This document shows, piece by piece, positions 1 through 64,000 of a stretch of DNA of 64,000 nucleotides (position 1 is its first letter; each line of letters opens with the position of its first letter). The translations under genes and the position numbers were made by a program. Origin of the DNA: a candidate division Hyd24-12 bacterium UBA5074 (GTDB taxonomy: Bacteria > Fermentibacterota > Fermentibacteria > Fermentibacterales > Fermentibacteraceae); assembly GCA_002414865.1 (NCBI GenBank), contig DIAQ01000095.1, positions 21,430-85,429 on the forward strand. The letters run 5' to 3'. The notes under the pieces are model-generated. The model ran no database searches. It saw only the letters and a list, made by a program, of their open reading frames with translations, and had not been told where the DNA came from.

Positions 1-1096
1 AGAGCCCTCCCGGGAACTGCCAGCGGACCACGAAGTTCGGCTGCATGCTGAATGCGTGCAGGGTGCGATCCCATCCCGCCGGCCATGCCTCCGACAGCTC
101 CTCTGCATGCTCGACGGTTATCAGGATGCGCCCGGCTGCGCGGCGGAAGGCGGGACCGGAGCTGACCCGCGAGAGCTGCTCGAGGGCTTCCCCGCCGATG
201 GCGTGAACCGCGGCGTCCAGGCCTGCTCCGGCAATGGATTCCAGCGCCTGCAGGAGCTGCCCGTCGGAATAGACGAGGGATCCCACGCGGCCATCTGCGA
301 ACCCGCCCTTCATCGCAGCCGTTCCGGCGCCGATGCCTCCATCCAGGAACAGCTTGATCCCGAACAATCTGCACCATCCGCTGCACACGGGCATCTCAGC
401 CGGCGGACGGCCGTCCTCCGCCCAGACAGCCAGCGAGACGTCCACGCCGGGATCTGGTCTGGAAGCCATTCCGCGGGCGGCACCGGAAGGCTCCATGGCC
501 CGGAGAGCAGTGACGCCCTTGCGCAGGGCTGTTCCGCCTGCGGCAGCCAGAGCCTCGTCCATCTCGCCGGGGGCCGGAGGGAATCGCTCGTCGAACAGGA
601 GCACCGGGCCCTCCTTCACGAGCGGCCCTTCCAGCGCCCCGCAGCCAGGGATCTCCCTCATCCTCGCGATCATCGCCGAGGTGGCGAGCGCCGCATGGCC
701 GCAAACCCTCCGGAGAAACGCGCATCGCCCTCCGGCCGCCTGATCGAGCTCCTCCTGCGACGGGAGCAGGCGCCCGGGCCAGGAGCTCTCGTCCCATTTC
801 TCGCCGCGCAGGATCCCCGCGGCAGGCCTGGCTGCATTCAGCGTGTCGAGGACCTGTCCGGCGCATGACGCGCCGGACAGGTCCAGCCGGGTCTTCTCGT
901 AGCCGAGCCAGAGCATGTGGCAGTGTGCGTCGACGAACGAAGGCATGCCGAACGGGAGACCGCCCCGGACACCTGGCAGGACGGAGATCACCCGCCCTTT
1001 CTCGAAGTGCACCTCCGTGTCGGGCAGGGGAGGGCCGAGGCCCGTCCAGAACGAGTCGAAGCAGAGGGTGCCGGACCTGCCGTCAGGCCTGCGCAT
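1..1096 (-). CDS. Amidohydrolase-3 (YtcJ-like) metal-dependent hydrolase. Partial: the C-terminus runs off the window start.
   Basis: Manual minus-strand translation from ATG at 1096-1094 gives MRRPDGRSGTLCFDSFWTGLGPPLPDTEVHFEKGRVISVLPGVRGGLPFGMPSFVDAHCHMLWLGYEKTRLDLSGASCAGQVLDTL... with no stop down to about position 720. FVDAHCH is the amidohydrolase metal-binding motif. It is not in the ORF track because it has no stop in the window. Confidence 0.6.
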   Translation of the reverse strand, partial: MRRPDGRSGTLCFDSFWTGLGPPLPDTEVHFEKGRVISVLPGVRGGLPFGMPSFVDAHCHMLWLGYEKTRLDLSGASCAGQVLDTLNAARPAAGILRGEKWDESSWPGRLLPSQEELDQAAGGRCAFLRRVCGHAALATSAMIARMREIPGCGALEGPLVKEGPVLLFDERFPPAPGEMDEALAAAGGTALRKGVTALRAMEPSGAARGMASRPDPGVDVSLAVWAEDGRPPAEMPVCSGWCRLFGIKLFLDGGIGAGTAAMKGGFADGRVGSLVYSDGQLLQALESIAGAGLDAAVHAIGGEALEQLSRVSSGPAFRRAAGRILITVEHAEELSEAWPAGWDRTLHAFSMQPNFVVRWQFPGGL

Positions 1097-2045
1097 CGCT
1101 CCCGGCCGTCTTCCTCATCATCACGTCGAGGGTGTCCGGCTTGACCTCTATCGTGAAGAAGGTGTAGTCCTCGCGGCGCTCGACGCTCGTTATCCTGCCC
1201 GGGAACTCGCTGGTGAGGAGCCTCCTGGAGGAGTGCCTGACCTTCGCCGGGTCGGCGTACTCGATGATGCCCATGTCGTCGTTCCTCAGCTGGTGGACGT
1301 CAATCTCCATCACCCCGGTCTCGTCGCTCTGTGCGCGCCAGGCCTTCACGATGATCCGGTTGTTGACGGATACGGACGAGTTGCCGGGGAACCGCGCCTC
1401 GATCGTGGAGGAAAGCTGGTATCTCTCGAGCTGCTTCTCGTACAGGACAGCCCTGTTCCGGCCCGAGTCCTTGGCATGGTACATCGCCCGGTCGGCCATG
1501 GTGATCAGCTCGGACCCGGGCACGTCCTCGGTGCTGCACACGCCAGCAGAGATGGTGACTCCGAGGCTGCCCGGCGCATCCCGGGAGGGCGCCCCGCCGG
1601 GATCGGAGCGCCCGGCGGCAGAGACCGTCGAGTCGTCCGGCGTCATCTCGATCCTGCTGTCGGCCACGATCCTGCACATCCTGTCGGCGGTCGCGATGCC
1701 CTCGCTCCTGCAGGCGTTGGGCAGCAGCACGACGATTTCCTCTCCGCCGTACCTGTAGGCTTCTCCCCTGTAGCGGACCGCGGAACGGACGAGGCCGGCC
1801 ACGTGTCCCAGGACCCTGTCGCCGATCCTGTGTCCCCAGGTGTCGTTGAAGCTCTTGAAATGGTCTATGTCCACGAAGATCGCGCAGAGGGGTAGCCTGT
1901 CGGCCCCCATGCGGGCGAGCAGCGCGGGCAGGTCCTCGTCGAGGATCTTCCGCGGCGGCAGCCGGGTCACTTCGTCCGGCTCGACCTCGCGCGGGAACCT
2001 GAGCGAACCCGCCACTCCCTCACCGCCTGCCTTCTCCTGATGCAT
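1083..2045 (-). CDS. Diguanylate cyclase with a GGDEF domain (active-site variant GGEEI). It has no N-terminal sensor domain and carries an uncharacterised C-terminal extension of about 120 aa.
   Basis: Internal ATG at 2045-2043 (MHQEKAGG...) of ORF 1083..2360. Motifs DIDHFKSFNDTWGH, RYGGEEIVVLLP and MYHAKDSGRNRAV. The longer ORF would overlap the divergent lipoprotein gene and its promoter. Confidence 0.8.
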   Translation of the reverse strand: MHQEKAGGEGVAGSLRFPREVEPDEVTRLPPRKILDEDLPALLARMGADRLPLCAIFVDIDHFKSFNDTWGHRIGDRVLGHVAGLVRSAVRYRGEAYRYGGEEIVVLLPNACRSEGIATADRMCRIVADSRIEMTPDDSTVSAAGRSDPGGAPSRDAPGSLGVTISAGVCSTEDVPGSELITMADRAMYHAKDSGRNRAVLYEKQLERYQLSSTIEARFPGNSSVSVNNRIIVKAWRAQSDETGVMEIDVHQLRNDDMGIIEYADPAKVRHSSRRLLTSEFPGRITSVERREDYTFFTIEVKPDTLDVMMRKTAGSDAQA

Positions 2046-2104
2046 GGGGCCTCCCTGGATGCCAGCCGGAAGATAACAGAGCGGGAGGGCGTGGAGAACC
2101 CGCG

Positions 2105-2133
2105 TTGACAAGAACCCTTCGACTTTATACGCT
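2105..2133 (+). promoter_or_regulatory. Putative sigma70-like promoter for the lipoprotein gene (TTGACA-17-TACGCT).
   Basis: TTGACA at 2105-2110, a 17-nt spacer, then TACGCT at 2128-2133. It lies in the divergent intergenic region between the GGDEF start (2045) and the lipoprotein start (2197). Confidence 0.3.
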
Positions 2134-2196
2134 ACCGCAGGCCGGCTGGCATCCGTCAAGGTGCCGGTTAATTCTGAACGGAGGGTTGCAGTACAG

Positions 2197-3009
2197 ATGA
2201 GACTGCTGGTAATTGGTGCATTGTTCGCTCTCCTGCTCGCGACCGGCTGTGCGTCGCCCGAGCAGAAGGCGGTTAGTGACTCGTACGAAAAGATAGCCAC
2301 CGCCCTCGAGGACGGAGACTTCAGCACTGCGTTCGACAACCTCAGCTCGAACACCCGCACCTTCCTCGACGACCTCGCCGAGGCCCTGACCTTCTACCAG
2401 ATGCCCATGGGCGCAGACGGCCGCGAGCTGTTCGGCGAGATGCTCGCCGAGGCCGACATGACAGACCTCTCCCGCACCATCAAGTCCGTCACGGTCACCG
2501 GCAGCAACGCCACGGTCGTGACCGAGACCGAAGAGGGCGACGAGACCCTGCAGTTCGTCCTCGAGGACGGGAAGTGGTGCCTCGATTTCGAGACCCTCAT
2601 CCGTGACGCCATGAACGAAGGCCTCGACGGATCCGGCTTCACCGTCCAGGACCTCATCGACCGCACGGTCCCCGGCATGGATCCGACCACCGGCGGAGCG
2701 ACCGCCGGCGGTGCGATGAGCGTGACGGCCGGCAGCGGCTCCTGCGCTGTCACCATCGTCAACGGACTCGGCAACTGGACCATCTACTACGCGTACATCA
2801 GCCCCTCCTCCTCCGACGACTGGGGCGACGATGTGCTCGGCTCCGAGACGCTCGCACCGGGCGGGACCCTCACCATGATGACGGACCCCGGCACCTACGA
2901 CATCATGCTCGAGGACGAGGACGGGGACACCTACTCCAGGTACGGCGTCGAGATAACCTCCGCCGGCTATGCCTGGGAGGTCACCCTCGCCGACCTCGAC
3001 GCAGAGTAG
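2197..3009 (+). CDS. Acidic lipoprotein with a C-terminal repeat domain of about 80 aa; paralog of the next gene.
   Basis: ATG at 2197 with GGAGGG Shine-Dalgarno at 2180-2185. Signal peptide MRLLVIGALFALLLATGC contains a lipobox. C-terminal block TIVNGLGNWTIYYAYIS...GTYDIMLEDEDGDTYSRYGVEITSAGYAWEVTLADLD. Confidence 0.7.
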   Translation: MRLLVIGALFALLLATGCASPEQKAVSDSYEKIATALEDGDFSTAFDNLSSNTRTFLDDLAEALTFYQMPMGADGRELFGEMLAEADMTDLSRTIKSVTVTGSNATVVTETEEGDETLQFVLEDGKWCLDFETLIRDAMNEGLDGSGFTVQDLIDRTVPGMDPTTGGATAGGAMSVTAGSGSCAVTIVNGLGNWTIYYAYISPSSSDDWGDDVLGSETLAPGGTLTMMTDPGTYDIMLEDEDGDTYSRYGVEITSAGYAWEVTLADLDAE

Positions 3010-3137
3010 TTCACCGGCTGTTGCCCCGGCGTGCACTGGACGCCGGGGCAATACCTCGATATAGTGTCAACCAAATGTCCGCCATTGTTGTAACGGGCGG
3101 ACAACGCCTGGAAAATCCAGCATTACATGGAGGGTTT

Positions 3138-4022
3138 ATGAACAAGGTGCTGTTCGCGCTTCTCGCAGCGACCCTGGTCATGGTGACCGGCTGCGACAAG
3201 ACCGTCCCCGTCACGGTGACGAACGGTCTCGGTGACTGGGATATCTCCTCCGTCTACATCTATCCCGCCGACCAGGTCAGCAGGGGTGCCGACCTGCTCG
3301 CGACCGACCTGGTTCCCGACTCCAGCTCGGTCTTCCGCATGCTCCCCGGCAACTACAACATCCTCATCCTCGACGAGGACACCGACAGCTACTTCTACGG
3401 CAACGTGACGGTTCCCGCCGAGGGCTACACCCTCGAGGTCAAGCTCGAGGACCTCGACTCCGGCAACATCAACGCCGGCACCGGCGACTACCCGCTGACC
3501 ATCACCAACAACCTCACCGACTACGATCTGTGGTACGTCTACGCCGACAGCGCCGGTGACGAGCTCGTAACCGAGTACATGGGCGCCAACATCCTGTTCC
3601 CGGAAGAGACCATGACCCTCTGGCTCGCTCCGGGCACCTATCAGGTCCAGATCGTCGACGACAGCGACGCCACCTTCACCTATGAGGAAGTCGTCGTCGC
3701 CGAGACCGGCGCCGCCATCACCGTCAAGGAAGAGGACATCGACGCTCCCCGCGCAGCCGGGGCCACGATCACGGTCGTGAACGCCCTCGAGAGCTGGACC
3801 ATCACCGGTCTCCTGATCGATGGCAGCACCGAGGCCTGGGGCGCCAACGGCGAGAGGCTGACCGCTCCCCTGACCCCCGGCCAGAGCATCGACGTCGTGG
3901 TCGAGCCCGGCTCCTGGGACATGCAGGCCACCGACGAGGATGGCGACACCTACACCCAGATGCAGCAGGAAGTCGGCCCCGAGGGTTATGTCTGGACGGT
4001 CACGCTCGACCAGATAGACTGA
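3138..4022 (+). CDS. Acidic lipoprotein containing three tandem copies of the same repeat domain (about 80 aa each).
   Basis: ATG at 3138 with GGAGGG Shine-Dalgarno at 3129-3134. Lipobox MNKVLFALLAATLVMVTGC. Three repeats each begin (V/I)T(V/N)xN.L..W and end E(V/L)xLxDLD or (T/E)xxDID. Confidence 0.75.
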   Translation: MNKVLFALLAATLVMVTGCDKTVPVTVTNGLGDWDISSVYIYPADQVSRGADLLATDLVPDSSSVFRMLPGNYNILILDEDTDSYFYGNVTVPAEGYTLEVKLEDLDSGNINAGTGDYPLTITNNLTDYDLWYVYADSAGDELVTEYMGANILFPEETMTLWLAPGTYQVQIVDDSDATFTYEEVVVAETGAAITVKEEDIDAPRAAGATITVVNALESWTITGLLIDGSTEAWGANGERLTAPLTPGQSIDVVVEPGSWDMQATDEDGDTYTQMQQEVGPEGYVWTVTLDQID

Positions 4023-4046
4023 TCGACGGCCACACTGGGACACCGG

Positions 4047-4077
4047 AGAGCCCCCGCCCCGCGGGGGCTCTTCTCTT
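4047..4077 (+). terminator. Rho-independent terminator.
   Basis: 10-bp stem AGAGCCCCCG (4047-4056) paired with CGGGGGCTCT (4062-4071), a 5-nt loop, then the T-rich tail TCTCTT (4072-4077). It sits directly after the lipoprotein stop at 4022. Confidence 0.55.
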
Positions 4078-4118
4078 GGGCGCGGCGCGCGCACTGCGCC
4101 TCCCGGAGGACCGAACAG

Positions 4119-5303
4119 ATGAACAGACCCGGAGCGGTCTTCGGCATGCCGAGAGACGTCCTGATGCTCCTCTCGGCCGCAGCCCTGATGAGCGCGGCCG
4201 GCAACATCTTCAGCTCCATAATGCCCGATTTCCTCCACAACGTGCTGCATGTCAGCGGGGAGGTCAGGGGCATGCTCGAGATGCCCCGGGAGCTGCCGGG
4301 CTTCCTCCAGGTCCTCTTCCTGTCGCTCCTGGCAGGCATGGCCAGGACACGGGCCACCGCGCTGACGATGGCAGTCTCCGTCGTCAGCTTCCTCGGGCTC
4401 GCCCTCCTCGGGGGCTCGTTCCCCTTCTTCGTGGCTTTCATGATCCTCTGGTCCGCCGGCATGCACACATTCGTCCCCCTGCGCGACGCCCTGGCCATGG
4501 ATCTCGCATCGGGAGACAGGCGCGGAGTGATCCTGGGGAACGTCGGCGCTTCGAGATCCCTCGGCCTGATCATGGGCACCGCGCTCGTGACAATCACCAC
4601 CGAAACCCTCGGGGTCGGCTTCTCCGGCGCGTTCATCGCCGGGGCGATAGTCCTGGCAGCAGGGACGGTCTTCTGCCTTGCCATCCGCCACCCCGCCGGC
4701 AGGAAGCCGGAAGGACCGCCGGTCAGGTTCGTGGTGAAGCGCAAATACAGGCTCTACTACATCCTCGCCGTCCTGTTCGGCGCGAGGAAGCAGATCTTCC
4801 TGACCTTCGCCCCATGGCTTCTCGTGAGTTCCTACGGCCAGACCGCCAGCGGGCTCGCTCTGGCGATGGGGATCTCCGCCGGCCTGGGGCTGTTTTCCAA
4901 ACCATTGTTCGGCAGCCTCATCGACAAATTCGGCGAGAAGAGGGTCCTCACCTGGGAGTCGCTGCTGGTGGCTGCGATGTGCATCGGCTACGCGATCGCC
5001 CCCGGGCTGCTCGGACCCGTGGCCGCCGTCTTCGTGCTGTACGGCCTGTACGTCCTCGACGAGCTGCTGTTCTCCCTTGCCATGGCCCGCACCACCTACC
5101 TCTCCCGCATCGCGGAATGCCGGGAGGACATCGTGCCGACCCTCGGACTGGGAGGCACTTTCGACCATGCGATCTCGATGACTGTTCCGGCTGCCGCGGG
5201 GCTCCTCTGGGCAGGCGCAGGCCCGCCCTCGGTGTTCCTTCTGGCCGCGGTCGTAGCGCTCGTGAACCTGTTCTTCGTGCGGAGGATGGAGCCCGGCTGC
5301 TGA
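4119..5303 (+). CDS. MFS transporter.
   Basis: 394-aa ORF with about 12 predicted TM helices. GGAGGA Shine-Dalgarno 9 nt upstream of the ATG. The composition is typical of a membrane protein. Confidence 0.8.
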   Translation: MNRPGAVFGMPRDVLMLLSAAALMSAAGNIFSSIMPDFLHNVLHVSGEVRGMLEMPRELPGFLQVLFLSLLAGMARTRATALTMAVSVVSFLGLALLGGSFPFFVAFMILWSAGMHTFVPLRDALAMDLASGDRRGVILGNVGASRSLGLIMGTALVTITTETLGVGFSGAFIAGAIVLAAGTVFCLAIRHPAGRKPEGPPVRFVVKRKYRLYYILAVLFGARKQIFLTFAPWLLVSSYGQTASGLALAMGISAGLGLFSKPLFGSLIDKFGEKRVLTWESLLVAAMCIGYAIAPGLLGPVAAVFVLYGLYVLDELLFSLAMARTTYLSRIAECREDIVPTLGLGGTFDHAISMTVPAAAGLLWAGAGPPSVFLLAAVVALVNLFFVRRMEPGC

Positions 5304-5526
5304 GACGGGCGGGGCGGACGGGCGGCTGCCGGCTTATACTAGGAGCCGGCTGGAGATGACCGGCTCGAAAGGCAGGAGCTCGACCTCGCACGTCTCCGCC
5401 TGCGACCGGAGCGGCCCGGTCGGCGAGGGCATCCTCCGCCGTGCCGCCATTTCCGGGAAGGACTTCATGCTCCGGGCGACGGAGCGCTTCCCCGGGTCCC
5501 TGGATGGGCCCGGACTGGAGTGAGCA

Positions 5527-7338
5527 ATGTCTGACGCAATTCCGGCCCGTTCCCAGGTGCCTGTCGAGGATCGCTGGGACCTCGAGAAGATCTACTCATC
5601 GGATTCCGACTGGGAAAGGGACTTCGCCTCGACGGCATCGTTCGCCCAGGCCTTCTCCAGGAGGGCCGGCACCCTGTCCGTCAGCCCGCAGAGCCTCCTC
5701 GAGGCCATCGTGGAGATGCTGGCCCAGGCGCGCGTCATGGAGAAGCTTCTGTCGTACTCCTCGATGAGGAGCGACGAGGACCTTTCCGACTCCCTCCATT
5801 CGGAGATGCACTCGCGTGTGATGAGCCGGGCGGCCGAGGTGTCCGCGGGCCAGTCGTTCTTCGTCCCCGAGATATTGAGGATCGCGGACTCGAAGATGTC
5901 CGGCTGGCTGGCCTCCGACGAGCTCGCGGCGTACCGGTCGTGGCTGGAGGAGATCCTGCGTTTCAGGCCCCACACTCTCGGGGAGGCGGAGGAGAAGCTG
6001 CTGGCCATGTCGCGGGAGGTCACCGAGGGCTTCTACTCGGCGTTCGGCAAGCTCAGCAACGTGGACAGGCCCGGACGGCTCCCGGAGGTCGCCCGACCGG
6101 CCGGAGGAGCGGTCAGGATCACGAACGCCAATTTCACGACGCTCCTGGAGGACAACGACCAGTCCTTCCGCCGCGCGGTCTTCAACGGATACTACGGCGA
6201 GCTCAGGGGCAACACCTCCACGCTGGCAGCTCTTCTCGACAGCCAGGTCAGATCGTCGGTCTTCTACGCCAGGGCGCGCAACCACAGGTCGGCCGTGGAG
6301 GCGTCCCTCTTCCTGGACTCCGTCGACCTGTCGGTCTACGAGTCGCTGATAGGCGCGGTCTCCGACAGCCTGCCGACCATGCACCGCTACTACGGGATGA
6401 AGAAGAAGGCTCTCGGACTCGAGAAGATGCACATCTATGACCTCTACCTCCCCTCCGTGACGATGGATGACCGCAGATACTCGTTCGACGAAGCCGTGGA
6501 GATGACGCTGAAGGCGGTCGAGCCCCTCGGCGGATCCTACCGGGCGGAGCTCGCGGAAGGCTTCCGCAGCCGCTGGGTGGACAGGTACGAGAACAGGGGC
6601 AAGAGGTCCGGCGCCTACTCGGGGGGATGTTATGACACAATGCCATACATCCTTCACAACTTCACCGGCTCGCTCGATTCGGTATTCACGCTCGCCCACG
6701 AGGCCGGCCACTCGATGCACAGCCTCCTGAGCCGGCGCGCACAGCCGTATCACACGTCGGACTACAGGATCCTCCTCGCGGAGGTCGCCTCGACGACGAA
6801 CGAGATGCTTCTCACCGACTCCCTGCTATCCCGCTCGACCGATCGCAGGGAGAGGTCCTACCTGCTCGACCACCTTGTCAACGACTTCCGGGGCACGGTC
6901 TTCCGTCAGACGATGTTCGCCGAGTTCGAGTTGCTGATCCACCGCGAGGTGGAATCGGGAGGGGCGCTCACGCCCGACTACCTCGACAGCACCTACCTGG
7001 GGCTCGTGAAGAAGTATCACGGACCCTCCTTCGATCTCGACGGGGATGACGAGGCCATCGCCTGTGAGTGGGCGAGGATCCCTCATTTCTACTACAACTT
7101 CTATGTCTACAAGTACGCGACCGGACTGTGCTCGGCGGTGGACATCTCGCGCAGGATCATCTCGGGCGCGGACGGCGCGGTGGAGAGCTACATGGGCTTC
7201 CTGTCAGGCGGATGCAGCGTACCGCCCCTCGACCTGCTGGCTTCCGCAGGAGTCGATCTGCGGACTCCTGCACCGGTCGCCTCCGCCCTGGAATATCTCG
7301 ACGAGGCAGTGGGGCAGCTCGCGGCGCCTCAGTCCTGA
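5527..7338 (+). CDS. pepF: Oligoendopeptidase F (M3B family).
   Basis: 603 aa with the HEAGHSMHS zinc motif (HEXXH). The overall length and sequence fit PepF. Confidence 0.9.
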   Translation: MSDAIPARSQVPVEDRWDLEKIYSSDSDWERDFASTASFAQAFSRRAGTLSVSPQSLLEAIVEMLAQARVMEKLLSYSSMRSDEDLSDSLHSEMHSRVMSRAAEVSAGQSFFVPEILRIADSKMSGWLASDELAAYRSWLEEILRFRPHTLGEAEEKLLAMSREVTEGFYSAFGKLSNVDRPGRLPEVARPAGGAVRITNANFTTLLEDNDQSFRRAVFNGYYGELRGNTSTLAALLDSQVRSSVFYARARNHRSAVEASLFLDSVDLSVYESLIGAVSDSLPTMHRYYGMKKKALGLEKMHIYDLYLPSVTMDDRRYSFDEAVEMTLKAVEPLGGSYRAELAEGFRSRWVDRYENRGKRSGAYSGGCYDTMPYILHNFTGSLDSVFTLAHEAGHSMHSLLSRRAQPYHTSDYRILLAEVASTTNEMLLTDSLLSRSTDRRERSYLLDHLVNDFRGTVFRQTMFAEFELLIHREVESGGALTPDYLDSTYLGLVKKYHGPSFDLDGDDEAIACEWARIPHFYYNFYVYKYATGLCSAVDISRRIISGADGAVESYMGFLSGGCSVPPLDLLASAGVDLRTPAPVASALEYLDEAVGQLAAPQS

Positions 7339-7991
7339 GGACCCACCAGAAGCTCTAGCGCCGCTTCTATCTCGGCGGGATCGGCGCATGTGTCGTAACA
7401 CTCCCCGTGGGGCTGGCTGTTGGCCACGCCCCACGCGGGAACGGGCCATGCATCGAGCAGTCCGCTCGCCAGGTCCCTTGCGCAGGCAACGGCTATCACG
7501 AGGTCGGGTGACGACTCCCTCACGGCCTTGCGGGCGGATGTGCCCCCGGTGGCAACCGCCAGGGCCAGCCCCCTCGCATCCGCAAGCGTGGCTATGTCCC
7601 CGATGGTGCAGCCTCCGCATCTCCTGCAGGCCGAAGCGCTCCCCATCAGCCTGATCGGGCACTCGTGCCTCTGCAGGCAGTGCGGCAGCAGCAGCAGGAT
7701 TCGTGCCGGACGCGGTCTCAGAGGCGCTCTCGTCCTGAGGATGCTGTTGCTGACAGCGGCCGTCATCCCGTCGATGCCGCCTCCGGCCAGCAGGCGAAGG
7801 GCCTGCAGCAGCCTGAGGGCTGCGACGCAGGCCCTCAGGTTCATGTATGCGAAGCCCGCAGGGATGATCCGGCACGACACGGAGGCATGGGCCGCGGCGA
7901 CTGCCGTCAGCATCACGGCAAGAGCGCCGGCCGCGGCATGGATGGGGCCGACGGCCGAGAGCGCGACTACCGCCACCGCTGCGGCCGGCAC
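7329..7991 (-). CDS. Cys-rich membrane protein resembling DUF116 (LLLLPHCLQ and CRRCGGC motifs).
   Basis: This is the C-terminal third of ORF 7329..8996. Two N-terminal TM helices are followed by LLLLPHCLQRHECP...CRRCGGCTIGD...VIAVACARD. The start is assigned to GTG at 7991-7989 and is uncertain. It overlaps pepF convergently by 10 nt. Confidence 0.45.
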   Translation of the reverse strand: MPAAAVAVVALSAVGPIHAAAGALAVMLTAVAAAHASVSCRIIPAGFAYMNLRACVAALRLLQALRLLAGGGIDGMTAAVSNSILRTRAPLRPRPARILLLLPHCLQRHECPIRLMGSASACRRCGGCTIGDIATLADARGLALAVATGGTSARKAVRESSPDLVIAVACARDLASGLLDAWPVPAWGVANSQPHGECYDTCADPAEIEAALELLVGPQD

Positions 7992-8038
7992 CGAGACGAT
8001 GGAGATCCCGAGAGCATAGAGGCGGCCGGCCCCGCCGC

Positions 8039-8977
8039 TCAAGGCGCTCCGAGCCTCTCGCCCGGCAGCGGCCTGTAGCCGGCGGCGAAGGCCGCCGCTG
8101 ACATGGCCGGTCTCGATTCCGGCTGCAGGTGTGTCACGACCAGCGAGCCCGAGCCGCAAGCCACCTCGATCCCTTCTGCGGAGACCGATATCACCGCGCC
8201 CGGAGATCCTTCCGATCCTGCGGCGCGGGCCCTCAGCAACTTGACGCTCCTCCCGCGGAAGAGCGTCCTGGCCCCCGGCCTCGGGCTGAAGGCGAGGACC
8301 GTCCTCTCCAGCTCCGTGCAACTCCTGCCCCAGTCCATGTCGAGCATCCTGCGGGGTATCCTCCTGGCCCTGGAGGCCTCGCCCTCCTGGGGGCGGGGCT
8401 CCATCCGGCCCCCGAGATACGCATCCAGGACGGTGACGATCCACCCTGCTGCGAGAGCCGCAAGCCTCTCTTCGAGCTCCCCGGCGGTCTCGCCTTCCGC
8501 GACCTGCGTCCTGGCCGCGAAAATCAGAGGACCCGTGTCCCAGCCTTCGTCGGAGCGCAGGAAGGAAACGCCTGTCTCCCCGTCGCCGTCCAGGATCGTC
8601 CAGGCGACGGGCTCGGCTCCCCGGTGCCTGGGCAGGAGGGACGGGTGGATGTTGACGACTCCTCCCGGCGCCATGGATAGAAGTCCGGGGGGGATCAGGA
8701 GGCCGAAGTCCGCGGTCAGGAGGAGGGCGGGTCTCAGCGACGAGATGCGCCCCGCGATACCGGAATCGAGCCGGTCCGACCTGACCAGCGGCAGCGAGAG
8801 CCTCTCCGCCTCGGAAGCCACAGGCGGGCACCGGGTCCGCAACCCGCGTCCCGCGGCCGCATCCGGCCGTGTGAGGACGAGGGTCACATCGAACCGCCCG
8901 GACGAGGCCAGAGCCGAGAGGGATGGGACCCCGAAGGGGCCGCTGCCGAGGAATACGATGCGGTCTAGGTCCTGCAC
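8039..8977 (-). CDS. fmt: Methionyl-tRNA formyltransferase.
   Basis: IVFLGSGPFGVPSL N-terminus and HPSLLPRHRGAEPV. GTG start at 8977 with GGAGAAG Shine-Dalgarno. It overlaps the def stop by 13 nt. Confidence 0.9.
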   Translation of the reverse strand: MQDLDRIVFLGSGPFGVPSLSALASSGRFDVTLVLTRPDAAAGRGLRTRCPPVASEAERLSLPLVRSDRLDSGIAGRISSLRPALLLTADFGLLIPPGLLSMAPGGVVNIHPSLLPRHRGAEPVAWTILDGDGETGVSFLRSDEGWDTGPLIFAARTQVAEGETAGELEERLAALAAGWIVTVLDAYLGGRMEPRPQEGEASRARRIPRRMLDMDWGRSCTELERTVLAFSPRPGARTLFRGRSVKLLRARAAGSEGSPGAVISVSAEGIEVACGSGSLVVTHLQPESRPAMSAAAFAAGYRPLPGERLGAP

Positions 8978-9480
8978 TCCCGGGCTTCTCCGGCACCGCG
9001 CGAGATCTCGGCGAGCCTCCCCCTGAGGAGCCTCCTCCTGAGCGATCCCAGCCTGTCCACGAAGAGGATGCCGTCCAGGTGGTCGTTCTCGTGCTGGGCC
9101 ACCCTTGCGGCCATACCGTCCAGGGCCATCTCGAAAGGCACGAGGTCCGCGTCGAGCGCGGTGACGAGGAGATGCGAGGGCCTGATCACGTCCTCGAAGA
9201 CGCCAGGCACGCTCAGACAGCCCTCCTCCCGCCGGCAGGGGGGACCCGACGGAGAGAGGACCGGATTCACGAAGATCCTGTGACCGCATAGAACGGGAAG
9301 GCTGGACGATTCCAGGAGGAAGATCCTGAGACCCTCGCCTATCTGTGGCGCGGCCAGGCCAAGGCCCTCCTCCTCTTCCTGGATGCGCTCGAGGTCGGCG
9401 ACCACATCCTTGACGAGCAGCCCCTCGGTGTCGGGGTCCACCGGCCTCGCCACCTGTCTCAGCACAGGCGATCCGAGCAC
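8965..9480 (-). CDS. def: Peptide deformylase.
   Basis: Motifs GLAAPQIG, EGCLSVPG and QHENDHLDG. GTG start at 9480 with AAAGGA Shine-Dalgarno. There is no in-frame ATG upstream of the conserved LRQVARPV. Confidence 0.85.
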   Translation of the reverse strand: MLGSPVLRQVARPVDPDTEGLLVKDVVADLERIQEEEEGLGLAAPQIGEGLRIFLLESSSLPVLCGHRIFVNPVLSPSGPPCRREEGCLSVPGVFEDVIRPSHLLVTALDADLVPFEMALDGMAARVAQHENDHLDGILFVDRLGSLRRRLLRGRLAEISRGAGEARECRT

Positions 9481-9494
9481 ATGGAGGGTCCTTT

Positions 9495-9884
9495 TCAGGA
9501 GGACTCTCCGTCCTGCCTGCGCTCGATTCCGGCGATGGCGCTGCGGTCGAGGTCTATTTTCACTCCGTCGGCGATGCGCAGCGAGACGATGTCGCCCTTC
9601 ACGGCGACCACGGAGCCGTGGATGCCACCCGTGGTGACGATCTTGTCGTCCTTCTTCAGGGAGTCGCGCATGCTGCGGAGATCCTTCTGCTGCTTCTGCT
9701 GGGGACGGATGATGAGGAAGTAGAAGATCGCGATCATCGCCAGTATCGGGATGATCTGCATGTATCCCCCGCCGCCGAGGCATGCGGAGGCAGACTGCGG
9801 AGCGCCCCCGCCGGCCTGGCTGGAGTCCTGGGCCAGGGCAGCGGTGGCGGGGATTGCCGTCAAACAGGCGAGAATCGACCTCAT
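9495..9884 (-). CDS. yajC: Preprotein translocase subunit YajC.
   Basis: IIPILAMIAIFYFLIIRPQQKQQKDLRSMRDSLKKDDKIVTTGGIHGSVVAVKGDIV. ATG at 9884 with AGGAAAGGA Shine-Dalgarno. ATGA overlap with the ftsX stop. Confidence 0.85.
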   Translation of the reverse strand: MRSILACLTAIPATAALAQDSSQAGGGAPQSASACLGGGGYMQIIPILAMIAIFYFLIIRPQQKQQKDLRSMRDSLKKDDKIVTTGGIHGSVVAVKGDIVSLRIADGVKIDLDRSAIAGIERRQDGESS

Positions 9885-10768
9885 GTCTTCCTTTCCTGCC
9901 TCCTCGGCCGCGGTATGGCCGAGCGAAGCCCAATCCAGCTTCCGATGAAGCCGGTGACCGCGCCGAGCAGGAGCACTCCGGACACCCACCGCCCCGGCAG
10001 GAAGTCGTGACCGACCCCCGCCTGCATCAGCGCCGAGGCAACCGCTGTCAGCAGCAGCCCTCCAGCCGAACCCGTGAAGCCGGTCAGGATTCCCTCGAGC
10101 AGGAACGGAGCCCTCAGGAACCAGTCGGATGCGCCGCAGATGCCCAGTATCTCGACCGTGAGCGACCTGCGCGACACCGAGAGCCTCATGGTGTTGGCGA
10201 CCATCAGCGAGATGCTCAGCACGAGCACCGCGCCAGCGAAAATATCGAGTTTCTGCAGGGCTCCTACAACCCTGTTCAGCCCCGGAAGGTAATCCTCTCC
10301 CCAGACCACGTCTCCCACCCCCTCGAGCCGGGACAGGGTCCCTGCGAGGGTCGAAATCCGCTCCTCGCTCTCCCATCCGGGCTGGAGCGACACTTGAAGC
10401 GAGGCGGGCAGCCCGTAGCCGTCTCCGAGAAGATCGAGCAGGTCCGACCTCTCGGGCATCTCGGCCCTGAAGAGCGCCTCGGCCTCGGCGGACGACACGA
10501 AGTACACCGACCGGACTCCGTCCATTCCCGAGACCACGTCCGCGAGCGCCCTCGCCGAGCGCTCGTCCAGGGAGTCGGTCAGGAACATCTCGATCCCTAC
10601 GTTCTCCTGCTCGCTCCTGAGTATCTCCCTGATGTTCCAGGTGATGACGAGGAAGGTATCGAAGACCACGAATGACAGGCTGACCATCAGCAGCGTGGCG
10701 AGGATCGAGGAGTTCCTGCCCCGGAGGTTGAGCAGGGTCTCCCTCAGGAGGGCTCGCAGCTCGTTCAT
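9881..10768 (-). CDS. ftsX: Cell division ABC transporter permease FtsX.
   Basis: Four-TM FtsX architecture with a periplasmic loop. ATG at 10768 overlaps the ftsE TGA stop (ATGA). An alternative ATG exists at 10786. Confidence 0.85.
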   Translation of the reverse strand: MNELRALLRETLLNLRGRNSSILATLLMVSLSFVVFDTFLVITWNIREILRSEQENVGIEMFLTDSLDERSARALADVVSGMDGVRSVYFVSSAEAEALFRAEMPERSDLLDLLGDGYGLPASLQVSLQPGWESEERISTLAGTLSRLEGVGDVVWGEDYLPGLNRVVGALQKLDIFAGAVLVLSISLMVANTMRLSVSRRSLTVEILGICGASDWFLRAPFLLEGILTGFTGSAGGLLLTAVASALMQAGVGHDFLPGRWVSGVLLLGAVTGFIGSWIGLRSAIPRPRRQERKT

Positions 10769-11454
10769 CAGCGGGCCTCCGGCCATTCCGCCGGGTTGAC
10801 CAGCCTGCCCCTCTCGAGGAAGAGGAACCGGGCTGACTCCGGGGGGACCTGCCTCGGATCGTGGGTGGCCATCATCACGGCCGTCCCGCCCCTGACTATG
10901 CCCAGGAGCAGATCGACGACCAGCCTGGAGGACTCGGGGTCGAGGTTGCCGGTGGGCTCGTCGGCAAGGACTATCTCCGGATGGGCCACCAGGGCCCGGG
11001 CCACCGCGACCCGCTGCTGCTCTCCACCGGACAGCTCGTGCGGGAAGGAGGCCCTCCTGTGGCTGAGCTCCATCTCCGCCAGCAGTGAGAACACCCTCTT
11101 GCGGACCTGGGCCGGGGACGACCCCGAGACGATCAGCGGGAGGGCCACATTGTCGAATACCGTCCTGTCGGGCAGGAGTCGGAAGTCCTGGAAGACGATG
11201 CCGATCCTTCGCCTCGTGCCGGCCACGTCCCCGGGCCGCAGACGATCCGAGGAGCAGCCGCAGACCTCCACCCTTCCGGCGGTCGGCAGATCGCCCATCC
11301 AGACCAGGCGGAGGATGGTCGTCTTGCCGGCGCCGCTGGGGCCGGACAGGACCACGAACTCTCCGGACCGAACCTCGAAGTCGATCCCCTCCACGGCAGG
11401 CCAGTCGGAGTAGCTCCTGGCGACCCCGGTGAACTTCACCAGGGCGTCGCTCAT
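10768..11454 (-). CDS. ftsE: Cell division ATP-binding protein FtsE.
   Basis: Walker A GPSGAGKTT, ABC signature LSGGEQQR and Walker B VLADEPTGNLD. Confidence 0.9.
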   Translation of the reverse strand: MSDALVKFTGVARSYSDWPAVEGIDFEVRSGEFVVLSGPSGAGKTTILRLVWMGDLPTAGRVEVCGCSSDRLRPGDVAGTRRRIGIVFQDFRLLPDRTVFDNVALPLIVSGSSPAQVRKRVFSLLAEMELSHRRASFPHELSGGEQQRVAVARALVAHPEIVLADEPTGNLDPESSRLVVDLLLGIVRGGTAVMMATHDPRQVPPESARFLFLERGRLVNPAEWPEAR

Positions 11455-11720
11455 CGTCCCGCAGCCTCTTCGGAGATGACTGAATAGAGCGAGGCGCGCT
11501 CGGACTTCGGCACCGACCTTCCGGCAGGCAGCTCCTTCACGATGATGACCACCGTCCTCCCGTCCGGGAGCATGGCGGAAACCTCGTCACCCGGCTTCAG
11601 GCGGGAGGACGGTTTGGCAGCCCTGCCGTTCAGGGACACGAAGCCGCCCTCGCATGCCTTTTCTGCAATGGAGCGGGTCCTGAGAAGTCCTGCGAGCTTC
11701 AGGAAGAGGTCCACCCTCAC
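11451..11720 (-). CDS. S4-domain RNA-binding protein (Hsp15/YlmH-like).
   Basis: VRVDLFLKLAGLLRTRSIAEKACEGGFVSLNGRAAKPSSRLKPGDEV. GTG start at 11720 overlaps the upstream TGA stop (GTGA). The longer ORF to 11813 would overlap the surA-like gene. Confidence 0.7.
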   Translation of the reverse strand: MRVDLFLKLAGLLRTRSIAEKACEGGFVSLNGRAAKPSSRLKPGDEVSAMLPDGRTVVIIVKELPAGRSVPKSERASLYSVISEEAAGR

Positions 11721-12961
11721 CGGCGGACAACCGGGAAGGAGGTCCTCAGCGAATCGACCAGGGCGTCGACCTGCTTCTCGTACTCGATGCTGGTCACGAG
11801 CTCCTGGAGCCACGCGCCATCGTACCCTCGCCAGTCGATCTCGGCTTCGCCGCCGAGGATGGAGAACAGAGCGACCCCCGTGCCCTCCTGCACCGCCACG
11901 GCCCTCCCCGTCTCGCCGGGGTCCAGCTCCGCGATGGCGGCAGCGGCTTCGGGCATCACACGCCTGACGAGCACCATTCCGAGATCGCCGCCGCGGGAGG
12001 CGGTTCCGGCATCTCTGCTGAAAATGGCTGCTGCATCCGCGAAGTCGTACCTGCCCGAGGAGATGAGATCGGCCACCGAGTCGGCCATGGCCATGGCGAC
12101 GGCGAGGTCGCCGGGAGTCGTGTCCAGCCTCAGCAGGATGTGCGACGCGCTCATCGTGTCACCGGGAGCCCCCGAGTCGAGCCTGGCGAGATGCGCTCCG
12201 TAGGGGGAGAGGAACGGCTGGCTGAGCTGTCCGGGTCTGAGCGTCTGGAGAGCCCATTCGAATGCGGCCGTCATGTCGCCGGGAGCGAAGTAGCCGAGCT
12301 GGCCTCCGGATCCTGCCGAGCCCGGATCGTCGGAGTATTCGCGGGCCAGGTCCTCGAAGCTCTCGCCCGCTGCGATCCTTTCGCGAAGCGAGGCGAGGAG
12401 CGCCAGTGCCTCCGCGGCATCCGGACCGGAGGGGACGACGGGGAGCAGGATCCATCCGAGATGCCTGGGCATGAGCTGGCTCTCGAGGTATTCGCCGTTG
12501 CCCTCGAGGTAGCTCACTGGATCGGCGGGAAGAGACCCGAGGCTGACATGGGACTGCACGAAGTCCTGTGCCGCCCTGCGGTCTCCCAGGACATCCGAGA
12601 GCCTTTCCTGGAGGGCCTGCAGCGTCAACCCGGCCTCCGCCAGGGCCTCGGTGAAGGCCTGTTCGTCCTCGAATCCCGAGCGCATCTCCACGACTCTCGC
12701 ATCCACGAGTTCCGCGATGGTCGTCTCGGCCGGGTAGTATCCCACCTGCCTGGCGGCCTCCACCAGTATCCTCTCGTTTACGAGAGCCTGCAGGCCTTCC
12801 TCGAACAGGGAGCTGTCGGGAGCGTCGCCTGCCTCCAGCATTCCGGACTCCTCCAGATAGGCGGAGACGTCGGATCTGAGGATCGGCGTGTCACCCACGA
12901 TGGCGGCGATGCCGTCGAGGGTTCCGGAAAGTGAAAGGCACAATATCAGCAGGGATGTCAT
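11717..12961 (-). CDS. SurA-like periplasmic chaperone with a parvulin PPIase domain.
   Basis: ATG at 12961 with GGAGG Shine-Dalgarno, preceding the signal peptide MTSLLILCLSLSG. Parvulin block ESFEDLAREYSDDPGSAGSGGQLGYFAPGDMTAAFEWA. Confidence 0.8.
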   Translation of the reverse strand: MTSLLILCLSLSGTLDGIAAIVGDTPILRSDVSAYLEESGMLEAGDAPDSSLFEEGLQALVNERILVEAARQVGYYPAETTIAELVDARVVEMRSGFEDEQAFTEALAEAGLTLQALQERLSDVLGDRRAAQDFVQSHVSLGSLPADPVSYLEGNGEYLESQLMPRHLGWILLPVVPSGPDAAEALALLASLRERIAAGESFEDLAREYSDDPGSAGSGGQLGYFAPGDMTAAFEWALQTLRPGQLSQPFLSPYGAHLARLDSGAPGDTMSASHILLRLDTTPGDLAVAMAMADSVADLISSGRYDFADAAAIFSRDAGTASRGGDLGMVLVRRVMPEAAAAIAELDPGETGRAVAVQEGTGVALFSILGGEAEIDWRGYDGAWLQELVTSIEYEKQVDALVDSLRTSFPVVRR

Positions 12962-13815
12962 CTTTCTCCGCCTCCGACTGCTGCGCCGACCTCGTACCTC
13001 GAGCGGGCCACCTCGAGCAGGCTGTCCACGACCGCGGCGCGGCGGCCGCGCAGGATGACCTCGGAAAGGCTCGCGGCAACCCTGGCGGTGTCGGTGAGGG
13101 CGCGCGTCTCCGTGACGAGGAAGATGCGCCATCCTGTATCGGAGCCCACCACGTCGCTAAGCCCGGTCAGCGTCCCGATCCCGGCCGGGAGTCCCCTTCC
13201 CGTGAGCTCGCCGCCCACGAGGAAGCCCATGTCCCCTCCGATGGCTGACCTCTGGGCCAGGGAGGCGTTCTCGGCGAGCACCTGGAAACTCTGTCCTGCG
13301 GCGACCCTGGCCCTGAGCGATTCGGCCGTCGCGCTGTCCGGGACCAGCATCTCGAAGTAATGCCTTTCGACTGAATAGAGGAGGCTGTCCTGCCTCATCA
13401 GGCTTCTCACCTCACCCATGGTGGGGGCGGCGATCTGCGAGAGCTCCCTGGAGAGGAGCAGGTCCCTCCGCAGGAGCTGCACGGCCCTCCTGGCCACGAA
13501 GCCGCCCAGCACCGGGTCGTCCAGGCCTTCGTCGACGGCCAGCCTCGCAAGGAGCTCGTCTTCGGTCCAGGCGAGGGCGGCCTGCCGGCCGTCACCTCCC
13601 GGATCGGCCAGGGCCAGCTCCTCGGCGGTCAGGACAGCGCCTTCCACCGACGCGGCGGCAGCCACCCCCGGCGCATCTCCGGCCATCGGCCCCTCCGGCT
13701 CCACCCTGGAGCCTGCCAGCAGATAGGCCCCGGCCACGGCAGCCAGCGCCAGCACCGGCACGGCGATGCCCCAAACCGGGAAAGCGCTCTGCTCGTCAGT
13801 TCTGGACGTGCTCAA
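12958..13815 (-). CDS. Membrane-anchored parvulin-type PPIase (PpiD/SurA-like paralog).
   Basis: N-terminal TM anchor AFPVWGIAVPVLALAAVAGAYLLAG. Parvulin block GQSFQVLAENASLAQRSAIGGDMGFLVGGELTG. TTG start at 13815. Confidence 0.75.
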   Translation of the reverse strand: MSTSRTDEQSAFPVWGIAVPVLALAAVAGAYLLAGSRVEPEGPMAGDAPGVAAAASVEGAVLTAEELALADPGGDGRQAALAWTEDELLARLAVDEGLDDPVLGGFVARRAVQLLRRDLLLSRELSQIAAPTMGEVRSLMRQDSLLYSVERHYFEMLVPDSATAESLRARVAAGQSFQVLAENASLAQRSAIGGDMGFLVGGELTGRGLPAGIGTLTGLSDVVGSDTGWRIFLVTETRALTDTARVAASLSEVILRGRRAAVVDSLLEVARSRYEVGAAVGGGER

Positions 13816-14617
13816 GCAGCCTCTCCGGATACATGGTCACCGTATGCCTGGCCTCGAGCGAGTCGAGAAGGCTCATCAGCACCTGTTCCTGCTCGGAGGC
13901 ATAGAGCTCCTGCTCGGCGAGCGCGAGTATGTCCTCGTCGCTGGGAGCGGGGCTGAGAGGCCTGGTCTCGAGCACCTTTATGATGTGATAGCCCATGGAG
14001 GTATGGACAACGCCGCTCATCTGGCCGGGGGCCAGGGAGAAGGCGGCCTCCTCGAACGGGACCACGGCCTGGCCGCGGGAAAGCCAGCCCAGGTCGCCGC
14101 CATCCGGCGCGCTTGGACAGGTCGAGTATTCCATTGCCAGCGTGTCGAAGCTCTCTCCGGAGCGGAGCCGTGCGAGGAGCGACTGGGCGAGGTCTTCGTC
14201 GGGCACGAGAATGTGCCTGGCGTGGATCTCCATCCTGTAGCTGTCCCCCCAGCTGGCCACATAGTTCTCGACGTCCAGGCGCGACACCTCTATGTCCGCG
14301 GTGGCCTTGCTGATGTAGGCCTCGAGGAGTATCTGCCTGATCTGGCTGTCGATCGCAGCAGCCACCTCGGGATCAGAGGCCAGGTTCTCCTCCTCGGCCG
14401 CCTGAACCAGGAGCTCCTCGCGCACCCAGCTCCTGAGGACATCCTCGGCTTCGGCCGAGCTGGTCACTCCCAGGTACTGCCTGTTCTGCTCGCCACCGAC
14501 AAGTGCGACCAGCTGATCCCAGGTGAGGGAAGTCGTGTCGACAGAGGCGAGGACATCGGCATGTGCGGGAATGGCGCACAATGCCGTTGCGATCAGGACC
14601 GCTGCTGGTAACCGCAT
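13796..14617 (-). CDS. Secreted parvulin-type PPIase (PrsA/SurA-like paralog).
   Basis: Signal peptide MRLPAAVLIATALCAIPAHA. HARHILV...ESFDTLAMEYSTCPSAPDGGDLGWLSRGQAVVPFEEAAF...GYHIIKV. ATG at 14617; an alternative ATG exists at 14656. Confidence 0.8.
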   Translation of the reverse strand: MRLPAAVLIATALCAIPAHADVLASVDTTSLTWDQLVALVGGEQNRQYLGVTSSAEAEDVLRSWVREELLVQAAEEENLASDPEVAAAIDSQIRQILLEAYISKATADIEVSRLDVENYVASWGDSYRMEIHARHILVPDEDLAQSLLARLRSGESFDTLAMEYSTCPSAPDGGDLGWLSRGQAVVPFEEAAFSLAPGQMSGVVHTSMGYHIIKVLETRPLSPAPSDEDILALAEQELYASEQEQVLMSLLDSLEARHTVTMYPERLLEHVQN

Positions 14618-14637
14618 CTGGGAACCCCCGTATCTCT

Positions 14638-16248
14638 TTAGTAAGTGCTTCCCCATGGGTCAACGGCCTCGACGGCCGCACTGTCAATCTCTACACCGTA
14701 CTGCAGGCGCAGTTCCGACACGAAGGCGGCGAACCGCGCCTCTACATCCTCCGCGCGGGCGGCCTCGGACAGCAGCCCCCAGATCTCCGACGCCTCCGCG
14801 GTATCGGGCGGGGCAACCTCGACGACCTGGAAATAGGCCACCACGCCCTCGGTACCCGTTTCCACCGGGCCGCCGAACGAGCCTTCGGCCGAGGAGAAGA
14901 TGGCTTCGCCCATCGGACCGAAGGATTCGGGGACCTGCAGGGGGGTCGGGACGGGATCGCCTTCCTCGTCCAGCGGAGACCACGTCTCGACGGCATCGAA
15001 GGACGAGACAGGACCGAGCGAGTCCGATAGCTCCTCGGGCAGGTATGCCAGCAGGACCGAGCGCCTCTCCGGATACAGCAGGGCGCCCCTGTTCCTCTGG
15101 TAGAAGTCGAGCACCACCGCCGAATCGGGGGGCGGGACGCGTGACAGGACGCTCCTGCGCAGCAGCGCTTCGACCGACGCCATGGCCCCCACCGATCCCG
15201 GGTCCTCCTGCAGGCCCGCCGACCGGGCCATCGAGGCCGCCCAGCGCGTAGAGGCGATCGAAGTGGCATAGAACCAGATGTCGACGCCGGCGCCGGCGGG
15301 GCCCGGCCTCGGGGGAGCGAAGGCCTGGAGCTCCTCGGGGACCTCCATGCCGAAGAAGCTGTCCGGCTTCATGGACTCGAGCAGCCACGCGATATCCCCG
15401 GCCGTCACCGCGCCTCCTTCGTAGCGCACCAGCACCGTCGCGCCGTCGACATCCACTCCCGGACGATAGGTGCCGTCGACCACGGCCAGCCCCGCGGCGA
15501 AGCTGTCGATGGCCGAGCTGACTGGCTCGAGGGCGGTCCGGGACTCCATCCATTTGAGGAAGGAGATGGTGCCGATGCCCGAGGGGAGCGTGTCCGACAC
15601 CTGCCCTGTGAGGTCGAACTCGGCGGCTGCCCAGGCGCCGTAGACCGGGAACACGAACGCGCCTTCCCCTGCTCGCGGACCGACGATCTCCGTGATGTCG
15701 GAGGGCAGCGCCAGCAGCGGACCGTCGAGCGTGCGCAGGCTGGATCCTCCCGCGCTCCACGGCGCGAGTGCGGTGGAGTCCGGCTGCACGTTCCCGCCCC
15801 TGCCCCAGGCTGAAGCAATGGCAGCGGCCGAGGAGCTGTCCGGCATCAGGACGATGCGAAGCCTGAAGCGCCTTGTGAGGGAGAGGAGCGAGGCCGTATC
15901 CGTGCCCGCCGCGAAGAAGGATTCGTACTGCTGCCCGCGCCAGTCGTCGGAGAGTCTGGCATCCTCGTACAGGGAGATCCAGCGGTTGTCCCCGCTGTCA
16001 GGCGGAGTTGCCTCCAGCGCGAGCTCGAGGAGGTTCTTCGTGATCAGCCTGTCCATCAGGGCGAGCCTTCCCGTTGGCTCGAGCACGCCTACCTGTTCCT
16101 CCGGCGAGAGCGCTGCGAAGGCCTGCCTGTACTGCTCGACGGTGATCTCCCTCTCGCCCACCCTCGCGAGAATGTCGCTCTTCCTGCCGCAGGAGACGGA
16201 GGCCGCGACAACGAGAAGAGCAGGAACCAGCATCCGCAGCGTTTTCAT
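14638..16248 (-). CDS. Lipoprotein with a SurA N-terminal-like chaperone domain and no PPIase domain.
   Basis: ATG at 16248 with AGGAAGGA Shine-Dalgarno. Lipobox MKTLRMLVPALLVVAASVSCGRK. N-terminal region ILARVGEREITVEQYRQAF is SurA_N-like. It lies immediately downstream of mfd. Confidence 0.65.
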   Translation of the reverse strand: MKTLRMLVPALLVVAASVSCGRKSDILARVGEREITVEQYRQAFAALSPEEQVGVLEPTGRLALMDRLITKNLLELALEATPPDSGDNRWISLYEDARLSDDWRGQQYESFFAAGTDTASLLSLTRRFRLRIVLMPDSSSAAAIASAWGRGGNVQPDSTALAPWSAGGSSLRTLDGPLLALPSDITEIVGPRAGEGAFVFPVYGAWAAAEFDLTGQVSDTLPSGIGTISFLKWMESRTALEPVSSAIDSFAAGLAVVDGTYRPGVDVDGATVLVRYEGGAVTAGDIAWLLESMKPDSFFGMEVPEELQAFAPPRPGPAGAGVDIWFYATSIASTRWAASMARSAGLQEDPGSVGAMASVEALLRRSVLSRVPPPDSAVVLDFYQRNRGALLYPERRSVLLAYLPEELSDSLGPVSSFDAVETWSPLDEEGDPVPTPLQVPESFGPMGEAIFSSAEGSFGGPVETGTEGVVAYFQVVEVAPPDTAEASEIWGLLSEAARAEDVEARFAAFVSELRLQYGVEIDSAAVEAVDPWGSTY

Positions 16249-16290
16249 ATGTCCTTCCTGAATGTTGCAGGGAAGGTTGTTTATACCCAA

Positions 16291-19200
16291 CTAACCGAGG
16301 CGCCGCAATGCGGAAGTCGCGAGGCCCAGTAAACCAACTGCTTCGGCACCTTCATATTCCAGTGCGATGACCAGGCGGCCGGTCTTCTCCCTCACGATGG
16401 CTCTCGTCCCGAATCCCGCGAGCCTCCTCCCGGCCTCCGCCTCCGTGACCGCCCCGGAACGGAGAACGATGCGAAGCGATTTCCCGCCCCCCACGACCTC
16501 CTCGGCGCCGGCGGAGCCCGCAAGCACCCTCAGCCGGGCTCTCTCGGCGCAGTTCGAGACCTGGTCGGGCATCTCTCCGTACCTGTCCCTCACGAACCGT
16601 TTCCAGTCCTCCACATCCTCCTCGCCGGAGGAGCGCCAGACTATCCTGTAGAGCCTCACGCGCTCGAGGATGTCCGGCATGTAATCCTCGGGTATGAAGG
16701 CATCTCCGGGCATCTCTATGCGGATATCCGCCTGTGGCCCCTGGAGCCCGCCACGCAGCCTGGAGGCCTCCTCCGCGATGAGATCCTCGAACAGCGAATA
16801 GCCGATGGACTCGATCTGTCCGTGCTGCCTTGCGCCCAGCAGCTCGCCGGCGCCCCTCGTCTCCAGGTCCCTCATGGCGACATGCCATCCCGATCCCAGC
16901 TCCGTGAACCGGGAGATGGACTCGAGCCTCGTCCGGGCTTCGGGCGACAGGCCCCGCCGCCCGGCGGGATGGAGGAGGTAGCAGTAAGCCCTGTGATAGC
17001 TCCTCCCCACCCTGCCGCGCAGCTGGTACAGGTCGGCCACCCCGAAGGTCTGCGCGTTGTCTATGAAGATCGTGTTGACCCTCGGCAGGTCCAGGCCCGA
17101 TTCGATGATGGCGGTGCACAGCAGGAGGTCGTAACCGCCCTCCATGAAGCTGTGCATGACCTCCTCGAGGGCTTCCGGCCTCATCTGCCCGTGGGCGGTG
17201 CAGATCCTCACGCCGGGGAGGGCTGACTGGAGGTCGGCCAGGACATCTCCTAGGGTGGCGATCCTGTTGTGGACGTAGAAGACCTGGCCCTCGCGCTCCA
17301 GCTCGCGGTTGACAGCCGTGGCGACGATCCGGGGATTGAAGGTCGCGAGCTCGGTATGGACGGGGTACCGGTCCCTGGGCGGAGTGGCTATCAGCGAGAT
17401 GTCCCTGAACCCCGAGAGGGCCATGTGAAGCGTCCTCGGAATAGGCGTGGCGGTCATCGCGAGGGTGTCCACCGAGGTTCTGAGCTCGCGCAGGTACTCC
17501 TTCTGGCGCACTCCGAAGCGATGCTCCTCGTCGATTATGACCAGGCCGAGACGGTTGAACCGCACATCCTTCTGCAGGATGCGGTGTGTCCCGACGATGA
17601 TCGAGACGCTCCCCTCGGCGAGGCCAGCCAGCACCTCGCGCTGCTCAGCGGGTGTCTGGAAGCGGCTGAGGACGCCCACCTTCACCGGGAACTCGGCCAG
17701 TCGATCGCGGAACGTCTGGAAATGCTGCTCGGCCAGAATGGTGGTAGGCACGAGGACGGCCACCTGCAGGCCTGCATCCGCAGCCCTGAATGCGGCCCTG
17801 AGGGCGACTTCAGTCTTCCCGTATCCGACGTCGCCGCATATCAGCCTGTCCATGGGCATCGGCTTCGTGAAGTCCTCCTTCACCCTCTCGATAGTCGTCC
17901 TCTGGTCGGGCGTCTCCTCGAACGGGAAGGTCCTCTCCAGAGCATCCATGAGGTTGGAGGGCGGCGGGATAAGGGGCCGCTCCCTGGCCTTCCTCTCCGC
18001 GTAGAGGACCGCCAGGCGGCCGGCGATCTCCGCGGCCCTCACCCTGGCCCTCGACACGCGGCCGCTCCAGAACGAAGCCCCGATCCTGTCCAGCTGCGGG
18101 TGGGCGTCTCCCGGGGTCCTGTAGAGGTGAACCTGGCCGATCTCGGGAACCGGGACCAGGAGCTTGTCACCGTCCGCATATTCTATCGAGAGGCAGTCGA
18201 TCGTCTCGCCCCCCGTCGACACCCGCTCCAGGCCTCTGAAGATCCCAATGCCGTACTGCCTGTGGACTACGAACTGCCCTGGAGAGAGGTCGTCGTCCAC
18301 AGCCGCGGGCTCCCCGCCCCTGAAGCGCCTCACGGTTCCCGGCCTGCGCCTCCCGGAGAGCAGGCGTCTCTCGGACAGCACGACAAGGCCCTTCTCGGGC
18401 ATCCTGAAGCCCTCGGATATCGAGAGGACCTGGACATCGACCTCCATCCCCTCCGGGATCAGGGCGGCGAACGCCTCCTTCTCGGCGGGCGAATCGCAGG
18501 CAACCGCAATCCTGTAGCCATCTCCGAGCCAATCCGAGAACTGCCTCCTCATCTCCTCGGGATGGCCCACGTAGGTCTCCTGGGGGAGCGTGAGGCAGTA
18601 TTCGTCCACGTCCTCGGACGGAGTGACCTCGAAGCTGACAGTCCGGGGGCATGCCGAGAGCCTCTCCAGCATCTCCTCCGGAGTGGCGAACTGCTGCCCG
18701 GGGGTGAACCCGGCATCGGCGGGGAATCCCTGCGTCTGGGTCTCCCAGGCCGCCTTCAGGCTCTCCTGCAGCCTGCCGGGCTCCACGAGCACCAGAGTCC
18801 CGATGGTGGCGAGGTAGTCGGGCAGGGTCGCCGAGTCGTCCATGAACAGCGGGAGGTGGTGCTCCAGGCCAGGTATATTGTTTGATATCAGCATCTTTTC
18901 AGCTAGGTAATGCCCCTGCGGAAGCCGTTCCATGGCCCTGTCCCAGAGCTCCGGGCGGAGGACAGCCTCCCTGGCGGGCAGCAGGTCGGCGGAGGCGACC
19001 TCGCGGATGCTCCGCTGCGACCTCTGATCGAAGATGCGGAGCGACTCGACCTCGTCACCGAAGAACTCGATGCGGACAGGGTTGTCCATGCCGAAGCCGC
19101 CTGCGTCGATGACGCCTCCCCTGGCGGCCCACCGACCCTGCTCGACCACCGAGTCCTCCCTTTCGTACCCCGCGCTCACCAGCCATGACGAAAGCTCTGC

Positions 19201-19599
19201 GGGGTCTAGGCGCATGCCCCTGTAGACGTGGAAGACCTCGAACAACGATGTCGGAGGCAGCCGCTTGAGCAGCGCCGCGGCCGGCACGACTGCGATGGTG
19301 GAGGGGCCGGGGGCCAGGAGTCCGTGCATGCACTCGATCCGGTCGGAGATCACGCTCTGGTGGGCCGGCTCTCCCTCGTATGGCAGGGTTTCGTAGGGAG
19401 GGAAGTAGAGCACCTGCCCGAGGATCGACCTGAGGTCGTCCCTGATGCTCTCCGCTTCACGCATCGAGGGCACCACCACCATGGTGGGTCCCGCAAGCCG
19501 GTGGAGGGCTGCCACGGCGAAGGAGCAGGAGGCGCCCCCCAGACCGCCGACGCGTGTCAGGGGAGAGGTGCTCACCCTGTCGAGGAGAGAGTCGAACAC
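16291..19599 (-). CDS. mfd: Transcription-repair coupling factor.
   Basis: 1102 aa with RecG-like helicase motifs GDVGYGKTEVALRAAF and DEEHRFGV, plus UvrB-homology and TRG domains. GTG start. Confidence 0.95.
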   Translation of the reverse strand: MFDSLLDRVSTSPLTRVGGLGGASCSFAVAALHRLAGPTMVVVPSMREAESIRDDLRSILGQVLYFPPYETLPYEGEPAHQSVISDRIECMHGLLAPGPSTIAVVPAAALLKRLPPTSLFEVFHVYRGMRLDPAELSSWLVSAGYEREDSVVEQGRWAARGGVIDAGGFGMDNPVRIEFFGDEVESLRIFDQRSQRSIREVASADLLPAREAVLRPELWDRAMERLPQGHYLAEKMLISNNIPGLEHHLPLFMDDSATLPDYLATIGTLVLVEPGRLQESLKAAWETQTQGFPADAGFTPGQQFATPEEMLERLSACPRTVSFEVTPSEDVDEYCLTLPQETYVGHPEEMRRQFSDWLGDGYRIAVACDSPAEKEAFAALIPEGMEVDVQVLSISEGFRMPEKGLVVLSERRLLSGRRRPGTVRRFRGGEPAAVDDDLSPGQFVVHRQYGIGIFRGLERVSTGGETIDCLSIEYADGDKLLVPVPEIGQVHLYRTPGDAHPQLDRIGASFWSGRVSRARVRAAEIAGRLAVLYAERKARERPLIPPPSNLMDALERTFPFEETPDQRTTIERVKEDFTKPMPMDRLICGDVGYGKTEVALRAAFRAADAGLQVAVLVPTTILAEQHFQTFRDRLAEFPVKVGVLSRFQTPAEQREVLAGLAEGSVSIIVGTHRILQKDVRFNRLGLVIIDEEHRFGVRQKEYLRELRTSVDTLAMTATPIPRTLHMALSGFRDISLIATPPRDRYPVHTELATFNPRIVATAVNRELEREGQVFYVHNRIATLGDVLADLQSALPGVRICTAHGQMRPEALEEVMHSFMEGGYDLLLCTAIIESGLDLPRVNTIFIDNAQTFGVADLYQLRGRVGRSYHRAYCYLLHPAGRRGLSPEARTRLESISRFTELGSGWHVAMRDLETRGAGELLGARQHGQIESIGYSLFEDLIAEEASRLRGGLQGPQADIRIEMPGDAFIPEDYMPDILERVRLYRIVWRSSGEEDVEDWKRFVRDRYGEMPDQVSNCAERARLRVLAGSAGAEEVVGGGKSLRIVLRSGAVTEAEAGRRLAGFGTRAIVREKTGRLVIALEYEGAEAVGLLGLATSALRRLG

Positions 19600-19664
19600 G
19601 CCGTCCCAGGTGAACTCGTCGACGAGCCACCCGGCGTGATGCTGCCGTCCCGGAGCGCTGGCGG

Positions 19665-21029
19665 TCAGTCCTGGCCGTCCGCGGAGGTGCGCACCAGGGC
19701 AGGCGGAGGGACAGGGAGGTCCACCCCGGCCATCCGCTCCCAGGCCGATTCGAGAATCGGCAGGAAGCCGAGGAACGCCTGCAGCTCGTCACCCTCGAGG
19801 GGGGAGACCGGCGGCACGATTTCGGTGGCGGGATTCACGAAGGAGCCGTTCCGCTTCATCTCGAAGTGCACGTGCGGGCCGGTCGAGAGGCCCGTGCTGC
19901 CCACGTAGCCGATGATCTCCCCCTGCCTGACATACGAGCCCACCGACTGGCCCTGCGCGAACGACGACATGTGCCCGTAACCCGTCTCGTACCCGTTGGC
20001 ATGCCTTATCTTGACGATGTTGCCATAGCCTCCCGAATACTGTCTCATCGTTATCACGCCGTCGCCGACCGCGTAGATCTCCGTGCCGGCCGGGGCGGCA
20101 TAGTCGATGCCGTTGTGGGCCCTGCTGTATCCCAGGACAGGATGCATCCTGGACGAGCTGAACGAAGAGCTTATGCGCCCGAACGGAACGGGCATCCGGA
20201 GGAACATCGTCTTGAGGGATGCCCCGTCGCGGTGGTAGAAGTCGAGAACGACCGCGTCGGCCACCGTGTGGTAGAACGGGAAGGCCTCGGCCACGCCGCC
20301 CGAGGAGAACTCGTACTTCGCGGCGAGGATCCGCCTGAACCCCGTTTCGGATGTGCCCGGATACCTCACCTCCTCCAGGAGGATGTAGACCCGGTCGCCT
20401 ATGCGGACGTCATGGTAGAAGTCGATGTCGTAGGCGAAAAGCCTGTCCGTGAGCTCGTGCTGCAGCTCGGAGATGTAGGCGCTCGCCCTCGAGGAGTCGC
20501 GCTCCGTTACGATCTCCCCCGATGGGCTGAGATCGGGGGGCAGGGCGTAGTCCCACAGGCTCTGCCAGACCGTCGAACGCACGTCGCAGGTGACGGCCCT
20601 GAGCCTCGTCCATTGAGTCTCGGGGACGAAGGTGCACTCGCTGACGAGACCGTCTCCGCCCAGTTTCACGCAGTAGAAGCCCCTGACGCTCCTTGGGAAC
20701 GCCCTCAACTCCGAGAGCCTGCCCCTGACGAAGACCGCCTCTATGGTGTCGCCCTCGTGCTGCACGCGCCACTGGAGGCTGTCATGGAGGGCCGTGCAGC
20801 AGCGGACGTAGTTGTCACCGTCGACCCCGGCCTCGCGGAGCGCCCCCCCCAGGAACCCCTCCCCTATCACGGACGTCCTCACCTCCAGAGTGTCGGCGAG
20901 GATTCCTCCCAGAGAATCGAGGGTATGGGCGAGCAATTCGTTCTGGGCTGTATAGGGCCAGGGAGGGCCGGATCTCCTGATGGGCGGCTTCATGAACAGG
21001 ACCGTGGCCGCCATCCCGGCGGCCACCAT
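19665..21029 (-). CDS. M23 family metallopeptidase (peptidoglycan DD-endopeptidase-like).
   Basis: HNGIDYAAPAGTEIYAVGDGVI...GYGHMSSF...GSTGLSTGPHVHFE, with an N-terminal TM anchor. Confidence 0.85.
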   Translation of the reverse strand: MVAAGMAATVLFMKPPIRRSGPPWPYTAQNELLAHTLDSLGGILADTLEVRTSVIGEGFLGGALREAGVDGDNYVRCCTALHDSLQWRVQHEGDTIEAVFVRGRLSELRAFPRSVRGFYCVKLGGDGLVSECTFVPETQWTRLRAVTCDVRSTVWQSLWDYALPPDLSPSGEIVTERDSSRASAYISELQHELTDRLFAYDIDFYHDVRIGDRVYILLEEVRYPGTSETGFRRILAAKYEFSSGGVAEAFPFYHTVADAVVLDFYHRDGASLKTMFLRMPVPFGRISSSFSSSRMHPVLGYSRAHNGIDYAAPAGTEIYAVGDGVITMRQYSGGYGNIVKIRHANGYETGYGHMSSFAQGQSVGSYVRQGEIIGYVGSTGLSTGPHVHFEMKRNGSFVNPATEIVPPVSPLEGDELQAFLGFLPILESAWERMAGVDLPVPPPALVRTSADGQD

Positions 21030-21072
21030 GTAGGCTATACTCCTGCGGGTCAGGCGCAGCGGGATCCCCCCT

Positions 21073-21717
21073 TCAGGGCTCCGGGGCGGCCGGACCGCGG
21101 CCGGTCTCCGAGTAGAGCCTGTCGCCGCAGTCGCCCAGCCCGGGCCGTATGAACCAGCGCGAGTCCAGGTCCCGGTCGACGGCGGCAGTCACCACTATCA
21201 GCCTCTCGTGTCTCGAGAGCTTCGCAATGCCTTCAGGTGCGCTGACCATGGATGCCAGCACCACAGCGGCGGCACCCTTCGAGAAGAGAAAGTCGACGAC
21301 GCCCCTGGAGGTTCCTCCGGTTGCGAGCATCGGGTCGAGGATGATGGCCTGCCTCCCCGTGGCATCGGGCACCGAGTCGTAGAACCAGATGGGCTTCGAC
21401 GTCTGCTCGTCCCTCCGGACGGCTACGAAGCCGACCGGGGCCAGCGGCAGCACGGCCTGGAAGGGTCCGAGCATGCCCAGCCCGGCCCTCAGTATCGCCA
21501 CGATTACGGGCTGCCTCGCAAGGAGCTCGCCGAGGGTGGATTCCATCGGCGTCTCCACCTCGACAGGCGCGGTCTGGAGATGGCGGGACGCCTCGAACGC
21601 CAGGAGTGTCGAGAGACCAGCCGCACAGACCCGGAAGCCTGCTGGAGGAGTCCTCCTGTCCCTCATGCGTGTGAGGAGGTCCCGCGCCACGGGATGATCG
21701 AGCTCCACCAGCTTCAA
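21073..21717 (-). CDS. upp: Uracil phosphoribosyltransferase.
   Basis: MKLVELDHPVARDLLTRMRD N-terminus and the PRPP site ILDPMLATGGT. TTG start with GGAGG Shine-Dalgarno. Confidence 0.9.
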   Translation of the reverse strand: MKLVELDHPVARDLLTRMRDRRTPPAGFRVCAAGLSTLLAFEASRHLQTAPVEVETPMESTLGELLARQPVIVAILRAGLGMLGPFQAVLPLAPVGFVAVRRDEQTSKPIWFYDSVPDATGRQAIILDPMLATGGTSRGVVDFLFSKGAAAVVLASMVSAPEGIAKLSRHERLIVVTAAVDRDLDSRWFIRPGLGDCGDRLYSETGRGPAAPEP

Positions 21718-21739
21718 GAGCGCCTCCGGAGAAAATTTG

Positions 21740-21768
21740 TTGACAACATACTCCGGCCGTCATACACT
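21740..21768 (+). promoter_or_regulatory. Putative sigma70 promoter for tyrS (TTGACA-17-TACACT).
   Basis: TTGACA at 21740-21745, a 17-nt spacer, then TACACT at 21763-21768. The ATG is at 21786, so the leader is short and there is no room for a T-box. Confidence 0.35.
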
Positions 21769-21785
21769 CGCCAATTGGGCAACGA

Positions 21786-23030
21786 ATGGGAGGAACTCGC
21801 TTGGACGCGCTCAGGACGCTCACGGACAGAGGGCTGGTCTACCAGGTCACCGACGAGGAGAATCTGTCGGAGATCCTGTCAGCCGGCAGGGTGACTTTCT
21901 ATGTCGGATTCGACGCCACGGCCTCCAGCCTCCACCTCGGTCACCTGGTCCCTCTCATGGCGGCGAGCTGGCTGCAGAAGGCGGGGCACCGTCCCCTGAT
22001 CGTCGTAGGCGGGGCCACAGCACTCGTAGGCGACCCCTCCGGGAGGAGTTCGGAGAGGACGCTCGAGGCGCGCGAGACAGTCGAGGACTGGGCGGGGAGC
22101 ATCGCGGCGCAGCTTCGGCGCTTCCTCGACTTCGGCCCCGATGCGGCGCAGCTCCTCGACAACTCCGCCTGGCTCCTGGGGCTCGACTACATCGGCTTCC
22201 TCCGCGACATCGGCAGACATTTCAGCGTCAACCGCATGCTCACCGCCGACTCGGTGAAGAGCAGGCTCGAGAAGGGGCTCTCCTTCCTCGAGTTCAACTA
22301 CATGCTACTGCAGTCCTATGATTTCCTCTGGCTGAACCGGAGCTGCGGCTGCACACTCCAGATCGGCGGCGCCGACCAGTGGGGCAACATAGTCGCGGGC
22401 ATCGACCTCATCAGGCGCGTGGAGGGCGGCGAGGCCTTCGGGCTCACCTGCCCCCTCGTAACGGCATCCACGGGTCAGAAGATGAGCAAGTCGATGCCGG
22501 GCGGAGCGATCTGGCTGGATCCCTGCATGACCTCGCCATATGACTACTACCAGTTCTGGATAAACGTGGACGACCGCGACGCGATCTACTTCATGAAGCT
22601 CTACACATTCATGGAGATCGCGGAGATCGAGCGCTACTCGGCCTTGCGCGGCGAGGACACCAGGGAGGTCAAGCAGCGGCTGGCGTGGGAGGCCACGGCG
22701 ATCGTCCACGGAGCGCCCGAGGCCGACAAGGCGAGAGACGCCTCCTCGGCCCTCTTCGGGGGAACCGGGGACGGGGCTTCCGTGCCATCCCTGGAGATGC
22801 CTGCCTCGAAGCTCGCCGAAGGCATCTCCTACACCGACCTGTTCGTCGAGACCGGCCTCTGTTCGAGCAGGAGCGAGGTCCGGCGGCTCTGCAGCCAGAA
22901 CGGCCTGCATGCAGGCAGCCGCAGCATCTCGAACCCCGACGGATGCCTCGCGCCGGAGGATCTGACCTCGGGCTCGATACTCCTCAGAGCCGGCAAGAAA
23001 CGCTACTTCAGGGTCGTCTTCTCGGAGTAG
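21786..23030 (+). CDS. tyrS: Tyrosine--tRNA ligase.
   Basis: HIGH-type motif SSLHLGHL, KMSKS motif and a C-terminal S4 domain. Confidence 0.95.
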   Translation: MGGTRLDALRTLTDRGLVYQVTDEENLSEILSAGRVTFYVGFDATASSLHLGHLVPLMAASWLQKAGHRPLIVVGGATALVGDPSGRSSERTLEARETVEDWAGSIAAQLRRFLDFGPDAAQLLDNSAWLLGLDYIGFLRDIGRHFSVNRMLTADSVKSRLEKGLSFLEFNYMLLQSYDFLWLNRSCGCTLQIGGADQWGNIVAGIDLIRRVEGGEAFGLTCPLVTASTGQKMSKSMPGGAIWLDPCMTSPYDYYQFWINVDDRDAIYFMKLYTFMEIAEIERYSALRGEDTREVKQRLAWEATAIVHGAPEADKARDASSALFGGTGDGASVPSLEMPASKLAEGISYTDLFVETGLCSSRSEVRRLCSQNGLHAGSRSISNPDGCLAPEDLTSGSILLRAGKKRYFRVVFSE

Positions 23031-24033
23031 CCGGGCCGGGGCCGGACGTCCCTATGAGTATCGCGTCGTAGGCGGCGTCGGCCTGGTGCACCTGCCTGCC
23101 CTGCAGGTCGCGCACATCGTCCTCGACCACCAGGCTCCTCCCGTATCTGGGCACGGTGCCCTCCAGGAACAGAGCGTAGTCGGAAGGGAAGACCCCGAGC
23201 CCGTCGAGTCTCGACCCTGTCTCGTTCACGACGGCTGTGGCCGCCTTTTCGAACATGCCGAGATCCTTGAGGTAGGTCCGGACCTCCTCCATGCCTTCGC
23301 CCGAGCTGTCCCTGGCTATGACGATCCGTTCGAGATCGACGGCTCCGCCCCCGCCGCCCACCCGGTACAGGCCCTCCTCCGGAGAGCCCCCGACCGGCAC
23401 CGCCGAGCCTGAGCGCGCCACCGGCAGCCGATCGGACCCGCCCGCCACGAGCAGGCACATCTCCCCTTCGTCCCCCCCTCCGCCACCGGAGTCGAAGAAC
23501 GCGAAGCATGCCATCGCAGCGAGGGCAAGGACTCCGGCGACAGGCAGGAGCCGCGCGGAGACCCGTCTCCGGGGGCGGCCGGGGGCCGGCACGGCATGGG
23601 ATGCAGGCTGGATGACCAGCACGGGCGACCTGCCGTCGTCCTCCAGCATACCCAGCGCTTCGCCGGGTTCGGAGGGAGGCTGGTCCGAGGCCGGCTGACG
23701 AGGCATCCCGCCCGCCCATGCCATGATCATGGCACCCTCGGCGAGAGGTGTGCGCGAGGAGGATGCCGATTCCCTGGCAGGCTCCTCCCATGCCGAGGCC
23801 CCCTCGGGGCCCAAAGCCGAGGCTCCCGCGGAACCGGCTCGGAAATACCACATCATGCCGTCGCGGATCACCCCGAAGACCAGCCCCTCAAGCCTCTCCC
23901 TCGGAGGGAGCGCCCCGGCCAGGGACTGCAGGGCGGAGCAGAGATCCTCACCCGGAGGCAGAGTCCTCAGGCCGTCAAGCAGGCCGGCGCAGTAAGAGTA
24001 GGGATTCGAGCCTCCCCCTCCCAGCGCCGCCAC
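23008..24033 (-). CDS. Hypothetical bitopic membrane protein: a cytoplasmic N-domain of about 175 aa, one TM helix and an extracytoplasmic C-domain of about 140 aa.
   Basis: The 341-aa ORF has protein-like composition (W/Y/F/K/D present), unlike the R/G-rich alternative ORFs in the region. TM segment LLPVAGVLALAAMACFAFF. Its 3' end overlaps tyrS convergently by 23 nt. No recognisable motif. Confidence 0.4.
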   Translation of the reverse strand: MAALGGGGSNPYSYCAGLLDGLRTLPPGEDLCSALQSLAGALPPRERLEGLVFGVIRDGMMWYFRAGSAGASALGPEGASAWEEPARESASSSRTPLAEGAMIMAWAGGMPRQPASDQPPSEPGEALGMLEDDGRSPVLVIQPASHAVPAPGRPRRRVSARLLPVAGVLALAAMACFAFFDSGGGGGDEGEMCLLVAGGSDRLPVARSGSAVPVGGSPEEGLYRVGGGGGAVDLERIVIARDSSGEGMEEVRTYLKDLGMFEKAATAVVNETGSRLDGLGVFPSDYALFLEGTVPRYGRSLVVEDDVRDLQGRQVHQADAAYDAILIGTSGPGPATPRRRP

Positions 24034-24137
24034 GAAAAGGGCGCCGGAAGGATGGGAGGCCCAGGCCGCGCAGCCTGATCCCGTCCTCGTCGAGCCACGG
24101 GTCTGCCGGGAGGCGTCTGCCGGGAGCCCTCGAGTCT

Positions 24138-24692
24138 CTACCTCGAGCTCCCGGAACCGCTCGAGGACCCGCCCGTGGAGCCTCCCCTGGAGCTGCCGCC
24201 GGTGGAGCCACCCCTCGATGAGCCGCCGCTGGATCCGCTGCGCGAGGAGCCTGAGGAAAGGCCGCTGACCGTCGACTGCAGCGATGCCACCTGGTCCTCG
24301 AGGCCGTCGATCCTGTCCCTGAGGCTGTCCAGCGTGGGTCCCACCTCGGAGATGCCTGCGGACATGATTGCGAGCGACTCCTGTGCCGCGGAAACCATCC
24401 CGCCCATCTCCACGAGCCCTGCGGAGAGCGAGTCGATGGAGGCCAGGGTCTCCTCGAGACGGGCCGAGGCGTCGGGGGAGACATCGAGACCCTGGGCTGC
24501 GAGGGTTTCCTCGATGGTGCCGAGGCGCCTCTCGAGATCGGGCAGATTCACCTCCGGGGAGCTCTGGGCGAGCTCCTCGATGTCGTCCATCCTGCTTGAG
24601 ACGTCGTCTATCTTTGTATTGAGCTGGTCAATTCCCGGAACGCTGCATCCGAGTGCCAGGACCAGAGGCAGCAGAATGACGAGAATGCGCAT
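24138..24692 (-). CDS. Coiled-coil lipoprotein with a Gly/Ser-rich C-terminal tail.
   Basis: Lipobox MRILVILLPLVLALGCS. Heptad-like IDDVSSRMDDIEELAQ...LEDQVASLQSTVSGL. Tail SGSSRSGSSGGSSRGGSTGGSSRGGSTGGSSSGSGSSR. Confidence 0.65.
   Translation of the reverse strand: MRILVILLPLVLALGCSVPGIDQLNTKIDDVSSRMDDIEELAQSSPEVNLPDLERRLGTIEETLAAQGLDVSPDASARLEETLASIDSLSAGLVEMGGMVSAAQESLAIMSAGISEVGPTLDSLRDRIDGLEDQVASLQSTVSGLSSGSSRSGSSGGSSRGGSTGGSSRGGSTGGSSSGSGSSR
24141..24260 (-). repeat. Imperfect tandem repeat of about 24 nt coding for a GGSSRGGST low-complexity tail.
   Basis: Repeated units gccgccggtggagccacccctcga / gcccgtggagcctcccctggagct on the plus strand, inside the 3' end of the lipoprotein CDS. 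Confidence 0.45.
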
Positions 24693-24721
24693 GCAGGACC
24701 CTCCGTTTCGTCGACCGGCGT

Positions 24722-25273
24722 TCAGGGCCGGTCTTCAGAGAAGACTTCGGCGGTATAGGTGAACAACTCGACTCCCTCGGATTTCCAGGCTGCGGGAGGG
24801 AGGCCCGCCTTCAGACAGACATGGCCGAGCAGCTGGTCCCTGTCCCAGCCTTCCTCGCGCGCGACCTGCGGCAGCAGCGTGCCGGATCTGGCGCCCCTGC
24901 GGATGTAGACTCCGTGATCACCTGGAACCACATCGGACGGCCTCGCAGGCTTCATCGGGCTCAGGACCGAGATCTCGACGAACAGACTCCCGATCTCCGA
25001 CGGGCGGACGGGCGGGAATCTCGGATCCTCGACCGCGGCAGCGGCGGCCATCCTGACAACCGTCTGGCCCAGAGTGCCCATCGGGGTGAAGCAGCCGATG
25101 CATCCCCTCAGCTCGGAACCCTGTTTCGTCCGGAGAGTCACGAAAGCCCCGAGATGTGCACCAAGCGCCCCCTCGGACGGAGCGGCCGGCAGGGCGGAGC
25201 CCCGCGAAGCAGCCTCCACCGAGCTCCGGGCAGCCGCCAGGAGCGTGATCCGCTCGGAAGGGCAGAGGCTCAC
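24722..25273 (-). CDS. AMMECR1 domain protein (AmmeMemoRadiSam system protein A-like).
   Basis: AFVTLRTKQGSELRGCIGCFTP...GVYIRRGARSGTLLPQVAREEGWDRDQLLGHVCLKAG. GTG start at 25273 overlaps the Memo TGA stop (GTGA). The upstream R-rich part of ORF 24722..25864 is rejected. Confidence 0.85.
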   Translation of the reverse strand: MSLCPSERITLLAAARSSVEAASRGSALPAAPSEGALGAHLGAFVTLRTKQGSELRGCIGCFTPMGTLGQTVVRMAAAAAVEDPRFPPVRPSEIGSLFVEISVLSPMKPARPSDVVPGDHGVYIRRGARSGTLLPQVAREEGWDRDQLLGHVCLKAGLPPAAWKSEGVELFTYTAEVFSEDRP

Positions 25274-26088
25274 GAAGCCAGCCTCCGGGTGCAGCCCGCC
25301 ATGTACCCTACCACCGCGGATTCGTCCCCCGAGGCTGCGGCCGACGTGTCGTATGCCGTTATGCCGGCCTCGAAGGGCCCGCTCTCGGCGGCCCAGGCCA
25401 GGAGGGTCATCACGGGTCCGGCTCCGCAGGCTTCGGCCCGCCCCCGGGTGAGCAGGCCCTCGATCGCGGAGGGATCGCCGGTGGCGAAGGCCTCGCCGAA
25501 CCTTCCGTCGAGCTGCTTCGCCGTTTCGATCGGATGGTAGTGCGAGAGATCGCTGGATGCGACGAACAGCATCCTTCCCTGTCCCTCGCAGGCGGTGACG
25601 AGCGACGAGGCGAGGGATCGGGAGAACGATGCGGAGACCGATCCCTGGAGGATGGGCACGATCATGGCGAAGGGCCATCTGACCTGGACGAAGGGGATCT
25701 GGACCTCCTCGGCATGCTCCATGGAATGGGCTCTGGGTTCGTATCCGAAGCCGAGCTCGGCGAGGCGGGCGACGATCGTCCTGTTGACCCTCGCCGCGCC
25801 CAGAGGAGTTCTGTATGCCTCTCCCCCGTACACGGAAGCTCCAGCCACGGGAAACCGGTGGCATGGCGCGACCACCAGGACCGTCTGTATGTCCGCGGGG
25901 GCGCTTGCGAATGCAGCGCCGGCGATCCTCCCCGAGTAGACATATCCAGCATGCGGACTGACGATGCCTGTAACCCCCTCGTCGGAGACCGGGCCGGCAG
26001 CCGAGAGGTAGGACTCCACCTCCCTGCGGAGGCGTCCGGGATCGGCGGTGTAGAACATCCCCGCCACAGCGGGCCTCCGCTCAGCCAC
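25270..26088 (-). CDS. MEMO1-family protein (AmmeMemoRadiSam system protein B-like).
   Basis: AGMFYTADPGRL...GIVSPHAGYVYSG...SSDLSHYH. Confidence 0.85.
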   Translation of the reverse strand: MAERRPAVAGMFYTADPGRLRREVESYLSAAGPVSDEGVTGIVSPHAGYVYSGRIAGAAFASAPADIQTVLVVAPCHRFPVAGASVYGGEAYRTPLGAARVNRTIVARLAELGFGYEPRAHSMEHAEEVQIPFVQVRWPFAMIVPILQGSVSASFSRSLASSLVTACEGQGRMLFVASSDLSHYHPIETAKQLDGRFGEAFATGDPSAIEGLLTRGRAEACGAGPVMTLLAWAAESGPFEAGITAYDTSAAASGDESAVVGYMAGCTRRLAS

Positions 26089-26818
26089 CCCGGCCCTCCA
26101 TCATGTCCTCCATGCCGTACAGACCTGGCGGTCTCTCCATGACGAACGCCGCCGCCTCCAGGGCTCCGAGTACGAACAGGCGCCGTCCGGATGCCCTGTG
26201 GCCGAGGAGCATCCTCTCCCCTTCGAGAAGGATGTGGACCTCGTGGTCGCCCGCCACGTCTCCTCCCCTCACGGAGTGGACGCCCACCTCGTCACGCTCG
26301 CGAGGGCCCCGCCGTCCGCTTCGCCCCATGACGGGGACCGCCTGACGTCCGGTCCCACCCGACCAGCTCTCGAGGAGCTTCTGGGCGGTTCCGCTGGGAC
26401 TGTCGACCTTGCCACGATGGTGGACCTCGACGATCTCGAGGTCCGCCCTGTCCCCGAGGAGCCTCGCTGCCTCGAATACCAGCCTCCCGAGCACATGGAT
26501 CCCGAGGCTCATGTTCGGGGAGTGGAAGACAGGGCGGTCGACCGCCCATGCTGCGAGCAGGGCTCTCTCGGCCGGTCCCAGCCCCGTCGTCCCGCTCACG
26601 AGAGCGGCCCCTGATCCCACCAGGAGCGCCCCGAGCGACTCGAATGCCGAAGGCGTCGAGAAATCGAAAACCACCTCGACTGCGGAGGGCAATGTGCCGG
26701 CGGGCTCGGCCAGGGATATGTCGTAGCATGCCGTGATGTCGAAGCCTCGCTCGGGGGCTTCCTGCCTGAGAAGCCGGCCCATGCGCCCCTCGGAACCGAA
26801 GACGGCCGCCTTCGTCAA
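26081..26818 (-). CDS. dapB: 4-hydroxy-tetrahydrodipicolinate reductase.
   Basis: Signature EIVEVHHRGKVDSPSGTA and N-terminal KAAVFGSEGRMGR. TTG start at 26818 overlaps the dapA TGA stop (TTGA). The R-rich N-terminal part of ORF 26081..27556 is rejected. Confidence 0.85.
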   Translation of the reverse strand: MTKAAVFGSEGRMGRLLRQEAPERGFDITACYDISLAEPAGTLPSAVEVVFDFSTPSAFESLGALLVGSGAALVSGTTGLGPAERALLAAWAVDRPVFHSPNMSLGIHVLGRLVFEAARLLGDRADLEIVEVHHRGKVDSPSGTAQKLLESWSGGTGRQAVPVMGRSGRRGPRERDEVGVHSVRGGDVAGDHEVHILLEGERMLLGHRASGRRLFVLGALEAAAFVMERPPGLYGMEDMMEGRGG

Positions 26819-27693
26819 GCGATCCCCGCCTGTTCCATCGCGAGCCTCAGGGCTCCCGTCAGATCCTGCCTCATCGGCGTGAGGGGCAGTCGGAGCTCGT
26901 TCCTGATGCGGCTCGTAATCGCCAGCGCCTGCTTGACCGGTATGGGGTTGCTCTCGAGGAAAAGGGCGTTCATCAGGGGGAACAGCCTCTCGTGGATGGC
27001 CCTGGCCCTGACGAAGTCCCCTTCGAGGGCGAGTCCGGCCATCCTCGCGGTGTCGGCCGGCGCCAGGTTGGACAGCACGGAGACGACCCCCTCTGCGCCC
27101 AGGGCCATGGCCGCCAGGGCCAGATGGTCGTCTCCGCTCAGGATCGACATGCCGCAGAGGGATCGGATCGCCGTCACCCGTTCGACGGCTCCGGCGGCAT
27201 CCTTCACGGCGACGATGCGGGGATGCTCGGCGAGGAGCGCCAGCGTCCCGGGCGTCATGTTGGTGCCTGTCCGGCCCGGGACGTTGTAGACCATCACCGG
27301 GCATTCGACGGCGTCGGCCACCGCTCTGTAGTGCTCCACCTGACCCTCTGCCGTGGGCTTGTTGTAGTAGGGTGTTATGACGAGGATGCCGTCCACCCCC
27401 AGCGAGGAGGCGGCGCGAGAGAGCTCCACGGTGGCAGCGGTGTCGTTCTTCCCCGTCCCCGCGATCACCGGGACGCGCCCCGCGGCGACGCGCAGCACCG
27501 TGCGGACCACCTCCAGATGCTCGTCCCGCCCCAGGGTGGCGGCCTCGCCGGTGCATCCACAGGCGACGAGGCCGTCTATGCCCTCAGCGACCTGCCAGTC
27601 GACGAGCCGTTCCAGGGAGGGCAGGTCGAGCCTGCCGTCCGCGAAGGGGGTGACGAGTGCGGTCCAGGCTCCCCGCGGCCGGGAAAGGGTCAT
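26815..27693 (-). CDS. dapA: 4-hydroxy-tetrahydrodipicolinate synthase.
   Basis: TALVTPF...[17 protein letters not shown]...PYYNKP, typical of DapA. Confidence 0.9.
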
Positions 27694-28439
27694 TTCTTGG
27701 CCGATTCGAAGAACGGCTTCAGGAATTCTATCGGCACCGGGAAGATCGTGGTCGAGTTGTTCTCCACAGCTATCTCCGACAGCGTGTGGAGGTAGCGGAG
27801 CTGGAGGGCTATCGGATGCTGAGCAATGATGTCGGCGGCGTCTGCAAGCTTCTGGGAGGCCTGGAACTCGGCCTCGGCGTGGATGATCTTGGCCCTGCGG
27901 TCACGCTCGGCCTCGGCCTGGCGGGCCATGACGCGGCGCATCTCCTCGGGCAGGTCGACATGCTTGACTTCGACCATGGTGACCTTGATGCCCCACGGAT
28001 CGGTGAGCCTGTCGAGTATCTCCTGCAGCTTGGCGTTTATCTGCTCCCTGTTCGAGAGCAGCTCGTCGAGAGAGGTCTCGCCCAGGACGCTCCTGAGGGT
28101 GGTCTGCCCGAGCTGGCTGGTCGCGTAGAGGTAGTTCTCGACCTCGATGATGGCCTTCACCGAGTCCATCACCCTGAAGTAGACCACGGCGTTCACCTTC
28201 ACGGAGACGTTGTCCCTGGTGATGACGTCCTGGGGCGGGACATCCATGGTCACCACGCGGAGGTCGACCCGGCGCATCTGGTCGATGATCGGCCAGATGA
28301 CGACGAGGCCCGGACCCTTCACGCCGATCACCTTGCCCAGCCTGAACACGACGCCCCTCTGGTACTCGCGGAGGACCCTGAGGGACGTCAGGAGAATGAA
28401 CGCGAAGATGATGACGAGTATCGTAACGGGGCCCATCAT
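27690..28439 (-). CDS. SPFH/band-7 (stomatin-like) membrane protein.
   Basis: ATG at 28439 with GGGAGG Shine-Dalgarno. N-terminal TM helix, then an SPFH core [14 protein letters not shown]...[15 protein letters not shown] and a coiled-coil C-terminus. Confidence 0.9.
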
Positions 28440-28801
28440 TGACCTCCCTGGTTCCTGTTGTTCTGACTGACGCCGTCGGCCGAGGCGCAGGAATCGTCGC
28501 CGACAGGGATCACATCCAGCACGAATTCGCTGAGTCCCCTGATCTTGACGGTCATGCCGTCCTGGAGCCGGGAGCTGCTCCTGCACCACCAGAGCTCGCC
28601 CCTGACCTCGACCACCCAGCGGTTGCGGAACCCGGGGCGACGGCTGATGACTCCGGTCAGCCCTATCATGCCCTCGTTCCCCGTCTGCACGGGGAGGTGC
28701 TGCGCCTTGAAGCCCAGCCATGCCAGGAACAGGGCGAAGGCTCCGCCGGCGATGCCTGCCGGGAGCCAGAAGCCCTCCGGAAGCGTGTACATGATGATCA
28801 C
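28436..28801 (-). CDS. NfeD-like membrane protein (short form), the operon partner of the SPFH protein.
   Basis: Two N-terminal TM helices plus a C-terminal OB-like domain [39 protein letters not shown] overlap with the SPFH start. Confidence 0.75.
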
Positions 28802-29901
28802 ATCCTCCAGTCGGATGGTGTCTCCACCCCCTTCAGCTTGAGCTGAAGAGCGGTGGGATTGGAAGACGCCGCGAGGGCGGTCTCCTCTGTGATGCTGCCG
28901 TCCGCGAGGAGCCTCAGCAGGGCCATATCGAAGCTCTGCATGCCGTATTGCGGCCCGCTCGTCTCGATCGAGTCCCTTATCATGTAGGTCTTCTGGGGGT
29001 CGATGATGCAGGTCTGGATGAGCGCAGTGTGCACCATCACCTCGGCGGCGAGCACAAGCCCGGCGCCGCTCCTGTGAGGCAGCAGCCTCTGGCTGATCAC
29101 GGCCTTGATCAGTCCCCCGAGCTGCGTGCGAACCTGCTTCTGCTGGTGGGACGGGAACATGTCGATGATCCTGTTGATGGTTTCGGGGGCGTCCGAGGTG
29201 TGGAGTGTGCTGAGGACCAGGTGTCCGGTCTCGGCCCCCGTGAGAGCCACGGCCGCGCTCATCGAGTCGCGCATCTCGCCGATCAGGATCACGTCGGGAT
29301 CCTGCCGGAACACTGCGCGGAGGGCGCTGGCCCAGCTCTCGGTGTCGATGCCGACCTCCCGCTGGCTGATGCTGGAATTGCGGTCGTGGTGGAGGAACTC
29401 GATGGGATCCTCGATGCTGACGATGTGGCAGCGGCGGTTCTCGTTGATGTAGTCGATCATGGAGGCGAGCGTCGTGGACTTCCCGCTGCCGGTGGCCCCG
29501 GTCACGAGGACGAGGCCCCTCTGCTCCAGGGCGATGCGCTTCACGATCTGGGGCAGGCCGAGGCTGTCGATTTCAGGGATCTCGAATGGGATGCGCCGCA
29601 TTACGATGGCGGGATTGCCACGGGCGCGGAAGATGTTGACTCTGAACCTGGCCTTGCCGGCCAGGGAATGCGCTATGTCCAACTCCTGGCCTGCGTCGAA
29701 GGCGGCCTTCTGGGCGGGGGTCGTGAGCTCCTCGACCAGCTTGCCGACGTGCTCGGCGAGAAGAGGACCCAGACCCTCGGCGGGGATCATGGATCCGGAC
29801 TGGCGCAGGAGCGGCGGGCTCCCGGCCTTGAAATGGATGTCGCTCACGTCGTCGGCCAGGAGGATCGAAAGGAGCTTGTCCACCCCCCTGACGTCAGACA
29901 T
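28798..29901 (-). CDS. pilT: Type IV pilus retraction ATPase PilT.
   Basis: ATG at 29901 ([24 protein letters not shown]). Walker [10 protein letters not shown], an AIRH-like [20 protein letters not shown], and the His box. Confidence 0.9.
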
Positions 29902-30457
29902 AGAGCCCCTCCCTGATCGCGTAATCGCACACGGAGCCGGGAGTAAGATAGCGCGCCCCCCTGCCCCGGGCAAACCGTCTCCGCAGCTCGCTCGACGAGA
30001 TGTCCACCCCCGGGATCTCGAAGACCTCGACCCTGGCGAGCAGTTCCGGATCGACCTCCACGGAGCTCCAGCCGGGCCTGGTGGCGGCGGCGAAAGCGGC
30101 TTCGTCGAGGAGCTCCGGGTAGCGCATCCATGTCGTGAGCTCGCAAAGGCTGTCCATGCCCATGAGGAACAGGACGCCGCCGAGCTTCTCCCTGGCTGTT
30201 CGGAGGAGCCTCCATGTGTACGACGGCTCGCCGGGGGTCTCCATGTCGCGGACCTCGAACCGGGGATCCGCTTCGACGGCGAGGACGGTCATCGCCATCC
30301 TGTGCTCGAACGGGCTCATGCCTCCGTTCTTGTGCGGAGGCACCCGGGCCGGCACGAAGACGACCTTCTCCAGATCGAAGCGGCTCATGGCCTCGTCGGC
30401 CAGGATCAGGTGCCCGTAGTGCGGAGGATCGAACGTCCCTCCGAGAAGGCCTGTCAT
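29894..30457 (-). CDS. nadD: Nicotinate-nucleotide adenylyltransferase.
   Basis: GGTFDPPHYGHL (H/T-x-G-H) motif. 187 aa. Confidence 0.9.
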   Translation of the reverse strand: MTGLLGGTFDPPHYGHLILADEAMSRFDLEKVVFVPARVPPHKNGGMSPFEHRMAMTVLAVEADPRFEVRDMETPGEPSYTWRLLRTAREKLGGVLFLMGMDSLCELTTWMRYPELLDEAAFAAATRPGWSSVEVDPELLARVEVFEIPGVDISSSELRRRFARGRGARYLTPGSVCDYAIREGLYV

Positions 30458-31218
30458 GTGGAGGAGATCTGCTCCAGGAGATCGAGGATCCTCTCGCGGT
30501 CCTCGCCGCTCAGATCGTCCTCGTCGAGGGCTCTCTGGAGGTTCGTCCTCGCGGAGTAGGTATTCCCCGTGGCGCTGTAGAGCTCACCCATGGCGTAGAG
30601 GATGCGCCCGCGGCATCCGAAGCCGGAGTAGTCCTCCAGAGCCTCCCTGTAGTAGAGGAGCGCGGCGTCGGTAAGACCTCTCCGGGCGTAGAAGCGGCCG
30701 ATGAACAGGGAGCGCATGGCGAGCTGGGCGTCGCAGCTGTCTGAGAGGGCTGTCACCTGGGACATCAGATCGGAGCCCGGGAAGGACTCCTGGAACTTCG
30801 CCAGCTCCTCCCTGGCCGCGAACACCTGCGTCAGGTCCCTGCGGTAGTCTCTCTTCTGCAGCCAGAAGACCCTTGCCAGACCGAACTGGGAGTCGTCGGC
30901 GAGGCCGCTTCGCGGGTACTCGGCGAGCACCCGGCGGAAGTTGAACTCGGCTTCGGGCCACAGCCTCTGCTTCGCCTCGGCGACAGCCAGCCTGTAGAGG
31001 TAGAGGTCCGTGTCGGTGGCTCCGGGATAATCGAAGAGGATCTCGGTGTAGAGAACCTCTGCGTCGTGCCAGGTACCGGCCTGGAAACACCTGTCGGCCT
31101 GCGCTCCAAGCTCTTCGAGCGGGAGCCCGGACCGGATTCCGGCGCTGCCGCAGCCCGCAGCCAGCAACGCGAGGAGAACTGCGATTCGCTTGGTCATGCT
31201 GAACGCCGCGCCCTTCAT
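30454..31218 (-). CDS. BamD/ComL-like TPR outer-membrane lipoprotein.
   Basis: Lipobox AVLLALLAAGCGS. TPR-like helices with FGLARVFWLQKRDYRRD. The ATG at 31218 overlaps the upstream TGA stop (ATGA); an alternative ATG exists at 31197. Confidence 0.7.
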   Translation of the reverse strand: MKGAAFSMTKRIAVLLALLAAGCGSAGIRSGLPLEELGAQADRCFQAGTWHDAEVLYTEILFDYPGATDTDLYLYRLAVAEAKQRLWPEAEFNFRRVLAEYPRSGLADDSQFGLARVFWLQKRDYRRDLTQVFAAREELAKFQESFPGSDLMSQVTALSDSCDAQLAMRSLFIGRFYARRGLTDAALLYYREALEDYSGFGCRGRILYAMGELYSATGNTYSARTNLQRALDEDDLSGEDRERILDLLEQISST

Positions 31219-32192
31219 GGCAGTAGGTACATCAGGGAGTCGCGCCTGGCCTCGGCGATCGCCGCCGCCGGGCTCGAGAGGCCGGGAGCCGCAGTGCAGG
31301 CCGAACGGTACCAGTCGAGCGCTCCGGCAGGATCGCCGGCGGCTTCCGCCATCCCGCCGAGCTGGACGGCAGCTTCCACGCGATCGCCCGCGAAGTCGGA
31401 GGACCAGACTTCGAGCAGCTTCTCCCTGGCCAGCGAGATCCTCCCCTGCTGCAGGTCCTCCCCGGCAAGGGAGAGGAGCAGGCGCATGCGGCGCTCCCGC
31501 AGCTCGGGAGCCATGCCGCCCGCCCGGTCGAGCTCGGTCAGCACCTCGAGCTCATCGGATGCCCGGTCGGTGAGAGGGAACAGCCGGGCCTCGGCTCCGA
31601 GGACCAGTCCGCGCAGATCGGTCCTCCTCAGGGGGATCCTGCCCAGCTCCACCAGGAACTCCCCGGCGGCCGCCCGCAACATGCTGTCGCCTTCCCCGGC
31701 CAGCGCGACGGAGTCGGGGACAGATGCCACGAGAGCGAGGTGCCCGGAGGCGAACACCCCTCTGAAAAGCCATTCGTCCTCGAAGAGGCCTCCGGCGCCC
31801 GAGCATGCCAGGGTGCTCTCGAAAGCCGCGAAGGCCTGGAGCGAATCCCTGTCCCTGGCCATCTCCCAGCCCAGCCGCCTCCATAGCTCCCCAAGCCTCT
31901 CGCGGTCGGTGAACGTGGAGTCGGCCTGGAGGATGGAAAGAGCCTCCATGGTCTTCTGTCTGAAGATCCGGCTCCTCTCCGCTCCGCTTGCGAGCAGGGC
32001 CGTCTCGGCGTATTCGGCCACCAGCCCGGCGTCGGGGGTGTCGGTGGCTTCCAGGGCCTCCTCGTAGAGGGCCACGGCCTCCGCGAAGTGCCCGGACTGC
32101 CTGAGGATGCGGGCCTCCTCCAGGGCCGAGGAGCCATCCGGTCCGCCGCACGCGGTCAGCAGCAGCAGGGCTGCCGCAGGGAGCTTCCTCAT
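31215..32192 (-). CDS. Hypothetical TPR-like lipoprotein.
   Basis: ATG at 32192 overlaps the upstream TGA stop (ATGA). Lipobox MRKLPAAALLLLTACGG. Helical repeats AEAVALYEEALEA. The upstream R-rich part of ORF 31215..32432 is rejected. Confidence 0.55.
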   Translation of the reverse strand: MRKLPAAALLLLTACGGPDGSSALEEARILRQSGHFAEAVALYEEALEATDTPDAGLVAEYAETALLASGAERSRIFRQKTMEALSILQADSTFTDRERLGELWRRLGWEMARDRDSLQAFAAFESTLACSGAGGLFEDEWLFRGVFASGHLALVASVPDSVALAGEGDSMLRAAAGEFLVELGRIPLRRTDLRGLVLGAEARLFPLTDRASDELEVLTELDRAGGMAPELRERRMRLLLSLAGEDLQQGRISLAREKLLEVWSSDFAGDRVEAAVQLGGMAEAAGDPAGALDWYRSACTAAPGLSSPAAAIAEARRDSLMYLLP

Positions 32193-32788
32193 TCGGCCCT
32201 GCTGGAGTAGAAGAGGTAGATGAGGCTCGCGACCACTCCCGTCACGACGAGGGGCTCGAGTATCCCTCCGCCGGCCTCCTGCGGCTCTCCTCCGGTGAGC
32301 CACTCCTGGCCGGAGGATCCCTGCAGCTCTGCGAGATCGGAGGCGGGGATCCGGTCCTGGTCCGATCCGCCGCAGCGCCATGACCTCCGGACCGATGCGG
32401 AGCCGTCGAGGAGTTCCGCGGAGATCTCGCACCTGACGGCCCTGTCGATGCGGCTGCCGCCCAGGAACCAGGATCTGCCGGCATCGTCGAGGCTCACGGA
32501 GAGCTCCATGACGCGGAGCCTGAGCACGGTTCCGGGATCGCCCTCGGCCGCCCGCTCTCCCAGGACCGGCACGCCGGACTCCACCAGGAGGTTCGTGGCC
32601 ACCTGCTGGACGAGCCAGTTCCCCTGGAAGTCGCCCGCCAGCTCGAGCCTGGCCGATTGGACGCCCGCATCCGAGAGGGAATCGGTCAGACCGGCAAGAG
32701 ACTCCATAACAACCTGTTCAGCCATCTCGAGATTCGTGGGATGCCCGGATACACCGGTGAGCGCGATAGTCAGGAGTAACGCCAGCAT
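32189..32788 (-). CDS. Hypothetical secreted/membrane protein.
   Basis: Signal peptide MLALLLTIALTGVSG and a C-terminal hydrophobic segment LVVTGVVASLIYLF. No recognisable motif. Confidence 0.45.
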   Translation of the reverse strand: MLALLLTIALTGVSGHPTNLEMAEQVVMESLAGLTDSLSDAGVQSARLELAGDFQGNWLVQQVATNLLVESGVPVLGERAAEGDPGTVLRLRVMELSVSLDDAGRSWFLGGSRIDRAVRCEISAELLDGSASVRRSWRCGGSDQDRIPASDLAELQGSSGQEWLTGGEPQEAGGGILEPLVVTGVVASLIYLFYSSRAE

Positions 32789-32791
32789 TTC

Positions 32792-34111
32792 CTATCCATC
32801 CTCTTTCGAGCGGGTTTGGCAAGAAGCATCGGAAGGCCGGGGCGCCCTGTCAATTCCTCGCGGTGCGGGGGTGACCGTCATATCGAGCCCTGTGAACTCG
32901 TCCACGCGGCAGGAGTAGACCTTCCCCGGCGTCACCCTCCTGCTGAATGTGCAGCGGCCGTCCACGGCCGGAGCGTCGAATCTCCCATGGCCGGTCCTGG
33001 ATGTCTCTGCGAGCACCTCCAGGGGTCCCAGGCCCAGCCTCGCGGCCCAGGCAGCCGCCGCGGCATCCCCGATCGAGCCGAGAACGGAGAGTCGATAGGC
33101 GGTTACATCCCCGGGAATCCTCGAAGCGGCCCTCGAGTGCTCGAGAGTGCCTTCCTCGTCGTAATACGGAAAGGCCACGAGGCTCCTGAGAGCCCTCGCG
33201 CCCGAGAGGAATTCACACAGGTCGTCGAAGTCGGCATCCCCCTCGCCGGGGTACCCCGCGATCACGGTGGCCCTGAGGGCGATGTCGAGGCCTGCCGAGT
33301 CCACCAGATCCAGGATCCGCTCGAGTTTCTCCCTGCCGTAGGGCCTCCCCATCCTGCGGAGCAGGTCCCCGCTGGAGTGCTGGACAGGCAGGTCGAGCCA
33401 GGGCATGACGTTGTGCCTGCGGGCGAACAGCCCGGGGAGCTCCTCCGGGAAGTGCGCGGGATGGATGTAGTAGAGCCTCCACCAGACGGATTCCCACGTT
33501 CCTGCCAGCTCGTCGGCGAGCTGCACGAGACCGGTCCCCCCGTCGCGCCACATCGAGGAATCCTGAGCCACGAGCCCTATCTCCGACGCCCCCGACTCCA
33601 CCATCTCACCGGCCCGTGCGAGGATCGTCTCCCTCCGCTCGGGGCGGAAAGGTCCCCTGATGGAAGGTATCGTGCAGTAGGCGCAGCGGTTGTCGCATCC
33701 GTCAGCGATCCTCAGGTAGCGGAGGATCCGGCCTTCCAGCGGCAGCTGGCCACAGGGCCCGCCTTGGGTGCCGAGGTAGCCTGACAACCTGGAGAACTCT
33801 CCCGGCAGGAGGAGGAGGTCGACGGATTCCAGCCCGCCGCTCCCGTCGTCCCGGAACCTTCCGGGAAGGCACCCGGCCAGGACGAGACGCCGCCCGACGC
33901 GCCGGTTCCTCCATTCCTCGGCCTGGTAGAACGCCTCTAGGGACTCCTCCACCGCGGGGGCGATGAAGGCACAGGTGTTGAGGAGCAGCAGGTCCGAGGA
34001 CTCGGGATCGTCGGAGACGGCCCAGCCCGCGCGGGAGAAGATCCCCGCGAACAGCTCCGACTCGACGGAGTTCTTGGGGCACCCGAGCGTCCTTATGCAG
34101 GCCGTGGGCAA
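32792..34111 (-). CDS. rimO: Ribosomal protein S12 methylthiotransferase RimO (MiaB-family MTTase).
   Basis: MTTase N-domain IRTLGCPKN...LLLNTCAF, radical SAM motif CDNRCAYCTIP and a C-terminal TRAM-like domain. Confidence 0.85.
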   Translation of the reverse strand: MPTACIRTLGCPKNSVESELFAGIFSRAGWAVSDDPESSDLLLLNTCAFIAPAVEESLEAFYQAEEWRNRRVGRRLVLAGCLPGRFRDDGSGGLESVDLLLLPGEFSRLSGYLGTQGGPCGQLPLEGRILRYLRIADGCDNRCAYCTIPSIRGPFRPERRETILARAGEMVESGASEIGLVAQDSSMWRDGGTGLVQLADELAGTWESVWWRLYYIHPAHFPEELPGLFARRHNVMPWLDLPVQHSSGDLLRRMGRPYGREKLERILDLVDSAGLDIALRATVIAGYPGEGDADFDDLCEFLSGARALRSLVAFPYYDEEGTLEHSRAASRIPGDVTAYRLSVLGSIGDAAAAAWAARLGLGPLEVLAETSRTGHGRFDAPAVDGRCTFSRRVTPGKVYSCRVDEFTGLDMTVTPAPRGIDRAPRPSDASCQTRSKEDG

Positions 34112-34113
34112 CT

Positions 34114-34695
34114 TCAGACGTCCCCGGGCCTGACCACGGAAAACCCCTCCGGCACGCTCAGGGCGAACCGGCCCCCGGGGACGGTCCTCCGCGTCGTCGG
34201 GGAGCCCAGGACCCAGGTGGTGCGGTTGCCGTTGGAGTCGGTCGTGCAGAGGCTGCGGGGCAGGCTGTCGGAGGAGGTGAACTCCACGGTCATCCCGGTG
34301 ATGCCATCTCCCAGATCTCCGGCGAGGACCACGGTGACAGTGTCGCCGCTCTCCGACACGGATTCCACCAGCGACGGGTCGGAGTCGAGATCGAGGAAGG
34401 CGAGCAGGCTGGAACCCTCCCCGCCCGAGAGCAGGACCTCCCGGGAGGCGGGCTCGACCGTGTACACCGTCTCGCCGTCGCAGCCTACGATGCGGCCCGC
34501 CGGGTCTTCATAGTCGAGTCTGAAGAGGTCGGGCGAAGCCAGGCTGATATGCCCGGAGCTGATCTCCTCGTCCCGTGTGAGAGCCCAGTAGTCGGTCTGC
34601 ACGAAGTCGGCCTCCAGGAAGGCGGAGGCCGACAGCCTGGCCGACAGCGGATCGAGAGGAGAGGCCGTCGCCAGGATCAGGATGGCGATATGCAT
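34114..34695 (-). CDS. LolA-like outer-membrane lipoprotein carrier protein.
   Basis: Signal peptide MHIAILILATASP. FLEADFVQTDYWALTRDEEISSGHISLASPDLFRLDYEDPAGRIV fits the LolA fold signature. Confidence 0.65.
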   Translation of the reverse strand: MHIAILILATASPLDPLSARLSASAFLEADFVQTDYWALTRDEEISSGHISLASPDLFRLDYEDPAGRIVGCDGETVYTVEPASREVLLSGGEGSSLLAFLDLDSDPSLVESVSESGDTVTVVLAGDLGDGITGMTVEFTSSDSLPRSLCTTDSNGNRTTWVLGSPTTRRTVPGGRFALSVPEGFSVVRPGDV

Positions 34696-34713
34696 GTATC
34701 GAGCCTTTCCGGA

Positions 34714-35340
34714 TCAGTTCTGACCGGGCATGGGCGCCGAGCTGCCCACCACCGCGTCGCTTCCCACGACGACCACGAGGCCGGAATGGCCAGGCAGGAT
34801 GGCTGATGTGATCTGCCCGCCGGGCTGGACCGGTATCGTCACGGGCTGCGTGAGCCAGTTCGCCAGTGTGTCGGCGAGGACGAGAGCCTCGTCCCTCAGC
34901 CCGTCAGGATAGAGAACCAGCGTCATGTCCGGGGATCCGTCGTCCTCCACCACCGTGGCGTCGTAGCCCGCGGCGGAAAGGGCCGCTGCTATCCGCGTCA
35001 TGCGGGGGGAGCTGGCCGCCAGCCCCACGACCGCAACCGAGGGCCCGGGCAGCGGAGGCGTGCCCGAGGAATCGGCGGACGGGCCTCCGAGGTCGGAGTC
35101 GATCCTCCTTATGGCCAGCCGGGCCTCGCCCACGAGAGGCGAGTCAGGAAACCCGTAGACGACGGAGTTGAATTCCTCGCGTGAACGCGAGAGGCTGCCG
35201 CGGAAATAGAGCTGGCTCGCCCTCGCGAATGTGGCCATCTCGTCGCGGCCCTGCACCAGTCCGCCTTCGTCGGTCCCCGGTCCTCCGGAGCCGCAGCTGC
35301 ACAGCAGCGCTGCAAGAGCGAGGGCCTGCAATCGCGACAT
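34714..35340 (-). CDS. Lipoprotein with a LytR_C-like C-terminal domain.
   Basis: Lipobox MSRLQALALAALLCSCGSG. C-terminal PSVAVVGLAASSPRMTRIAAALSAAGYDATVVED...TLVLYPDG...ALVLADTL. Confidence 0.6.
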   Translation of the reverse strand: MSRLQALALAALLCSCGSGGPGTDEGGLVQGRDEMATFARASQLYFRGSLSRSREEFNSVVYGFPDSPLVGEARLAIRRIDSDLGGPSADSSGTPPLPGPSVAVVGLAASSPRMTRIAAALSAAGYDATVVEDDGSPDMTLVLYPDGLRDEALVLADTLANWLTQPVTIPVQPGGQITSAILPGHSGLVVVVGSDAVVGSSAPMPGQN

Positions 35341-37613
35341 CAGCCTTCCTCCGTCCCGCGGGGCGTTTCGTCCCTCTTCCCGTAGACTTCGCGGCGCTTG
35401 CCGCCCTGGAAGGGCCCTATCACGCCCTCCTCCTGGAGCAGCTCGATCAGCCTGGCGGCCCTCGGGTAGCCCAGCCCGAGCTTCTTCTGGAGGAAGGTCA
35501 CCGAGGCCGTCTTCGAGTTGATGACGAGATCCCTCGCCGTGTCGAGCAGCTCATCCGCTTTTACATCGCCGGCCTGCGGAGTGTTCCCCGGATCCCCCTC
35601 CCGGATGGAGAACCCGTGCTCCGTCTTCAGCGCCTGATCCTTCCAGAATTCGACGATGCTCCTGGCCTCGGAGGTGGACACGTTGGAGCCGTGGATCCTT
35701 ATCGGCTCGGATGAAGTGGCCTGGAGGAACAGCATGTCACCTCTCCCGAGCAGCTTCTCCGCTCCGTTGGCATCGAGGATGGTCCTGGAGTCCGTCTTCG
35801 ACATGACGTTGAAGGCTATCCTGGAAGGGAAGTTGGCCTTTATCACGCCCGTGATGACATCGACGGAGGGCCTCTGGGTGGCGACGACGAGATGGATGCC
35901 AACGGCCCTGGCCTTCTGGGCAAGCCTGCAGATCGGCAGCTCCACCTCGTTGCCGGAGGTCTGCATCAGGTCGTACAGCTCGTCGATGAACAGGACGATG
36001 TACGGCATGGGAACCGCATCGGGCGGCGGGGCGGTGTTGAACTCGTCGATGGTCCTCGCCCTCGCCTTCTCCAGAGTCCTGTAGCGGTTGTCCATCTCTA
36101 CGACGAGGGATTCCAGGAGCTGCCTGGCCTTCTTCGGATCGACGATGACGGGGGCCCAGAGGTGGGGCACGTCCTCGTAGATTGCCAGCTCGACCCTCTT
36201 CGGATCGACCAGGGCCAGCCTCACCTGCTCGGGCTTCCTCGTCATCAGGAGAGTGCAGATCATGCTGTGGATGCTGACGCTCTTGCCCGAGCCGGTGGCC
36301 CCGGCCACGAGCAGGTGCGGAGCCTCGGTGAGGTCGGTCACGAACGGCTCGCCTTCGAGCTTCTTGCCGAGGGCCAGGGGAAGCTTCACGCCCGGTGGCA
36401 CGGCCTGGAGGATCTCACTGAGGAAGACGGGCTCGGGGTTGGAATTGGGCACCTCCACCCCCACCGCATCCCTGCCCGGGATGGGCGCCAGGATGCGTAT
36501 CCTCTTGGCCTTGAGCGCAAGGGCGAGGTCGTCCGAGAGGCCGAGGATGCTGTTCACGCGGACGCCCTGGCCCGGCTTCAGCTCGAACCGGGTCAGCACG
36601 GGGCCGGCCCTGTGTCCGGTCACCCTGCACGAGACGCCGAAGTCGGCGAGCTTCTTCTCCAGAAGGGCTGCCTTCTCGAGCAGCTCGGACTCGGGCACGC
36701 CCCTGGGAGCACCCCTCGAGGGCGCCTCGAGCATGTCGAGCTTCGGCAGGGTCGCCCTGGAGGTGAACGCCTGTACCGCAGGCAGGCCCGCAGACAGAGC
36801 GCCCTCCGGGGACCCGGGGGCACGCACAGGCTCCTCTGCGCGCTCCTTCAGGGGCTCCCTCGCCGGCGCCGCCGACCTGGCTGGAAACCTGTCCGCGGAG
36901 TCCGCCGGGGGCAGAACAGGAGCGCTCCCCGCAATCTCCGGGAGAAGGTCCCTGTCGCTGTCGGCGAGACCCTGGATGATGATGGGCGGGGTATCCTGGC
37001 GCTCAGGCCTGTCCCAGGCATGGCGCTCCATGAAAGGCGGCGGCGCAGGAGGGGCCGGGGTCTCCCCGTCCCTCCCGGGCCTGGCCCTGGGCTTCGGAGC
37101 GGCGCTCTTCGCCGCCCTTCCCAGGAGGAGCAGATCATCCGCCAGGTCCCAGCCTGTGAAGATGACGAGCGCCGTTATGAGGCATGCGAGCAGGATGAGA
37201 TAAGCCACCAGGGATCCGGCGGACTTCTCGAGGAGCTCGACCGTGCTGTGCGCGAGCAGGCCGCCCGGTCTGCCGGCGATGGCGGGGTTGAAGCGGCTGC
37301 CGACCATGTCCGTGAGGGCGGCCAGGAAGTAGCCGGTCACGCCTGTCCCGAGGATGGTCGTGAAGCCTCCCCGGAGCGCTGACGCGCTGAGGGTCCTCAC
37401 GGCGCACATCAGAAGCAGTGCCGGGAGGAGGAAGGACAGGAATCCGGCGCTTCCATAGAGGGCCTGCCTCACCTGGGCCCCCACCCTGCCCCAGGGGGGC
37501 ACGACGAGGAGGACGAGCAGGGAGATCCCTGTGAAGATGCAGGCGACCACGACTATGCTGCGCAGGCTGCTGCGTCGGCGCCTGGCCCTGGACCTGCTCC
37601 GCGCGCGTGCCAT
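35340..37613 (-). CDS. ftsK: DNA translocase FtsK/SpoIIIE.
   Basis: N-terminal TM helices, a Pro/Ala-rich linker, the motor domain [19 protein letters not shown] and a C-terminal gamma (winged-helix) domain. ATG at 37613 overlaps the HU-gene TGA stop (ATGA). Confidence 0.9.
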   Translation of the reverse strand: MARARSRSRARRRRSSLRSIVVVACIFTGISLLVLLVVPPWGRVGAQVRQALYGSAGFLSFLLPALLLMCAVRTLSASALRGGFTTILGTGVTGYFLAALTDMVGSRFNPAIAGRPGGLLAHSTVELLEKSAGSLVAYLILLACLITALVIFTGWDLADDLLLLGRAAKSAAPKPRARPGRDGETPAPPAPPPFMERHAWDRPERQDTPPIIIQGLADSDRDLLPEIAGSAPVLPPADSADRFPARSAAPAREPLKERAEEPVRAPGSPEGALSAGLPAVQAFTSRATLPKLDMLEAPSRGAPRGVPESELLEKAALLEKKLADFGVSCRVTGHRAGPVLTRFELKPGQGVRVNSILGLSDDLALALKAKRIRILAPIPGRDAVGVEVPNSNPEPVFLSEILQAVPPGVKLPLALGKKLEGEPFVTDLTEAPHLLVAGATGSGKSVSIHSMICTLLMTRKPEQVRLALVDPKRVELAIYEDVPHLWAPVIVDPKKARQLLESLVVEMDNRYRTLEKARARTIDEFNTAPPPDAVPMPYIVLFIDELYDLMQTSGNEVELPICRLAQKARAVGIHLVVATQRPSVDVITGVIKANFPSRIAFNVMSKTDSRTILDANGAEKLLGRGDMLFLQATSSEPIRIHGSNVSTSEARSIVEFWKDQALKTEHGFSIREGDPGNTPQAGDVKADELLDTARDLVINSKTASVTFLQKKLGLGYPRAARLIELLQEEGVIGPFQGGKRREVYGKRDETPRGTEEG

Positions 37614-38143
37614 CAGACGGTCCTCACGGAATCCCCGCGGCCGTCGGAGGGGGTCCGCGGATCGCAGAGGAGCGCGCCGTCCACCCAGAACCTGTAGGAC
37701 ACTATGGCTCCGGCCGGGAGGGGCACCTCGGCAACCCAGCTGCCGTCCGGGAGTCGCTGCATGGGATTGGCGGAGGAGTCCCAGCCGTTGAAGCTGCCGA
37801 CGACCGATACTGCCGACGCTCCGGGAGCGCCTGCGTAGACGAACGGCACGCGTGTCATCCGGGACAGGGCCGAGCTCACGGATTCCCTCAGCCTGTCATA
37901 TGGCCTGAAGGAGGGGCGGACCTTCGGGGGGATCTCGATGATGCCGTCGCCCCTGGGATCGCGGGCCCGCCGGGAGCCCGCAGACCGGGCCTCGAAGCAG
38001 CCGAAGCCCCGGAGGTAGACCGATCCTCCCGAGCAGAGGACCTCGGAGATCACCGCGAGGGCGCTCTCCACGACAGCCTGCGCCTCTCTCCTCGTCACTC
38101 CGGTCCTGATGGCGACCTCGCGCGCCAGCTCATCCCTGGTCAG
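37613..38143 (-). CDS. HU/IHF-family DNA-binding domain fused to a C-terminal CBM48/AMPK-beta glycogen-binding-like domain. A CTG start is proposed.
   Basis: ORF track starts at GTG 38098 (VTRREAQAVVESALAVISEVLCSGGSVYLRGFGCFEARSAGSRRARDPRGDGIIEIPPKVRPSF = HU body). In-frame upstream codons encode DLTRDELAREVAIRTG (HU helix 1) preceded by TAG, with CTG at 38143-38141 and GGAGGT 6 nt upstream. C-terminal VPFVYAGAPGASAVSVVGSFNGWD...WVAEVPLPAGAIVSYRFWVDGALLCDP matches the CBM48 pattern. Confidence 0.65.
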   Translation of the reverse strand: MTRDELAREVAIRTGVTRREAQAVVESALAVISEVLCSGGSVYLRGFGCFEARSAGSRRARDPRGDGIIEIPPKVRPSFRPYDRLRESVSSALSRMTRVPFVYAGAPGASAVSVVGSFNGWDSSANPMQRLPDGSWVAEVPLPAGAIVSYRFWVDGALLCDPRTPSDGRGDSVRTV

Positions 38144-38209
38144 GTCGGCACCTCCAGTCTATCTCCCCATGCGAACGGTCATTGACGCTATGCTGCCCGT
38201 CTCCGCCTG

Positions 38210-39706
38210 TCAACTGCCGGCGACAGCCGCGGCTATGATGCCCAGGGCGCTGTCCCCCGGGCTCGATCCGGTCGTGTCCACGCGGCCGGGCAACCCTTCG
38301 TAATGTTCGCGCCGCTCCGCCAGAAGATCCAGGAGCGCACGGCGGTCGGAGGCGAGGGGTCTGCCTGCGGAAAGCCTCTCCAGCAGAGTGTCAGTCGATG
38401 CGGTGAGGGTCACCACGACAGCCTTCGAGAGCGCCAGCCCGAGGCTGTCCCCGTCCAGGAGGGTGCCGCCGCCCAGCGCCATCACTAGAGGGCCTCCCGC
38501 TTCCAGCGCCTCCGTGAGGCACTCCTTCTCCAGGGCTCTGAAGGCCGGCTCGCCCAGCTTCTCGAAGACTGAGGGGATCGGCATCCCCGCGCGCCGCTCG
38601 ACGGCCTCGTCCAGGTCGACGAAGGGCATCCCGAGTATCCTCGCGGCTTCAGCGCCCGCCGTCGTCTTCCCGCTGAACGGGGGGCCTGCGACGAGAATGG
38701 GCTTCGAGGAGGCCCTCTCCGAGAACTCCACGAGGCCTGCCGAGCGGATGACGGATCTGGCGTGCTCGAGGCTGACGAAGAACCTCCTGCTGTACAGCTC
38801 GTAGCTCTCGCGGACCGGCGGAGGGGTCATGTTGACCGTGATCACGTTGGCCCCTGCTTCGAAGCAGCCGAGCTGGCCTCCGGGTCTGAGTCTCTCGAAT
38901 GTGCTCGTGGCCGGGATGAGGGTGTTCCCGAGGAGGAGTCTCATGGCCGCCACGAAGCGGAGTCCGAGGTCCACGCTGCCGGGTGGCAGCGCCTCGAAAG
39001 GCGTGCCCCTCGCGGGCAGGAACACCGACACGCTGGTCATCTCCGCCCCCAGCTCCTCGAGGAGGCGCAGGTCCGCGACGAGGGTGGAGGGCGTCTGGCC
39101 CGGCAGCCCCAGCAGAGGGCCGGAACCGATCTCGTAGCCGTGCTCCCTCAGAGTCTTCAGCTCGGATATCCTGTCTTCGAGGCTCAGCCCGGGCTTCACC
39201 CTCGCGAAGAGCTCCGGATCGGCGCTCTCGTGCTTGAGGATGAATTTCGACGCTCCGGCATCCCTCCAGAGGTCGAGGTCCGAGGGATCGTGCACCCCGA
39301 CGCAGAGGAGGACGGCCATGTCCATCGAGGAGATCTCCCGCACGAGATCCGCCAGCCACGCCGCCGGGTAGTCCGGCGTCTCCGCCGACTGCAGGAAGAA
39401 GGTTCTTATGCCGTTGCCGCGGGCTGTGCGGGCTGCGGCGAGAATCTGCTCCCCCGTGAGCAGGAACCTCTCGACCTGCCGATTGTCCTTCCTCATGCCG
39501 CAGTAGTGGCAGTTGCACCGGCAGTTGTTGGAGAACTCGATCACGGCCCTGAGGTAGGCCCTCCGTCCGAACGACCCGGCCCGGACGCGGCGGGCGGCCT
39601 CGAAGACGCTCACGGTTTCCTCGTCGCTGCATTCGAGGATCGCGAGCAGGTCCCCGTCCGAGAAACCAGCTCCCAGCCTTTCATCGAGCCACTTCGCGTC
39701 TATCAT
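38210..39706 (-). CDS. Fusion protein: a HydE/BioB-like radical SAM domain joined to a C-terminal shikimate kinase (AroK) domain.
   Basis: N-terminal IEFSNNCRCNCHYCGMRKDN (CxxxCxxC, HydE/BioB-like) followed by a TIM-barrel radical SAM body. C-terminal ILVAGPPFSGKTTAGAEAARILGMPFVDLDEAVERRAGMPIPSVFEKLGEPAFRALE...ALGGGTLLD is shikimate kinase. ATGA overlap with the aroE stop. Confidence 0.8.
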   Translation of the reverse strand: MIDAKWLDERLGAGFSDGDLLAILECSDEETVSVFEAARRVRAGSFGRRAYLRAVIEFSNNCRCNCHYCGMRKDNRQVERFLLTGEQILAAARTARGNGIRTFFLQSAETPDYPAAWLADLVREISSMDMAVLLCVGVHDPSDLDLWRDAGASKFILKHESADPELFARVKPGLSLEDRISELKTLREHGYEIGSGPLLGLPGQTPSTLVADLRLLEELGAEMTSVSVFLPARGTPFEALPPGSVDLGLRFVAAMRLLLGNTLIPATSTFERLRPGGQLGCFEAGANVITVNMTPPPVRESYELYSRRFFVSLEHARSVIRSAGLVEFSERASSKPILVAGPPFSGKTTAGAEAARILGMPFVDLDEAVERRAGMPIPSVFEKLGEPAFRALEKECLTEALEAGGPLVMALGGGTLLDGDSLGLALSKAVVVTLTASTDTLLERLSAGRPLASDRRALLDLLAERREHYEGLPGRVDTTGSSPGDSALGIIAAAVAGS

Positions 39707-40491
39707 CTCCGCTCCCCTGCGCCGTCCAGCGCTGTGCGAAGGGCAGAATGCGGATCGGGCGGGAAGCCCGTCCAGATCCTGAAGGAGGCGGCTGCCTGGC
39801 CGGCCAGCATCAGCTCTCCCGTGTACACTCTGCAGCCGGATCGCCCGATGGCGTTCCTCCAGCTCCAGCCCGGATTGTAGTTGAGGTCCAGGAACGACTC
39901 GACGCCGGGCAGCCCGGCGGGGACCGGAAAGACATCGTCATCCGACCAGCCGAGCGTCGTGGCGTTGACCACGAGATCGAGGGAACCGGATTCCAGCCTC
40001 TCTCCGAGCGCGGAGAGCGGCGTTTCCCCCGGCGCGGGAGTCCGTGCGAACACCTCGCAGGGAATCCCGGCCTCACAGGCCGCAAGCCTCACCGCCCGCG
40101 CCGCTCCGCCGTTGCCGACTATCGCAGCCCCCCGGGGGCGCGGCATCGATGCCAGGGCGAGAGCGGCCCCCTCCACGTCCGTGTTGGAGCCGGCCCATCC
40201 CTGACCGGTTCTCGTCAGGGTGTTGACCGCCCCGAGCGCCAGGGACCTGTCGTCGAGCGACTCGCACACAACCGCGGCCCTGCTCTTGAGGGGGGCTGTC
40301 ACGTTCAGGCCTGCATACCCGTACCTGTGCAGGACCCACAGCGCGAGCACGAGGCTGCCCGGCTCGACTGGCAGGAGCTCGTAGCTCCCGCCGGAGCCCA
40401 TCTGTTCGAGGAACGCCCTGTGCAGGGCGGGCGAGAGCGAGGAACGCAGGGGCCAGCCGACGAGTCCCAGCTTCCACGGGTCATTCCCCAT
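39703..40491 (-). CDS. aroE: Shikimate dehydrogenase.
   Basis: LGLVGWPLRSSLSPALHRAF, GLNVTAPLK, VNTL and NTDVEGA motifs. Confidence 0.85.
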   Translation of the reverse strand: MGNDPWKLGLVGWPLRSSLSPALHRAFLEQMGSGGSYELLPVEPGSLVLALWVLHRYGYAGLNVTAPLKSRAAVVCESLDDRSLALGAVNTLTRTGQGWAGSNTDVEGAALALASMPRPRGAAIVGNGGAARAVRLAACEAGIPCEVFARTPAPGETPLSALGERLESGSLDLVVNATTLGWSDDDVFPVPAGLPGVESFLDLNYNPGWSWRNAIGRSGCRVYTGELMLAGQAAASFRIWTGFPPDPHSALRTALDGAGERR

Positions 40492-41716
40492 GGCGCCGGT
40501 CCCTCGCGGCCAGGAAGGCCCTGTGCAGCCACCTGGCCGCGCCGCGGGGCTCGAGGAAGACCGGGGCGAGGAAATCGGCTCCCGCGGGAGCGCGGCCGTC
40601 GCGCACCATGTCCTCGGCGATTCCGGAATGTGCGTAGACCCTTATCGTGCCTATGCTCACGAATGTGCTCCCCCATCCCAGGAGGAGCCTCGCCCTCAGC
40701 ATGAACAGGAGCTTGCCGACAAGGGCGGCGAAGCCCTCGCCCGGGTTGCCGCTGAAGAAGTTCACTCCCACGGCCAGCCCCGCCCGCCTCGCGGCGGCCA
40801 CCGAGGGATAGAGGTCGGAAGGTCTGCCGTTCTTGCCCAGCATCCTCAAACCCCTCGCGGTTATGGCGTCGGGCGACAGGTCCACCTTCACCGCCCCTGC
40901 AGCCTTCATCGCCGCCAGGTCGGCAGCCTCCACTCCCGTATCCAGCCAGGCGCCCCACTCCATGTGCGCCTCGAGCCGTGCGACGGCCCTGACCAGGGAC
41001 CTGAAATAGTCCCTGGGAGCGTCGAAGACCGAGTCCACGAACTGGAACCTTTCTACGCCCAGCCTGGCCAGGTTCTCCACATCCGCCGCGACGGCCTCCA
41101 CGGGGCGGCAGCGGAATGACCGGCCTCCCAGGAAGGAGTAGGTGCAGTACCGGCAGGAGAACGAGCACCCTCTCCTGCTCTGGACTCCCACGCCGAAGCC
41201 CCTCGCATAAGGCGCCAGGTCGAAGAGGGAGTAGGCGGGCGGGCGGATGGCCGTGAGATCCGGTCTCGGCGGAATGGTCAGCCGGGGCGGAGTGGAACCC
41301 GATCCCAGCGTCTCCAGGATGAACGGCAGCGCCTCCTCTCCCTCGCCGGCCACGCCGTAGTCTATCCTGGGGAAGGCCTTCATCAGCGTTTCCGGATAGA
41401 TCGAGAACCCGGGGCCTCCGACGACGACCGCTCCCCTGTAGCCGGAGAGGGCGGAGAGCGCCTCCCCGAAGGGGGCGAGATACGAATGGGTCCTCGGCCA
41501 CGAACTGTCGTCGATGTTCCTGAGGGAGATCGCGGTGACCTCGGGGGCGAACGATCCGACAGCGTCGGCGAGCTCCCTCCGCGGGTCGTCGCAGATACCC
41601 AGGTCGAGCACCCTGATCTCGTGCCCCTGCAGCTGCCCTGCGAGGCAGGCGAGCCCCAGGGGGAAGATGGGTTCCTCCCGCCTCCCGGTGGGTGATTGAA
41701 CGAGCAGCAGTTTCAT
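40481..41716 (-). CDS. B12-binding-domain radical SAM protein.
   Basis: N-terminal Rossmann-like B12-binding region (MKLLLVQSP...LGLACLAG) followed by radical SAM motif GCSFSCRYCTYS. The overlapping ORF 40305..41750 in another frame is R-rich and rejected. Confidence 0.8.
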   Translation of the reverse strand: MKLLLVQSPTGRREEPIFPLGLACLAGQLQGHEIRVLDLGICDDPRRELADAVGSFAPEVTAISLRNIDDSSWPRTHSYLAPFGEALSALSGYRGAVVVGGPGFSIYPETLMKAFPRIDYGVAGEGEEALPFILETLGSGSTPPRLTIPPRPDLTAIRPPAYSLFDLAPYARGFGVGVQSRRGCSFSCRYCTYSFLGGRSFRCRPVEAVAADVENLARLGVERFQFVDSVFDAPRDYFRSLVRAVARLEAHMEWGAWLDTGVEAADLAAMKAAGAVKVDLSPDAITARGLRMLGKNGRPSDLYPSVAAARRAGLAVGVNFFSGNPGEGFAALVGKLLFMLRARLLLGWGSTFVSIGTIRVYAHSGIAEDMVRDGRAPAGADFLAPVFLEPRGAARWLHRAFLAARDRRHGE

Positions 41717-41725
41717 CAGGACTCC

Positions 41726-41760
41726 GCAGTCTTAGCGTTTCTCCGATCATTGACTATAAT
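41726..41760 (+). promoter_or_regulatory. Putative promoter with a perfect TATAAT -10 for the CAP-domain lipoprotein gene (near-leaderless).
   Basis: TATAAT at 41755-41760, only 6 nt before the ATG at 41767. It sits in the divergent region shared with the B12 radical SAM gene start (41716). No good -35 element. Confidence 0.3.
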
Positions 41761-41766
41761 GATTTC

Positions 41767-42756
41767 ATGCTGTTTCCGCTGATCGTCGCGCTCTGCTCGC
41801 TGGCTGCCGGGGGCTGCGGGGGCGGCTCCCGGCTCCTGCCGTGGAGACAGCCATCCCTCGACGGCCTGGCCGCAGGGATATTGTCGGCGCGGACGATCCC
41901 CGAGTCGCCAGGGCTCCTCGTGATGGCCGCTTCGTGCGGATGGCCCGGCTCCATCGAGCTCGTCTCAACCGGCTCCCTGGAGGAACTCGAGGCACAGCTC
42001 GAAGCCTCTCCCGAGGGAACCTGCTGGGGCTCCTCCGGCGACGACTCCCTGGTCGTCCTGGTCACAGCCCCCTTCCCGGATGTGGTGCCCGAGGGGCTCG
42101 ACCTGGTGATCCCCCGCCACGGGTCGGCATCCTTCTCCCTCCTCCCTGCCGGTGGCTGCGACAGGGTTCTGGCCTCGTACCCTTCCGGCGAGGTGGTGGA
42201 ACTCGTCCCGGACTCTGCGGGCGTCCTCCACTTCCAGGCGAGGGAGCAGGGCCTCTCCTGGATCGAGGCGGTCAGAGACGGGCCCGAAGGCCCGGAGGTC
42301 GTCCTGCTGCTCCCGGTCTGCGCCGGGATCAGCGCATCCAGGGCTCTGGAGACAGGGCTCGCCCCCGGGATGGACACGCTCGAGGACATCCTCTCGGACA
42401 TCGGCGAGAGAAGGGGCCGAAGGCATCTGCAGCCTCTCGTGCGCACGGACCCGCTGGACAGTCTGGCCCTTGCAAGGGCCCGTGAGGTGGCCGAGTCCGG
42501 AGTGGTCAGCCATGCCGGTCTGCTGAGGCGGGAGGCTCCCGTCGACGGCCTCACGAGGGCGGAGAACATCGCCCGTGGAGGGAGCCTTGCCGAGGCCCAC
42601 GCGATGATCATGGCAAGCCCCATCCACCTGGCGGCATGCCTCGATCCTGAATACGGACAGGTGGGCATCGGCTCGGCCGTCCAGATAGGGCGTTACGGCT
42701 GGCAGATAGTCGTCGTGGAAATCTTCCTGGGAGCGGCGCATGATCGGTGTCCGTAG
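41767..42756 (+). CDS. Lipoprotein with a C-terminal CAP/SCP (PR-1/YkwD-like) domain.
   Basis: Lipobox MLFPLIVALCSLAAGGCGGGS (the ORF track starts at GTG 41692). C-terminal GLTRAENIARGGSLAEAHAMIMASPIHLAACLDPEYGQVGIGSAVQIGRYGWQIVVVEIF resembles the CAP domain. Confidence 0.65.
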   Translation: MLFPLIVALCSLAAGGCGGGSRLLPWRQPSLDGLAAGILSARTIPESPGLLVMAASCGWPGSIELVSTGSLEELEAQLEASPEGTCWGSSGDDSLVVLVTAPFPDVVPEGLDLVIPRHGSASFSLLPAGGCDRVLASYPSGEVVELVPDSAGVLHFQAREQGLSWIEAVRDGPEGPEVVLLLPVCAGISASRALETGLAPGMDTLEDILSDIGERRGRRHLQPLVRTDPLDSLALARAREVAESGVVSHAGLLRREAPVDGLTRAENIARGGSLAEAHAMIMASPIHLAACLDPEYGQVGIGSAVQIGRYGWQIVVVEIFLGAAHDRCP

Positions 42757-44371
42757 CGTGGCCCACGCCTCCGCGGCCGCTCTCCTGACGGTGGCGGGCG
42801 TCCTGCTGGTGGCTTCCTGCAAGAGCCCGGGCGCCGCCGCCGTCCTCTGCGCGTCGGCGCTGCTGGCCGGGGAGCTCCCCCTCAGGAATGACAGGGCCGT
42901 GCGGCTGACCCTCGCACCGGTGCCACTCGCGGCACTCGCCGGCGTCGCAGGGCCCCTGGAGGGCATGGCCGCAGGCATGCTCTTCCTGTCGGCTGGAGTT
43001 CTGCTCAGGGGCTTTCCAGGGAACACCGGATCCGGCTCTGCCAGAGCCGTCCTGTCCGTGATCGTGCCCTGCCTCCTCGCGGCTTCCCAGTCGGCGATGC
43101 ATCTCGGGGCCGGGCCCGGTCTCTCGGCTGCGGTCGCGTTCGTCCTCCTGGTGGCCGGATCTGGGATGCTGGACGCCATCCGGGGCGGGCGCCGCGCATG
43201 GGCCGGGTCGCTCCTGTGGATCCCGGCGGGGGTGCTGATGGCTCCTCTGCTCTACCTGACATGGCTGGGCGTCTCGCAGGCCGGCACGACAGGGGCCGCG
43301 CTGCTCTCCCTGCCGCTGTTCGCCTTCGCGGGCCTGTCCTCGTGGAGGCGGCGCAGCCTCGACCTCTACGAGAGGAAGACCTCCGAGCTCGCGGCCCAGA
43401 ACGCTCTCTCGGCAGAGCTCGCCTCCTCGAAATCCACGACCGAGTTCCTGGACACGGCAGGCAGGTACCTCTCGCCCGGCTCCAGATCGTTCGTGGTTCT
43501 CCTCACGAGACAGGCGGGGGGCGGGAGCGGCTGGGTGGGCTGGTCCAGTGCGGAGCAGAGGGCCTCGAACGCCTTCCCCGCCCAGGGCGGACCGCCGGGC
43601 TGGAACGAGATCAGGACCGGAGTCAGGCTCCAGGGGAGGTCCGGAGCGCTGATCGGACTTTCCCCGTCCAGGGACATGGCCCTGTTCGTGGACGGAGGCG
43701 CAGCCACCCGGCTGGAGGCCATGGAGCCCGACATAAGGGGTAACTTCGTCTCGCTCGTGAACCACGCATGGCAGGCGGTGGGACACTCCCTCACCATAGA
43801 CAGCGCCTTCATCGCGGCCGCGATGATACTCGCCCGGCTGGCCGATTCCAAGGACGACTACACGCATGGCCACTCGATCCGGGTCGCACGCCTCAGCTAC
43901 ATGCTGGGCGCTCGGATAGGCCTGTCCGTCCAGAAGCTCAAGACCCTCCGGGTGGGCGCGCTCCTGCACGACCTCGGGAAGGTCGCGGTCCCGGCGGAGA
44001 TACTGACCAAGCGCGGCCTTCTGACCAGGGAGGAGAGGACCGTCATCGAACGGCACCCCGTCGAGGGCGCCGAGATACTCGGCTCGCTCAGGGGGTATGA
44101 CGAGGTGAGGGAGATCGTCGGCAGCCACCACGAGAGGCTCGATGGCAAGGGATATCCGTCGGGGCTCTCCGGAAGGGGCATCCCGTTCCTGGCTCGGGTG
44201 GTCGCCGTTGCAGACACCTTCGATGCGATCACCTCCAGCAGGTCCTATCGCGCCGACGCAGACAGGCAGACGGCTCTGGAGGCGATCCGCGCAGGCAGCG
44301 GCACTCAGTTCGACTCGCGGGTCGTGGCCGCTCTCGAGAAGATGCTGGAGGACGGCGATGAAACCATCTGA
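42740..44371 (+). CDS. Membrane-bound HD-GYP domain protein (putative c-di-GMP phosphodiesterase).
   Basis: About 6 N-terminal TM helices. HD-GYP motifs HGHSIRVA, LHDLGKV, HHERLDGKGYPSGL. Confidence 0.85.
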   Translation: MIGVRSVAHASAAALLTVAGVLLVASCKSPGAAAVLCASALLAGELPLRNDRAVRLTLAPVPLAALAGVAGPLEGMAAGMLFLSAGVLLRGFPGNTGSGSARAVLSVIVPCLLAASQSAMHLGAGPGLSAAVAFVLLVAGSGMLDAIRGGRRAWAGSLLWIPAGVLMAPLLYLTWLGVSQAGTTGAALLSLPLFAFAGLSSWRRRSLDLYERKTSELAAQNALSAELASSKSTTEFLDTAGRYLSPGSRSFVVLLTRQAGGGSGWVGWSSAEQRASNAFPAQGGPPGWNEIRTGVRLQGRSGALIGLSPSRDMALFVDGGAATRLEAMEPDIRGNFVSLVNHAWQAVGHSLTIDSAFIAAAMILARLADSKDDYTHGHSIRVARLSYMLGARIGLSVQKLKTLRVGALLHDLGKVAVPAEILTKRGLLTREERTVIERHPVEGAEILGSLRGYDEVREIVGSHHERLDGKGYPSGLSGRGIPFLARVVAVADTFDAITSSRSYRADADRQTALEAIRAGSGTQFDSRVVAALEKMLEDGDETI

Positions 44372-45929
44372 ACCCGCCCGCACAGGCCCCGCGGCCTTCC
44401 AGCTCCTCGTCTGGATCCTCGCGGCGGTCTCCGTGCCGGACTCCCCGGCCCCCTCCTCCTCCATCGAGTCCCTGACACTGATGATCGCCACCTGGGTCGG
44501 CGTCCTGGGGGCCACCGCCTTCAGCTACCTCTCCTCCAGCGGCATCTCTGTGTCCCTCGTCACCTGCTTCCAGTGCCTGCTGGTGATGACGGGCTTCGAC
44601 AGGGCTTCCGAGGCCGCGTTCCTGATCGCCTGCTTCCTCGGGACGATGTCGTTCTCGGGGAGGATAGGGCTGGGGGCGCGTGACGGCGCCGGCCTCTCCC
44701 TGAGAGCGGCGCTCACCCAGTGGGCTGCTCTGAGGATCGCAGGATTCGTCTATGCGGTAACGATTCCGGCAGGCCTCTCCGGCACGCTTCCCGGAGCTGC
44801 AGCCTGCTCTGTCTTCGCAATCGTGCTGCTCCAGGCTTCAGCGCTGGTCCTTCGCTCGATCGGAGGGCGCGGGAGGCTGCTGAGGACGGAGTTCAGCTTC
44901 GCGAGGCTGATGCACGGAGTCGCTCTGCCGGTCTTCTTCATGCCTTTCCTTCTGCCGGCGGTGACCGGGGCGGTCGGACCGGGCGCGGCGCGCGGAGACG
45001 TCTCCCTCCTGCTCCCTGCCGGCGTGGCGTCGATGATCACCGTGCAGGTCGCCATGGCGCTCAGCCTGGAGAGGTCCAAATGGTCTCAGGGCAGGGCGCT
45101 CTCGCTGGAGAAGGCCATGGCCGCGCTCTCCCGCAGGCTGGTCTCCTCGAAGAACCCTGCGGCGGCGCTCCAGAGCCTGGCCGTGGAGCTGCAGGAGGCC
45201 ATCAGGTCGAGGGCCATCAGGGTCACCTGGGGCAACCTCTCGATGGCCCTGCCGTCGGGCTCCCCCCTGCCGCGGGGCAAGCCCCTGCGCCGGACGGGAA
45301 GGGCGGGCCTGCAGGCGGAGATATGGGCCGACCCGGCCACAGTGCTCGATCCTGCGCGGCTCGACGCCTTCGTCCTCCAGACGGAGGCCGCCCTTCAGAG
45401 CATCGAGCTGGGGAGCAGCATCAGCAGGGAGGCGTGGAACTGCATGGAGGCGATGGTGCAGTCCCTCGACCGCTCCGACCACCGGCTCGCAGGCCACAGC
45501 AAGCGCGTGGCCAGGCTGGCGACCGAGCTGGGCCGCCGGCTGAACCTCCAGCCGGGACTGCTGGACAGCCTCCGCATGTCCTCGCTCCTGCACCACGTGG
45601 CGCAGTTCGTCCTCACCTCACGCCCCTACGAGGACCTGCCGGATGCGGACAGCTCGCTCTCGCGCTTCGCGCTTCCCGGAGAGGCCATCGAGGGTCTCAC
45701 GAGGATGAGGGAGAACTTCGACGGTACCGGGCTGCCGGATGGCCTGGCGGGCAACATCATCCCGATTCAGGCCAGGATACTCTCGGTGTCCGACGAGTTC
45801 ATCACGGGCGTGGAGAGGATGGGCGGGGATGCGGCGATGACCGCCGTCTCGCAGCGTTCGGGCAGCCTGTACGACCCCGCCATAGTCCAGGTCCTCTCCG
45901 CCACCCTGGAGGACGGCTTCGAGGCCTGA
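44358..45929 (+). CDS. Membrane-bound HD-GYP-like protein with degenerate catalytic motifs (possibly non-catalytic).
   Basis: ATG at 44358 overlaps the 3' end of the upstream gene. About 8 TM helices. AGHSKRVARLATELG is retained, but HD becomes LHHVAQF and HHExxDGxGYP becomes RENFDGTGLPDG. Confidence 0.7.
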   Translation: MKPSEPARTGPAAFQLLVWILAAVSVPDSPAPSSSIESLTLMIATWVGVLGATAFSYLSSSGISVSLVTCFQCLLVMTGFDRASEAAFLIACFLGTMSFSGRIGLGARDGAGLSLRAALTQWAALRIAGFVYAVTIPAGLSGTLPGAAACSVFAIVLLQASALVLRSIGGRGRLLRTEFSFARLMHGVALPVFFMPFLLPAVTGAVGPGAARGDVSLLLPAGVASMITVQVAMALSLERSKWSQGRALSLEKAMAALSRRLVSSKNPAAALQSLAVELQEAIRSRAIRVTWGNLSMALPSGSPLPRGKPLRRTGRAGLQAEIWADPATVLDPARLDAFVLQTEAALQSIELGSSISREAWNCMEAMVQSLDRSDHRLAGHSKRVARLATELGRRLNLQPGLLDSLRMSSLLHHVAQFVLTSRPYEDLPDADSSLSRFALPGEAIEGLTRMRENFDGTGLPDGLAGNIIPIQARILSVSDEFITGVERMGGDAAMTAVSQRSGSLYDPAIVQVLSATLEDGFEA

Positions 45930-45949
45930 TCCCCTTTCCGCCGCACCCG

Positions 45950-46534
45950 TCAGCGCAGGCCCAGATTGGGCGGTGAGACGCTCCCCTCCAGGCTGAAGCT
46001 GGCTTCTCCGGCCTCCGCCGTGATCGAGTAGCGTATCGTCCGGATCCTGTCCCTCCCGGCCTCGTCCGCCAGCACGACGCCATCCAGCGCGCGGCCGGAA
46101 TCGTCCAGGTACTCGAAGGAGATCGAAGTCGAGGCAGGCGCCTCGAACAGGACGGTCCCCGCTGCATCCTCCACGGTGATTCCGCCGCCGGGCGGGCTCG
46201 AGATCGAGATCCGGTCCTCCGGCCCGGAGTGACCCGGTTCCTCCGTGTCGTCGAGGAAGGAGACCTGCGAGGGGCCCGCGCAGGCGAATGGATGCCTCCC
46301 GGCTCCCGGGCGCGACGCGGCGTAGCCGGCGCGGCCCAGGGCTGCGGAGATCCTCTCCGCGGCCAGGCCCGCCTCGGCCGAGGCCCTCCCCGCGTCAGCA
46401 GCCCTCCGGGCCGCCTCCCTGCCGTTGAGATAGACGGCATAGAGGGCGCCCAGCAGGACGACGAGGACTGCGATCACCACGACAAGCTCGACGAGTGTGA
46501 ACCCCTGCCGGCGCGGCGGGATGCCGTCCGGCAT
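45950..46534 (-). CDS. Type IV pilin-like protein (pseudopilin); last gene of the operon.
   Basis: Class III signal MPDGIPPRRQG|FTLVELVVVIAVLVVLLGALYAV, with Phe at +1 and Glu at +5. Confidence 0.8.
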   Translation of the reverse strand: MPDGIPPRRQGFTLVELVVVIAVLVVLLGALYAVYLNGREAARRAADAGRASAEAGLAAERISAALGRAGYAASRPGAGRHPFACAGPSQVSFLDDTEEPGHSGPEDRISISSPPGGGITVEDAAGTVLFEAPASTSISFEYLDDSGRALDGVVLADEAGRDRIRTIRYSITAEAGEASFSLEGSVSPPNLGLR

Positions 46535-46553
46535 GCACCGGGGTGCGCGGGCG

Positions 46554-47978
46554 CTAGAAGATGTTGTCGTCTATCCTGCCGTCCCCGAAGTCGGGATCGA
46601 GCTGCCAGGAGATCATCTTCCAGGCTTCCAGGGTGGGGAATCCGGGAGGGTGGACGGAGGCGTATCCCTCGTCCCAGGCTATGGTCAGCTCGTAGCCGGA
46701 GAATCCCGTCTCGAGCGAGCCGAACCTCTCTTCCAGGAGCCCTCCGAGGACATTCAGGGAGAACCTCCCCCCTCCGGCCGAGGGATCTTCGGCCTCGAGG
46801 GAGCCGGACGGACAGGCGAGGTAGGCGCCTATCGAGAGGTGCCTGTCGGTCGTGATGTCCCAGGGGCGGGGCCAGTCGGGCGCGCCGGAAGCGTCCGGGT
46901 CGGCAGCCACGATGATGTCGCCGAGCGACACCAGCGCGAGCGGCGAGCCGGAGTAGGCGGATTGCGAGCTGATGGGCCCCATGACGACCAGGGGGCCGCC
47001 GACCACGATGGTCAGGGGCTGATCGACCGCGCCGAGCGACTTCATGTAGACGGGGGCGAACCCGCTCTGGATGTACACGATGCTCCTGCCGCCCAGCCCC
47101 AGCGTGTCCACCTGCATCCCGGGACCGGCGGAGTAGAGGAGGCGGCGCCCGTCCAGGAGGACCCTCCTGGCCCCCCGTATCAGCGACCCCTGCCGTGAGG
47201 CCTCCGCGGAGAGGGTCTCGAAGCAGGCGGTCAGCCTGGAGAAGCTTACGCTGTCGGCGGCTCCGTCCCAGTACGGCCTCCCCTGGAGCATCTGCGGATA
47301 GGGGCGGACCCAGGTTCTGCTGCCGGGGGGGTGGGGCAGGTCGCTCCTCCCGAAGTCATCGAAGAGGAAGCCGCCGCGGGCGGTTGTCGAGACCGATGCC
47401 ACCCACGGGTCGTCTGCGGAGTCCGGCGACTCGCTGGAGAAGCTGACAGGGCCGTTGGAGTGCACCGGGCCGGCCATGATGCAGCCGTCGTCCAGGAAGC
47501 CCGCAGGCACGCCTGCGTCGACCAGCAGCGAGTACCTGGAAGGATAGTCCGGCAACGCCCTCACCGAGACATCCCTCATGAGCCCGTTCGAGAGCCCCCT
47601 CGCCCTGATCTCCACCGAGCCGATCCGGCAAGGGAGGTAGTTCTGGTCCGAGGGATCGATCAGGACCCAGACGCTCTCTCCGGACGGGAGGGATATCCAC
47701 TGGGCGCTGTCTCCCGGGAGGGCGAAGGGCTCCCTGCCCCCCGGGACCGAGTCGGCCAGCGACAATGTGTGGAGGGCGAGGCTCACTCCGGCCTCGGCTG
47801 CGAACTGCGCCCTGGTCCTGTCGAGCTTGAATGCGAAGCTGGCCACGTTGCTCTGGAAGATCACGTAGACGGCGCCCGCCAGGATGAAGAGCACGAGCCC
47901 GAAGATCGCGGCCAGGGCGAGCACGGCGCCTGTCGCGCCGCGCCGCCCTGCCTCAAGGGGTCTAGAACCAGTGCTCAT
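46554..47978 (-). CDS. PilX/GspK-like large minor pilin (paralog 1).
   Basis: N-terminal RRG|ATGAVLALAAIFGLVLFILAGAVY, then QFAAEAGVSLAL (PilX_N-like). 474 aa. C-terminus DPDFGDGRIDDNIF is similar to the paralog. Confidence 0.7.
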   Translation of the reverse strand: MSTGSRPLEAGRRGATGAVLALAAIFGLVLFILAGAVYVIFQSNVASFAFKLDRTRAQFAAEAGVSLALHTLSLADSVPGGREPFALPGDSAQWISLPSGESVWVLIDPSDQNYLPCRIGSVEIRARGLSNGLMRDVSVRALPDYPSRYSLLVDAGVPAGFLDDGCIMAGPVHSNGPVSFSSESPDSADDPWVASVSTTARGGFLFDDFGRSDLPHPPGSRTWVRPYPQMLQGRPYWDGAADSVSFSRLTACFETLSAEASRQGSLIRGARRVLLDGRRLLYSAGPGMQVDTLGLGGRSIVYIQSGFAPVYMKSLGAVDQPLTIVVGGPLVVMGPISSQSAYSGSPLALVSLGDIIVAADPDASGAPDWPRPWDITTDRHLSIGAYLACPSGSLEAEDPSAGGGRFSLNVLGGLLEERFGSLETGFSGYELTIAWDEGYASVHPPGFPTLEAWKMISWQLDPDFGDGRIDDNIF

Positions 47979-49470
47979 CCACCGAGTCGAGGTCGAGGTC
48001 GGGCTTCTCCGCCCAGTACACCACGTCCCACCGGCCCGTCTGCGGGAAGAACGGCGGGTGCATGGAGAGCAGCCTGGGGTCGTAGTAGATCACGGTGTCG
48101 TAACCGGAGCTCGGGGTGGTGGTGTACCCCTCCGTGTTCACGATGTAACCGCCCATGACCATGAAGTCCACGGGGCCGGGCGGGACGTTCCAGTTCTCGG
48201 CGTTGAACGCGCCGTTGAGGTCCATCACCACCATGTCGTACTCGATGTCCGCATTCGTGACGATGCGCCAGACCGGGTCGGTCCAGTCGGTTCCCCCCAC
48301 GCTCTCCGGATCCACCGCGATGGTGAAGTTCCCGTAGACGATGATTATCCCCAGCATGGTGAAGTTGCCGGCGTCCTGCAGGTCGCGGTTCTGGTACTGC
48401 AGGGTGCCCGACACGAAGAGGCTCCCGTTGACTCCTATCGTCAGCGGCATGCTGAGTCCGTCCTGGCACCAGGGCGCGGTGCCGGTGACGTACGGCGGCA
48501 TGCTCTTCAGATAGACCCTCTGGGCGGCGCCGTTGTCGATCCAGACCACGGGATTTACCAGGTCGCCCAGATAGAAGCGCTGGACCGCGGCCGCGTTGCT
48601 CTCCTTCACGAGCAGCGTGTCGTTCCTCAGTATCATCCTGGTGCGGTCGTCGAGAGTGCCAGGACCGAAGTAGAGCCCTCCGGAGATGGCCGCGTTGCGG
48701 GCATCCCCCCAGTCGACCTCGCCGGGGCCGTATGCGATCGGGTCCACGTTCAGCTCGAAGTAGGGCGCACCCATGGACATCCTCTCCGGGGGCTGGATGG
48801 AGAGGTTGCCGTAGACCGGAGAGGTGCGGTACGGGGGAGCGGTGCCTCCGAAGCCGGTGCTGTACCAGTAGCCCGGTGACGCCAGGCTGAAGCGGTAGAA
48901 CCAGATGTCATTGGTGGTCGAAGCGTCGCTGCTGAAGAGGCAGACTCCTCCGTTCGCGAAGAAGGGTCCGTCGAACCTGTAGCCGTCGCCGTAGTAGCCG
49001 TTGGTGGGCGGCACGTTGAGGAAGGTGGCGAACCTGGCGAAGTTCTCGGGGACGACCACCGTCTCCATTCCGTAGTCGAAGGTTCCCTGCTGGGACTCCA
49101 CCCTTCCGAGGGCCCTCAGGCCGTAGGCGTCGCCCGCCCAGACCTCCGGGTTGTTGTTGCTGGGATCGACCCAGACCGTCACTTCGCCCAGGTCGTCCCC
49201 GGGCAGGTCCTCCCACCCTGTCGCGGGAGGCTCGGGCAGGAACTGCACCGGGAGCGTGTCGTAGGGTACCGAGGCGCCGCCCATGATCATGTCCACGGCC
49301 AGGTTGGCCCCGGCCTCGGCCGTGTACCTGGCCTGTATCCTGTCACGGTCCCAGGTGTAGCTCTTCATGTTGGCGTCGAACAGGGTGTACACGGCGGCCG
49401 CGAGGATGGAGAGGACGAGGGTGGCTATCACCACCATCGCGAGAGCCGCTCCTCTTCTGTCTGGCTTCAT
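47962..49470 (-). CDS. PilX/GspK-like large minor pilin (paralog 2).
   Basis: ATG at 49470 with GGAGGGGGA Shine-Dalgarno. N-terminal RRG|AALAMVVIATLVLSILAAAVY plus RYTAEAGANLAV. 502 aa. Confidence 0.7.
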   Translation of the reverse strand: MKPDRRGAALAMVVIATLVLSILAAAVYTLFDANMKSYTWDRDRIQARYTAEAGANLAVDMIMGGASVPYDTLPVQFLPEPPATGWEDLPGDDLGEVTVWVDPSNNNPEVWAGDAYGLRALGRVESQQGTFDYGMETVVVPENFARFATFLNVPPTNGYYGDGYRFDGPFFANGGVCLFSSDASTTNDIWFYRFSLASPGYWYSTGFGGTAPPYRTSPVYGNLSIQPPERMSMGAPYFELNVDPIAYGPGEVDWGDARNAAISGGLYFGPGTLDDRTRMILRNDTLLVKESNAAAVQRFYLGDLVNPVVWIDNGAAQRVYLKSMPPYVTGTAPWCQDGLSMPLTIGVNGSLFVSGTLQYQNRDLQDAGNFTMLGIIIVYGNFTIAVDPESVGGTDWTDPVWRIVTNADIEYDMVVMDLNGAFNAENWNVPPGPVDFMVMGGYIVNTEGYTTTPSSGYDTVIYYDPRLLSMHPPFFPQTGRWDVVYWAEKPDLDLDSVDEHWF

Positions 49471-49482
49471 CTTCTCCCCCTC

Positions 49483-52400
49483 CTAGTTGGGCACGGCGAA
49501 GAACTGGATGTTGTCGAGGTTCCAGCCGCCGCGCTCCATGAACGGGCCTGAGTACTGCAGGAACCTGATGAAGTAATAGGAGTAGCCTGCTCCCCAGGCC
49601 GCCGTGAACTCCGGCGTGAGATCGATCCACTCGTCATCCCAGTCGAGCTGGTTCTCGCCGCTGTACTGCCTCACCAGCTTCCAGGCGCTCGATACGGAAT
49701 CGGGGGGGGTGGTCGAGTTCGAGAACCCTATCGAGATGTAGGCGTCGTCGGTGGCCGAGAGCCTGACGCAGCGGTAGTACTCCACCGATACACTGTCGTA
49801 GAGGCTCTGGCTTGGCATCGTGTAGGCGGGCGAGACCAGCCATGCCCACTGGTTGGAGGGGTAGTACCCATCGACAGTCAGGTCGGTGCCCGCGACCGTC
49901 AGGCCGTTCTCGGGAGTGAGAGCCGGATCGACGCTGAGGACCAGAGGCGCCGCTATCTCCCAGTCGTCATCTCTGCCCCCGTGGGTCCACCAGCCGCCGG
50001 ACCCCGACGTGCCCAGCTCTGAGGCCAGATAGATCACCTCGAAGTCGTTGTAGAGATTGTAGTTGTTGAGAGGCACCGAGTCGTCGGGGGTGGTCCCGCT
50101 TATCTCGCCGAGGGCCCCTGTCGTGGACTGCACCCTGATGGCCGGCCTCCTGGCGTGGAGGGCCAGCACGGTCGGATCGGCGGTATCGCTGCCGGCCTGG
50201 CGGCACCTGACTGCGGAAGGCGCATCCTCGGTCATCCACGAGGTGTTGGCCGAAGTCCAGCCGGCGTCGTGCTGCTCCACCTTGATGCAGAGGTTCATCC
50301 CCGGCGGCAGCAGGAAGGTGTCGTCGAGGTTGAGGGTCTTCCAGCCCGTGGAGTTTACACCCAGGGTGCCCTCGTCCACGACCTGGGTCATCGTCGCCTT
50401 GTCGATCTCGCCGGCGCCCGCAAAGGTCGAGTCGGCGATCGCAGCCATGTAGACGTCATAGGTGAAGTTCCAGGGCGAAGGCACCGATGCCGCCTCGAAG
50501 TCGAGCGCGCTGATCTCGTAGCCGGTGGCCTGGCCGAACACGCGGAAGTTGTCGATGTGCCAGCCCACGTCCGCGGTGGTGGTGTTCGAGCCGAACACGA
50601 AGCGGAACCTGACGGTGTGCCCGGCGTACGAGTCGAGGTTCACGGTGTCCGTCCGCCAGGTCTGCAACCCGCAGAAGATGCGCATGCCCGCTCCGCCCGG
50701 GAAGCCCGCGAGGGAGTTGGCGCTGTAGACCAGGCCGGAGGCGTCGGTCAGCGTGACCCAGCCCCCTCCATCCACCGAGAGCTGGACGAATCCGCCGTCG
50801 TACTGGTTCTGCGTGTCCACATAGTGCGTGAACTGCATCTTGGGCGAGACCACCCAGGCGGGGATGGAGACGGTCGGCGTGGTCAGATAGCAGTAGGTGT
50901 TGTTCGCGTACTGCGTGCCGGAGGCCTGCTGCACCGTCCACGAGTATCCGTAGAGGGCGTCCACCTCCTTGGTGTTCCAGGTGTCGAGGTGCCCGGCGCT
51001 CATCGGCCCGTGGGACCAGCCCGAGAGGCCGAGGCCCGGCGTGAGCCTGCTTATCCTGAGGTCGTCCCACTGCATGCCGCCCGATGGGATCGGATTCCCG
51101 CCGAACTGGCTCAGGGACACGCGGTAGTTGGAGCCGAACGGGTAGGACGAGGCGAAGGCCGCATCATCGAGGTCGACGAAGACGGTCTCCCATCCGGCCG
51201 GGCCTGCGCCGGCGCCTATTCGCGTGTAGGTCGTGTCGGCCGTGACTACGATGTTGTCCAAGGAGATGCCGTCGTTGTTGTCCAGCGAGACGGCGGTGTT
51301 GTTGTTGTTCGAGCCGAACAGCACGTAGAGGTTCGCGGGCATGGTGACCGGGGTGAACCGGTAGCTGCGGTTGAACCAGCTGCTGTTGTTGTAGGAGGAA
51401 GGCGTGAGGTTCACGGGATCGGTCGGCGCGGCGGCGATGCCCACGCTGCTCCAGCCCACGAAGTCGCCCGTCGCTCCCGTGTTGTCGCCGTCGTTGTGGT
51501 CGTGGAACCTGTAGCTGACGGTCAGGGGCGTGTTGTTGGGAAGCCCGCCCGTGCTGAAGTAGACGGCCATCCGGTTGGCGACCCCCGCGCCGTTGGAGAC
51601 CCTGTCCAGGGTGATGAAATTGCCGTCGCCGAGCCATCCCGCGGGCGAATGCACTCTCCACTGGCCGTTGACAGGGATCTGCGTGGTGATGCCCGGAGGC
51701 AGGACCCCGGCCGTGGGGAACCCGGTGTGGAACAGAGTGTCGATGTCGGTGAAGAAAACGCCGTCCATCGCGTCCGGGGCTCCCTCGTAGCTGCGGCACT
51801 TCACGGAGAGGAGCAGCTCGTCGGTCATGTAGCTGAAGGGGCTCAGGTCGACCGTGACGGTGGCGATGTTCCTCGTGCCCGTCCCCGCCGTCGGGCGGTG
51901 CATCTGCAGGACGTCATCGGTCGTGTTGATGCCGCAGGACCCCATACCCAGGGCCGCGAAGGACCAGCTCAGGAGCGGGGCGTCGGTGAACGGCTCCCAG
52001 AACAGCACGGTGGTGTCAGTCACCGCCGTCGGGTTCACGTTCTCCTCCCACAGGTTGATCTCCTGCGAGCTGACCCCGGGGCCCTCGAAGTCCTCGAGCG
52101 TAGTCAGCTCGTCCCCGTGGTCGCCGGCCGTGGTGCCGCAGCTCCAGGCGATCGCATTGTAGAACAGGGGCCAGCCGCCCGACTCCGTGTACTCGCTTGC
52201 GTCGTAGGGGCTGAAGTGGATCCTGCGGAGCGCCTCGTCGTCCTCGTCGCGCACGATGATGGCGCAGTTGGCCACCGCCGTGCCTCCGATGCCGAGGTAC
52301 TCGGGGTTGGAGAGGGCGGGATCGGTGCCAAGGAGCATCGACTGCCTGCCGCTGGAGATCGGCGAATATGCGTAGATGGTGTCCGGCGTGATGTTCTTGA

Positions 52401-53367
52401 AGACGGGGTGGTCTATCGCATAGGCAGTCACGACAGGCTCCTGCGAGTCGTGCTCGCCGGTGCCCATCCCGAAGCACTCGTATGCGTCCTGCGCATCCAG
52501 CGTGACGATCGGGACTCCGGCGCCCTCCAGGAACGAGGCCATGCCGGAGTGGGAGCCGCTGTCCATGTGCCTGAGGACGATCACCATCACGTCGGTGTAG
52601 TCGTACGTGATCAGCTGGTCGTCGGTGAGCACGGTCACGGTGTAGCCCCAGAGCTGGAGCCTGTTGATCATCAGCTGCTGGTCTTCCGTGGGCTCGGGGA
52701 TCGCGCCGATGCCATCGACGTTGAAGACGATGATCCCGTCGAGGGGCGCGGGCGGGAAGAAGGCGGGATTGATGTTGTGGTTCACGCCCAGGTTCCGGGG
52801 CGAGACCGTGGTGTGGAGCACTGTCTGGTAGACGTCGCCCGCATAGGTGGCCGTGAGCTCGATGGTGATCTGGACGTGCCTGATGAGGTCGCGCCCGGCT
52901 TCGTCCAGCGGCATCACGAGCTCGTCGCCGTCCTCGTCGAAATAGAGGAAGCTCAGGTCGGTGACGTTCTCGCCGAACTGCTGAGTCTTCCCGGCGTTGT
53001 CCGTCACCGTTATCCGGTTGTTGAGCAGCATCACGTGGCGGTAGTCGGCATCGTCCAGAGTCCGGAAGGGCCGGAAGTCGGCGTAGAAGCCCAGGGAGTC
53101 GTTGTCGGCCTGCGTGACAGGGTGCCAGTCGTCGTTGTCCCAGCCGCCGTATGGCATGTAGCCGACCCAGATCACCTCGTTCGTGAGCCTGTCCAGGGCG
53201 AGCCTCCCCGCCACGTCCAGCTCGTTCTGGCGGCGGGCGAAGTTGAAGTGCTCGGTCCCCGACACGAACATCATGAACACCGCGGCCATGATCACGCCGA
53301 GAATGACGACGACGATCGTCACCTCGACGAGGCTCATGCCGCGCCTGCCCGAATCGCTGCTTCGCAT
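49483..53367 (-). CDS. Giant type IV prepilin-like protein (about 1295 aa) with a very large extracellular region containing lectin/jelly-roll-like segments.
   Basis: ATG at 53367 gives leader MRSSDSGRRG | MSLVEVTIVVVILGVIMAAVFMMF (Met at +1, Glu at +5). The rest is rich in W/Y/N/T/D, with motifs such as GWHIDNFRVF and WNLDNIQFF. The antisense 1080-aa ORF is rejected. Confidence 0.8.
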   Translation of the reverse strand: MRSSDSGRRGMSLVEVTIVVVILGVIMAAVFMMFVSGTEHFNFARRQNELDVAGRLALDRLTNEVIWVGYMPYGGWDNDDWHPVTQADNDSLGFYADFRPFRTLDDADYRHVMLLNNRITVTDNAGKTQQFGENVTDLSFLYFDEDGDELVMPLDEAGRDLIRHVQITIELTATYAGDVYQTVLHTTVSPRNLGVNHNINPAFFPPAPLDGIIVFNVDGIGAIPEPTEDQQLMINRLQLWGYTVTVLTDDQLITYDYTDVMVIVLRHMDSGSHSGMASFLEGAGVPIVTLDAQDAYECFGMGTGEHDSQEPVVTAYAIDHPVFKNITPDTIYAYSPISSGRQSMLLGTDPALSNPEYLGIGGTAVANCAIIVRDEDDEALRRIHFSPYDASEYTESGGWPLFYNAIAWSCGTTAGDHGDELTTLEDFEGPGVSSQEINLWEENVNPTAVTDTTVLFWEPFTDAPLLSWSFAALGMGSCGINTTDDVLQMHRPTAGTGTRNIATVTVDLSPFSYMTDELLLSVKCRSYEGAPDAMDGVFFTDIDTLFHTGFPTAGVLPPGITTQIPVNGQWRVHSPAGWLGDGNFITLDRVSNGAGVANRMAVYFSTGGLPNNTPLTVSYRFHDHNDGDNTGATGDFVGWSSVGIAAAPTDPVNLTPSSYNNSSWFNRSYRFTPVTMPANLYVLFGSNNNNTAVSLDNNDGISLDNIVVTADTTYTRIGAGAGPAGWETVFVDLDDAAFASSYPFGSNYRVSLSQFGGNPIPSGGMQWDDLRISRLTPGLGLSGWSHGPMSAGHLDTWNTKEVDALYGYSWTVQQASGTQYANNTYCYLTTPTVSIPAWVVSPKMQFTHYVDTQNQYDGGFVQLSVDGGGWVTLTDASGLVYSANSLAGFPGGAGMRIFCGLQTWRTDTVNLDSYAGHTVRFRFVFGSNTTTADVGWHIDNFRVFGQATGYEISALDFEAASVPSPWNFTYDVYMAAIADSTFAGAGEIDKATMTQVVDEGTLGVNSTGWKTLNLDDTFLLPPGMNLCIKVEQHDAGWTSANTSWMTEDAPSAVRCRQAGSDTADPTVLALHARRPAIRVQSTTGALGEISGTTPDDSVPLNNYNLYNDFEVIYLASELGTSGSGGWWTHGGRDDDWEIAAPLVLSVDPALTPENGLTVAGTDLTVDGYYPSNQWAWLVSPAYTMPSQSLYDSVSVEYYRCVRLSATDDAYISIGFSNSTTPPDSVSSAWKLVRQYSGENQLDWDDEWIDLTPEFTAAWGAGYSYYFIRFLQYSGPFMERGGWNLDNIQFFAVPN

Positions 53368-53380
53368 GTCCACCACCCGC

Positions 53381-53758
53381 CTAGAGAATCGTGCTGAGCG
53401 TCAGGGTGTCCGGACCCTGGGCGCCATCCCAGACAACCATGCTCTGCACGAGCCGGGCCTCGGACAGAGTCGAATACGGAGTGCTGATAAGCATGTACCT
53501 GGAGAACTTCTCGAATGTGACCGGGCCCGTGGTGCCGTCGGGCATGGTGGAGATGTCGAGGGTCCTGATCTCCTCGAGGCCCTGCCGGCTCAGCTCGAGC
53601 GCCCTGGTGCGATCGTCCATCACATCGGACTGCTTGATGATGTACCCGAAGAAGAAGCCTATCCCGATGATCAGGATCGCCAGCAGCACGCTTGCCAGAA
53701 GGACCTCCACGAGGGTGAACCCGCCGTTCCTGGTGCGCCTTCCCCCCACTGCGATCAC
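53381..53758 (-). CDS. Small pseudopilin (GspI/PilV-like).
   Basis: Leader RTRNGG|FTLVEVLLASVLLAILIIGIGFF (Phe at +1, Glu at +5). 125 aa. GTG start at 53758. Confidence 0.75.
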   Translation of the reverse strand: MIAVGGRRTRNGGFTLVEVLLASVLLAILIIGIGFFFGYIIKQSDVMDDRTRALELSRQGLEEIRTLDISTMPDGTTGPVTFEKFSRYMLISTPYSTLSEARLVQSMVVWDGAQGPDTLTLSTIL

Positions 53759-53768
53759 ATCCCTTCTC

Positions 53769-54119
53769 CTATTGGTAGAACTTGCGCTCGAGATCCACGA
53801 GTCCCCCCGGGGGAGACGATACCGACACTTCGAGAACGATCACCCCGCCGGGCTCCTCGCGCGCCTCGGTGCGCACGGAGTAGCTTCCTCCCGCCGCGCG
53901 GACCACGGTGTTCCTGGCGCCGAAGGGCCGGGGAGGCGGGCCTGCACCCCAGGAGGCCATCTCGTCGGAAGCCAGCGCGAGCGCTGTGCGCCGCGAGGCA
54001 ACGAGCCTCTGGCCTCTCAGGAACGTGCCCGTCGCCAGGCACAGGGCCGCAAGGACGACGAGGGTGATGCCCGAGGCCATGAAGGTCTCCGCGAGCGAAT
54101 AGCCGCGCCTGGGAATCAT
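53769..54119 (-). CDS. Small pseudopilin (GspH/FimT-like).
   Basis: ATG at 54119 overlaps the upstream TGA stop (ATGA). Leader MIPRRG|YSLAETFMASGITLVVLAALCLATG, with Glu at +5. Confidence 0.75.
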   Translation of the reverse strand: MIPRRGYSLAETFMASGITLVVLAALCLATGTFLRGQRLVASRRTALALASDEMASWGAGPPPRPFGARNTVVRAAGGSYSVRTEAREEPGGVIVLEVSVSSPPGGLVDLERKFYQ

Positions 54120-55546
54120 CCCTCGATCCACTCCATCTCCTCGGGTCTCAGGGCTCCGTCGGCTCCCCGGCGCATGGCGACCTCCAGGCGGCGTGAGAGA
54201 ACGACGCGCCCGTCTCTGGTGCTGACCGCGCTCCAGACCTGTGTCAGGTCCGGGCCGGCGGCGGGATTCAGCGAGAGGGAGAGGCCTTCCTCCTCTGCGA
54301 CGAGGGCGTCATCGCCCCCTCCGTCGATGTCGGTCCAGGAGATCACCTGTCCGCCGATGTCCGTGACCGAGCCTGTAAGGGGATCGAGCAGGGCCAGGCT
54401 TCCGCCGAGCATCCCGGCCAGGCCGCCTGCGCCGGAGACGATCCTGCCGCTCCAGTTCCGCAGGAGGGGGCCGAACGACAGACAATCCTGGAACCCGCCC
54501 CATGCGAGCCGCCTCCATGCGGAGGAGCCATCCGGGGCATCCCACCTCACGCCGAGGCCGCCGGTCTGCGGCAGCACTCCCCAGGCGCCCGGGGAGCGCC
54601 CGGGCAGCCTGTCGGAGAACAGGATCCCGGTGGAGGAAAAGAGTGCGGCGGCCGAGGAGTCCGATATCCAGACCATGTCCTCCCGGCCGTCGGAATCGAT
54701 ATCGACCCTCAGGACGTCGACGATCTCGCCATGGCGCAGCGCCGGGTCCTCCACGAAGTCGCCGCCGGGCCATACCCCCCCTGCGAGCACCGCCGGGCAG
54801 GACCCAGGAGGCGAGGGCACGAGCGTCACCGATCCCTCCTCGAGGTCGACCAGCGCCCCGCGGCCTTCCGAGGCGAGAAGGACGCATGCATGTCCGCCGA
54901 CACTGTCGAGGGAGGCCAGCGTGCCCGGGACCAGAGGGAACGGAACCCCTCCGACGGAGATCGCTCGATCGGGCGGCTCCATGCCATAGACGCTGCAGCC
55001 GAGCCTGTCGCCCACGGCAACGGCGAAGAGCGGGCCACCTTCGGCCGGCTGCCCCCGCCATCCCGCGAGGAGGAAAGTCCCCTGACCGCAGGGTATGCGG
55101 AATGACCCGGTCGAAGGCGGGGAAGGCATTCCGGCGAGCGGAAGGACTCTCACGAAGAGCGTGTCCGAGGATCTCTCCGCGACCGAGACACCCGGGAACG
55201 CCGGAGCTGCGGCCCCGTCGGCTGCAATGCCGAGCCTCACGAGCCCGGGAGGCGACTGGACCTCCGACAGCTGCTCGAGCGAGGTCACCACCCCTCCGAC
55301 CTCCACCTCGACGGGCCCTTCCGAGACGCCCGTGCCGGCCAGGAGGCGCTCCAGCCTGTCAGCCGCGCTCTCCTGCGAGAGACGCGCCTGCGCCAGGAGC
55401 TCCAGTTCCTGCTGATCGTCCAGCATGGAGCGGAGATATCCGAAGAGAAGGGCGGCGGAAAGCAGGACCACCGAGGAGGCCGTCAGCGCGATCACCAGGG
55501 CGGCGCCCCTCTGTCTTCCTGTGAGCAACCTGGAATTCATGGTCAT
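54116..55546 (-). CDS. PilX/GspK-like large minor pilin with FG-GAP/VCBS-like repeats; first gene of the operon.
   Basis: Leader MTMNSRLLTGRQRG|AALVIALTASSVVLLSAALLFGYL. Repeats VDIDSDGREDMVWISD and WTDIDGGGDDALV (DxDxDG). Confidence 0.7.
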   Translation of the reverse strand: MTMNSRLLTGRQRGAALVIALTASSVVLLSAALLFGYLRSMLDDQQELELLAQARLSQESAADRLERLLAGTGVSEGPVEVEVGGVVTSLEQLSEVQSPPGLVRLGIAADGAAAPAFPGVSVAERSSDTLFVRVLPLAGMPSPPSTGSFRIPCGQGTFLLAGWRGQPAEGGPLFAVAVGDRLGCSVYGMEPPDRAISVGGVPFPLVPGTLASLDSVGGHACVLLASEGRGALVDLEEGSVTLVPSPPGSCPAVLAGGVWPGGDFVEDPALRHGEIVDVLRVDIDSDGREDMVWISDSSAAALFSSTGILFSDRLPGRSPGAWGVLPQTGGLGVRWDAPDGSSAWRRLAWGGFQDCLSFGPLLRNWSGRIVSGAGGLAGMLGGSLALLDPLTGSVTDIGGQVISWTDIDGGGDDALVAEEEGLSLSLNPAAGPDLTQVWSAVSTRDGRVVLSRRLEVAMRRGADGALRPEEMEWIEG

Positions 55547-55706
55547 GCAGAAACAGAAAGCAAGAAACTTGCCGCAATATTAGACCATACTATCACGCAA
55601 ATTAGATGTTAAATTATTCTAATTGTGCATGTCCCTGCACAGAGCATGAACGGCCGCTGCATACAGGGGAGATTCCGGGGCATCCCTAGGGATCGGATGA
55701 CGCACC
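55547..55706 (-). promoter_or_regulatory. AT-rich intergenic control region upstream of the pseudopilin operon. It contains two palindromes and a putative extended -10.
   Basis: About 35-40% GC over 55560-55630, against about 68% for the window. Perfect 12-bp palindrome ATCCCTAGGGAT at 55682-55693. Inverted repeat TGTGCA-N6-TGCACA at 55624-55641. On the minus strand, TGATAGTAT precedes the operon start at 55546. Confidence 0.4.
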
Positions 55707-56780
55707 TTAGGCGCCCGGCTTCAGCCTGAACATCCTCCCGGGGAGCTGCTCGACCACTCCCGCCATCTCGAGCTCGAGGAGCCGCGCGAGCAGCTCGGGG
55801 GCAGGGCGCGACAGCCCCCTCACGAGCTCGTCGAGATGGACTGGGCCTTCGCAGAGGGAGGTGGCGATCTCCTTCAGGATGCCCTCCAGCCGGGCGGCGG
55901 GCGCCTCCCGGGACGAACTCCTCCTCTGCAGTCCGATCGCGTCGAGCACGTCCGAGGCCGATGTGACGACGCCCGCACCCTCCTTCAGGAGGCGGTTCGT
56001 GCCCCGCGAGCCCCCTCTCAGTATCTCGCCCGGCACCGCGAGGACGTCCCTGCCCTGCGCAAGGGCTGCGTCGACCGTGATCATCGTCCCGCTCCTGTCG
56101 CCGGCCTCGACCACGACCACCGCGCTGGAGAAGCCGCTGATGAGCCTGTTCCTCCTGGGGAAGTTCCAGGCGTCGGGCTCCGTGCCCGGGGGGAACTCGC
56201 TGACGAGGCAGCCGCGAGCCTGGATTTCCGCGGCCAGCCGCACATGCTCCCGGGGGTAGATGATGTCTATGCCAGAGCCCAGCACCGCGAGAGTGGATCC
56301 CCCCGCCTCGAGGCAGCCTCTGTGGGCTTCTGCATCGATGCCCCTCGCGAGTCCGCTCACGACGCCCACCCCTTCGGCGGCGAGCTCCCTCGACAGCATC
56401 CGGGCCACTCCGAGCCCGTAGGGGGATGCCCTGCGGCTTCCGATGACCGCCACGGCCGGCCGCTCGAGGAAGCCGGTCATGTCTCCCAGCCAGAACAGGG
56501 CTGCGGGCGGATCGGGGATGTCGCGGAGGACCGCCGGGTAGCCCGGCGAGGACAACCAGGTGCCGCCAGCTCCGGATGACTGCAGGTAATCGATCGCATA
56601 TCCGAGTTTTTCGGGATCGGGCGCTCCCGATGGATGCGAGACCCTGAGCCTCTCCACCGCTTCAGGGGGATCGCAGGCCAGCAGGAGGGATCTCAGGAAG
56701 GCGGCGCCGGCTCCGCTCCAGCTGCAGGCTTCGACGAGGCTTCCGAGGCCGCCGTGCGCGCCTGCTTCACTCTTTCCCAC
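55707..56780 (-). CDS. dprA: DNA-processing protein DprA (Smf).
   Basis: Rossmann-like core RPAVAVIGSRRASPYG...VVSGLARGIDAEAHRG...RNRLISGFSSAVVVVEAGDRSGTMITVDAAL. The start is uncertain: the ORF begins with GTG at 56780 and overlaps obg by 88 nt, and an alternative GTG exists at 56657. Confidence 0.8.
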   Translation of the reverse strand: MGKSEAGAHGGLGSLVEACSWSGAGAAFLRSLLLACDPPEAVERLRVSHPSGAPDPEKLGYAIDYLQSSGAGGTWLSSPGYPAVLRDIPDPPAALFWLGDMTGFLERPAVAVIGSRRASPYGLGVARMLSRELAAEGVGVVSGLARGIDAEAHRGCLEAGGSTLAVLGSGIDIIYPREHVRLAAEIQARGCLVSEFPPGTEPDAWNFPRRNRLISGFSSAVVVVEAGDRSGTMITVDAALAQGRDVLAVPGEILRGGSRGTNRLLKEGAGVVTSASDVLDAIGLQRRSSSREAPAARLEGILKEIATSLCEGPVHLDELVRGLSRPAPELLARLLELEMAGVVEQLPGRMFRLKPGA

Positions 56781-57715
56781 AGAACGGACAGTAATCGATC
56801 CACCCCCTCGCCGGTTGCCGCGCTCAGCGAGACCGCGCCTCCGGGGAGGGACGACAGCATGCCGTCCACCTCGCCGGGCGGGATCGTGTCGGACTTCGAC
56901 AGTACGATCATCCCCTCGGCCTCCGCCAGGGTCGGCGAGTACTTCGCGAGCTCCATCCTGAGTGTGACGAGCTGCTCGGACGGGGAGGCTTCGAGGTCCG
57001 GAGCCAGGAGGAATACGAGCAGAGAGGTCCGCTCCACATGGCGGAGGAACCTCAGGCCGAGGCCCGCTCCCTCTGATGCCCCCTCGATGAGACCTGGCAG
57101 ATCGGCGACCACGAAGCTGCTGCCCAGTCCCATGCGCACGACGCCCAGGCAGGGGTGCAGGGTGGTGAACGGGAAGTTGCCGATCTTGGGGCGCGCGGCG
57201 CTGATCACCGAGAGGAGGGTGGACTTGCCCGCGTTGGGGAATCCCACGAGGCCTATATCAGCCATAATCTTGAGGTCCATGGCGATACGTCGCTGTTCAC
57301 CCGGCCTGCCCGGTGTGGAGAACCTGGGGGCCTGTCTGCGCGAGGTCGCGAACCTGGCATTCCCGTGGCCGGCGGATCCTCCTCTTGCGACGATCATCGT
57401 CTGACCTTCGTCCGTCATGTCCGCCAGCACCTCGCCCGTCCCGAGGTCGGAGATGATCGTGCCGGGCGGGATCGAGAGCACGAGGTCCCTTCCGCTCCGA
57501 CCGGTCTTCTTCGAGCCCGAGCCCGGCTTTCCGTTCTCGGCCCTGAACGAGGTTCCGGAGATGAAATCGGTAAGAGTGACGAGCTTCACGTCGACCAGGA
57601 GGATCACGTCCCCCCCGCGGCCTCCGTCTCCACCGCTCGGTCCGCCACGGGGGACGAAGGCCTCCCTGCGGAAGGCCACGGCCCCGTCTCCGCCGCGCCC
57701 TCCGGCAACGTCCAC
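56693..57715 (-). CDS. obg: GTPase Obg/CgtA.
   Basis: Glycine-rich Obg fold GGRGGDGAVAFRRE...GGPSGGDGGRGG. G-domain GLVGFPNAGKSTLL, DLPGLIEGA, SKSD. GTG start at 57715. The conserved Obg N-terminal strand RFVDRVVV is encoded in-frame immediately upstream with no canonical start (see findings). Confidence 0.85.
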   Translation of the reverse strand: MDVAGGRGGDGAVAFRREAFVPRGGPSGGDGGRGGDVILLVDVKLVTLTDFISGTSFRAENGKPGSGSKKTGRSGRDLVLSIPPGTIISDLGTGEVLADMTDEGQTMIVARGGSAGHGNARFATSRRQAPRFSTPGRPGEQRRIAMDLKIMADIGLVGFPNAGKSTLLSVISAARPKIGNFPFTTLHPCLGVVRMGLGSSFVVADLPGLIEGASEGAGLGLRFLRHVERTSLLVFLLAPDLEASPSEQLVTLRMELAKYSPTLAEAEGMIVLSKSDTIPPGEVDGMLSSLPGGAVSLSAATGEGVDRLLSVLWERVKQARTAASEASSKPAAGAEPAPPS

Positions 57716-57760
57716 GACAACCCTGTCAACGAATCTCGATTCCGTCGCACACCCCCGGGG

Positions 57761-57796
57761 AAAACGGGCCCGCCTCAGACTTGCTGGGGCGGGCCC
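57761..57796 (-). terminator. Putative rho-independent terminator on the minus strand, between the TPR lipoprotein gene and obg.
   Basis: 9-bp GC stem GGGCCCGCC (57766-57774) paired with GGCGGGCCC (57788-57796), a 13-nt loop, followed on the minus strand by GUUUUCC (57765-57759). Confidence 0.4.
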
Positions 57797-57817
57797 TGGG
57801 CAATCCTGTCCGGACCT

Positions 57818-59428
57818 CTATTCGCTGTAGCGGCGTACTCTGTCGATCTTCTCCTCGCAGAGCGCGATGGCGTTGGTGGCGGCGGTCACCATCTCCTGGG
57901 CCTGGCCCGAGCGGTAGCCCGAGACCTGGCTCAGGTAGCTGACGGCGGACTGGAGGTTCTGGATGGCTTCCTCCCAGATGGGGATGTTGGCCACGACCAG
58001 CTCTGAAACCTGCGCCCCCCTGGAACCCGCCTGGTAGTAGAAGGCGCCGACCATGTAGTTGGCAACCGGATCGTTGGGATAGGCGCTTCGGAGCCTGGAG
58101 AAGACCTGCTGCATCGTCCCGTACTGCCCGCTGTCGCGGTAGACGGTTGCGAGAAGCATGTAGGCCTGCCTGTCCCCCGTGGAGGAGATGACGGACTCGA
58201 GACGGTTCACGGCGTCCGTGGTGCGACCGGCACGGGCCTCGAGCTGGGCCGTGTAGATGGCCAGCTGAGTGTTGTCCGGCTGCTCGGCCAGGACGATTAT
58301 CGCGTTGTCGGCGGCATCGGCATGGCGGCCCACCTCGGAATATGCGGACACCAGCTTGAGCCTCAGATTGGTGAACGACGGGTTGCTCGCGAGGACGGAT
58401 TCGATGTTCGGGATCGCCGCCTCGTTGTCGCCGAGCTGCATGTAGAGAAGCCCCAGGGCATACCTCGCCTGGAGGTTCTGGGGGTTCTGGGCGACTGCGC
58501 TCTCGAAGCTGGCGACGGCCTCGTCGACCATGCCCATCGAGGTGTATGCGGTCGCCAGTCCGACATATGCCGATGCGTTGTCGGGATTCGCGGCGATGGC
58601 CCTGTCGAAGTAGTCCTTGGCCTCGGGGGCGTTGTCCCGGGCCAGAAGAACCTGGCCTATGCCGGCGAGAGCATCGGAATTGTTTGCATCGGAGGCGAGG
58701 ATCTCCTCGTATATGACTTGCGCCCTGTCCAGGGAGTCGATGTCGGAGCGCATGTAGATACCCGCCAGATCGAGCCTGGCCTGGACGAGGCCGGGGTCGA
58801 CCTGGAGCGCCTGCTTCAGTGAGGCGATGGCCATGGGCCAGTTCTCGACGCTCATGTGGTACTCGGCCATGCTGAGCGCGTTCTGAGCCCTCTGGCCCAC
58901 CTGCTCCTGGATCGACCGGACCATCGCATCGGCGAGGGCCGAGACCTGGGCGTTGTCCCTGATCACGGTGGAGGGTTGGGGCGTGACCGTGCTGCCCGAG
59001 GCCACGACGCCGATGTTCCAGCTGACCTGATAGGGACCCTCGCCCGATGGCGAGACGAAACCGTACACGACAAGGTCGGCCTGGACCGCTCCGGCCGCGG
59101 AGCACGCTATGTCCGGCGGCACTCCGTACTGGAAGTCGGACGGGTTGAATCCGAGATCGGAGAAGGCGTCCTCGAGGTCCCCACGGTCGACGAAGGCGTA
59201 GTCGGCCGATTCGTTGAGTTCTGATTCGATTGCGTCATAAAGCTTTCCGCTGATCCATCTCGAATCGGAATCGCCGTATCCGAAAGGCACGACGGCCACG
59301 TTGACCGGGCCATCCGTGCCGCCGGGAGAAGCGACCGCCTGGCCGCAGGCCAGGGCCGACAGACAGAAGCCGAACAGGCCCAACCTGGTCAAGATATCCT
59401 CCTTGATGAACCGGTAAACTTCATTCAT
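57818..59428 (-). CDS. TPR-repeat lipoprotein.
   Basis: ATG at 59428. Signal/lipobox LGLFGFCLSALACGQ. At least 8 TPR-like repeats (AIASLKQALQVDPGLVQARLDLAGIYM...). Confidence 0.75.
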   Translation of the reverse strand: MNEVYRFIKEDILTRLGLFGFCLSALACGQAVASPGGTDGPVNVAVVPFGYGDSDSRWISGKLYDAIESELNESADYAFVDRGDLEDAFSDLGFNPSDFQYGVPPDIACSAAGAVQADLVVYGFVSPSGEGPYQVSWNIGVVASGSTVTPQPSTVIRDNAQVSALADAMVRSIQEQVGQRAQNALSMAEYHMSVENWPMAIASLKQALQVDPGLVQARLDLAGIYMRSDIDSLDRAQVIYEEILASDANNSDALAGIGQVLLARDNAPEAKDYFDRAIAANPDNASAYVGLATAYTSMGMVDEAVASFESAVAQNPQNLQARYALGLLYMQLGDNEAAIPNIESVLASNPSFTNLRLKLVSAYSEVGRHADAADNAIIVLAEQPDNTQLAIYTAQLEARAGRTTDAVNRLESVISSTGDRQAYMLLATVYRDSGQYGTMQQVFSRLRSAYPNDPVANYMVGAFYYQAGSRGAQVSELVVANIPIWEEAIQNLQSAVSYLSQVSGYRSGQAQEMVTAATNAIALCEEKIDRVRRYSE

Positions 59429-59490
59429 TGGTCTTCAAGTCCCTTGAATATGCCCTTGCAGGCCCGGCCGAACAACCGGTCCTCCCTGTT

Positions 59491-60102
59491 CTACCCCTGT
59501 ATCCATACAAGGTTGCGCCCTGCCGATCCGGTTCGCCTCCATGAGTGCAGCCCTCCCGAGCAGCAGGTGCACTCCGGCGAGACCAGCACAGGGCAGCCCA
59601 GGCCACGGGCGGCTGCCTGGGCGATCGCGGCCGACCTGAGGTCGAGCCGTCCCGATCCGGATGCCGCTCCGGGGCAGGCGGAGAGGACCGCCTCCCTGAC
59701 AGCCTCCCCCACGGAGTAGCAGAGGCCGCATATGCAGGGTCCGATGACGGCTGCGAACGGCTCCCCGGGGAAATCCTCCACGAGCTTGCCGATCACTCCG
59801 GCCGCCAGGCCCCTCCAGCCGGCATGAGCAGCTCCGAGCCACTCCGCCCCGAGCAGGAAGAAGGGCACGCAGTCGGCAGCCTTGAGGCCGGGGTGCCGCG
59901 GGCCGCGCCTGACGATCATGCCGTCGGCCTCCTCGCCTCCGCGAGGCTCGCGGAGGATCGTGGAGCCGTGCACCTGGTGGAGGAAGACGACGTTGTCGTT
60001 CTCCCCCGGCTCCTGACCCCCGAGGCCGCGGATCCTGAGCGAGCATCCCCCCGGTAGCGCCGCTCCGTCACCGGGGCGGAGATCCGACAGCTCCATCTTC
60101 AT
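59491..60102 (-). CDS. pgeF: Peptidoglycan editing factor PgeF (YfiH/DUF152 laccase-domain family).
   Basis: ATG at 60102 with AGGAGA Shine-Dalgarno. LHQVHGSTI...AADCVPFFL...AAHAGWRGLAAGV...IGPCICGLCYSVG. The upstream 500 aa of ORF 59491..61617 are a different frame of dinG and rejected. Confidence 0.8.
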   Translation of the reverse strand: MKMELSDLRPGDGAALPGGCSLRIRGLGGQEPGENDNVVFLHQVHGSTILREPRGGEEADGMIVRRGPRHPGLKAADCVPFFLLGAEWLGAAHAGWRGLAAGVIGKLVEDFPGEPFAAVIGPCICGLCYSVGEAVREAVLSACPGAASGSGRLDLRSAAIAQAAARGLGCPVLVSPECTCCSGGLHSWRRTGSAGRNLVWIQG

Positions 60103-61955
60103 ACTTCTCTCCTGCAACCGCATGCAAAGGCCAGCGCGTCCTCCTCGCAGACCTGCCGGAAGGCCGGGAGGGAACCCAGGATCAGGCGTCCGTAGGCGGC
60201 GGTTCGCGCCCTGCGGTCGAGGATGGCGACCACACCCCTGTCCGTCTCGGATCTCAGGAGTCTCCCCACGCCCTGTCTGAGCCTGATGACTGCGCTCGGG
60301 AGTGTCAGCTCCATGAACGGGTTGCCTCCCACCCCTTCTATCCGCTCGAGGCGGGCCGCAGTGAGCGGATGCCCGGGGGAGGGAAACGGGAGCCTGTCGA
60401 TTATCACCGCCTGGAGAAGCTGGCCGGGCAGGTCGACACCCTCCCAGAACGTCGCGGTGCCGAGGATGATCCCCCCGGGATCGGCTCTGAACCTCTCCAG
60501 GATCGCGCTCTTGGACTGCATCCCCTGGACGTGCAGCCCGAGGCCGGGGATCGGCCGGCGGAGAGCCTCCGCAGCGGTGAGGTTGAGGTTGCGCAGGCTG
60601 GTGAAGAGGACCATGGTCCTGCCGCCGAGAATGCCGGCGAACCTTCCAGCCCAGTCCCAGGCGCATCTCGCGAGAGCTTCGTGCTCGTCGGGCCCGGGGA
60701 GGTCCCCGGGAACCAGGAGGACTGCCTGGTTGCCGAAGTCGAAGGGGCTCCCGAAATCCTCCGCAGCTGATGCGTCGGGAGCTCCGAGCCTCTTTGCCGA
60801 GTAGGAAAAGCTCCCGGCGACCGTGAGAGTCGCCGAGGTGAGCACGACCGAATCGAAGTGCGAGTAGACCTGCGCGGCCAGCTCCCTGCCCGGCTCGAGC
60901 GGCGCCGCTCTGAGCCTGCAGCTCCTGCCGGGACCCTCCAGGAACAGGCAGTTCTCCTCCCTGTCGGCCCCCAGGATCCCCTCCGCGCTCGAAGCGATGG
61001 CCTCGACCGCCCTCCGGGCCGGCTCGAGCCTCTCGCCCGGCATCGCGCCCGCCAGCCCCCTGGCCTCGCGGGCCACGCCATCGAGCTTCTCCCGGTTCTC
61101 CTCGAGGTCCCACCGGACCGCTTCGGGCACTCCGGGCAGCAGCAGCTCGAGGCATCCCAGAAGCGCCCTCGCCCTGTCCAGCAGAGGGATCACCTCGTCG
61201 GGGTCCGCTCCGCTGCAGGCTATTCCGTCGAACACGGGGAGCATGGCGCCCTGTGTGAGGGACCAGCCCAGGCACTCCGAGGCGGCATCCTCGAGCCTGT
61301 GGCCCTCGTCGGCCACGAGGATACCGGCCTCCGGAAGCATCTCGTCGGACAGGAGCGCGGTCACGAGGAGATGGTGGTTCAGGACGAGGAGGTGCGCCCG
61401 GCGGGCTTCCGCCCTGGCTTTCATGAAGAAGCACTGGGAGCGGCGGGGGCACTTCTGGGCCAGGCAGTCCGCCGAGTCCGATGTGATGCGTGAGAGCGCC
61501 TCCTGCCCGAGCTCCGAAGGCAGCTCCGACACGTCGCCCGTCGTCGTCCCGTCGGCCCAGACAGCCAGGGCGTCCTCCACGAGCCCCCCTGGTTGCACGC
61601 CGAGTTTGCGCAGACACAGATAATTCCTGCGCCCCTTCAGGATCGCGGCCCCGGGCTCGATTCCGAGAGCGCGGCCCAGGTCGGGGATGTCCCGTTCGAA
61701 AAGCTGGTCCTGCAGTGTTTTCGTGGCCGTGGACAGGAAGACGCGCGAGGCGCCCTGGAGCATGGCGGGGACGAGGTAGGCGAGGCTCTTGCCCGTCCCG
61801 GTGCCGGCTTCGAAGAGGTGGATGCCCCCCTCCTCGATCGCGGAGGCAACGGAGAGGGCCATGGAGACCTGCCGTTCCCTCACGCGGTAACCCTCGATTG
61901 TCTCCAGGGGTCCGTCGAGGAAGGCCGCGGCGGTCGCCTCCCGCAGGGAGCTCAT
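60099..61955 (-). CDS. dinG: DinG/Rad3-like ATP-dependent DNA helicase.
   Basis: ATG at 61955 overlaps the recJ TGA stop (ATGA). Walker A EAGTGTGKSLAYLVPA, DEGH box LVADEGHRLED and C-terminal helicase motifs. The upstream R-rich 360 aa of ORF 60099..63044 are rejected. Confidence 0.85.
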   Translation of the reverse strand: MSSLREATAAAFLDGPLETIEGYRVRERQVSMALSVASAIEEGGIHLFEAGTGTGKSLAYLVPAMLQGASRVFLSTATKTLQDQLFERDIPDLGRALGIEPGAAILKGRRNYLCLRKLGVQPGGLVEDALAVWADGTTTGDVSELPSELGQEALSRITSDSADCLAQKCPRRSQCFFMKARAEARRAHLLVLNHHLLVTALLSDEMLPEAGILVADEGHRLEDAASECLGWSLTQGAMLPVFDGIACSGADPDEVIPLLDRARALLGCLELLLPGVPEAVRWDLEENREKLDGVAREARGLAGAMPGERLEPARRAVEAIASSAEGILGADREENCLFLEGPGRSCRLRAAPLEPGRELAAQVYSHFDSVVLTSATLTVAGSFSYSAKRLGAPDASAAEDFGSPFDFGNQAVLLVPGDLPGPDEHEALARCAWDWAGRFAGILGGRTMVLFTSLRNLNLTAAEALRRPIPGLGLHVQGMQSKSAILERFRADPGGIILGTATFWEGVDLPGQLLQAVIIDRLPFPSPGHPLTAARLERIEGVGGNPFMELTLPSAVIRLRQGVGRLLRSETDRGVVAILDRRARTAAYGRLILGSLPAFRQVCEEDALAFACGCRREV

Positions 61956-63631
61956 TGGCGCACCGGACGCATATCCTTGATATGGATCACTATATCCTCG
62001 CCACCACGGTACGTGTCGAGGCGCAGCGAGTAGGCCAGCTCGTAATCGATTTCGGCATCGGGCAGAACTGCACCCATCCCGAAGGCCACCGCCCTCACGC
62101 TCCTGTCGCCCGTCCGGGCCTGGCAGGAGAAGTGCTTCCCGTCGCCCATCCGCCTGGGCTGCAGCATCCTGATCCCGCTGGTGATCCAGACGGGCTCCTC
62201 GTTCGCCTCTCCGAATGGCTCCAGGAGCCTGATGGACCTGGCCAGACCCGGCGTGAGATCCTCTCCGGCGAGCCTTCCGTCCAGATAGACGACAGGCCCC
62301 GTGAAGCTCTCCGAGAAGCCCGCCGCGGCCTTGTCGAACCTGGCCGCCAGCTCGTCGATAACGTCCATCCTGAAAGTGAGCCCGGCTGCCTGCCTGTGTC
62401 CTCCGCCCGAGACGAGCAGGTCCGAGAGCGACTGCAGTATCGTGTTGAGGGGAACCCCGGGGATGCTGCGCGCAGAACCCCTTGCGAGGCCATCCCCGCC
62501 GATGGAGGCGAGCACGACGGGAATCCCCAGCTCGGAGGACAGCCGGGAGGCGGCGATGCCGACCACGCCAGGGTGCCAGCCCCTGTCCGCCAGGAAGATG
62601 CTGGAGCGCCCCTTCTGCCTGGACGCCTGCTCGAAGGCTTCCTCGCACACCTTCCTGTCCAGCGTCCTCCGGAGGCTGTTGATCTTCTCCACCTTCGCCG
62701 CGAGGGAGGCGAGGGCGGCTCCGTCCTCGCACAGGAGGAGCTCGAGCGCGTCGGCGGCGCTGCCCACCCTCCCGCAGGCGTTCAGCCTGGGGCCGATGCG
62801 GTAGGCGACATCCTCTCCCCTCAAGGGGCCCGGGGCTATGCCCGACGATCTGGCCAGGGCGGTGAGGCCGGGCACCGCGCCCGACGATATGGCCCCCAGT
62901 CCGCAGGAGGCGATTGTCCGGCCGTCTCCCCTGAGGGGGACGACATCGCAGATGGTGCCCACGCAGGCCAGGGCCAGCGCCTTGTCCATATCCCCATCGC
63001 CGGATCCGGAAAGGACCCGGAGACCTCTGCAGGCGTGGAAGCACAGGCCTGCCGCGGACAGCTCGCCGGCTGATCCGGCATCTCCTCCGAGCCTCGGATT
63101 CGCGATGAGCCCTTTCGCGAGAGCCGTCCCCTCGGATTCGTGATGATCGATCACCACCGTGTCGATCCCGGCTTCCGCGAGCTCGGCGGTCTCCGTGGCG
63201 GAGCTGGTCCCGCAGTCCACCGCGAGCAGCAGCGAGGGCTTCCGTGCGAGGCAGAGATCCACCGCTGTGCGGCCGAGGCCGTAGCCATCGGGCGCCCTCT
63301 CGGGAACCCTTGCCTCCACGCAGGCACCCGCAGAGCTAAGGGCGCGGGTCATCATCGCGGCCGAGGTGAGGCCGTCGGCGTCGTAGTCACCCCACACGAC
63401 GATCCCGGAATGAGCGAGGCAGGCTCCGGCGAGGCGCTCGACCACCTCCCCCATCCCGGGCACGGAATCCCACCCGGAGAGGTCCTCCATCGAAGGGCGG
63501 ATGAAGCTGCCCGGAATCCGGATGCCCCGCCTGGCCAGCAGATCTGCGAGCGGCCGTGGCAGGTCCGGATCGGATGCGGCGATACCGCTCGCCCCGGGGG
63601 GCGAGGGACGGGCGATCCATCTCTTCCTCAT
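61952..63631 (-). CDS. recJ: Single-stranded-DNA-specific exonuclease RecJ.
   Basis: DHH motifs VVWGDYDADGLTSAA and TVVIDHHE, a DHHA1 domain and a C-terminal OB fold. Confidence 0.9.
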   Translation of the reverse strand: MRKRWIARPSPPGASGIAASDPDLPRPLADLLARRGIRIPGSFIRPSMEDLSGWDSVPGMGEVVERLAGACLAHSGIVVWGDYDADGLTSAAMMTRALSSAGACVEARVPERAPDGYGLGRTAVDLCLARKPSLLLAVDCGTSSATETAELAEAGIDTVVIDHHESEGTALAKGLIANPRLGGDAGSAGELSAAGLCFHACRGLRVLSGSGDGDMDKALALACVGTICDVVPLRGDGRTIASCGLGAISSGAVPGLTALARSSGIAPGPLRGEDVAYRIGPRLNACGRVGSAADALELLLCEDGAALASLAAKVEKINSLRRTLDRKVCEEAFEQASRQKGRSSIFLADRGWHPGVVGIAASRLSSELGIPVVLASIGGDGLARGSARSIPGVPLNTILQSLSDLLVSGGGHRQAAGLTFRMDVIDELAARFDKAAAGFSESFTGPVVYLDGRLAGEDLTPGLARSIRLLEPFGEANEEPVWITSGIRMLQPRRMGDGKHFSCQARTGDRSVRAVAFGMGAVLPDAEIDYELAYSLRLDTYRGGEDIVIHIKDMRPVRQ

Positions 63632-63642
63632 CTTGCTCAGGG

Positions 63643-64000
63643 GGCGCAGGGTCGGACTGTAAGCCGGGTTCTGTATCGCCTCGCGGCGACGGCGGCCATT
63701 CGTCTGGGATCCCGGTCGCCCGGGACCTCTAGCGGCCTACCCGGAGGTGGTTGGGGGAGCGGGCAGCTCCCCGTCCGGCCGGAGCCGGACTCCCTCCCTA
63801 TTGGGCCTTGCACCGGGCGAGGTTTGCCGTGCGGATCCGGTTGCCCGGATCCCGGTGGGCTCTTGCCCCACCTTTTCACCCTTGCCCGCACTGGGCGGGC
63901 GGTTTCTTTTCTGTGGCACTTTCCTGCCGTTGCCGGCACCGGGTGTTGCCCGGCGCCCTGCCCTGCGGTGCCCGGACTTTCCTCCCGCCTGCGGCGGGCG
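63643..64000 (-). ncRNA. rnpB: RNase P RNA (bacterial type A), 5' end truncated by the window edge.
   Basis: The minus strand carries GGGAGGAAAGTCCGGGC (P4 5' strand) at 63975-63991, GGGTGAAAAGGTGGGGCAAGAGCCCACC, GGCAAACCTCGCCCGGTGCAAGGCCCAATAGGGAGGG, and 3' ACAGAACCCGGCTTACAG. The 3' end lies about 12 nt from the recJ start. Confidence 0.85.

Follow-up and report, generated by a model that had tools for sequence, protein, structure and literature searches.

Three genes follow one another on the plus strand of the window (the whole 64,000-nucleotide stretch of DNA that was analysed), and all coordinates of these genes and their domains refer to that strand: a lipoprotein gene (41767..42756, 329 aa), which is the first of the operon and had been overlooked in the original prediction; gene 1 (42740..44371, 543 aa), encoding a membrane domain, a GAF-like domain and an HD-GYP domain; and gene 2 (44358..45929, 523 aa), which has the same arrangement but a degenerate HD-GYP domain, making its product a putative pseudo-phosphodiesterase. 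An ORF check of the window confirmed genes 1 and 2 where they had been predicted, save that the start then listed for gene 2 (44142, the first ATG) was wrong. The true start is the ATG at 44358, as indicated by a GGAGGA Shine-Dalgarno sequence (44347-44352) lying 5 nt upstream of it, by public gene calls and by orthologues, the product being 523 aa in the public calls and in all orthologues. Stop and start overlap at both junctions, by 17 nt between the lipoprotein gene and gene 1 and by 14 nt between gene 1 (TGA at 44369-44371) and gene 2, so that the whole of the second, coupling junction occupies 44347..44371. The three-gene operon appears to be confined to Fermentibacteria and Aegiribacteria.

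The product of the first gene is a predicted lipoprotein, its translation containing the lipobox MLFPLIVALCSLAAGGC, and has a C-terminal CAP/SCP (YkwD-like) domain. The Pfam CAP model gives only a sub-threshold match (E=0.0045, 18.3 bits, under the 21.1 cutoff), but a profile built from four orthologues matches the CAP domain of Borrelia BB0689 (PDB 4d53) with E=2.2e-5, and the JGI annotation of the gene is YkwD. It precedes gene 1 in 15 of 16 other distinct loci, the exception being locus L020.

Gene 1 begins with a polytopic membrane domain of about 6-7 TM helices (aa 1-215, 42740..43384), which is poorly conserved (mean pairwise identity 23%) and belongs to no known family, Pfam and NCBIfam searches having returned no match. 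There follows a GAF-like alpha/beta domain (aa 230-346, 43427..43777), in which the AlphaFold model (mean pLDDT 83.2) has a six-stranded sheet with helices on its flanks; a Pfam scan did not detect GAF here, while the best Foldseek match of gene 1 is PmGH, itself a GAF-HD-GYP protein, with 361-367 columns aligned. The HD-GYP domain (aa 351-537, 43790..44350) matches the Pfam HD-GYP model HD_5 strongly (E=2e-39, 135.5 bits, cutoff 27.2), and among solved structures V-cGAP3 (2e-37), PA4781 (7e-26) and PmGH (4e-25). Its superposition on PA4781 gives TM 0.78 and an rmsd of 2.1-2.2 A.

The prediction that gene 1 retains H..H, HD and HHExxDGxGYP is borne out both by the motif strings themselves (GHS, LLHDLGK, ERHP, SHHERLDGKGYP and VADTFD) and by alignment with solved HD-GYP proteins, the residues concerned being H378, H410-D411, K414, H439, H463-H464-E465, G471-Y472-P473, D492, R501 and R504. 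In PmGH numbering, seven of the eight metal ligands are kept, together with the equivalents of D183, K225, GYP, R314 and K317; the exception is E185, which is Tyr in gene 1, and this places it in the binuclear class, as for PA4781. No variation in the catalytic residues is seen across the 14 species compared, apart from Arg or His at the K317-equivalent, a single Asp in place of the Tyr and a single Asn in place of D468. From these residues, gene 1 is predicted to be an active binuclear cyclic-dinucleotide phosphodiesterase.

Gene 2 also has a large polytopic N-terminal domain (aa 1-243, 44358..45086), with about 8 helices joined by short loops; hydropathy and AlphaFold secondary structure agree on some 6-8 TM helices for each of the two proteins, as had been expected. 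This domain likewise matches no known family in Pfam or NCBIfam searches, but its mean pairwise identity (30%) is above that of its counterpart in gene 1, and it contains conserved intramembrane polar residues (P27, W46, P69-C70, E85, R102, R126 and Q230). The GAF-like domain (aa 245-354, 45090..45419) has four short strands with helices either side in the AlphaFold model (mean pLDDT 75.8) and gives a high-confidence hhalign match to the corresponding region of gene 1; PmGH aligns with gene 2 over 348 columns, and GAF/phytochrome structures are among the Foldseek matches, the best of which are PmGH, DvhD and PA4781.

It is in the third domain (aa 357-518, 45426..45911; HD_5 E=5e-15, 56.1 bits) that the two proteins part company. 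Gene 2 holds LLHHVAQF and MRENFDGTGLPDG exactly as originally quoted, and scoring of the site by alignment with PmGH, PA4781, V-cGAP3 and DvhD shows that HD has become HH (H412-H413, 45591-45596) and that the HH pair has become MR (M450-R451-E452, within MRENFDGTGLPDG at 45705-45743), other site residues being H380, Q416 (Lys lost), L459 (Tyr lost) and D479. A 15-aa deletion removes the L7/8 loop including the third His, and a 6-aa deletion removes the L10/11 loop bearing the R/K substrate ligands. In PmGH numbering (the roles of these catalytic and substrate residues are described in PMC4159591), the changes are E185 to R, D222 to H, K225 to Q, H276 to M, H277 to R and Y285 to L, with H250, R314 and K317 deleted, so that only three of the eight metal ligands (H189, H221 and D305) are left, in line with the predicted degeneracy. 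K225, H250, H276, H277 and Y285 are lost from gene 2 in all 14 species compared, while the Aegiribacteria orthologues retain one His only (GYS / HL / SVAS). Gene 2 is thus probably a catalytically inactive pseudoenzyme, which would be unable to build the two-metal centre.

This degenerate domain is nonetheless the part of gene 2 with the highest identity between species (51-58% mean pairwise, greater than for its own membrane and GAF-like domains), and the loop DGxGxPxGLxGxxIPxxxRIL is nearly invariant; judged by this conservation, gene 2 is held under purifying selection and is not decaying. In the Fermentibacter clade, the window copy included, H380, H412, H413 and D479 are kept, these being the classical single-metal HD positions, and some metal binding or residual chemistry is possible there.

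The original prediction described the two genes as tandem paralogues, the alternative named being one gene split by a frameshift. Membrane, GAF-like and HD-GYP domains are all present in each of them, and the two are separate genes in 16 other loci, which shows that they are indeed paralogues. Their identity is 31% across the C-terminal 217 aa (E=5e-19), hhalign supports full-length paralogy (probability 99.65%, 450 columns), and the order of helices and hairpins agrees between the two AlphaFold models, although the membrane domains are barely alignable in pairwise comparison. Gene neighbourhoods, the comparison of which had been proposed as a check, were examined in 16 other distinct loci of Fermentibacteria/Aegiribacteria; in each of them gene 2 comes directly after gene 1, the former without exception degenerate and the latter intact, with a stop-start overlap of 4-17 nt in 9/9 loci having gene calls. 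The pair is kept even where the lipoprotein is missing (L020) or the pilin genes are absent or moved (L018, L021, L022-24). Among 1.84 billion representative proteins there are only 14 full-length matches to gene 2, and the eight whose sequences were retrieved are all degenerate.

The explanation that we consider on balance probable is that gene 2 arose as a tandem duplicate, turned pseudoenzyme, and serves as a sensory/regulatory partner of gene 1 in an asymmetric heterodimer. A single gene encoding membrane, GAF-like and HD-GYP domains would have been duplicated to give gene 1, a binuclear-type HD-GYP phosphodiesterase hydrolysing c-di-GMP (possibly also 3'3'-cGAMP), and gene 2, from which the catalytic Lys, the GYP Tyr and both nucleotide-gripping loops would have gone. 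The basis of the proposed mechanism is that HD-GYP dimers are joined by the helix connecting sensor and catalytic parts, PmGH and DvhD both dimerising via this stalk helix (PMC4159591; PMC13090378). Translational coupling would ensure that gene 2 is made in step with gene 1 and then paired with it, giving a heterodimer with a single active site, and signals to the better-conserved membrane and GAF-like domains of gene 2, perhaps involving the periplasmic lipoprotein, would set the activity of gene 1. A heterodimer interface inside the membrane is not evident from the sequences, because the membrane domains are barely alignable, and translational coupling and co-occurrence are also compatible with two proteins acting in series and not in one complex.

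What such a pair might control downstream, pili for instance, is another matter. As predicted, a seven-gene type IV pilin-like operon (45950..55546, minus strand; 476, 120, 125, 1297, 502, 474 and 194 aa) is convergent to gene 2, with 20 nt between the stop codons; it has three Pfam N_methyl matches and one PilX_N, and prepilin N-termini of the form G-F/M/Y-T/S-L-x-E (GFTLVE, GMSLVE and GYSLAE). The GGDEF gene with motif GGEEI is also present (1083-2360, minus strand, PF00990 E=1e-32), but it is 40 kb off and indicates no more than c-di-GMP synthesis in the organism. The further suggestion of c-di-GMP control of pilus biogenesis is unsupported beyond proximity. The convergent arrangement implies separate transcripts; synteny reaches the FtsK, LolA, shikimate, DprA and Obg genes equally, i.e. 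housekeeping genes too; the pilin-like genes are on the opposite side of the pair in three Aegiribacteria loci; and in L018, where the three-gene unit is kept, just one pilin-operon homologue follows it. The link to pili is therefore one of proximity only. A search of the window for c-di-GMP riboswitches was negative, and no PilZ domain turned up among the window proteins scanned.

Two other roles for gene 2, each of which we think unlikely, could also involve the pilus. In the first, gene 2 would be a receptor for c-di-GMP (or pGpG/cGAMP) of the DvhD/LapD type, binding its ligand without metal and signalling outward through the membrane to the CAP lipoprotein and so to a structure on the cell surface, for example the pilus proteins encoded nearby. 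The degenerate-receptor precedent on which this part of the original prediction can draw is an experimentally proven one: the membrane protein DvhD, whose HD-GYP domain is degenerate (HD to SQ, HH to MN), binds c-di-GMP at ~99 nM and signals inside-out (PMC13090378), it is among the best solved-structure matches of gene 2 (E=7e-8; also by Foldseek), and in most lineages a periplasmic lipoprotein is co-encoded and a pilin-like operon is close by. However, most of the residues by which DvhD contacts c-di-GMP (Y523, L577, K582, Y621, M646, R650, Y652 and E668; PMC13090378) are missing, which makes the idea doubtful: Y523 corresponds to R376 and E668 to S/A, L577 and K582 fall inside the 15-aa deletion, M646, R650 and Y652 fall inside the 6-aa deletion (as do the PmGH substrate ligands), and the Y621 position varies (L/R/S/Q/K/A) among orthologues. 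Furthermore, gene 2 has no periplasmic domain in the AlphaFold model, only short loops, and L020 keeps the pair without the lipoprotein.

In the second, to which we attach a similarly low probability, gene 2 would be an RpfG-like scaffold whose conserved GYP-type loop recruits GGDEF cyclases or PilZ-pilus motor complexes, controlling type IV pili independently of gene 1. The GYP-loop region is the best conserved part of gene 2 family-wide, loss of the Tyr notwithstanding, and, as summarised in PMC4159591, the GYP motif of RpfG mediates binding to GGDEF proteins that govern pilus motility; Fermentibacteria, which have no flagella, possess type IV pilus genes (PMC5030696), and the window encodes a PilT-like ATPase as well as the GGDEF protein. 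Against this, gene 1 shows the same degree of conservation in the loop, which is structural there; no PilZ protein turned up among the window proteins scanned; the pilin genes do not keep a constant place with respect to the pair; and there would be no explanation of why gene 2 is so strictly paired with, and translationally coupled to, gene 1.

It is very improbable that the single-metal site of the Fermentibacter-clade gene 2 confers some other catalytic or a metal/gas-sensing role, since, although the four residues occupy the H189, H221, D222 and D305 positions (the classical H...HD...D set of the HD superfamily, whose mononuclear enzymes are phosphomonoesterases; PMC4159591) and the 12 closest loci show no change in H412 or H413, the only substitutions being L018's Tyr at H380 and Ala at D479, more distant orthologues in the same gene order have GYS/GFS/GRS at the first His, HL/HA/HM/RN at HH and S/I/A at the Asp, so that a function shared by the family cannot need that site, and the catalytic Lys and substrate loops are lost in any case.

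Returning to the favoured pairing of an active with a dead protein, it remains to compare it with known systems. Gene 1 has the same fold and catalytic residues as PA4781 (34% identity) and PmGH, the alignment with PmGH spanning both the GAF-like and HD-GYP parts, and shares with PA4781 the lack of the Glu responsible for a third metal site; it differs in its additional N-terminal polytopic membrane domain and in always being followed by a dead paralogue. DvhD (Desulfovibrio vulgaris, PDB 9rbz/9rc0) resembles gene 2 in being a membrane-anchored protein with a sensor and then a degenerate HD-GYP domain, in the loss of the Asp of HD and of both His of HH (replaced by MN, as against MR in gene 2), and in being among its best structural and sequence matches. 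However, several features present in DvhD are lost or deleted in gene 2, namely the two nucleotide-gripping loops, the Lys region of HDxGK type, the GYP Tyr and the R-x-Y-R c-di-GMP contacts; a periplasmic dCache domain and a protease partner also set DvhD apart, gene 2 having instead a polytopic domain poor in loops and, as its constant neighbour, an active paralogue. Regulatory dead HD-GYP proteins have precedents in HnoD (Shewanella), which inhibits a partner phosphodiesterase, ECA3548 (Pectobacterium) and RpfG (bioRxiv 10.1101/2021.11.05.467447), all with altered HD and HHE motifs and regulation by protein-protein contacts; unlike gene 2, these are soluble REC- or PilZ-linked proteins with EAL/GGDEF partners encoded elsewhere, and a conserved gene pair of active and dead HD-GYP is not described for any of them. 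The best sequence match of both genes is V-cGAP3 (HD-[HD-GYP], Vibrio, PDB 5z7c), in which a degenerate HD-GYP-like module is likewise combined with an active one, and gene 2 aligns also to its degenerate N-terminal module. V-cGAP3, however, is a single soluble polypeptide in which the dead module precedes the active one, whereas the two proteins here are separate and membrane-bound, are encoded with the active one in front and have a membrane and a GAF-like domain apiece. The dead module of V-cGAP3 has a regulatory role. The pair described here may be seen as a two-gene, membrane-bound counterpart of that intramolecular combination of dead and active HD-GYP modules.

Two plus-strand open reading frames, 42740-44371 and 44142-45929, are both present, and the motif strings originally quoted for them occur verbatim in the two translations. 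The start of the second gene must be moved to the ATG at 44358: a start at 44142 can be rejected because it would create a 230-nt overlap with gene 1 for which there is no orthologous sequence, and because GGAGGA lies 5 nt upstream of the later ATG. The revised start, which leaves a 14-nt overlap with the TGA of gene 1, is shared by the public gene calls and by all gene 2 orthologues. The two are separate genes, in different frames and with their own starts and membrane domains; a single gene split by a frameshift is ruled out, since each ORF encodes a complete membrane/GAF-like/HD-GYP set of its own and in every relative they are distinct genes. Both have an HD-GYP-like fold, with scores above the gathering threshold of 27.2 bits for Pfam HD_5 (PF13487; gene 1, 135.5 bits, E=2e-39; gene 2, 56.1 bits, E=5e-15). 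Over their last 217 residues the proteins are 31% identical (E=5e-19), and when their orthologue sets were compared profile to profile, 450 columns aligned with a probability of 99.65%, the confidence being high in the GAF-like region and HD-GYP domain and low in the membrane part.

For the active site, the gene 1 and gene 2 domains were aligned with 14 gene 2 relatives and with PmGH, PA4781, V-cGAP3 and DvhD, residue roles and numbering being taken from the PmGH paper (PMC4159591). The residues considered were the metal ligands H189, H221, D222, H250, H276, H277 and D305 (with or without E185), together with the catalytic D183 and K225, the GYP tyrosine, and the substrate ligands R314 and K317. 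Gene 1 retains equivalents of D183, H189, H221, D222, K225, H250, H276, H277, D305, the GYP Tyr, R314 and K317, and has Tyr in place of E185, as in the binuclear class; in a table of 14 species its catalytic residues are kept throughout (14/14), except that the K317 equivalent may be Arg or His and that there are two single changes at non-ligand positions. It thus has the full residue set of a catalytically competent HD-GYP phosphodiesterase, and is predicted to be active. Gene 2 lacks that set, retaining equivalents only of H189, H221, D305 and D183. Its substitutions are E185→R, D222→H, K225→Q, H276→M, H277→R and, at the GYP tyrosine, Y285→L, while a 15-residue deletion has removed the L7/8 loop including H250, and one of 6 residues has removed the part of the L10/11 loop that bears R314 and K317; it is with these loops, its two ‘claws’, that PmGH grips c-di-GMP (PMC4159591). 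Equivalents of K225, H250, H276, H277 and Y285 are missing from gene 2 in all 14 species. Since its metal ligands, far from being all conserved, are mostly lost, the degenerate active site originally proposed for gene 2 stands.

A first homologue search found 16 full-length relatives of gene 2, at 34-100% identity and with identical degenerate motifs in all, and an exhaustive profile search of 1.84 billion representatives gave only 14 full-length matches, the remainder matching through the HD-GYP domain alone. Mean pairwise identities in the membrane, GAF-like and HD-GYP parts are 23%, 34% and 68% respectively for gene 1 and 30%, 40% and 51% for gene 2. On these figures the dead HD-GYP domain is still constrained, and the membrane domain is better conserved in gene 2 than in gene 1.

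Upstream lies a third gene (41767-42756, plus strand), which encodes a protein with the lipoprotein signal LAAGGC and overlaps the start of gene 1 by 17 nt. Its C-terminal domain falls just below the Pfam cutoff for CAP (PF00188; 18.3 bits against 21.1), and a profile built from four orthologous sequences finds the CAP domain of Borrelia BB0689 (E=2.2e-5); a homologue search with the lipoprotein gave only two matches. A minus-strand ORF at 41754-42668 was ruled out as the upstream neighbour, having no family match where the plus-strand ORF is publicly called and conserved. The order lipoprotein-gene 1-gene 2 recurs in ten more Fermentibacteria species loci, in one metagenome locus (L021) and in three Aegiribacteria loci. 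In a distant low-G+C lineage (L020; GCA_029934845.1, 6544-9482) the pair is kept and the lipoprotein gene is absent, the upstream synteny with the radical SAM/shikimate genes and FtsK being retained. The stop of gene 1 overlaps the start of gene 2 by 4-17 nt in 9/9 loci with gene calls, and it follows from this and from L020 that the constant core of the unit is the active/dead pair. In the dead copy of L020 one residue of the G-x-P loop is also gone (GTG-PSG). A promoter and terminator scan of 41500-46700 gave no terminator and one antisense promoter match, at chance level and uninformative.

In the AlphaFold models, whose mean pLDDT is 83.2 (gene 1) and 75.8 (gene 2), each protein has at its N terminus a bundle of some 7-8 helices joined by short loops, with a small hairpin following the second helix; beyond the bundle come a long helix, a small alpha/beta domain and the helical HD-GYP domain. 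The top Foldseek matches for both are PmGH, DvhD and PA4781, with PmGH (GAF-HD-GYP) first, and the modelled catalytic domain of gene 1 superimposes on bimetallic PA4781 with a TM score of 0.78 and an rmsd of 2.1-2.2 Å. Neither membrane domain has a family in Pfam or NCBIfam, so that a known membrane sensor family could not be assigned. In PmGH a GAF domain lies directly N-terminal to the HD-GYP domain. The alpha/beta domain stands at that position in both models; neither gene gives a Pfam GAF match there, yet PmGH aligns over 348-367 columns, and the gene 2 model also matches GAF/phytochrome structures.

Direct observation covers the residue states of the two sequences, their folds, their conservation and the order of the genes; what gene 2 does is a matter of interpretation, and in the reading favoured here, with moderate confidence, it serves gene 1 as a pseudoenzyme partner. 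This is argued for by full-length duplication, by translational coupling, by the fact that the two genes are never apart in the sample, by the known dimerisation of HD-GYP proteins through the stalk helix (PMC4159591; PMC13090378) and by known cases of dead HD-GYPs that regulate partner enzymes (bioRxiv 10.1101/2021.11.05.467447). The two proteins would pair through the stalk helix to form a heterodimer in which gene 2 is itself probably inactive as an enzyme; a signal may enter via its membrane/GAF-like part and the lipoprotein, and the pair could conceivably have some pilus output.

It is unlikely that gene 2 is instead a receptor with inside-out signalling. There is a clear precedent in DvhD, a dead HD-GYP that is a high-affinity, metal-free c-di-GMP receptor and signals across the membrane (PMC13090378), and gene 2, for which a receptor role was originally suggested, has likewise lost metal ligands. 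The canonical c-di-GMP contacts of DvhD are Y523, L577, K582, Y621, M646, R650, Y652 and E668. Gene 2 conserves none of the eight: five fall within its two deletions and the Tyr position is variable among orthologues, so that canonical binding of c-di-GMP by gene 2 is unlikely on sequence grounds, though a remodelled site is conceivable. The gene 2 model shows no periplasmic domain. Conservation in gene 2 is highest in the loop DGxGxPxGLxGxxIPxxxRIL, and a role as a GYP-loop scaffold for other partners is about as doubtful as that of a receptor. More improbable again is a three-gene trans-membrane c-di-GMP module, in which gene 2 would sense, through a remodelled pocket, the nucleotide pool or else the pGpG product of gene 1 and would signal inside-out to the periplasmic CAP lipoprotein, which in turn would act on the giant pilin-like surface proteins encoded close by; if true, it would amount to a circuit of the LapD/DvhD kind, assembled from unrelated components in a candidate phylum that lacks flagella. 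Least probable of all is a residual single-metal function within the Fermentibacter clade: distant members have Tyr, Phe or Arg in place of the first His, HL, HA, HM or RN in place of HH, and Ser, Ile or Ala in place of the last Asp, so that there is no metal site common to the whole family, and as a family-wide function a single-metal site is ruled out.

The pilin-like operon predicted beside the pair is indeed there (minus strand, 45950-55546), ending 20 nt from gene 2. Pfam PF07963 (N_methyl) matches its 125-, 1297- and 194-aa proteins and PilX_N its 502-aa protein, and four of the proteins have G-F/M/Y-T/S-L-x-E N-termini, i.e. the methylation motif/class III signal peptide expected of predicted type IV pilin-like proteins. 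The pair adjoins this operon in 9/10 Fermentibacteria species loci, but the adjacency is general collinearity, because the radical SAM/shikimate genes, HU-CBM48, FtsK, LolA, DprA and Obg flank the pair equally in these loci. The proposed c-di-GMP control of pilus biogenesis accordingly has no support beyond proximity. One relative (L018) has retained the three-gene unit, followed downstream by DprA and, of the pilin operon, by its first gene alone, and L021 has one small pilin gene only; in the three Aegiribacteria loci gene 2 faces a TPR gene and the pilin-like genes lie past the divergent radical SAM/shikimate genes, still within a few kilobases, which is a weak hint of a link rather than a test. 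There is no PilZ domain among the approximately 45 window proteins scanned, and no c-di-GMP riboswitch reached threshold in an RNA scan of the window. The GGDEF gene with its GGEEI signature is real, though 40 kb from the pair; predicted at 1083-2045, its ORF extends to 2360 (1083-2360, minus strand, GGEEI rather than GGEEF), and an internal start near residue 106 (MHQEK...) probably gives the approximately 320 aa first assumed.

Some further features of the region may be recorded. The stop codon of gene 2 and that of the last gene in the pilin operon are only 20 nt apart (45930-45949), and no terminator-like hairpin was found; convergent transcripts would probably overlap, and two relatives (L012 and L015) have similar gaps of 8-18 nt. 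Two minus-strand genes, DprA (55707-56780) and Obg (56693-57715), immediately precede the pilin-like operon, which is on that strand too. DprA is a DNA-processing protein of natural transformation, and with these genes adjoining, the pilin-like genes could belong to a pilus for DNA uptake and not to one for motility. A PilT-like T2SSE ATPase gene (28798-29973, minus strand, 391 aa; PF00437, E=1.5e-44) is surrounded by housekeeping genes and lies 13 kb away from the HD-GYP operon. The giant 1297-aa protein (49483-53376, minus strand) has the prepilin N-terminus GMSLVE and an N_methyl match; in L001 (GCA_002430795.1) the same region is called as a gene of 386 aa and, on the opposite strand, one of 946 aa, and other assemblies give 1294 aa, which suggests a variable or hard-to-assemble region. 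The ORF at 38210-39706 (minus strand, 498 aa) fuses a BATS-type radical SAM domain to shikimate kinase, these being two separate genes, sometimes on opposite strands, in other Fermentibacteria (L007, L008, L009); together with the genes for shikimate dehydrogenase and a B12-binding radical SAM protein, they make up the constant divergent neighbour of the HD-GYP operon. A 161-aa fusion of an HU-type DNA-binding domain (PF00216) and a CBM48/AMPK1_CBM glycogen/starch-binding module (37613-38098, minus strand) is found in all related loci examined. The sole Rfam match in the window is a bacterial class A RNase P RNA (63644-64000, minus strand, 228 bits), cut by the window end, and the 64 kb contain no tRNA genes.

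Fermentibacteria are abundant fermenters in anaerobic digesters. The window has a G+C content of about 67%; proteins identical to gene 2 occur on contig DJCY01000143.1 (GCA_002430795.1) and several metagenome contigs, and the nearest named relatives in the homologue search are Candidatus Fermentibacteria. The phylum, Hyd24-12, is described as diderm and without flagella, and as having type IV pilus genes; its genome paper (PMC5030696) has nothing on c-di-GMP. A literature search for Fermentibacteria and c-di-GMP also found none, so the pair offers a first look at such signalling in this group.

Catalytically dead domains of the GGDEF, EAL and HD-GYP types turn up repeatedly in c-di-GMP signalling, HD-GYP phosphodiesterases are a poorly studied enzyme class and, to our knowledge, few dead HD-GYPs have a defined partner. 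The pair is a clean natural example of an active and a dead HD-GYP kept as overlapping genes across the Fermentibacteria and Aegiribacteria loci examined. If the heterodimer is real, it would be a two-gene, pseudoenzyme-regulated HD-GYP phosphodiesterase, of which none is described in the literature searched, and would offer a way into the question of how these enzymes are gated by signals at the membrane; if gene 2 is merely a lineage-specific regulator, the result is a useful correction to annotation and no more. The literature searched yielded nothing relevant on HD-GYP heterodimers or paralogue pairs, and no conserved membrane pair of two genes in which the dead copy lacks both claws and which a CAP lipoprotein accompanies. 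Degenerate HD-GYPs, and fused enzymes combining a dead and an active HD-GYP, are already known: in V-cGAP3 (HD-[HD-GYP]) the two modules lie within one polypeptide, whereas here they are two genes, in different frames, each with its own start and its own membrane domain.

Follow-up and report, generated by a model that had tools for sequence, protein, structure and literature searches.

What kind of surface structure requires a cluster of seven pilin-like genes, one of which codes for a protein of 1297 residues? This question was raised by a first-pass annotation of a 64-kb stretch of DNA (hereafter, the window), which described the cluster as a pseudopilin operon. We found seven tightly packed genes, named g1 to g7, on the minus strand between positions 45950 and 55546, and their open reading frames match exactly the positions and sizes originally given (Table 1). 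Throughout the cluster, GC content at third codon positions (0.82-0.92) is well above that at second positions (0.44-0.57), indicating that all seven are genuine coding frames. Moreover, the intergenic spacing of -17 to +19 nt (overlaps and gaps) is compatible with a single operon. Hence, our results support the existence of one pilin/pseudopilin operon. This locus is a minor-pilin operon, coding for a tip or priming complex, and not a major-pilin locus.

Table 1. Features of the window (positions are those of the window; a slash marks the prepilin cleavage site).
Feature	Position	Strand	Basis or remark
PilT/PilU-family type IVa pilus retraction ATPase	28798..29973	-	TIGR01420, 423.7 bits (cutoff 319.1)
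Pair of HD_5 genes facing the operon (convergent)	42740..45929	+	Pfam HD_5, 135.5 and 55.8 bits
g7, 194 aa, prepilin (G/FTLVE), second J-type pilin	45950..46534	-	N_methyl, 34.0 bits
g6, 474 aa, second K-type tip pilin	46554..47978	-	g5 paralogue
g5, 502 aa, K-type (GspK/PilX/ComZ-like) tip pilin	47962..49470	-	PilX_N + DUF4900 family
g4, 1297 aa	49483..53376	-	Prepilin
g4 residues 1-200, class III leader (MRSSDSGRRG/MSLVE) and predicted GspJ/PilW-like J-type module	52777..53376	-	
g4 residues 211-415, predicted ThuA-like/class I glutamine-amidotransferase-like alpha/beta domain	52132..52746	-	
g4 residues 431-1297, about six predicted beta-sandwich (MAM/CBM/reelin-B-like jelly-roll) modules	49486..52086	-	
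g3, 125 aa, small prepilin (G/FTLVE), GspH/I/PilV class	53381..53758	-	N_methyl, 27.8 bits
g2, 120 aa, small prepilin (G/YSLAE), GspI-like	53769..54131	-	Orthologues RGFTLVE
g1, 476 aa	54116..55546	-	PilX_N-like N-terminal anchor and fast-evolving body
Sigma-54 (RpoN)-type -24/-12 promoter element CGGCAAGTTTCTTGCT (GG-N10-GC)	55559..55574	-	Conserved motif
AT-rich spacer, dyad to promoter	55575..55623	-	Low GC
Activator-type dyad TGTGCAGGGACATGCACA, consensus TGTGM-N8-KCACA	55624..55641	-	67 nt upstream of the -24 element
dprA (DNA-processing protein A)	55707..56780	-	Directly upstream; Pfam DNA_processg_A, 247 bits

The initial claim that all seven genes carry class III signals holds for g2, g3, g4, and g7, which are canonical, whereas g1, g5, and g6 have N-termini of the GspK/PilX_N type (RGAAL..., without Glu5). 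The prepilin models Pfam N_methyl (cutoff 21.2 bits) and TIGR02532 both recognise g3, g4, and g7. In the g4 homologues, the G-1/Glu+5 signature of cleavage and assembly is conserved at a level of at least 90%, and it is likewise conserved in the g2, g3, and g7 families. These data argue against the view that the N-terminal helices are membrane anchors and that g4 works in the periplasm or envelope outside any filament, for example as a polysaccharide-binding scaffold. Such a role would fit the lack of machinery genes nearby, the size of g4, which is extreme for a pilin, and the existence in cyanobacteria of pilin-like proteins that have accessory domains and act in regulation (bioRxiv 10.64898/2026.02.12.705559). 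However, a complete, collinear I-J-K-type set that is co-conserved phylum-wide is difficult to account for unless it initiates a filament, and we regard the anchor scenario as most improbable.

Among the three short pilins, previously grouped as GspG/H/I-like, g2 and g3 are indeed of the GspI/H class, but g7 is instead paralogous to the pilin module of g4 (29% identity to g4 residues 1-200, E 8e-19), with no match to GspJ sequence models. The g2 family profile matches the globular domain of the T2SS proteins GspI/XcpV (5bw0_B, E 0.004; 5vtm_V, E 0.014). The g3 protein matches the GspI, PilV, and XpsI models weakly, and its PDB profile matches involve only the N-terminal helix; within the cluster, g3 shows the strongest conservation, with tblastn identities to the window protein of 40-71% across loci. 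The three genes described as PilX-like are not equivalent either. While g5 and g6 align with each other from end to end as paralogues (28% identity, E 9e-44), g1 resembles g5 in its N-terminal part only, the common region being 60 residues long. The PilX_N score of g5 (23.6 bits) falls slightly below the cutoff of 25.5 bits, and its family profile retrieves 1932 representative proteins, many of them carrying PilX_N and/or DUF4900. Once broadened, the g5/g6 family profile gave a single match of 23.9 bits (E 1.7e-4) to ComZ (6qvi), restricted to the N-terminal 125 positions. ComZ is the only sequence relative of this profile in the PDB, and the match suggests that g5 and g6 are remotely related to this Thermus tip pilin.

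On the other hand, g1 bears FG-GAP/VCBS-type Ca-binding motifs at aa 281-306 and ~405-412. Its orthologues are 24-36% identical, with the D-x-D-x-DG motifs conserved, and protein P0186 of a JGI/Logan contig is 100% identical to it. The repeats noticed in the first-pass annotation are substantiated by FG-GAP_3 hits in four of five orthologues (sub-threshold in the window g1 with Pfam) and by a match of the g1 profile to the FG-GAP/VCBS repeats of PDB 8w20 (E 3e-6).

The giant protein g4 is a genuine prepilin (N_methyl 24.4 bits). Its start is more likely an ATG three codons inside the listed reading frame, which yields the leader MRSSDSGRRG already given in the first-pass annotation, and the frame is uninterrupted, as about 40 orthologues of 1284-1332 aa can be aligned over 99-100% of g4. 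The major-pilin character once attributed to g4 was not sustained: its pilin module is predicted to adopt the two-sheet GspJ/PilW fold and takes the J slot of the I-J-K order. The closest structure is the Thermus competence-locus pilin TTHA1219, and the T2SS pseudopilins XcpW, EpsJ, and GspJ are other solved structures close to it. No GspJ sequence model matches g4; the J-type assignment is based on predicted structure and gene order. The ThuA/GATase1-like domain is probably non-catalytic. The array that follows is modelled as all-beta (AF2 pLDDT 86.9), with Foldseek matches to reelin repeats, the MAM domains of meprin, PTPmu, and SR-C, CBM22, the gingipain K2 adhesin domain, and InhA. Residues 796-949 match choice-of-anchor J/InhA-like MAM of M36-peptidase models at the sequence level. 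Structure prediction and Foldseek thus concur with the jelly-roll or lectin-like domains proposed at the outset. Since g4 is a genuine prepilin with lectin-like beta-sandwich modules, it is best read as an adhesin that a type IV filament displays, with a single copy expected per filament, at the tip. With Pfam, only N_methyl exceeds the threshold on the window g4, and the InhA-like MAM is detected in part of the family; hence, InterPro-based surveys could under-detect these proteins.

Comparison across related genomes revealed that the cluster is conserved in the phylum. It is present at 57 species-level loci, all of them in Candidatus Fermentibacterota, and was found nowhere else. The g6 gene occurs at every related locus with room for it, and g7 is restricted to a portion of the long-form loci. 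Short-form relatives of g4 (~800-850 aa) retain the N-terminal 430 residues and two sandwiches, corresponding to aa 810-946 and 1115-1297; the last sandwich (aa 1111-1297) is the most conserved of the array. The number of g4 domains differs by lineage and the pilin-proximal 430 residues and distal domain are constant, a pattern typical of modular adhesins.

The order of small pilins, J, and K is collinear with gspHIJK and with the Thermus thermophilus locus pilA1-pilA2-pilA3-comZ (TTHA1217-1220), where small GspH/I-like pilins, a GspJ-like protein, and a K-type protein of ~500 aa succeed each other (TTHA1218-1219-1220; PMC5131608, PMC6561018). It also agrees with the pilI-J-K synteny, which is near-invariant in type IV pili (T4P) and T2SS (PMC13533445). 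The cluster departs from its Thermus counterpart in several respects. The J subunit g4 has ~1,100 additional residues, whereas TTHA1219 totals 236 aa; there are two K-type genes (g5 and g6) instead of one; g7 and g1 supply a further J-type pilin and a PilX_N protein with FG-GAP motifs; and the cluster is not followed by a major pilin gene.

The T2SS tip complex (GspH-I-J-K/XcpU-V-W-X) resembles this locus as well, in the two-sheet J fold of g4, the GspI-like g2, the K-type N-termini without Glu5, and the I-J-K gene order. The cluster could then be the minor-pseudopilin set of a T2SS-like system, in which the giant contacts or pushes substrates without a surface pilus. The proximity of XcpW, EpsJ, and GspJ to the g4 module, and of GspI to g2, would suit such a system. 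However, T2SS genes are usually clustered and no gspC-G, L, M, or D is adjacent or in the window; neither GspJ nor GspK model membership was found; and GspK has an alpha-domain in place of which g5 and g6 belong to a DUF4900/ComZ-like family. Furthermore, the T2SS pseudopilins have no counterpart to the giant adhesin-like extension of the J subunit, and the best structural match comes from a type IV pilus of Thermus. Altogether, we consider a T2SS-like system very unlikely. The window contains a bona fide PilT of the T4aP family, ~16 kb from the operon (17 kb in the first-pass annotation), and Hyd24-12 genomes are reported to contain type IV pilus genes (PMC5030696), both of which favor a type IV pilus. 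As already stated for the pil and gsp core genes nearby, no assembly ATPase, platform, alignment complex, secretin, prepilin peptidase, or major pilin is encoded anywhere in the 64 kb.

Compared with the T4aP minor pilins and PilY1/PilC (FimU-PilVWX-PilY1; PilHIJK-PilC), the operon would share priming and the display of a tip adhesin, together with the PilT-type retraction ATPase. No Pfam match to PilY1/PilC was obtained in the cluster, and in g4 the adhesin moiety and the J pilin form one polypeptide (a fusion in cis), whereas the T4aP adhesin is a separate non-pilin protein docking on PilX/K (PMC13533445). This design is reminiscent of modular pilins (Streptococcus sanguinis PilB-vWA and PilC-lectin; CofB), in which a short linker connects an N-terminal pilin module to functional modules that in some cases are lectin- or carbohydrate-binding-like. 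Such pilins are argued to sit at the tip (PMC8179133). The most extreme case in that survey has 860 residues (PMC8179133); g4, in contrast, reaches 1297 aa and bears some seven additional domains, and its carrier is a J-type core minor pilin. We regard the g4 operon as a new variation on the modular minor pilins already known. Similarly, the large cyanobacterial K-type pilins PilX(Com) and PilX(EPS, HpsA), which are solenoid tip pilins, have been proposed to replace PilY1, and a genome contains at least two J/K sets, which may prime distinct filaments (bioRxiv 10.64898/2026.02.12.705559). In cyanobacteria the K (PilX) subunit is expanded and the two sets occupy different loci, whereas in the window a single operon includes both K and both J paralogues, and J is the subunit with the largest expansion.

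The region upstream of g1 had been described as AT-rich and palindromic. It is AT-rich, its core (55575-55630, spacer included) being the lowest-GC stretch of the window (27% versus 67% GC), and it contains one perfect dyad. This dyad, TGTGCAGGGACATGCACA, is the sole perfect match to the consensus in the window. When the top-scoring dyad ahead of the sigma-54 element was taken at each of 43 loci, it matched 10/10 positions in 19 cases and 9/10 in 13; in random windows, 9/10 was reached in 1% and 10/10 never. Moreover, the distances between dyad and promoter are quantised at ~68, 78, 89, 99, and 109 nt, that is, helically phased. The promoter element, CGGCAAGTTTCTTGCT, is the single occurrence in the window of the strict pattern GGYAM-N5-TTGC. 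Within -300 to +160 nt around the estimated g1 start, TGGCAC-N5-TTGCW was matched at 8/11 positions or better in 46 of 47 related loci, and at 10/11 or better in 31, where it is usually unique within ~20 kb on both strands; GGCA and CTTGC are invariant in the alignment of the promoter region (A8). An automatic "terminator-like" label for CGGCAAGTTTCTTGCT was rejected, as the hairpin is not conserved. The only sigma-70-like match of the spacer (55612..55584) is not above chance. The predicted 5' UTR of g1 is oddly short.

These conserved motifs point to a sigma-54-type promoter with a phased upstream dyad, a new feature preceding g1 in nearly all loci; the AT-rich spacer might be a DNA-bending or IHF-type site. 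In Pseudomonas, Myxococcus, and Geobacter, pilA is under sigma-54/PilR-type control, with a -24/-12 promoter and an upstream dyad-symmetric activator site. Unlike in those systems, the promoter lies here before a minor-pilin operon, and the dyad resembles no PilR or NtrC site known to us.

Control by c-di-GMP had been suggested from two HD-GYP genes said to flank the operon. Both lie on its downstream side, with dprA upstream. The first (42740-44371) is a canonical HD-GYP (HHERLDGKGYP) and the second (~44350-45929) is degenerate, with HH/GLP for HD/GYP (FDGTGLP). Their position relative to the cluster varies by lineage, many related loci lack the pair next to the cluster, and no c-di-GMP riboswitch was found. 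The case for c-di-GMP is therefore weak; what the control region holds is the conserved sigma-54-type promoter and its dyad.

The dprA gene has the same orientation as the operon and directly precedes it, both in the window and in 27 related loci. Together with the remote match of g5/g6 to ComZ, a DNA-binding tip pilin (PMC6561018), and the likeness of the g4 module to TTHA1219, it raises the idea of chiefly a DNA-uptake pilus tip as in Thermus, with g5/g6 binding DNA and acting with dprA; the Thermus genes are required for transformation and not for piliation (PMC5131608). However, dprA is not adjacent in 14 loci with sufficient flank, which form the short-form lineage, the operon has its own promoter, and the large MAM/CBM-like arm suggests a glycan or protein ligand over DNA. 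A mainly competence-related function thus seems unlikely, although it is not exclusive of the explanation we favor.

Altogether, the locus is probably the core minor-pilin operon of a Fermentibacterota type IV pilus, encoding its initiation and tip complex. This reading draws on the prepilin motifs, the match of g2 to GspI and of g5/g6 to PilX_N, DUF4900, and remotely ComZ, the Thermus-like gene order, the adhesion- or carbohydrate-binding-type folds of g4, the phylum-wide conservation, and the position-specific sigma-54 element and dyad. As judged from the motifs, transcription would start at the sigma-54 promoter upon activation by a putative enhancer-binding-type regulator bound to the dyad ~70-110 bp upstream. 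By homology and fold, the class III signal peptides would direct inner-membrane insertion and be trimmed by prepilin peptidase. The I-J-K-type tip complex would then comprise g2 and g3, either g4 or its stand-alone paralogue g7 in the J slot, and g5 or g6 as a ComZ-like cap, with the major pilin and the assembly motor presumably encoded elsewhere in the genome. By analogy with PilY1, the ~140 kDa arm grafted on the g4 pilin module would exit through the secretin, one per filament tip, and may bind a ligand, for which a glycan or cell-surface polymer is the most plausible candidate, so that the bound material could be pulled by PilT-driven retraction. The arm would thereby hold the adhesin role of PilY1/PilC in proteobacterial pili. 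In this uncultured fermenting member of the Fermentibacterota, a normally small tip pilin has been enlarged to ~1,300 residues by the gain of lectin-like binding domains, and the pilus tip itself is probably a long adhesive arm.

The seven consecutive minus-strand genes, numbered g1 to g7 in transcription order, encode proteins of 476, 120, 125, 1297, 502, 474, and 194 aa. Their GC content reaches 0.82-0.92 at third codon positions against 0.44-0.57 at second positions, in a genome of 67% GC, which identifies them as genuine coding frames. Moreover, neighboring genes overlap or lie at most 19 nt apart, as expected for one operon. Sizes, coding statistics, and tight packing bear out the first-pass annotation, which had described seven prepilin-type genes in a single operon. 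The accompanying statement that all seven carry class III signals (a short basic leader ending in Gly, a hydrophobic residue at +1, Glu at +5, and about 20 hydrophobic residues) stands for g2, g3, g4, and g7. Three of these, g3, g4, and g7, score above the curated cutoffs of both N-methylation HMMs (N_methyl PF07963 and TIGR02532), and g2 has the signal G/YSLAE, with the canonical RGFTLVE in its orthologs. In contrast, the N-termini of g1, g5, and g6 are of the GspK/PilX_N type (RGAAL..., without Glu5). The 1297-aa reading frame of g4 is intact, as had been proposed, since about 40 homologs of 1284-1332 aa align across 99-100% of its length; the class III motif is kept in at least 90% of g4 homologs.

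The structure of g4 was predicted in two pieces from family alignments (AF2 for residues 1-440), with a pLDDT of 87.5 for residues 1-440 and 86.9 for residues 431-1297. Residues 1-200 form a pilin module composed of a helix (16-68) and beta-sheets, with most of residues 20-200 exceeding a pLDDT of 90 in the AF2 model. This model resembles solved pilins, including XcpW and EpsJ, which were recovered independently by Foldseek. As modeled, the module has the two-sheet fold of the J-type core minor pilins (GspJ/XcpW/EpsJ-like) and not a major-pilin fold, so that the earlier assignment of the giant to the major-pilin type has to be abandoned. At the sequence level, g4 gave no match to the gspJ family model (TIGR01711 and others), and the matches of g3 and g7 to gspJ-type models are weak and confined to the N-terminal helix. 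The g4 gene sits between I-type (g2/g3) and K-type (g5) genes, an order that is unchanged in all related loci. The same order, with g2/g3 as the I/H class, is found in gspH-I-J-K of type II secretion systems (T2SS) and in Thermus, where TTHA1218 (GspI-like), TTHA1219 (GspJ-like), and TTHA1220 (ComZ) correspond to the small pilins, g4, and g5 (PMC5131608, PMC6561018). The pilI-J-K synteny is said to be nearly constant in type IV pili and T2SS alike (PMC13533445). Judging from this gene order, g1-g7 is best read as a core minor-pilin operon, which would encode the initiation/tip complex of a type IV filament.

The first Hyd24-12 genomes were reported to contain type IV pilus genes (PMC5030696), and our literature search on the pilus machinery of Fermentibacterota returned nothing useful. 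Within the 64-kb window, we found no pilD, no pilus machinery genes, and no T2SS core genes (clustered gspC-M/D), in keeping with the previous remark that pil and gsp core genes are missing from the vicinity. Prepilin genes besides g1-g7, and hence a major pilin, are likewise absent from the 64 kb. A PilT/PilU-family ATPase gene passing the equivalog-level cutoff lies 16 kb from the operon. The rival reading that the seven proteins build a T2SS pseudopilus shares the gene order, and the lack of core genes in the window argues against it. No Pfam or NCBIfam match to the PilY1/PilC C-terminal beta-propeller domain was obtained in any of the seven proteins.

In g4, a low-confidence linker (202-208) joins the pilin module to an alpha/beta domain, which is followed by an all-beta array. 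The predicted protein therefore has the architecture of a modular pilin: a pilin module, a short linker, and non-pilin modules. The second domain is ThuA/GATase1-like; a catalytic GATase reading was discarded, as conserved Cys and His residues are lacking. Residues 431-1297 are modeled as all-beta, with about six sandwiches whose fold neighbors are reelin repeats, MAM domains (meprin, PTPmu, scavenger receptor C), CBM22, the gingipain K2 adhesin domain, and InhA. The MAM structure matches include 8yt7 (TMt 0.61) and meprin 7uab. These predicted sandwiches with MAM/CBM22-type neighbors agree with the jelly-roll/lectin-like motifs first noticed in the giant. A choice-of-anchor-J/InhA-like MAM sequence match at residues 796-949 is sub-threshold (15.7 bits against a cutoff of 26.9), and the MAM model scores above threshold in g4 orthologs (34.9 bits in P0037; precomputed PF20773 in many). 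A PDB profile search with the C-terminal part of g4 matched only pilin N-terminal helices. Self-BLAST detected no internal repeats at the sequence level, which we attribute to sandwiches that are too diverged. The last domain (1111-1297) is the best conserved of the array. Short forms of 787-853 aa retain residues 1-430, the MAM-like unit, and this last domain, so that the long form exceeds them by about three sandwiches. A tip location has been argued for modular pilins such as PilB and PilC of S. sanguinis (PMC8179133), and solenoid-bearing PilX proteins have been proposed as a PilY1 replacement in cyanobacteria (bioRxiv 10.64898/2026.02.12.705559); by analogy, the extension of ~1,100 residues on the J subunit would most plausibly be a tip-presented adhesive arm. 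As to its ligands, the predicted folds suggest glycans or proteins.

Part of this set is duplicated. g7 is a paralog of the g4 pilin module (29% identity, E 8e-19), and g5 and g6 are full-length paralogs of each other (E 9e-44). The PilX_N score of g5 falls just under the cutoff (23.6 bits against 25.5) and g6 has no match; distant members of their family pass it (P0259, 30.5 bits; P0235, 26.1 bits), and G6 is nearly invariant. The g5/g6 family profile recovered 1932 representative proteins from a library of 1.84 billion, and the members sampled bear PilX_N and/or DUF4900 and include Gemmatimonadales and Deinococcus proteins. When relatives were added (profile A5), a single solved match appeared, Thermus ComZ (6qvi_A; E 1.7e-4, 23.9 bits), in an alignment that spans the N-terminal 125 positions only. 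Neither the narrower g5/g6-only profile (A3) nor the Deinococcus DUF4900 protein alone found PDB relatives, and GspK itself was unmatched. ComZ, a tip pilin of the GspK type, carries a beta-solenoid inserted before the last beta-strand of the pilin fold, and it binds DNA and the neighboring GspI-like PilA2 (PMC6561018). The relationship of g5/g6 to ComZ, together with the location of dprA next to the operon in 27 loci, would fit a competence pilus; the case is weakened by 14 loci in which dprA is not adjacent and by the lectin-like arm of g4. Such a function is not exclusive of the core minor-pilin reading. Among the small pilins, the g2 family profile matches the globular domain of T2SS GspI/XcpV (E 0.004), and g3 gave weak GspI/PilV/XpsI matches with no finer placement. 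g1 shares with g5 only the N-terminal 60 residues and evolves fast (24-36% identity among orthologs). Its D-x-D-x-DG motifs match repeats in PDB 8w20 and CRTAC1, in line with the FG-GAP/VCBS-like repeats seen earlier in one of the PilX-like genes.

Named homologs all belong to Candidatus Fermentibacterota (Hyd24-12), including Fermentibacter daniensis, Aegiribacteria, and Sabulitectum. Among species-representative genomes, our scan yielded 57 loci, every taxonomically named one in this phylum. In a tblastn synteny table of 62 loci, g1, g3, g4, g5, and g6 are found wherever the contig has room, g2 is less often detected, and g7 is confined to part of the long-form lineage. Four candidate second clusters (L055, L057, L058, and L062) are in fact contig continuations carrying g7. 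This co-conserved I-J-K set, and the conserved Gly-1/Glu+5 signature, are hard to square with the alternative that the pilin-like N-termini serve only as membrane anchors, and we favor the core minor-pilin operon. The nearest relative of g4 is 54-55% identical, with nothing above 55% in the same collection, and the contig index returned no exact match to g4. g1 is 100% identical to P0186, from a 12 kb JGI/Logan contig, and g5 is 99% identical to the fragment P0084, so that the same organism was sampled elsewhere; its g4 was apparently never assembled or called intact. Public annotations of g4 relatives (P0039, P0044, P0017) conflict, ranging over 'immune inhibitor A', 'type II secretion system GspH family protein', 'pseudopilin PulG', and 'hypothetical protein'.

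Two genomic contexts can be distinguished. In type A, that of the window, obg and dprA precede the cluster, which is followed by two convergent HD_5 genes here and in a dozen or so related loci; no HD_5 match was obtained in several further loci of type A whose downstream flank is comparable. In type B, mostly short-form (Aegiribacteria), the order is HD_5 pair, unknown gene, radical SAM, shikimate dehydrogenase, radical SAM, cluster, without dprA. Elsewhere in the window, one ORF combines a HydE-like radical SAM maturase (TIGR03956, 238 bits, slightly below the cutoff) with a C-terminal shikimate kinase domain; in the related locus L005, radical SAM and shikimate kinase are separate genes on opposite strands. 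Two ORFs of 549 and 340 aa have coding-type GC3 and no Pfam match, and their neighbors are housekeeping genes (mfd, PpiC-type rotamases, tyrosyl/tryptophanyl-tRNA synthetase).

Coordinates of the operon, its upstream elements, and other features of the window
Feature	Position	Strand	Remark
Operon g1-g7	55546 down to 45950	-	
Sigma-54-type promoter element CGGCAAGTTTCTTGCT, GG-N10-GC	55574..55559	-	just upstream of g1 ATG
Perfect dyad TGTGCAGGGACATGCACA	67 nt upstream of sigma-54 element	-	sole perfect dyad in window
Terminator-like hairpin (rejected)	55573..55559		automatic scan
HD_5 gene pair	42740-45929	+	downstream of operon
First HD_5 gene	42740-44371	+	
354-aa ORF	41692-42756	+	no Pfam/NCBIfam match
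HydE-like/shikimate kinase ORF	38210-39706	-	
HU/IHF-CBM48 ORF	37613-38098	-	
340-aa ORF	23008-24033	-	
549-aa ORF	14638-16290	-	
GGDEF diguanylate cyclase gene	1083-2360	-	far end of window
RNase P RNA, bacterial class A	63644-64000	-	228 bits; cut by window end

The gap of 160 nt between dprA and g1 holds the lowest-GC stretch of the window (27% GC), which contains one perfect dyad, in agreement with the AT-rich palindromic region that the first-pass annotation had pointed out. Just upstream of g1 lies a putative sigma-54 element that agrees with TGGCAC-N5-TTGCW at 9 of 11 positions, with GG and GC 10 nt apart, and the strict pattern occurs once in the window. Of 47 related loci, 46 have an equivalent element in the corresponding position with a score of at least 8/11 (at least 10/11 in 31), usually as the sole such site in about 20 kb. 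The overlapping terminator-like hairpin was rejected because the GG/GC spacing and the -24/-12 bases are conserved across loci and the hairpin is not. An alternative GG (tatGGtct...) has the wrong spacing, the correct element being 14 nt further downstream, and a sigma-70 scan gave one site, no more than expected by chance. Regarding the dyad, the best TGTGM-N8-KCACA match reaches at least 9/10 in 32 of 43 loci, as opposed to 1% of random windows. Its distances of about 68, 78, 89, 99, or 109 nt follow helical phase, and it often occurs in two copies 21 nt apart. Altogether, the predicted dyad and -24/-12 element have the standard layout of an enhancer-dependent sigma-54 promoter, with the AT-rich spacer as a candidate site of bending. 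The scanned ORFs of the window include neither rpoN nor a cognate enhancer-binding protein. One ORF fuses an HU/IHF-type DNA-binding domain to a CBM48/AMPK glycogen-binding module, which is an uncommon combination; a protein of IHF type would also be relevant to the sigma-54 promoter. The -12 element ends about 13 nt before the g1 ATG, leaving a predicted 5' UTR of only about 3-10 nt without a Shine-Dalgarno sequence, so that the g1 mRNA would be nearly leaderless. Several relatives have a similarly close spacing.

Control of the operon by c-di-GMP had been suggested on the basis of flanking HD-GYP genes. Two HD_5 genes do adjoin the operon, but both are on its downstream side and convergent with it. 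The first has canonical HD-GYP catalytic motifs (LHDLGK, HHERLDGKGYP), and the second is degenerate, with HH and GLP replacing HD and GYP (LHHV, FDGTGLP). The latter also has a long hydrophobic N-terminal region, and its product may act as a sensor or receptor instead of an enzyme. Moreover, the position of HD_5 relative to the cluster shifts between lineages, HD_5 is undetected nearby in many loci, and the region upstream of g1 gave no riboswitch match in Rfam. Hence, c-di-GMP control of the operon is possible but unsupported. A GGDEF gene in the window, along with the HD-GYP genes, indicates that c-di-GMP signaling exists in this organism. The 354-aa ORF accompanies the HD-GYP pair in most loci where the pair is detected, in both synteny arrangements of the phylum.

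A joint reading, which we put forward as speculative and rather improbable, is that Fermentibacterota have given up a PilY1-type adhesin and spread its roles within the core tip complex, where the J subunit carries the lectin-like arm of 1,100 residues in cis. With J (g4/g7) and K (g5/g6) both duplicated, one sigma-54 operon would then provide two alternative tips: an adhesive g4+g5 tip for polysaccharides or partner cells, and a compact, ComZ-like g7+g6 tip that would take up DNA in connection with dprA.

On the current view, modules grafted on minor pilins or PilY1 give type IV filaments new functions, and the g1-g7 locus is an extreme, phylum-wide case. Modular pilins and large tip pilins were already known, the most extreme modular pilin of a 2021 survey having 860 residues (PMC8179133). 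New points are the pilin size, an expansion placed on J, the presence of two J and two K genes in one operon, the phylum-wide conservation, and the conserved sigma-54/dyad module. g4 is among the largest documented pilins known to us, and its graft is borne by J, within the universal I-J-K initiation complex, instead of by K or PilY1. The pilin reading corrects the family labels 'hypothetical', 'GspH family', and 'immune inhibitor A', and the sigma-54/dyad module offers a handle for finding the regulon and its regulator. Fermentibacterota are uncultured and reported to be abundant in some anaerobic digesters (PMC5030696), and our genome scan recovered loci of this type from many different environmental metagenome assemblies. 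For this phylum, g4 is a concrete candidate for surface adhesion.

Follow-up and report, generated by a model that had tools for sequence, protein, structure and literature searches.

The obg gene on the minus strand of the window (the whole 64-kb stretch of DNA analyzed here) is probably translated from an ACG codon at position 57745, a near-cognate start at a clade-conserved site led by a Shine-Dalgarno (SD) sequence and lying behind a conserved hairpin that resembles a leaky terminator. The proposed full coding sequence (56693 to 57745, minus strand) would comprise 350 codons and end at a TGA stop at 56695-56693. In the mechanism that we propose, initiator tRNA would read the ACG on a ribosome placed by a GGGGG SD 6 nucleotides (nt) upstream, and the product would be a full-length Obg beginning (f)Met-Glu-Ser-Arg-Phe-Val-Asp, the Met being presumed. 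A first-pass annotation had listed an unusual initiation mechanism among several explanations for the lack of a usable start codon at the beginning of this gene. The comparisons below favor that option, since start position and SD are conserved, with ACG here and CTG, TTG, or ATG in the relatives.

The obg reading frame and its candidate start codons

The obg frame is open from the TAG (57820-57818, minus strand) that ends the upstream TPR lipoprotein gene and lies in the same frame, and continues for 24 codons without an ATG, GTG, or TTG before reaching ACG 57745-57743. The ACG is followed by nine codons (57742-57716, minus strand; GAA TCG AGA TTC GTT GAC AGG GTT GTC) that encode ESRFVDRVV, the conserved Obg N terminus, and then by GTG 57715-57713, the first in-frame ATG, GTG, or TTG. 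This reading of the frame bears out two statements of the first-pass annotation, that the first canonical start of the open reading frame is GTG 57715 and that the nine-codon stretch contains no ATG, GTG, TTG, CTG, or ATN; such codons are also absent from the ten codons preceding it. From the TAG to GTG 57715, only one codon belongs to the table 11 start set, an in-frame CTG at 57778-57776, located in the loop of a hairpin and not conserved in relatives. The public JGI call instead places the start at GTG 57679-57677 (minus strand), giving a 328-amino-acid product (P0001) that begins VAFRRE.

ACG differs from AUG at a single position, the second, and lies outside the start set of NCBI table 11. 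Both the ACG at 57745 and the SD before it had gone unnoticed in the first-pass annotation.

Obg identity of the residues encoded upstream of the canonical start

The protein read from the ACG scores 394.6 bits against the NCBIfam model TIGR02729 (cutoff, 280.25 bits) and 396.8 bits against PRK12299 (cutoff, 300 bits). With the ten extra N-terminal residues, the NCBIfam Obg models align from profile position 1 or 2, position 1 of TIGR02729 falling at the Phe of the window's protein; the protein started at GTG 57715 aligns only from position 8 to 10 (position 8 in TIGR02729). The ten residues gain approximately 9 to 10 bits in Obg profile score. The upstream-encoded F and D fall at profile positions 1 to 3, and the N-terminal Obg fold (PF01018), with F-x-D in its first strand, is complete only given a start at ACG 57745.

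Structural comparison places these residues similarly. The solved structures 1UDX and 1LNZ match at E values of about 1e-92 and are aligned from their residue 2; F2 of both aligns to the Phe encoded at 57733-57731, so that the upstream-encoded F and D correspond to structure residues 2 and 4. Across 28 aligned Obg sequences, F5 and D7 never vary, and the codons for both lie 5' of GTG 57715. The G domain is also present, with GFPNAGKST (P-loop GxPNAGKS) and ADLPGLIEGA (DxPG) aligned to 1UDX and 1LNZ. Profile, structure, and family alignments therefore agree with the earlier observation that the codons upstream of the GTG match the Obg N terminus.

An AlphaFold2 model of the obg product has a mean pLDDT of 77.9, with low confidence for residues 1 to 5, and predicts the first strand at residues 8 to 14, straddling the GTG 57715 codon (residue 11). 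According to this model, a start at GTG 57715 would remove part of the first predicted strand.

A shared start position across Fermentibacteria

The nearest homologues in the protein collection are Obg proteins of Candidatus Fermentibacteria, with 60 to 67% identity and nothing closer; no relative for which DNA is available exceeds about 66% identity. DNA was compared for nine related Fermentibacteria lineages and the window, giving ten lineages, and the gene order helicase, YfiH-like, TPR, obg, dprA is common to all nine relatives and the window. We took the start position to be the codon directly before (E/D)(S/Q)RF(V/I)D. This codon is CTG in six relatives (L017, L019, L024, L025, L027, and L028), TTG in two (L021 and L026, the latter with an in-frame TGA two codons upstream), ATG in one (L023), and ACG in the window (57745). 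L019, L027, and L028 have no ATG, GTG, or TTG after the upstream in-frame stop until a GTG or ATG within the conserved coding region itself. A canonical ATG or GTG does occur near the CTG in L017, L024, and L025, but there it directly adjoins or lies 5' of the SD, whose spacing to the CTG, 4 to 6 nt, is correct. Alignment with orthologs, suggested in the first pass as a check, thus reveals similarity upstream of the GTG and one start position shared by ten lineages.

Amino acid conservation begins exactly at the ACG. In comparison with the nine relatives, the nine codons 5' of it share 16/81 residues (20%), and the nine codons 3' of it share 70/81 (86%), with 36 synonymous and 11 nonsynonymous codon differences. 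The following thirty codons have 217/270 identity (80%), with 113 synonymous and 53 nonsynonymous differences. Between the window and L017, the nine codons after the start position carry five synonymous differences and no nonsynonymous ones. Further, the Ser codon is TCG in the window and AGC in L017 and L019, which clearly indicates that selection acts on the amino acid. Judged by these substitution patterns, conservation after the ACG is of the coding type.

The ACG-equivalent codon would thus be the conserved start site of obg throughout Fermentibacteria. Since most lineages have CTG there, a weak start codon may be the ancestral or usual state of obg in the clade, and the ACG would be the variant of the window's lineage, arising most simply via CTG to ATG to ACG. 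In a sample of other phyla, obg begins with ATG, GTG, or TTG.

Public Obg calls for Fermentibacteria have ragged N termini (MESRFVD..., MVLESRFVD..., MGAPLESRFVD..., and VSLDSRFID...), and truncated forms begin VDRV, MVID, MDRVE, MASGKG, or MPKGG. The N terminus is missing from the public calls of the window's obg and of 4 of the 14 Fermentibacteria-like homologues retrieved; for 3 others of these 14, the public call starts at a canonical codon 5' of the CTG. Two wider scans were also made. A genome-contig scan with the window's Obg protein returned distant phyla only and no Fermentibacteria. A metagenome scan with the degenerate pattern FRREAFVP(R/K)GGP found at least one Fermentibacteria locus among the matches listed, most of which are copies of a single obg N-terminal sequence type, chiefly from human-gut metagenome contigs. 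Aligning the start regions of dprA and of the yfiH-like gene between the loci yielded nothing informative on starts, and an apparent conserved ATT/ACG column in the dprA frame turned out to be the obg "GEGV" motif read in another frame.

Shine-Dalgarno sequences and competing start codons

An SD-like GGGGG lies at 57756-57752 (minus strand; extended form CGGGGGUG, 57757-57750), with 6 nt from its last G to the ACG. SD energies were calculated for the duplex with ACCUCCUUU, which was assumed to be the 3' end of the organism's own 16S rRNA, and on this basis amount to -9.9 kcal/mol before ACG 57745, -6.6 kcal/mol before GTG 57679 (the JGI call), -3.3 kcal/mol before GTG 57715, and -3.1 kcal/mol before CTG 57778. 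An energy of -9.9 kcal/mol is reached at 3.3% of window positions, around a median of -3.3 kcal/mol; by chance alone, an SD-like G-run of this strength arises at 3% of positions. All nine relatives have a G-rich SD (GGAGG, GGGAGG, or GGGGGG; -6.5 to -10.9 kcal/mol) 3 to 8 nt before the homologous codon.

The competing start that survives best, which we nevertheless consider unlikely, is GTG 57715. Under this explanation the original start mutated recently to ACG, the cell makes an Obg without its first ten residues, and the similarity upstream is a remnant that has not yet decayed. This GTG is the first in-frame ATG, GTG, or TTG and has a weak AGGG 5 nt upstream, and ACG initiates very poorly in E. 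coli; moreover, with the closest relative at only about 66% identity, a very recent start loss would leave the same pattern of conservation. However, the SD energy of the GTG is that of the background median, and the AGG in question is a conserved Arg codon found in all relatives. Initiation there would also sacrifice the invariant F and D together with half of strand 1. The absence of nonsynonymous differences to L017 in the nine codons, against five synonymous ones, and the retention of the SD before the ACG likewise speak against a decaying remnant, and GTG is common at nearby Val positions in relatives that clearly start upstream. The recent N-terminal truncation put forward in the first-pass annotation is accordingly disfavored by both the conservation pattern and the SD energies.

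Less probable again is the use of several starts, in which low-level initiation at the ACG would give full-length Obg and initiation at GTG 57715 or GTG 57679 would give shortened forms. Some SD-like sequence precedes all three codons (-9.9, -3.3, and -6.6 kcal/mol, respectively), and near-cognate starts are inefficient, leaving downstream sites free from occlusion by heavy initiation. On the other hand, nothing points to a stable shortened Obg fold, and the internal GTGs encode Val residues that are usual in the family. Initiation at CTG 57778, which would add 11 unconserved residues (LRRARFPRGCA) before TESRFVD, is very improbable: although no other codon from the upstream stop to GTG 57715 belongs to the table 11 start set, this CTG sits in the loop of a 9-bp GC hairpin without an SD (-3.1 kcal/mol) and has no counterpart in relatives, whose conservation begins at the ACG-equivalent codon.

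Assembly error as the source of the missing obg start, another option raised in the first-pass annotation, can be excluded because four other assemblies carry identical sequence. The 171 nt from 57670 to 57840 are 100% identical in four further JGI contigs from four samples, and full-length comparison of these contigs to the window found two to be 100% identical and two to have a single-base difference. Plant organelles create start codons by C-to-U editing of ACG. A single C-to-U change would indeed turn this ACG into AUG, but an artefact or an editing event is the least credible explanation of all, given that the sequence is the same to the base in five assemblies from different samples, that the CTG of the relatives cannot become AUG by editing, and that we know of no C-to-U editing system for bacterial mRNA.

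Two arrangements involving the upstream sequence were rejected. Sequestration of the SD by pairing with sequence just after the TPR stop, which would permit translational coupling, finds no consistent partner (mean pairing probability, 0.38 to 0.78). Reinitiation via an out-of-frame upstream open reading frame (GTG 57752 to TGA 57726, ending 10 nt before GTG 57715) is contradicted by the position of its GTG, which abuts the SD, and by the absence of the TGA in relatives.

A conserved hairpin upstream of obg

A GC-rich hairpin (57796-57766, minus strand) begins 21 nt after the TAG of the TPR lipoprotein gene. It has a perfect 9-bp stem, GGGCCCGCC (57796-57788) and GGCGGGCCC (57774-57766), with a 13-nt loop, and is followed directly by a short U-tract, GUUUU (57765-57761, minus strand). 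The order after the hairpin is GUUUU, CCCC, GGGGG (57756-57752), UGUGCG, and ACG (57745-57743), such that the 20 nt between stem and ACG are mostly U-tract and SD. The first-pass annotation had described a hairpin and U-tract at 57761-57796 adjoining obg, with essentially no room for a promoter; both descriptions hold, with the qualification that the tract contains only 4 U.

A hairpin of 9 to 16 bp, rich in GC, is found in the spacer between the TPR stop and obg (61 to 80 nt) in all ten lineages (10/10). Its place and structure are conserved, its sequence differs between lineages, and the 3' tails are moderately U-rich. Perfect GC hairpins with a stem of 9 bp or more number only eight in the 64-kb window, and three of them sit 12 to 25 nt after a stop codon (3021-3051, 4047-4071, and the one before obg); the tails of the other two post-stop hairpins are weak as well. 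A terminator scan of 56500-58200, which called only stems followed directly by a U-tract of at least 5 of 8, returned none, and missed this hairpin because its tail, GUUUUCCC, has 4 U rather than 5 of 8. A sigma-70 promoter scan of the same 56500-58200 region found none, and an Rfam search of the spacer gave no match even at E values up to 1.

The hairpin looks like a terminator with a weak U-tract that serves the upstream TPR lipoprotein gene, and a GC hairpin with a weak tail looks like the usual terminator type of this organism; a role of the obg hairpin in RNA stability or processing is the alternative. Since there is no room for a promoter between hairpin and ACG, obg is probably transcribed by read-through of the hairpin. 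The other possible source is a promoter inside the TPR gene, and in both cases the leader of obg would contain the hairpin. With leaky termination and a weak start codon combined, far less Obg would be made than product of the upstream gene; that termination at the hairpin is partial and that low expression is the purpose is what we infer from this arrangement. Read-through or attenuation control had been offered as one explanation in the first pass. Read-through emerges as the likely route, with the hairpin present in all relatives and no space for a promoter, and attenuation is the part that we infer.

Probable near-cognate starts elsewhere in the window

We surveyed SD energies for approximately 50 likely genes in the window. 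Most have an ATG preceded by an SD of -9 to -11 kcal/mol. Two further genes have probable CTG starts, as judged from their upstream sequence and from the N termini of relatives. The first, an HU-family/CBM48 fusion, would start at CTG 38143, which follows a TAG stop and five codons and has a GGAGG upstream (predicted SD energy, -10.6 kcal/mol). No canonical start occurs before helix 1, and relatives begin MTR(D/E)ELA exactly at the CTG position; the public call for the species is truncated to 161 amino acids, and six further assemblies are identical there. The second, an M23 peptidase, would start at CTG 21059, with the stop of the upstream gene (TGA, 21075-21073) followed by AGGGGGGA, 5 nt, and the CTG. 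The N termini of relatives comprise an RLxRR n-region and the start of a membrane helix, both of which are encoded 5' of the window's first canonical ATG at 21029. This gene is also truncated in public calls.

With strong SDs at these two further probable CTG starts, the organism appears to use near-cognate starts. The count, roughly 3/50 window genes, suggests enrichment, not a rule. Near-cognate starts are rare in well-studied bacteria, and about 3/50 is well above that. Canonical starts fit the profile beginnings in six conserved genes (dapA, rimO [TTG], aroE, recJ, a hydE-like gene, and bamD), and the start of the TPR gene is a clade-conserved TTG. Genome-wide relaxed initiation as the rule was rejected, as most genes have ATG with a strong SD and the six conserved genes start canonically. 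The frequent noncanonical initiation suggested in the first-pass annotation is therefore upheld for the HU fusion and extended to the M23 peptidase, both probable, but does not describe the majority of genes.

Significance of a probable ACG start on obg

If the ACG is used, an essential gene that is conserved universally would have a natural bacterial start that table 11 does not list, and retention of a weak obg start codon would extend to an entire candidate phylum. Such genes are misstarted by Prodigal-type callers, which consider ATG, GTG, and TTG only, and lose their conserved first residues. The obg locus is also a defined, testable case of variation in start-codon fidelity between bacterial phyla. 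A literature search returned no report of a natural bacterial ACG start and no paper on start-codon usage in Fermentibacteria.

In E. coli, ACG initiates at about 0.1 to 1% of AUG, yielding N-terminal Met and some Thr, and CUG initiates at 1 to 2% of AUG (Hecht et al., bioRxiv 10.1101/063800). Changing the AUG of T7 0.3 to ACG severely reduced protein synthesis, as cited in PMC5499595, and immature 30S subunits in E. coli relax start-codon proofreading (PMC6868393). The poor efficiency of ACG in E. coli is hard to reconcile with its use for a ribosome-associated GTPase that is essential, unless start-codon discrimination is weaker in this lineage or only a little Obg is required. More speculatively, and in our estimation doubtful, the Fermentibacteria lineage might have relaxed start-codon discrimination, with CTG and even ACG regular for several percent of genes, essential ones included. 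The clade-wide weak start of obg (CTG or ACG in 7/10 lineages) would then be a selected regulatory device, for example one that makes Obg synthesis depend on IF3 activity or on the ribosome assembly state. A tblastn search for infC, which encodes IF3, gave no match in the window, no tRNA genes were found in its 64 kb, and the 16S rRNA is likewise absent from it.

Comparison with known systems

The Obg of Fermentibacteria shares the Obg fold and G domain with canonical Obg/CgtA proteins (B. subtilis 1LNZ, T. thermophilus 1UDX, and E. coli ObgE) and aligns with them over its full length from residue 2. It differs in having three additional residues (M-E-S-R-F in place of M-F) and in being without the C-terminal OCT domain.

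The obg hairpin resembles weak-U-tract intrinsic terminators and intercistronic attenuators in combining a GC-rich stem-loop, located 21 nt past a stop codon, with a short U run and in leaving the downstream gene no space for a promoter of its own. Unlike intrinsic terminator attenuators, it has only 4 U, under the threshold of the scan.

As at plant organelle ACG starts, the genomic ACG of obg occupies a conserved AUG position; however, the CTG and TTG of the relatives point to near-cognate decoding rather than to editing. In engineered E. coli reporters and mutants, too, an ACG after an SD gives protein, at 0.1 to 1% of AUG. The obg ACG, in contrast, is natural, fixed in the sampled population, and located on an essential gene.

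The preferred reading, initiation at ACG 57745, would make the obg start a variant of near-cognate initiation, an already known phenomenon, argued here from comparison between genomes. Sussman and colleagues reportedly defined "class IIA" start codons in 1996, comprising CUG, AUU, AUC, AUA, and ACG. In E. coli, infC (IF3) starts at AUU, and autoregulation by IF3 has been shown for it. Like these bacterial near-cognate starts, the obg start would be a single-mismatch codon at a well-spaced SD, read at low efficiency by initiator tRNA. As with infC, the gene is tied to the translation apparatus, and the obg start position is conserved across the clade. The two differ in that the obg codon is ACG, outside table 11, in a clade that mostly has CTG, and in that a feedback loop has been demonstrated for infC only.

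Probable non-ATG starts in neighboring and distant genes

The gene immediately 5' of obg on the minus strand encodes a TPR lipoprotein, for which both the ORF listing and the JGI call choose the ATG at 59428-59426. Twelve codons 3' of this ATG lies a TTG (59390-59392) that is kept in all ten lineages, that is, the window and the nine related Fermentibacteria loci with the same gene order. This TTG is preceded by a strong Shine-Dalgarno (SD) sequence, AAGGAGGA (predicted duplex energy, -11.2 kcal/mol), and translation from it yields a lipobox signal peptide, MTRLGLFGFCLSALAC. The gene probably does not begin at the ATG.

Two further minus-strand genes probably start at CTG. The M23 family peptidase gene (19665-21059) has a candidate CTG start at 21059-21057 and its first ATG at 21029-21027. 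The SD sequence AGGGGGGA lies 5 nt 5' of the CTG, immediately 3' of the TGA of the preceding gene (21075-21073). Further, an RLxRR n-region is present in the N termini of relatives and absent from the public protein call, P0180, which begins at an ATG. Similarly, the second gene (37613-38143) has a GGAGG 5' of its candidate CTG start at 38143-38141, with a predicted duplex energy of -10.6 kcal/mol, and a TAG just five codons upstream of the CTG. Its relatives carry the N terminus MTR(D/E)ELA at the position matching this codon. The 176-aa product joins an HU-family DNA-binding domain to a CBM48/AMPK1_CBM-like domain of the glycogen-binding type; P0121, the version publicly called in this species, has been shortened to 161 aa. 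This fusion of HU with a carbohydrate-binding domain appears to be clade-wide among Fermentibacteria.

The start of dprA (55707-56780, minus strand in the window) is ambiguous, both here and in the related loci (L017-L028), with public calls varying between lineages from 238 to 316 aa. Upstream of dprA, GGCGAGGGGGUGGA resembles a conserved SD sequence, but only apparently: it is the GEGV motif of obg in a different frame.

Outside the clade, an unrelated high-GC obg on a metagenome contig (L135; 73% GC) has the N terminus ...RARRSFVDVAHIE. No ATG, GTG, or TTG is found near its conserved F-V-D, and GCC CGC AGG TCG precede the Phe. This may be a further case of an extended or noncanonical start.

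Hairpins and other features of the window

Two perfect GC hairpins with U-poor tails, at 3021-3051 (12 bp) and 4047-4071 (11 bp) on the plus strand, lie 12 and 25 nt past the stops of consecutive lipoprotein-like genes on the same strand. They are the same type of element as the obg-proximal hairpin.

A bacterial class A RNase P RNA (RF00010, 228 bits) occupies 63644-64000 on the minus strand and is incomplete, its 5' end lying beyond the window edge. Downstream of dprA on the minus strand, consecutive genes at about 45950-53839, one of them 1305 codons in length, encode products that begin with prepilin-type N-methylation motifs (GFTLVE, MSLVEV). This run is likely a pseudopilin or type IV pilus-like cluster.
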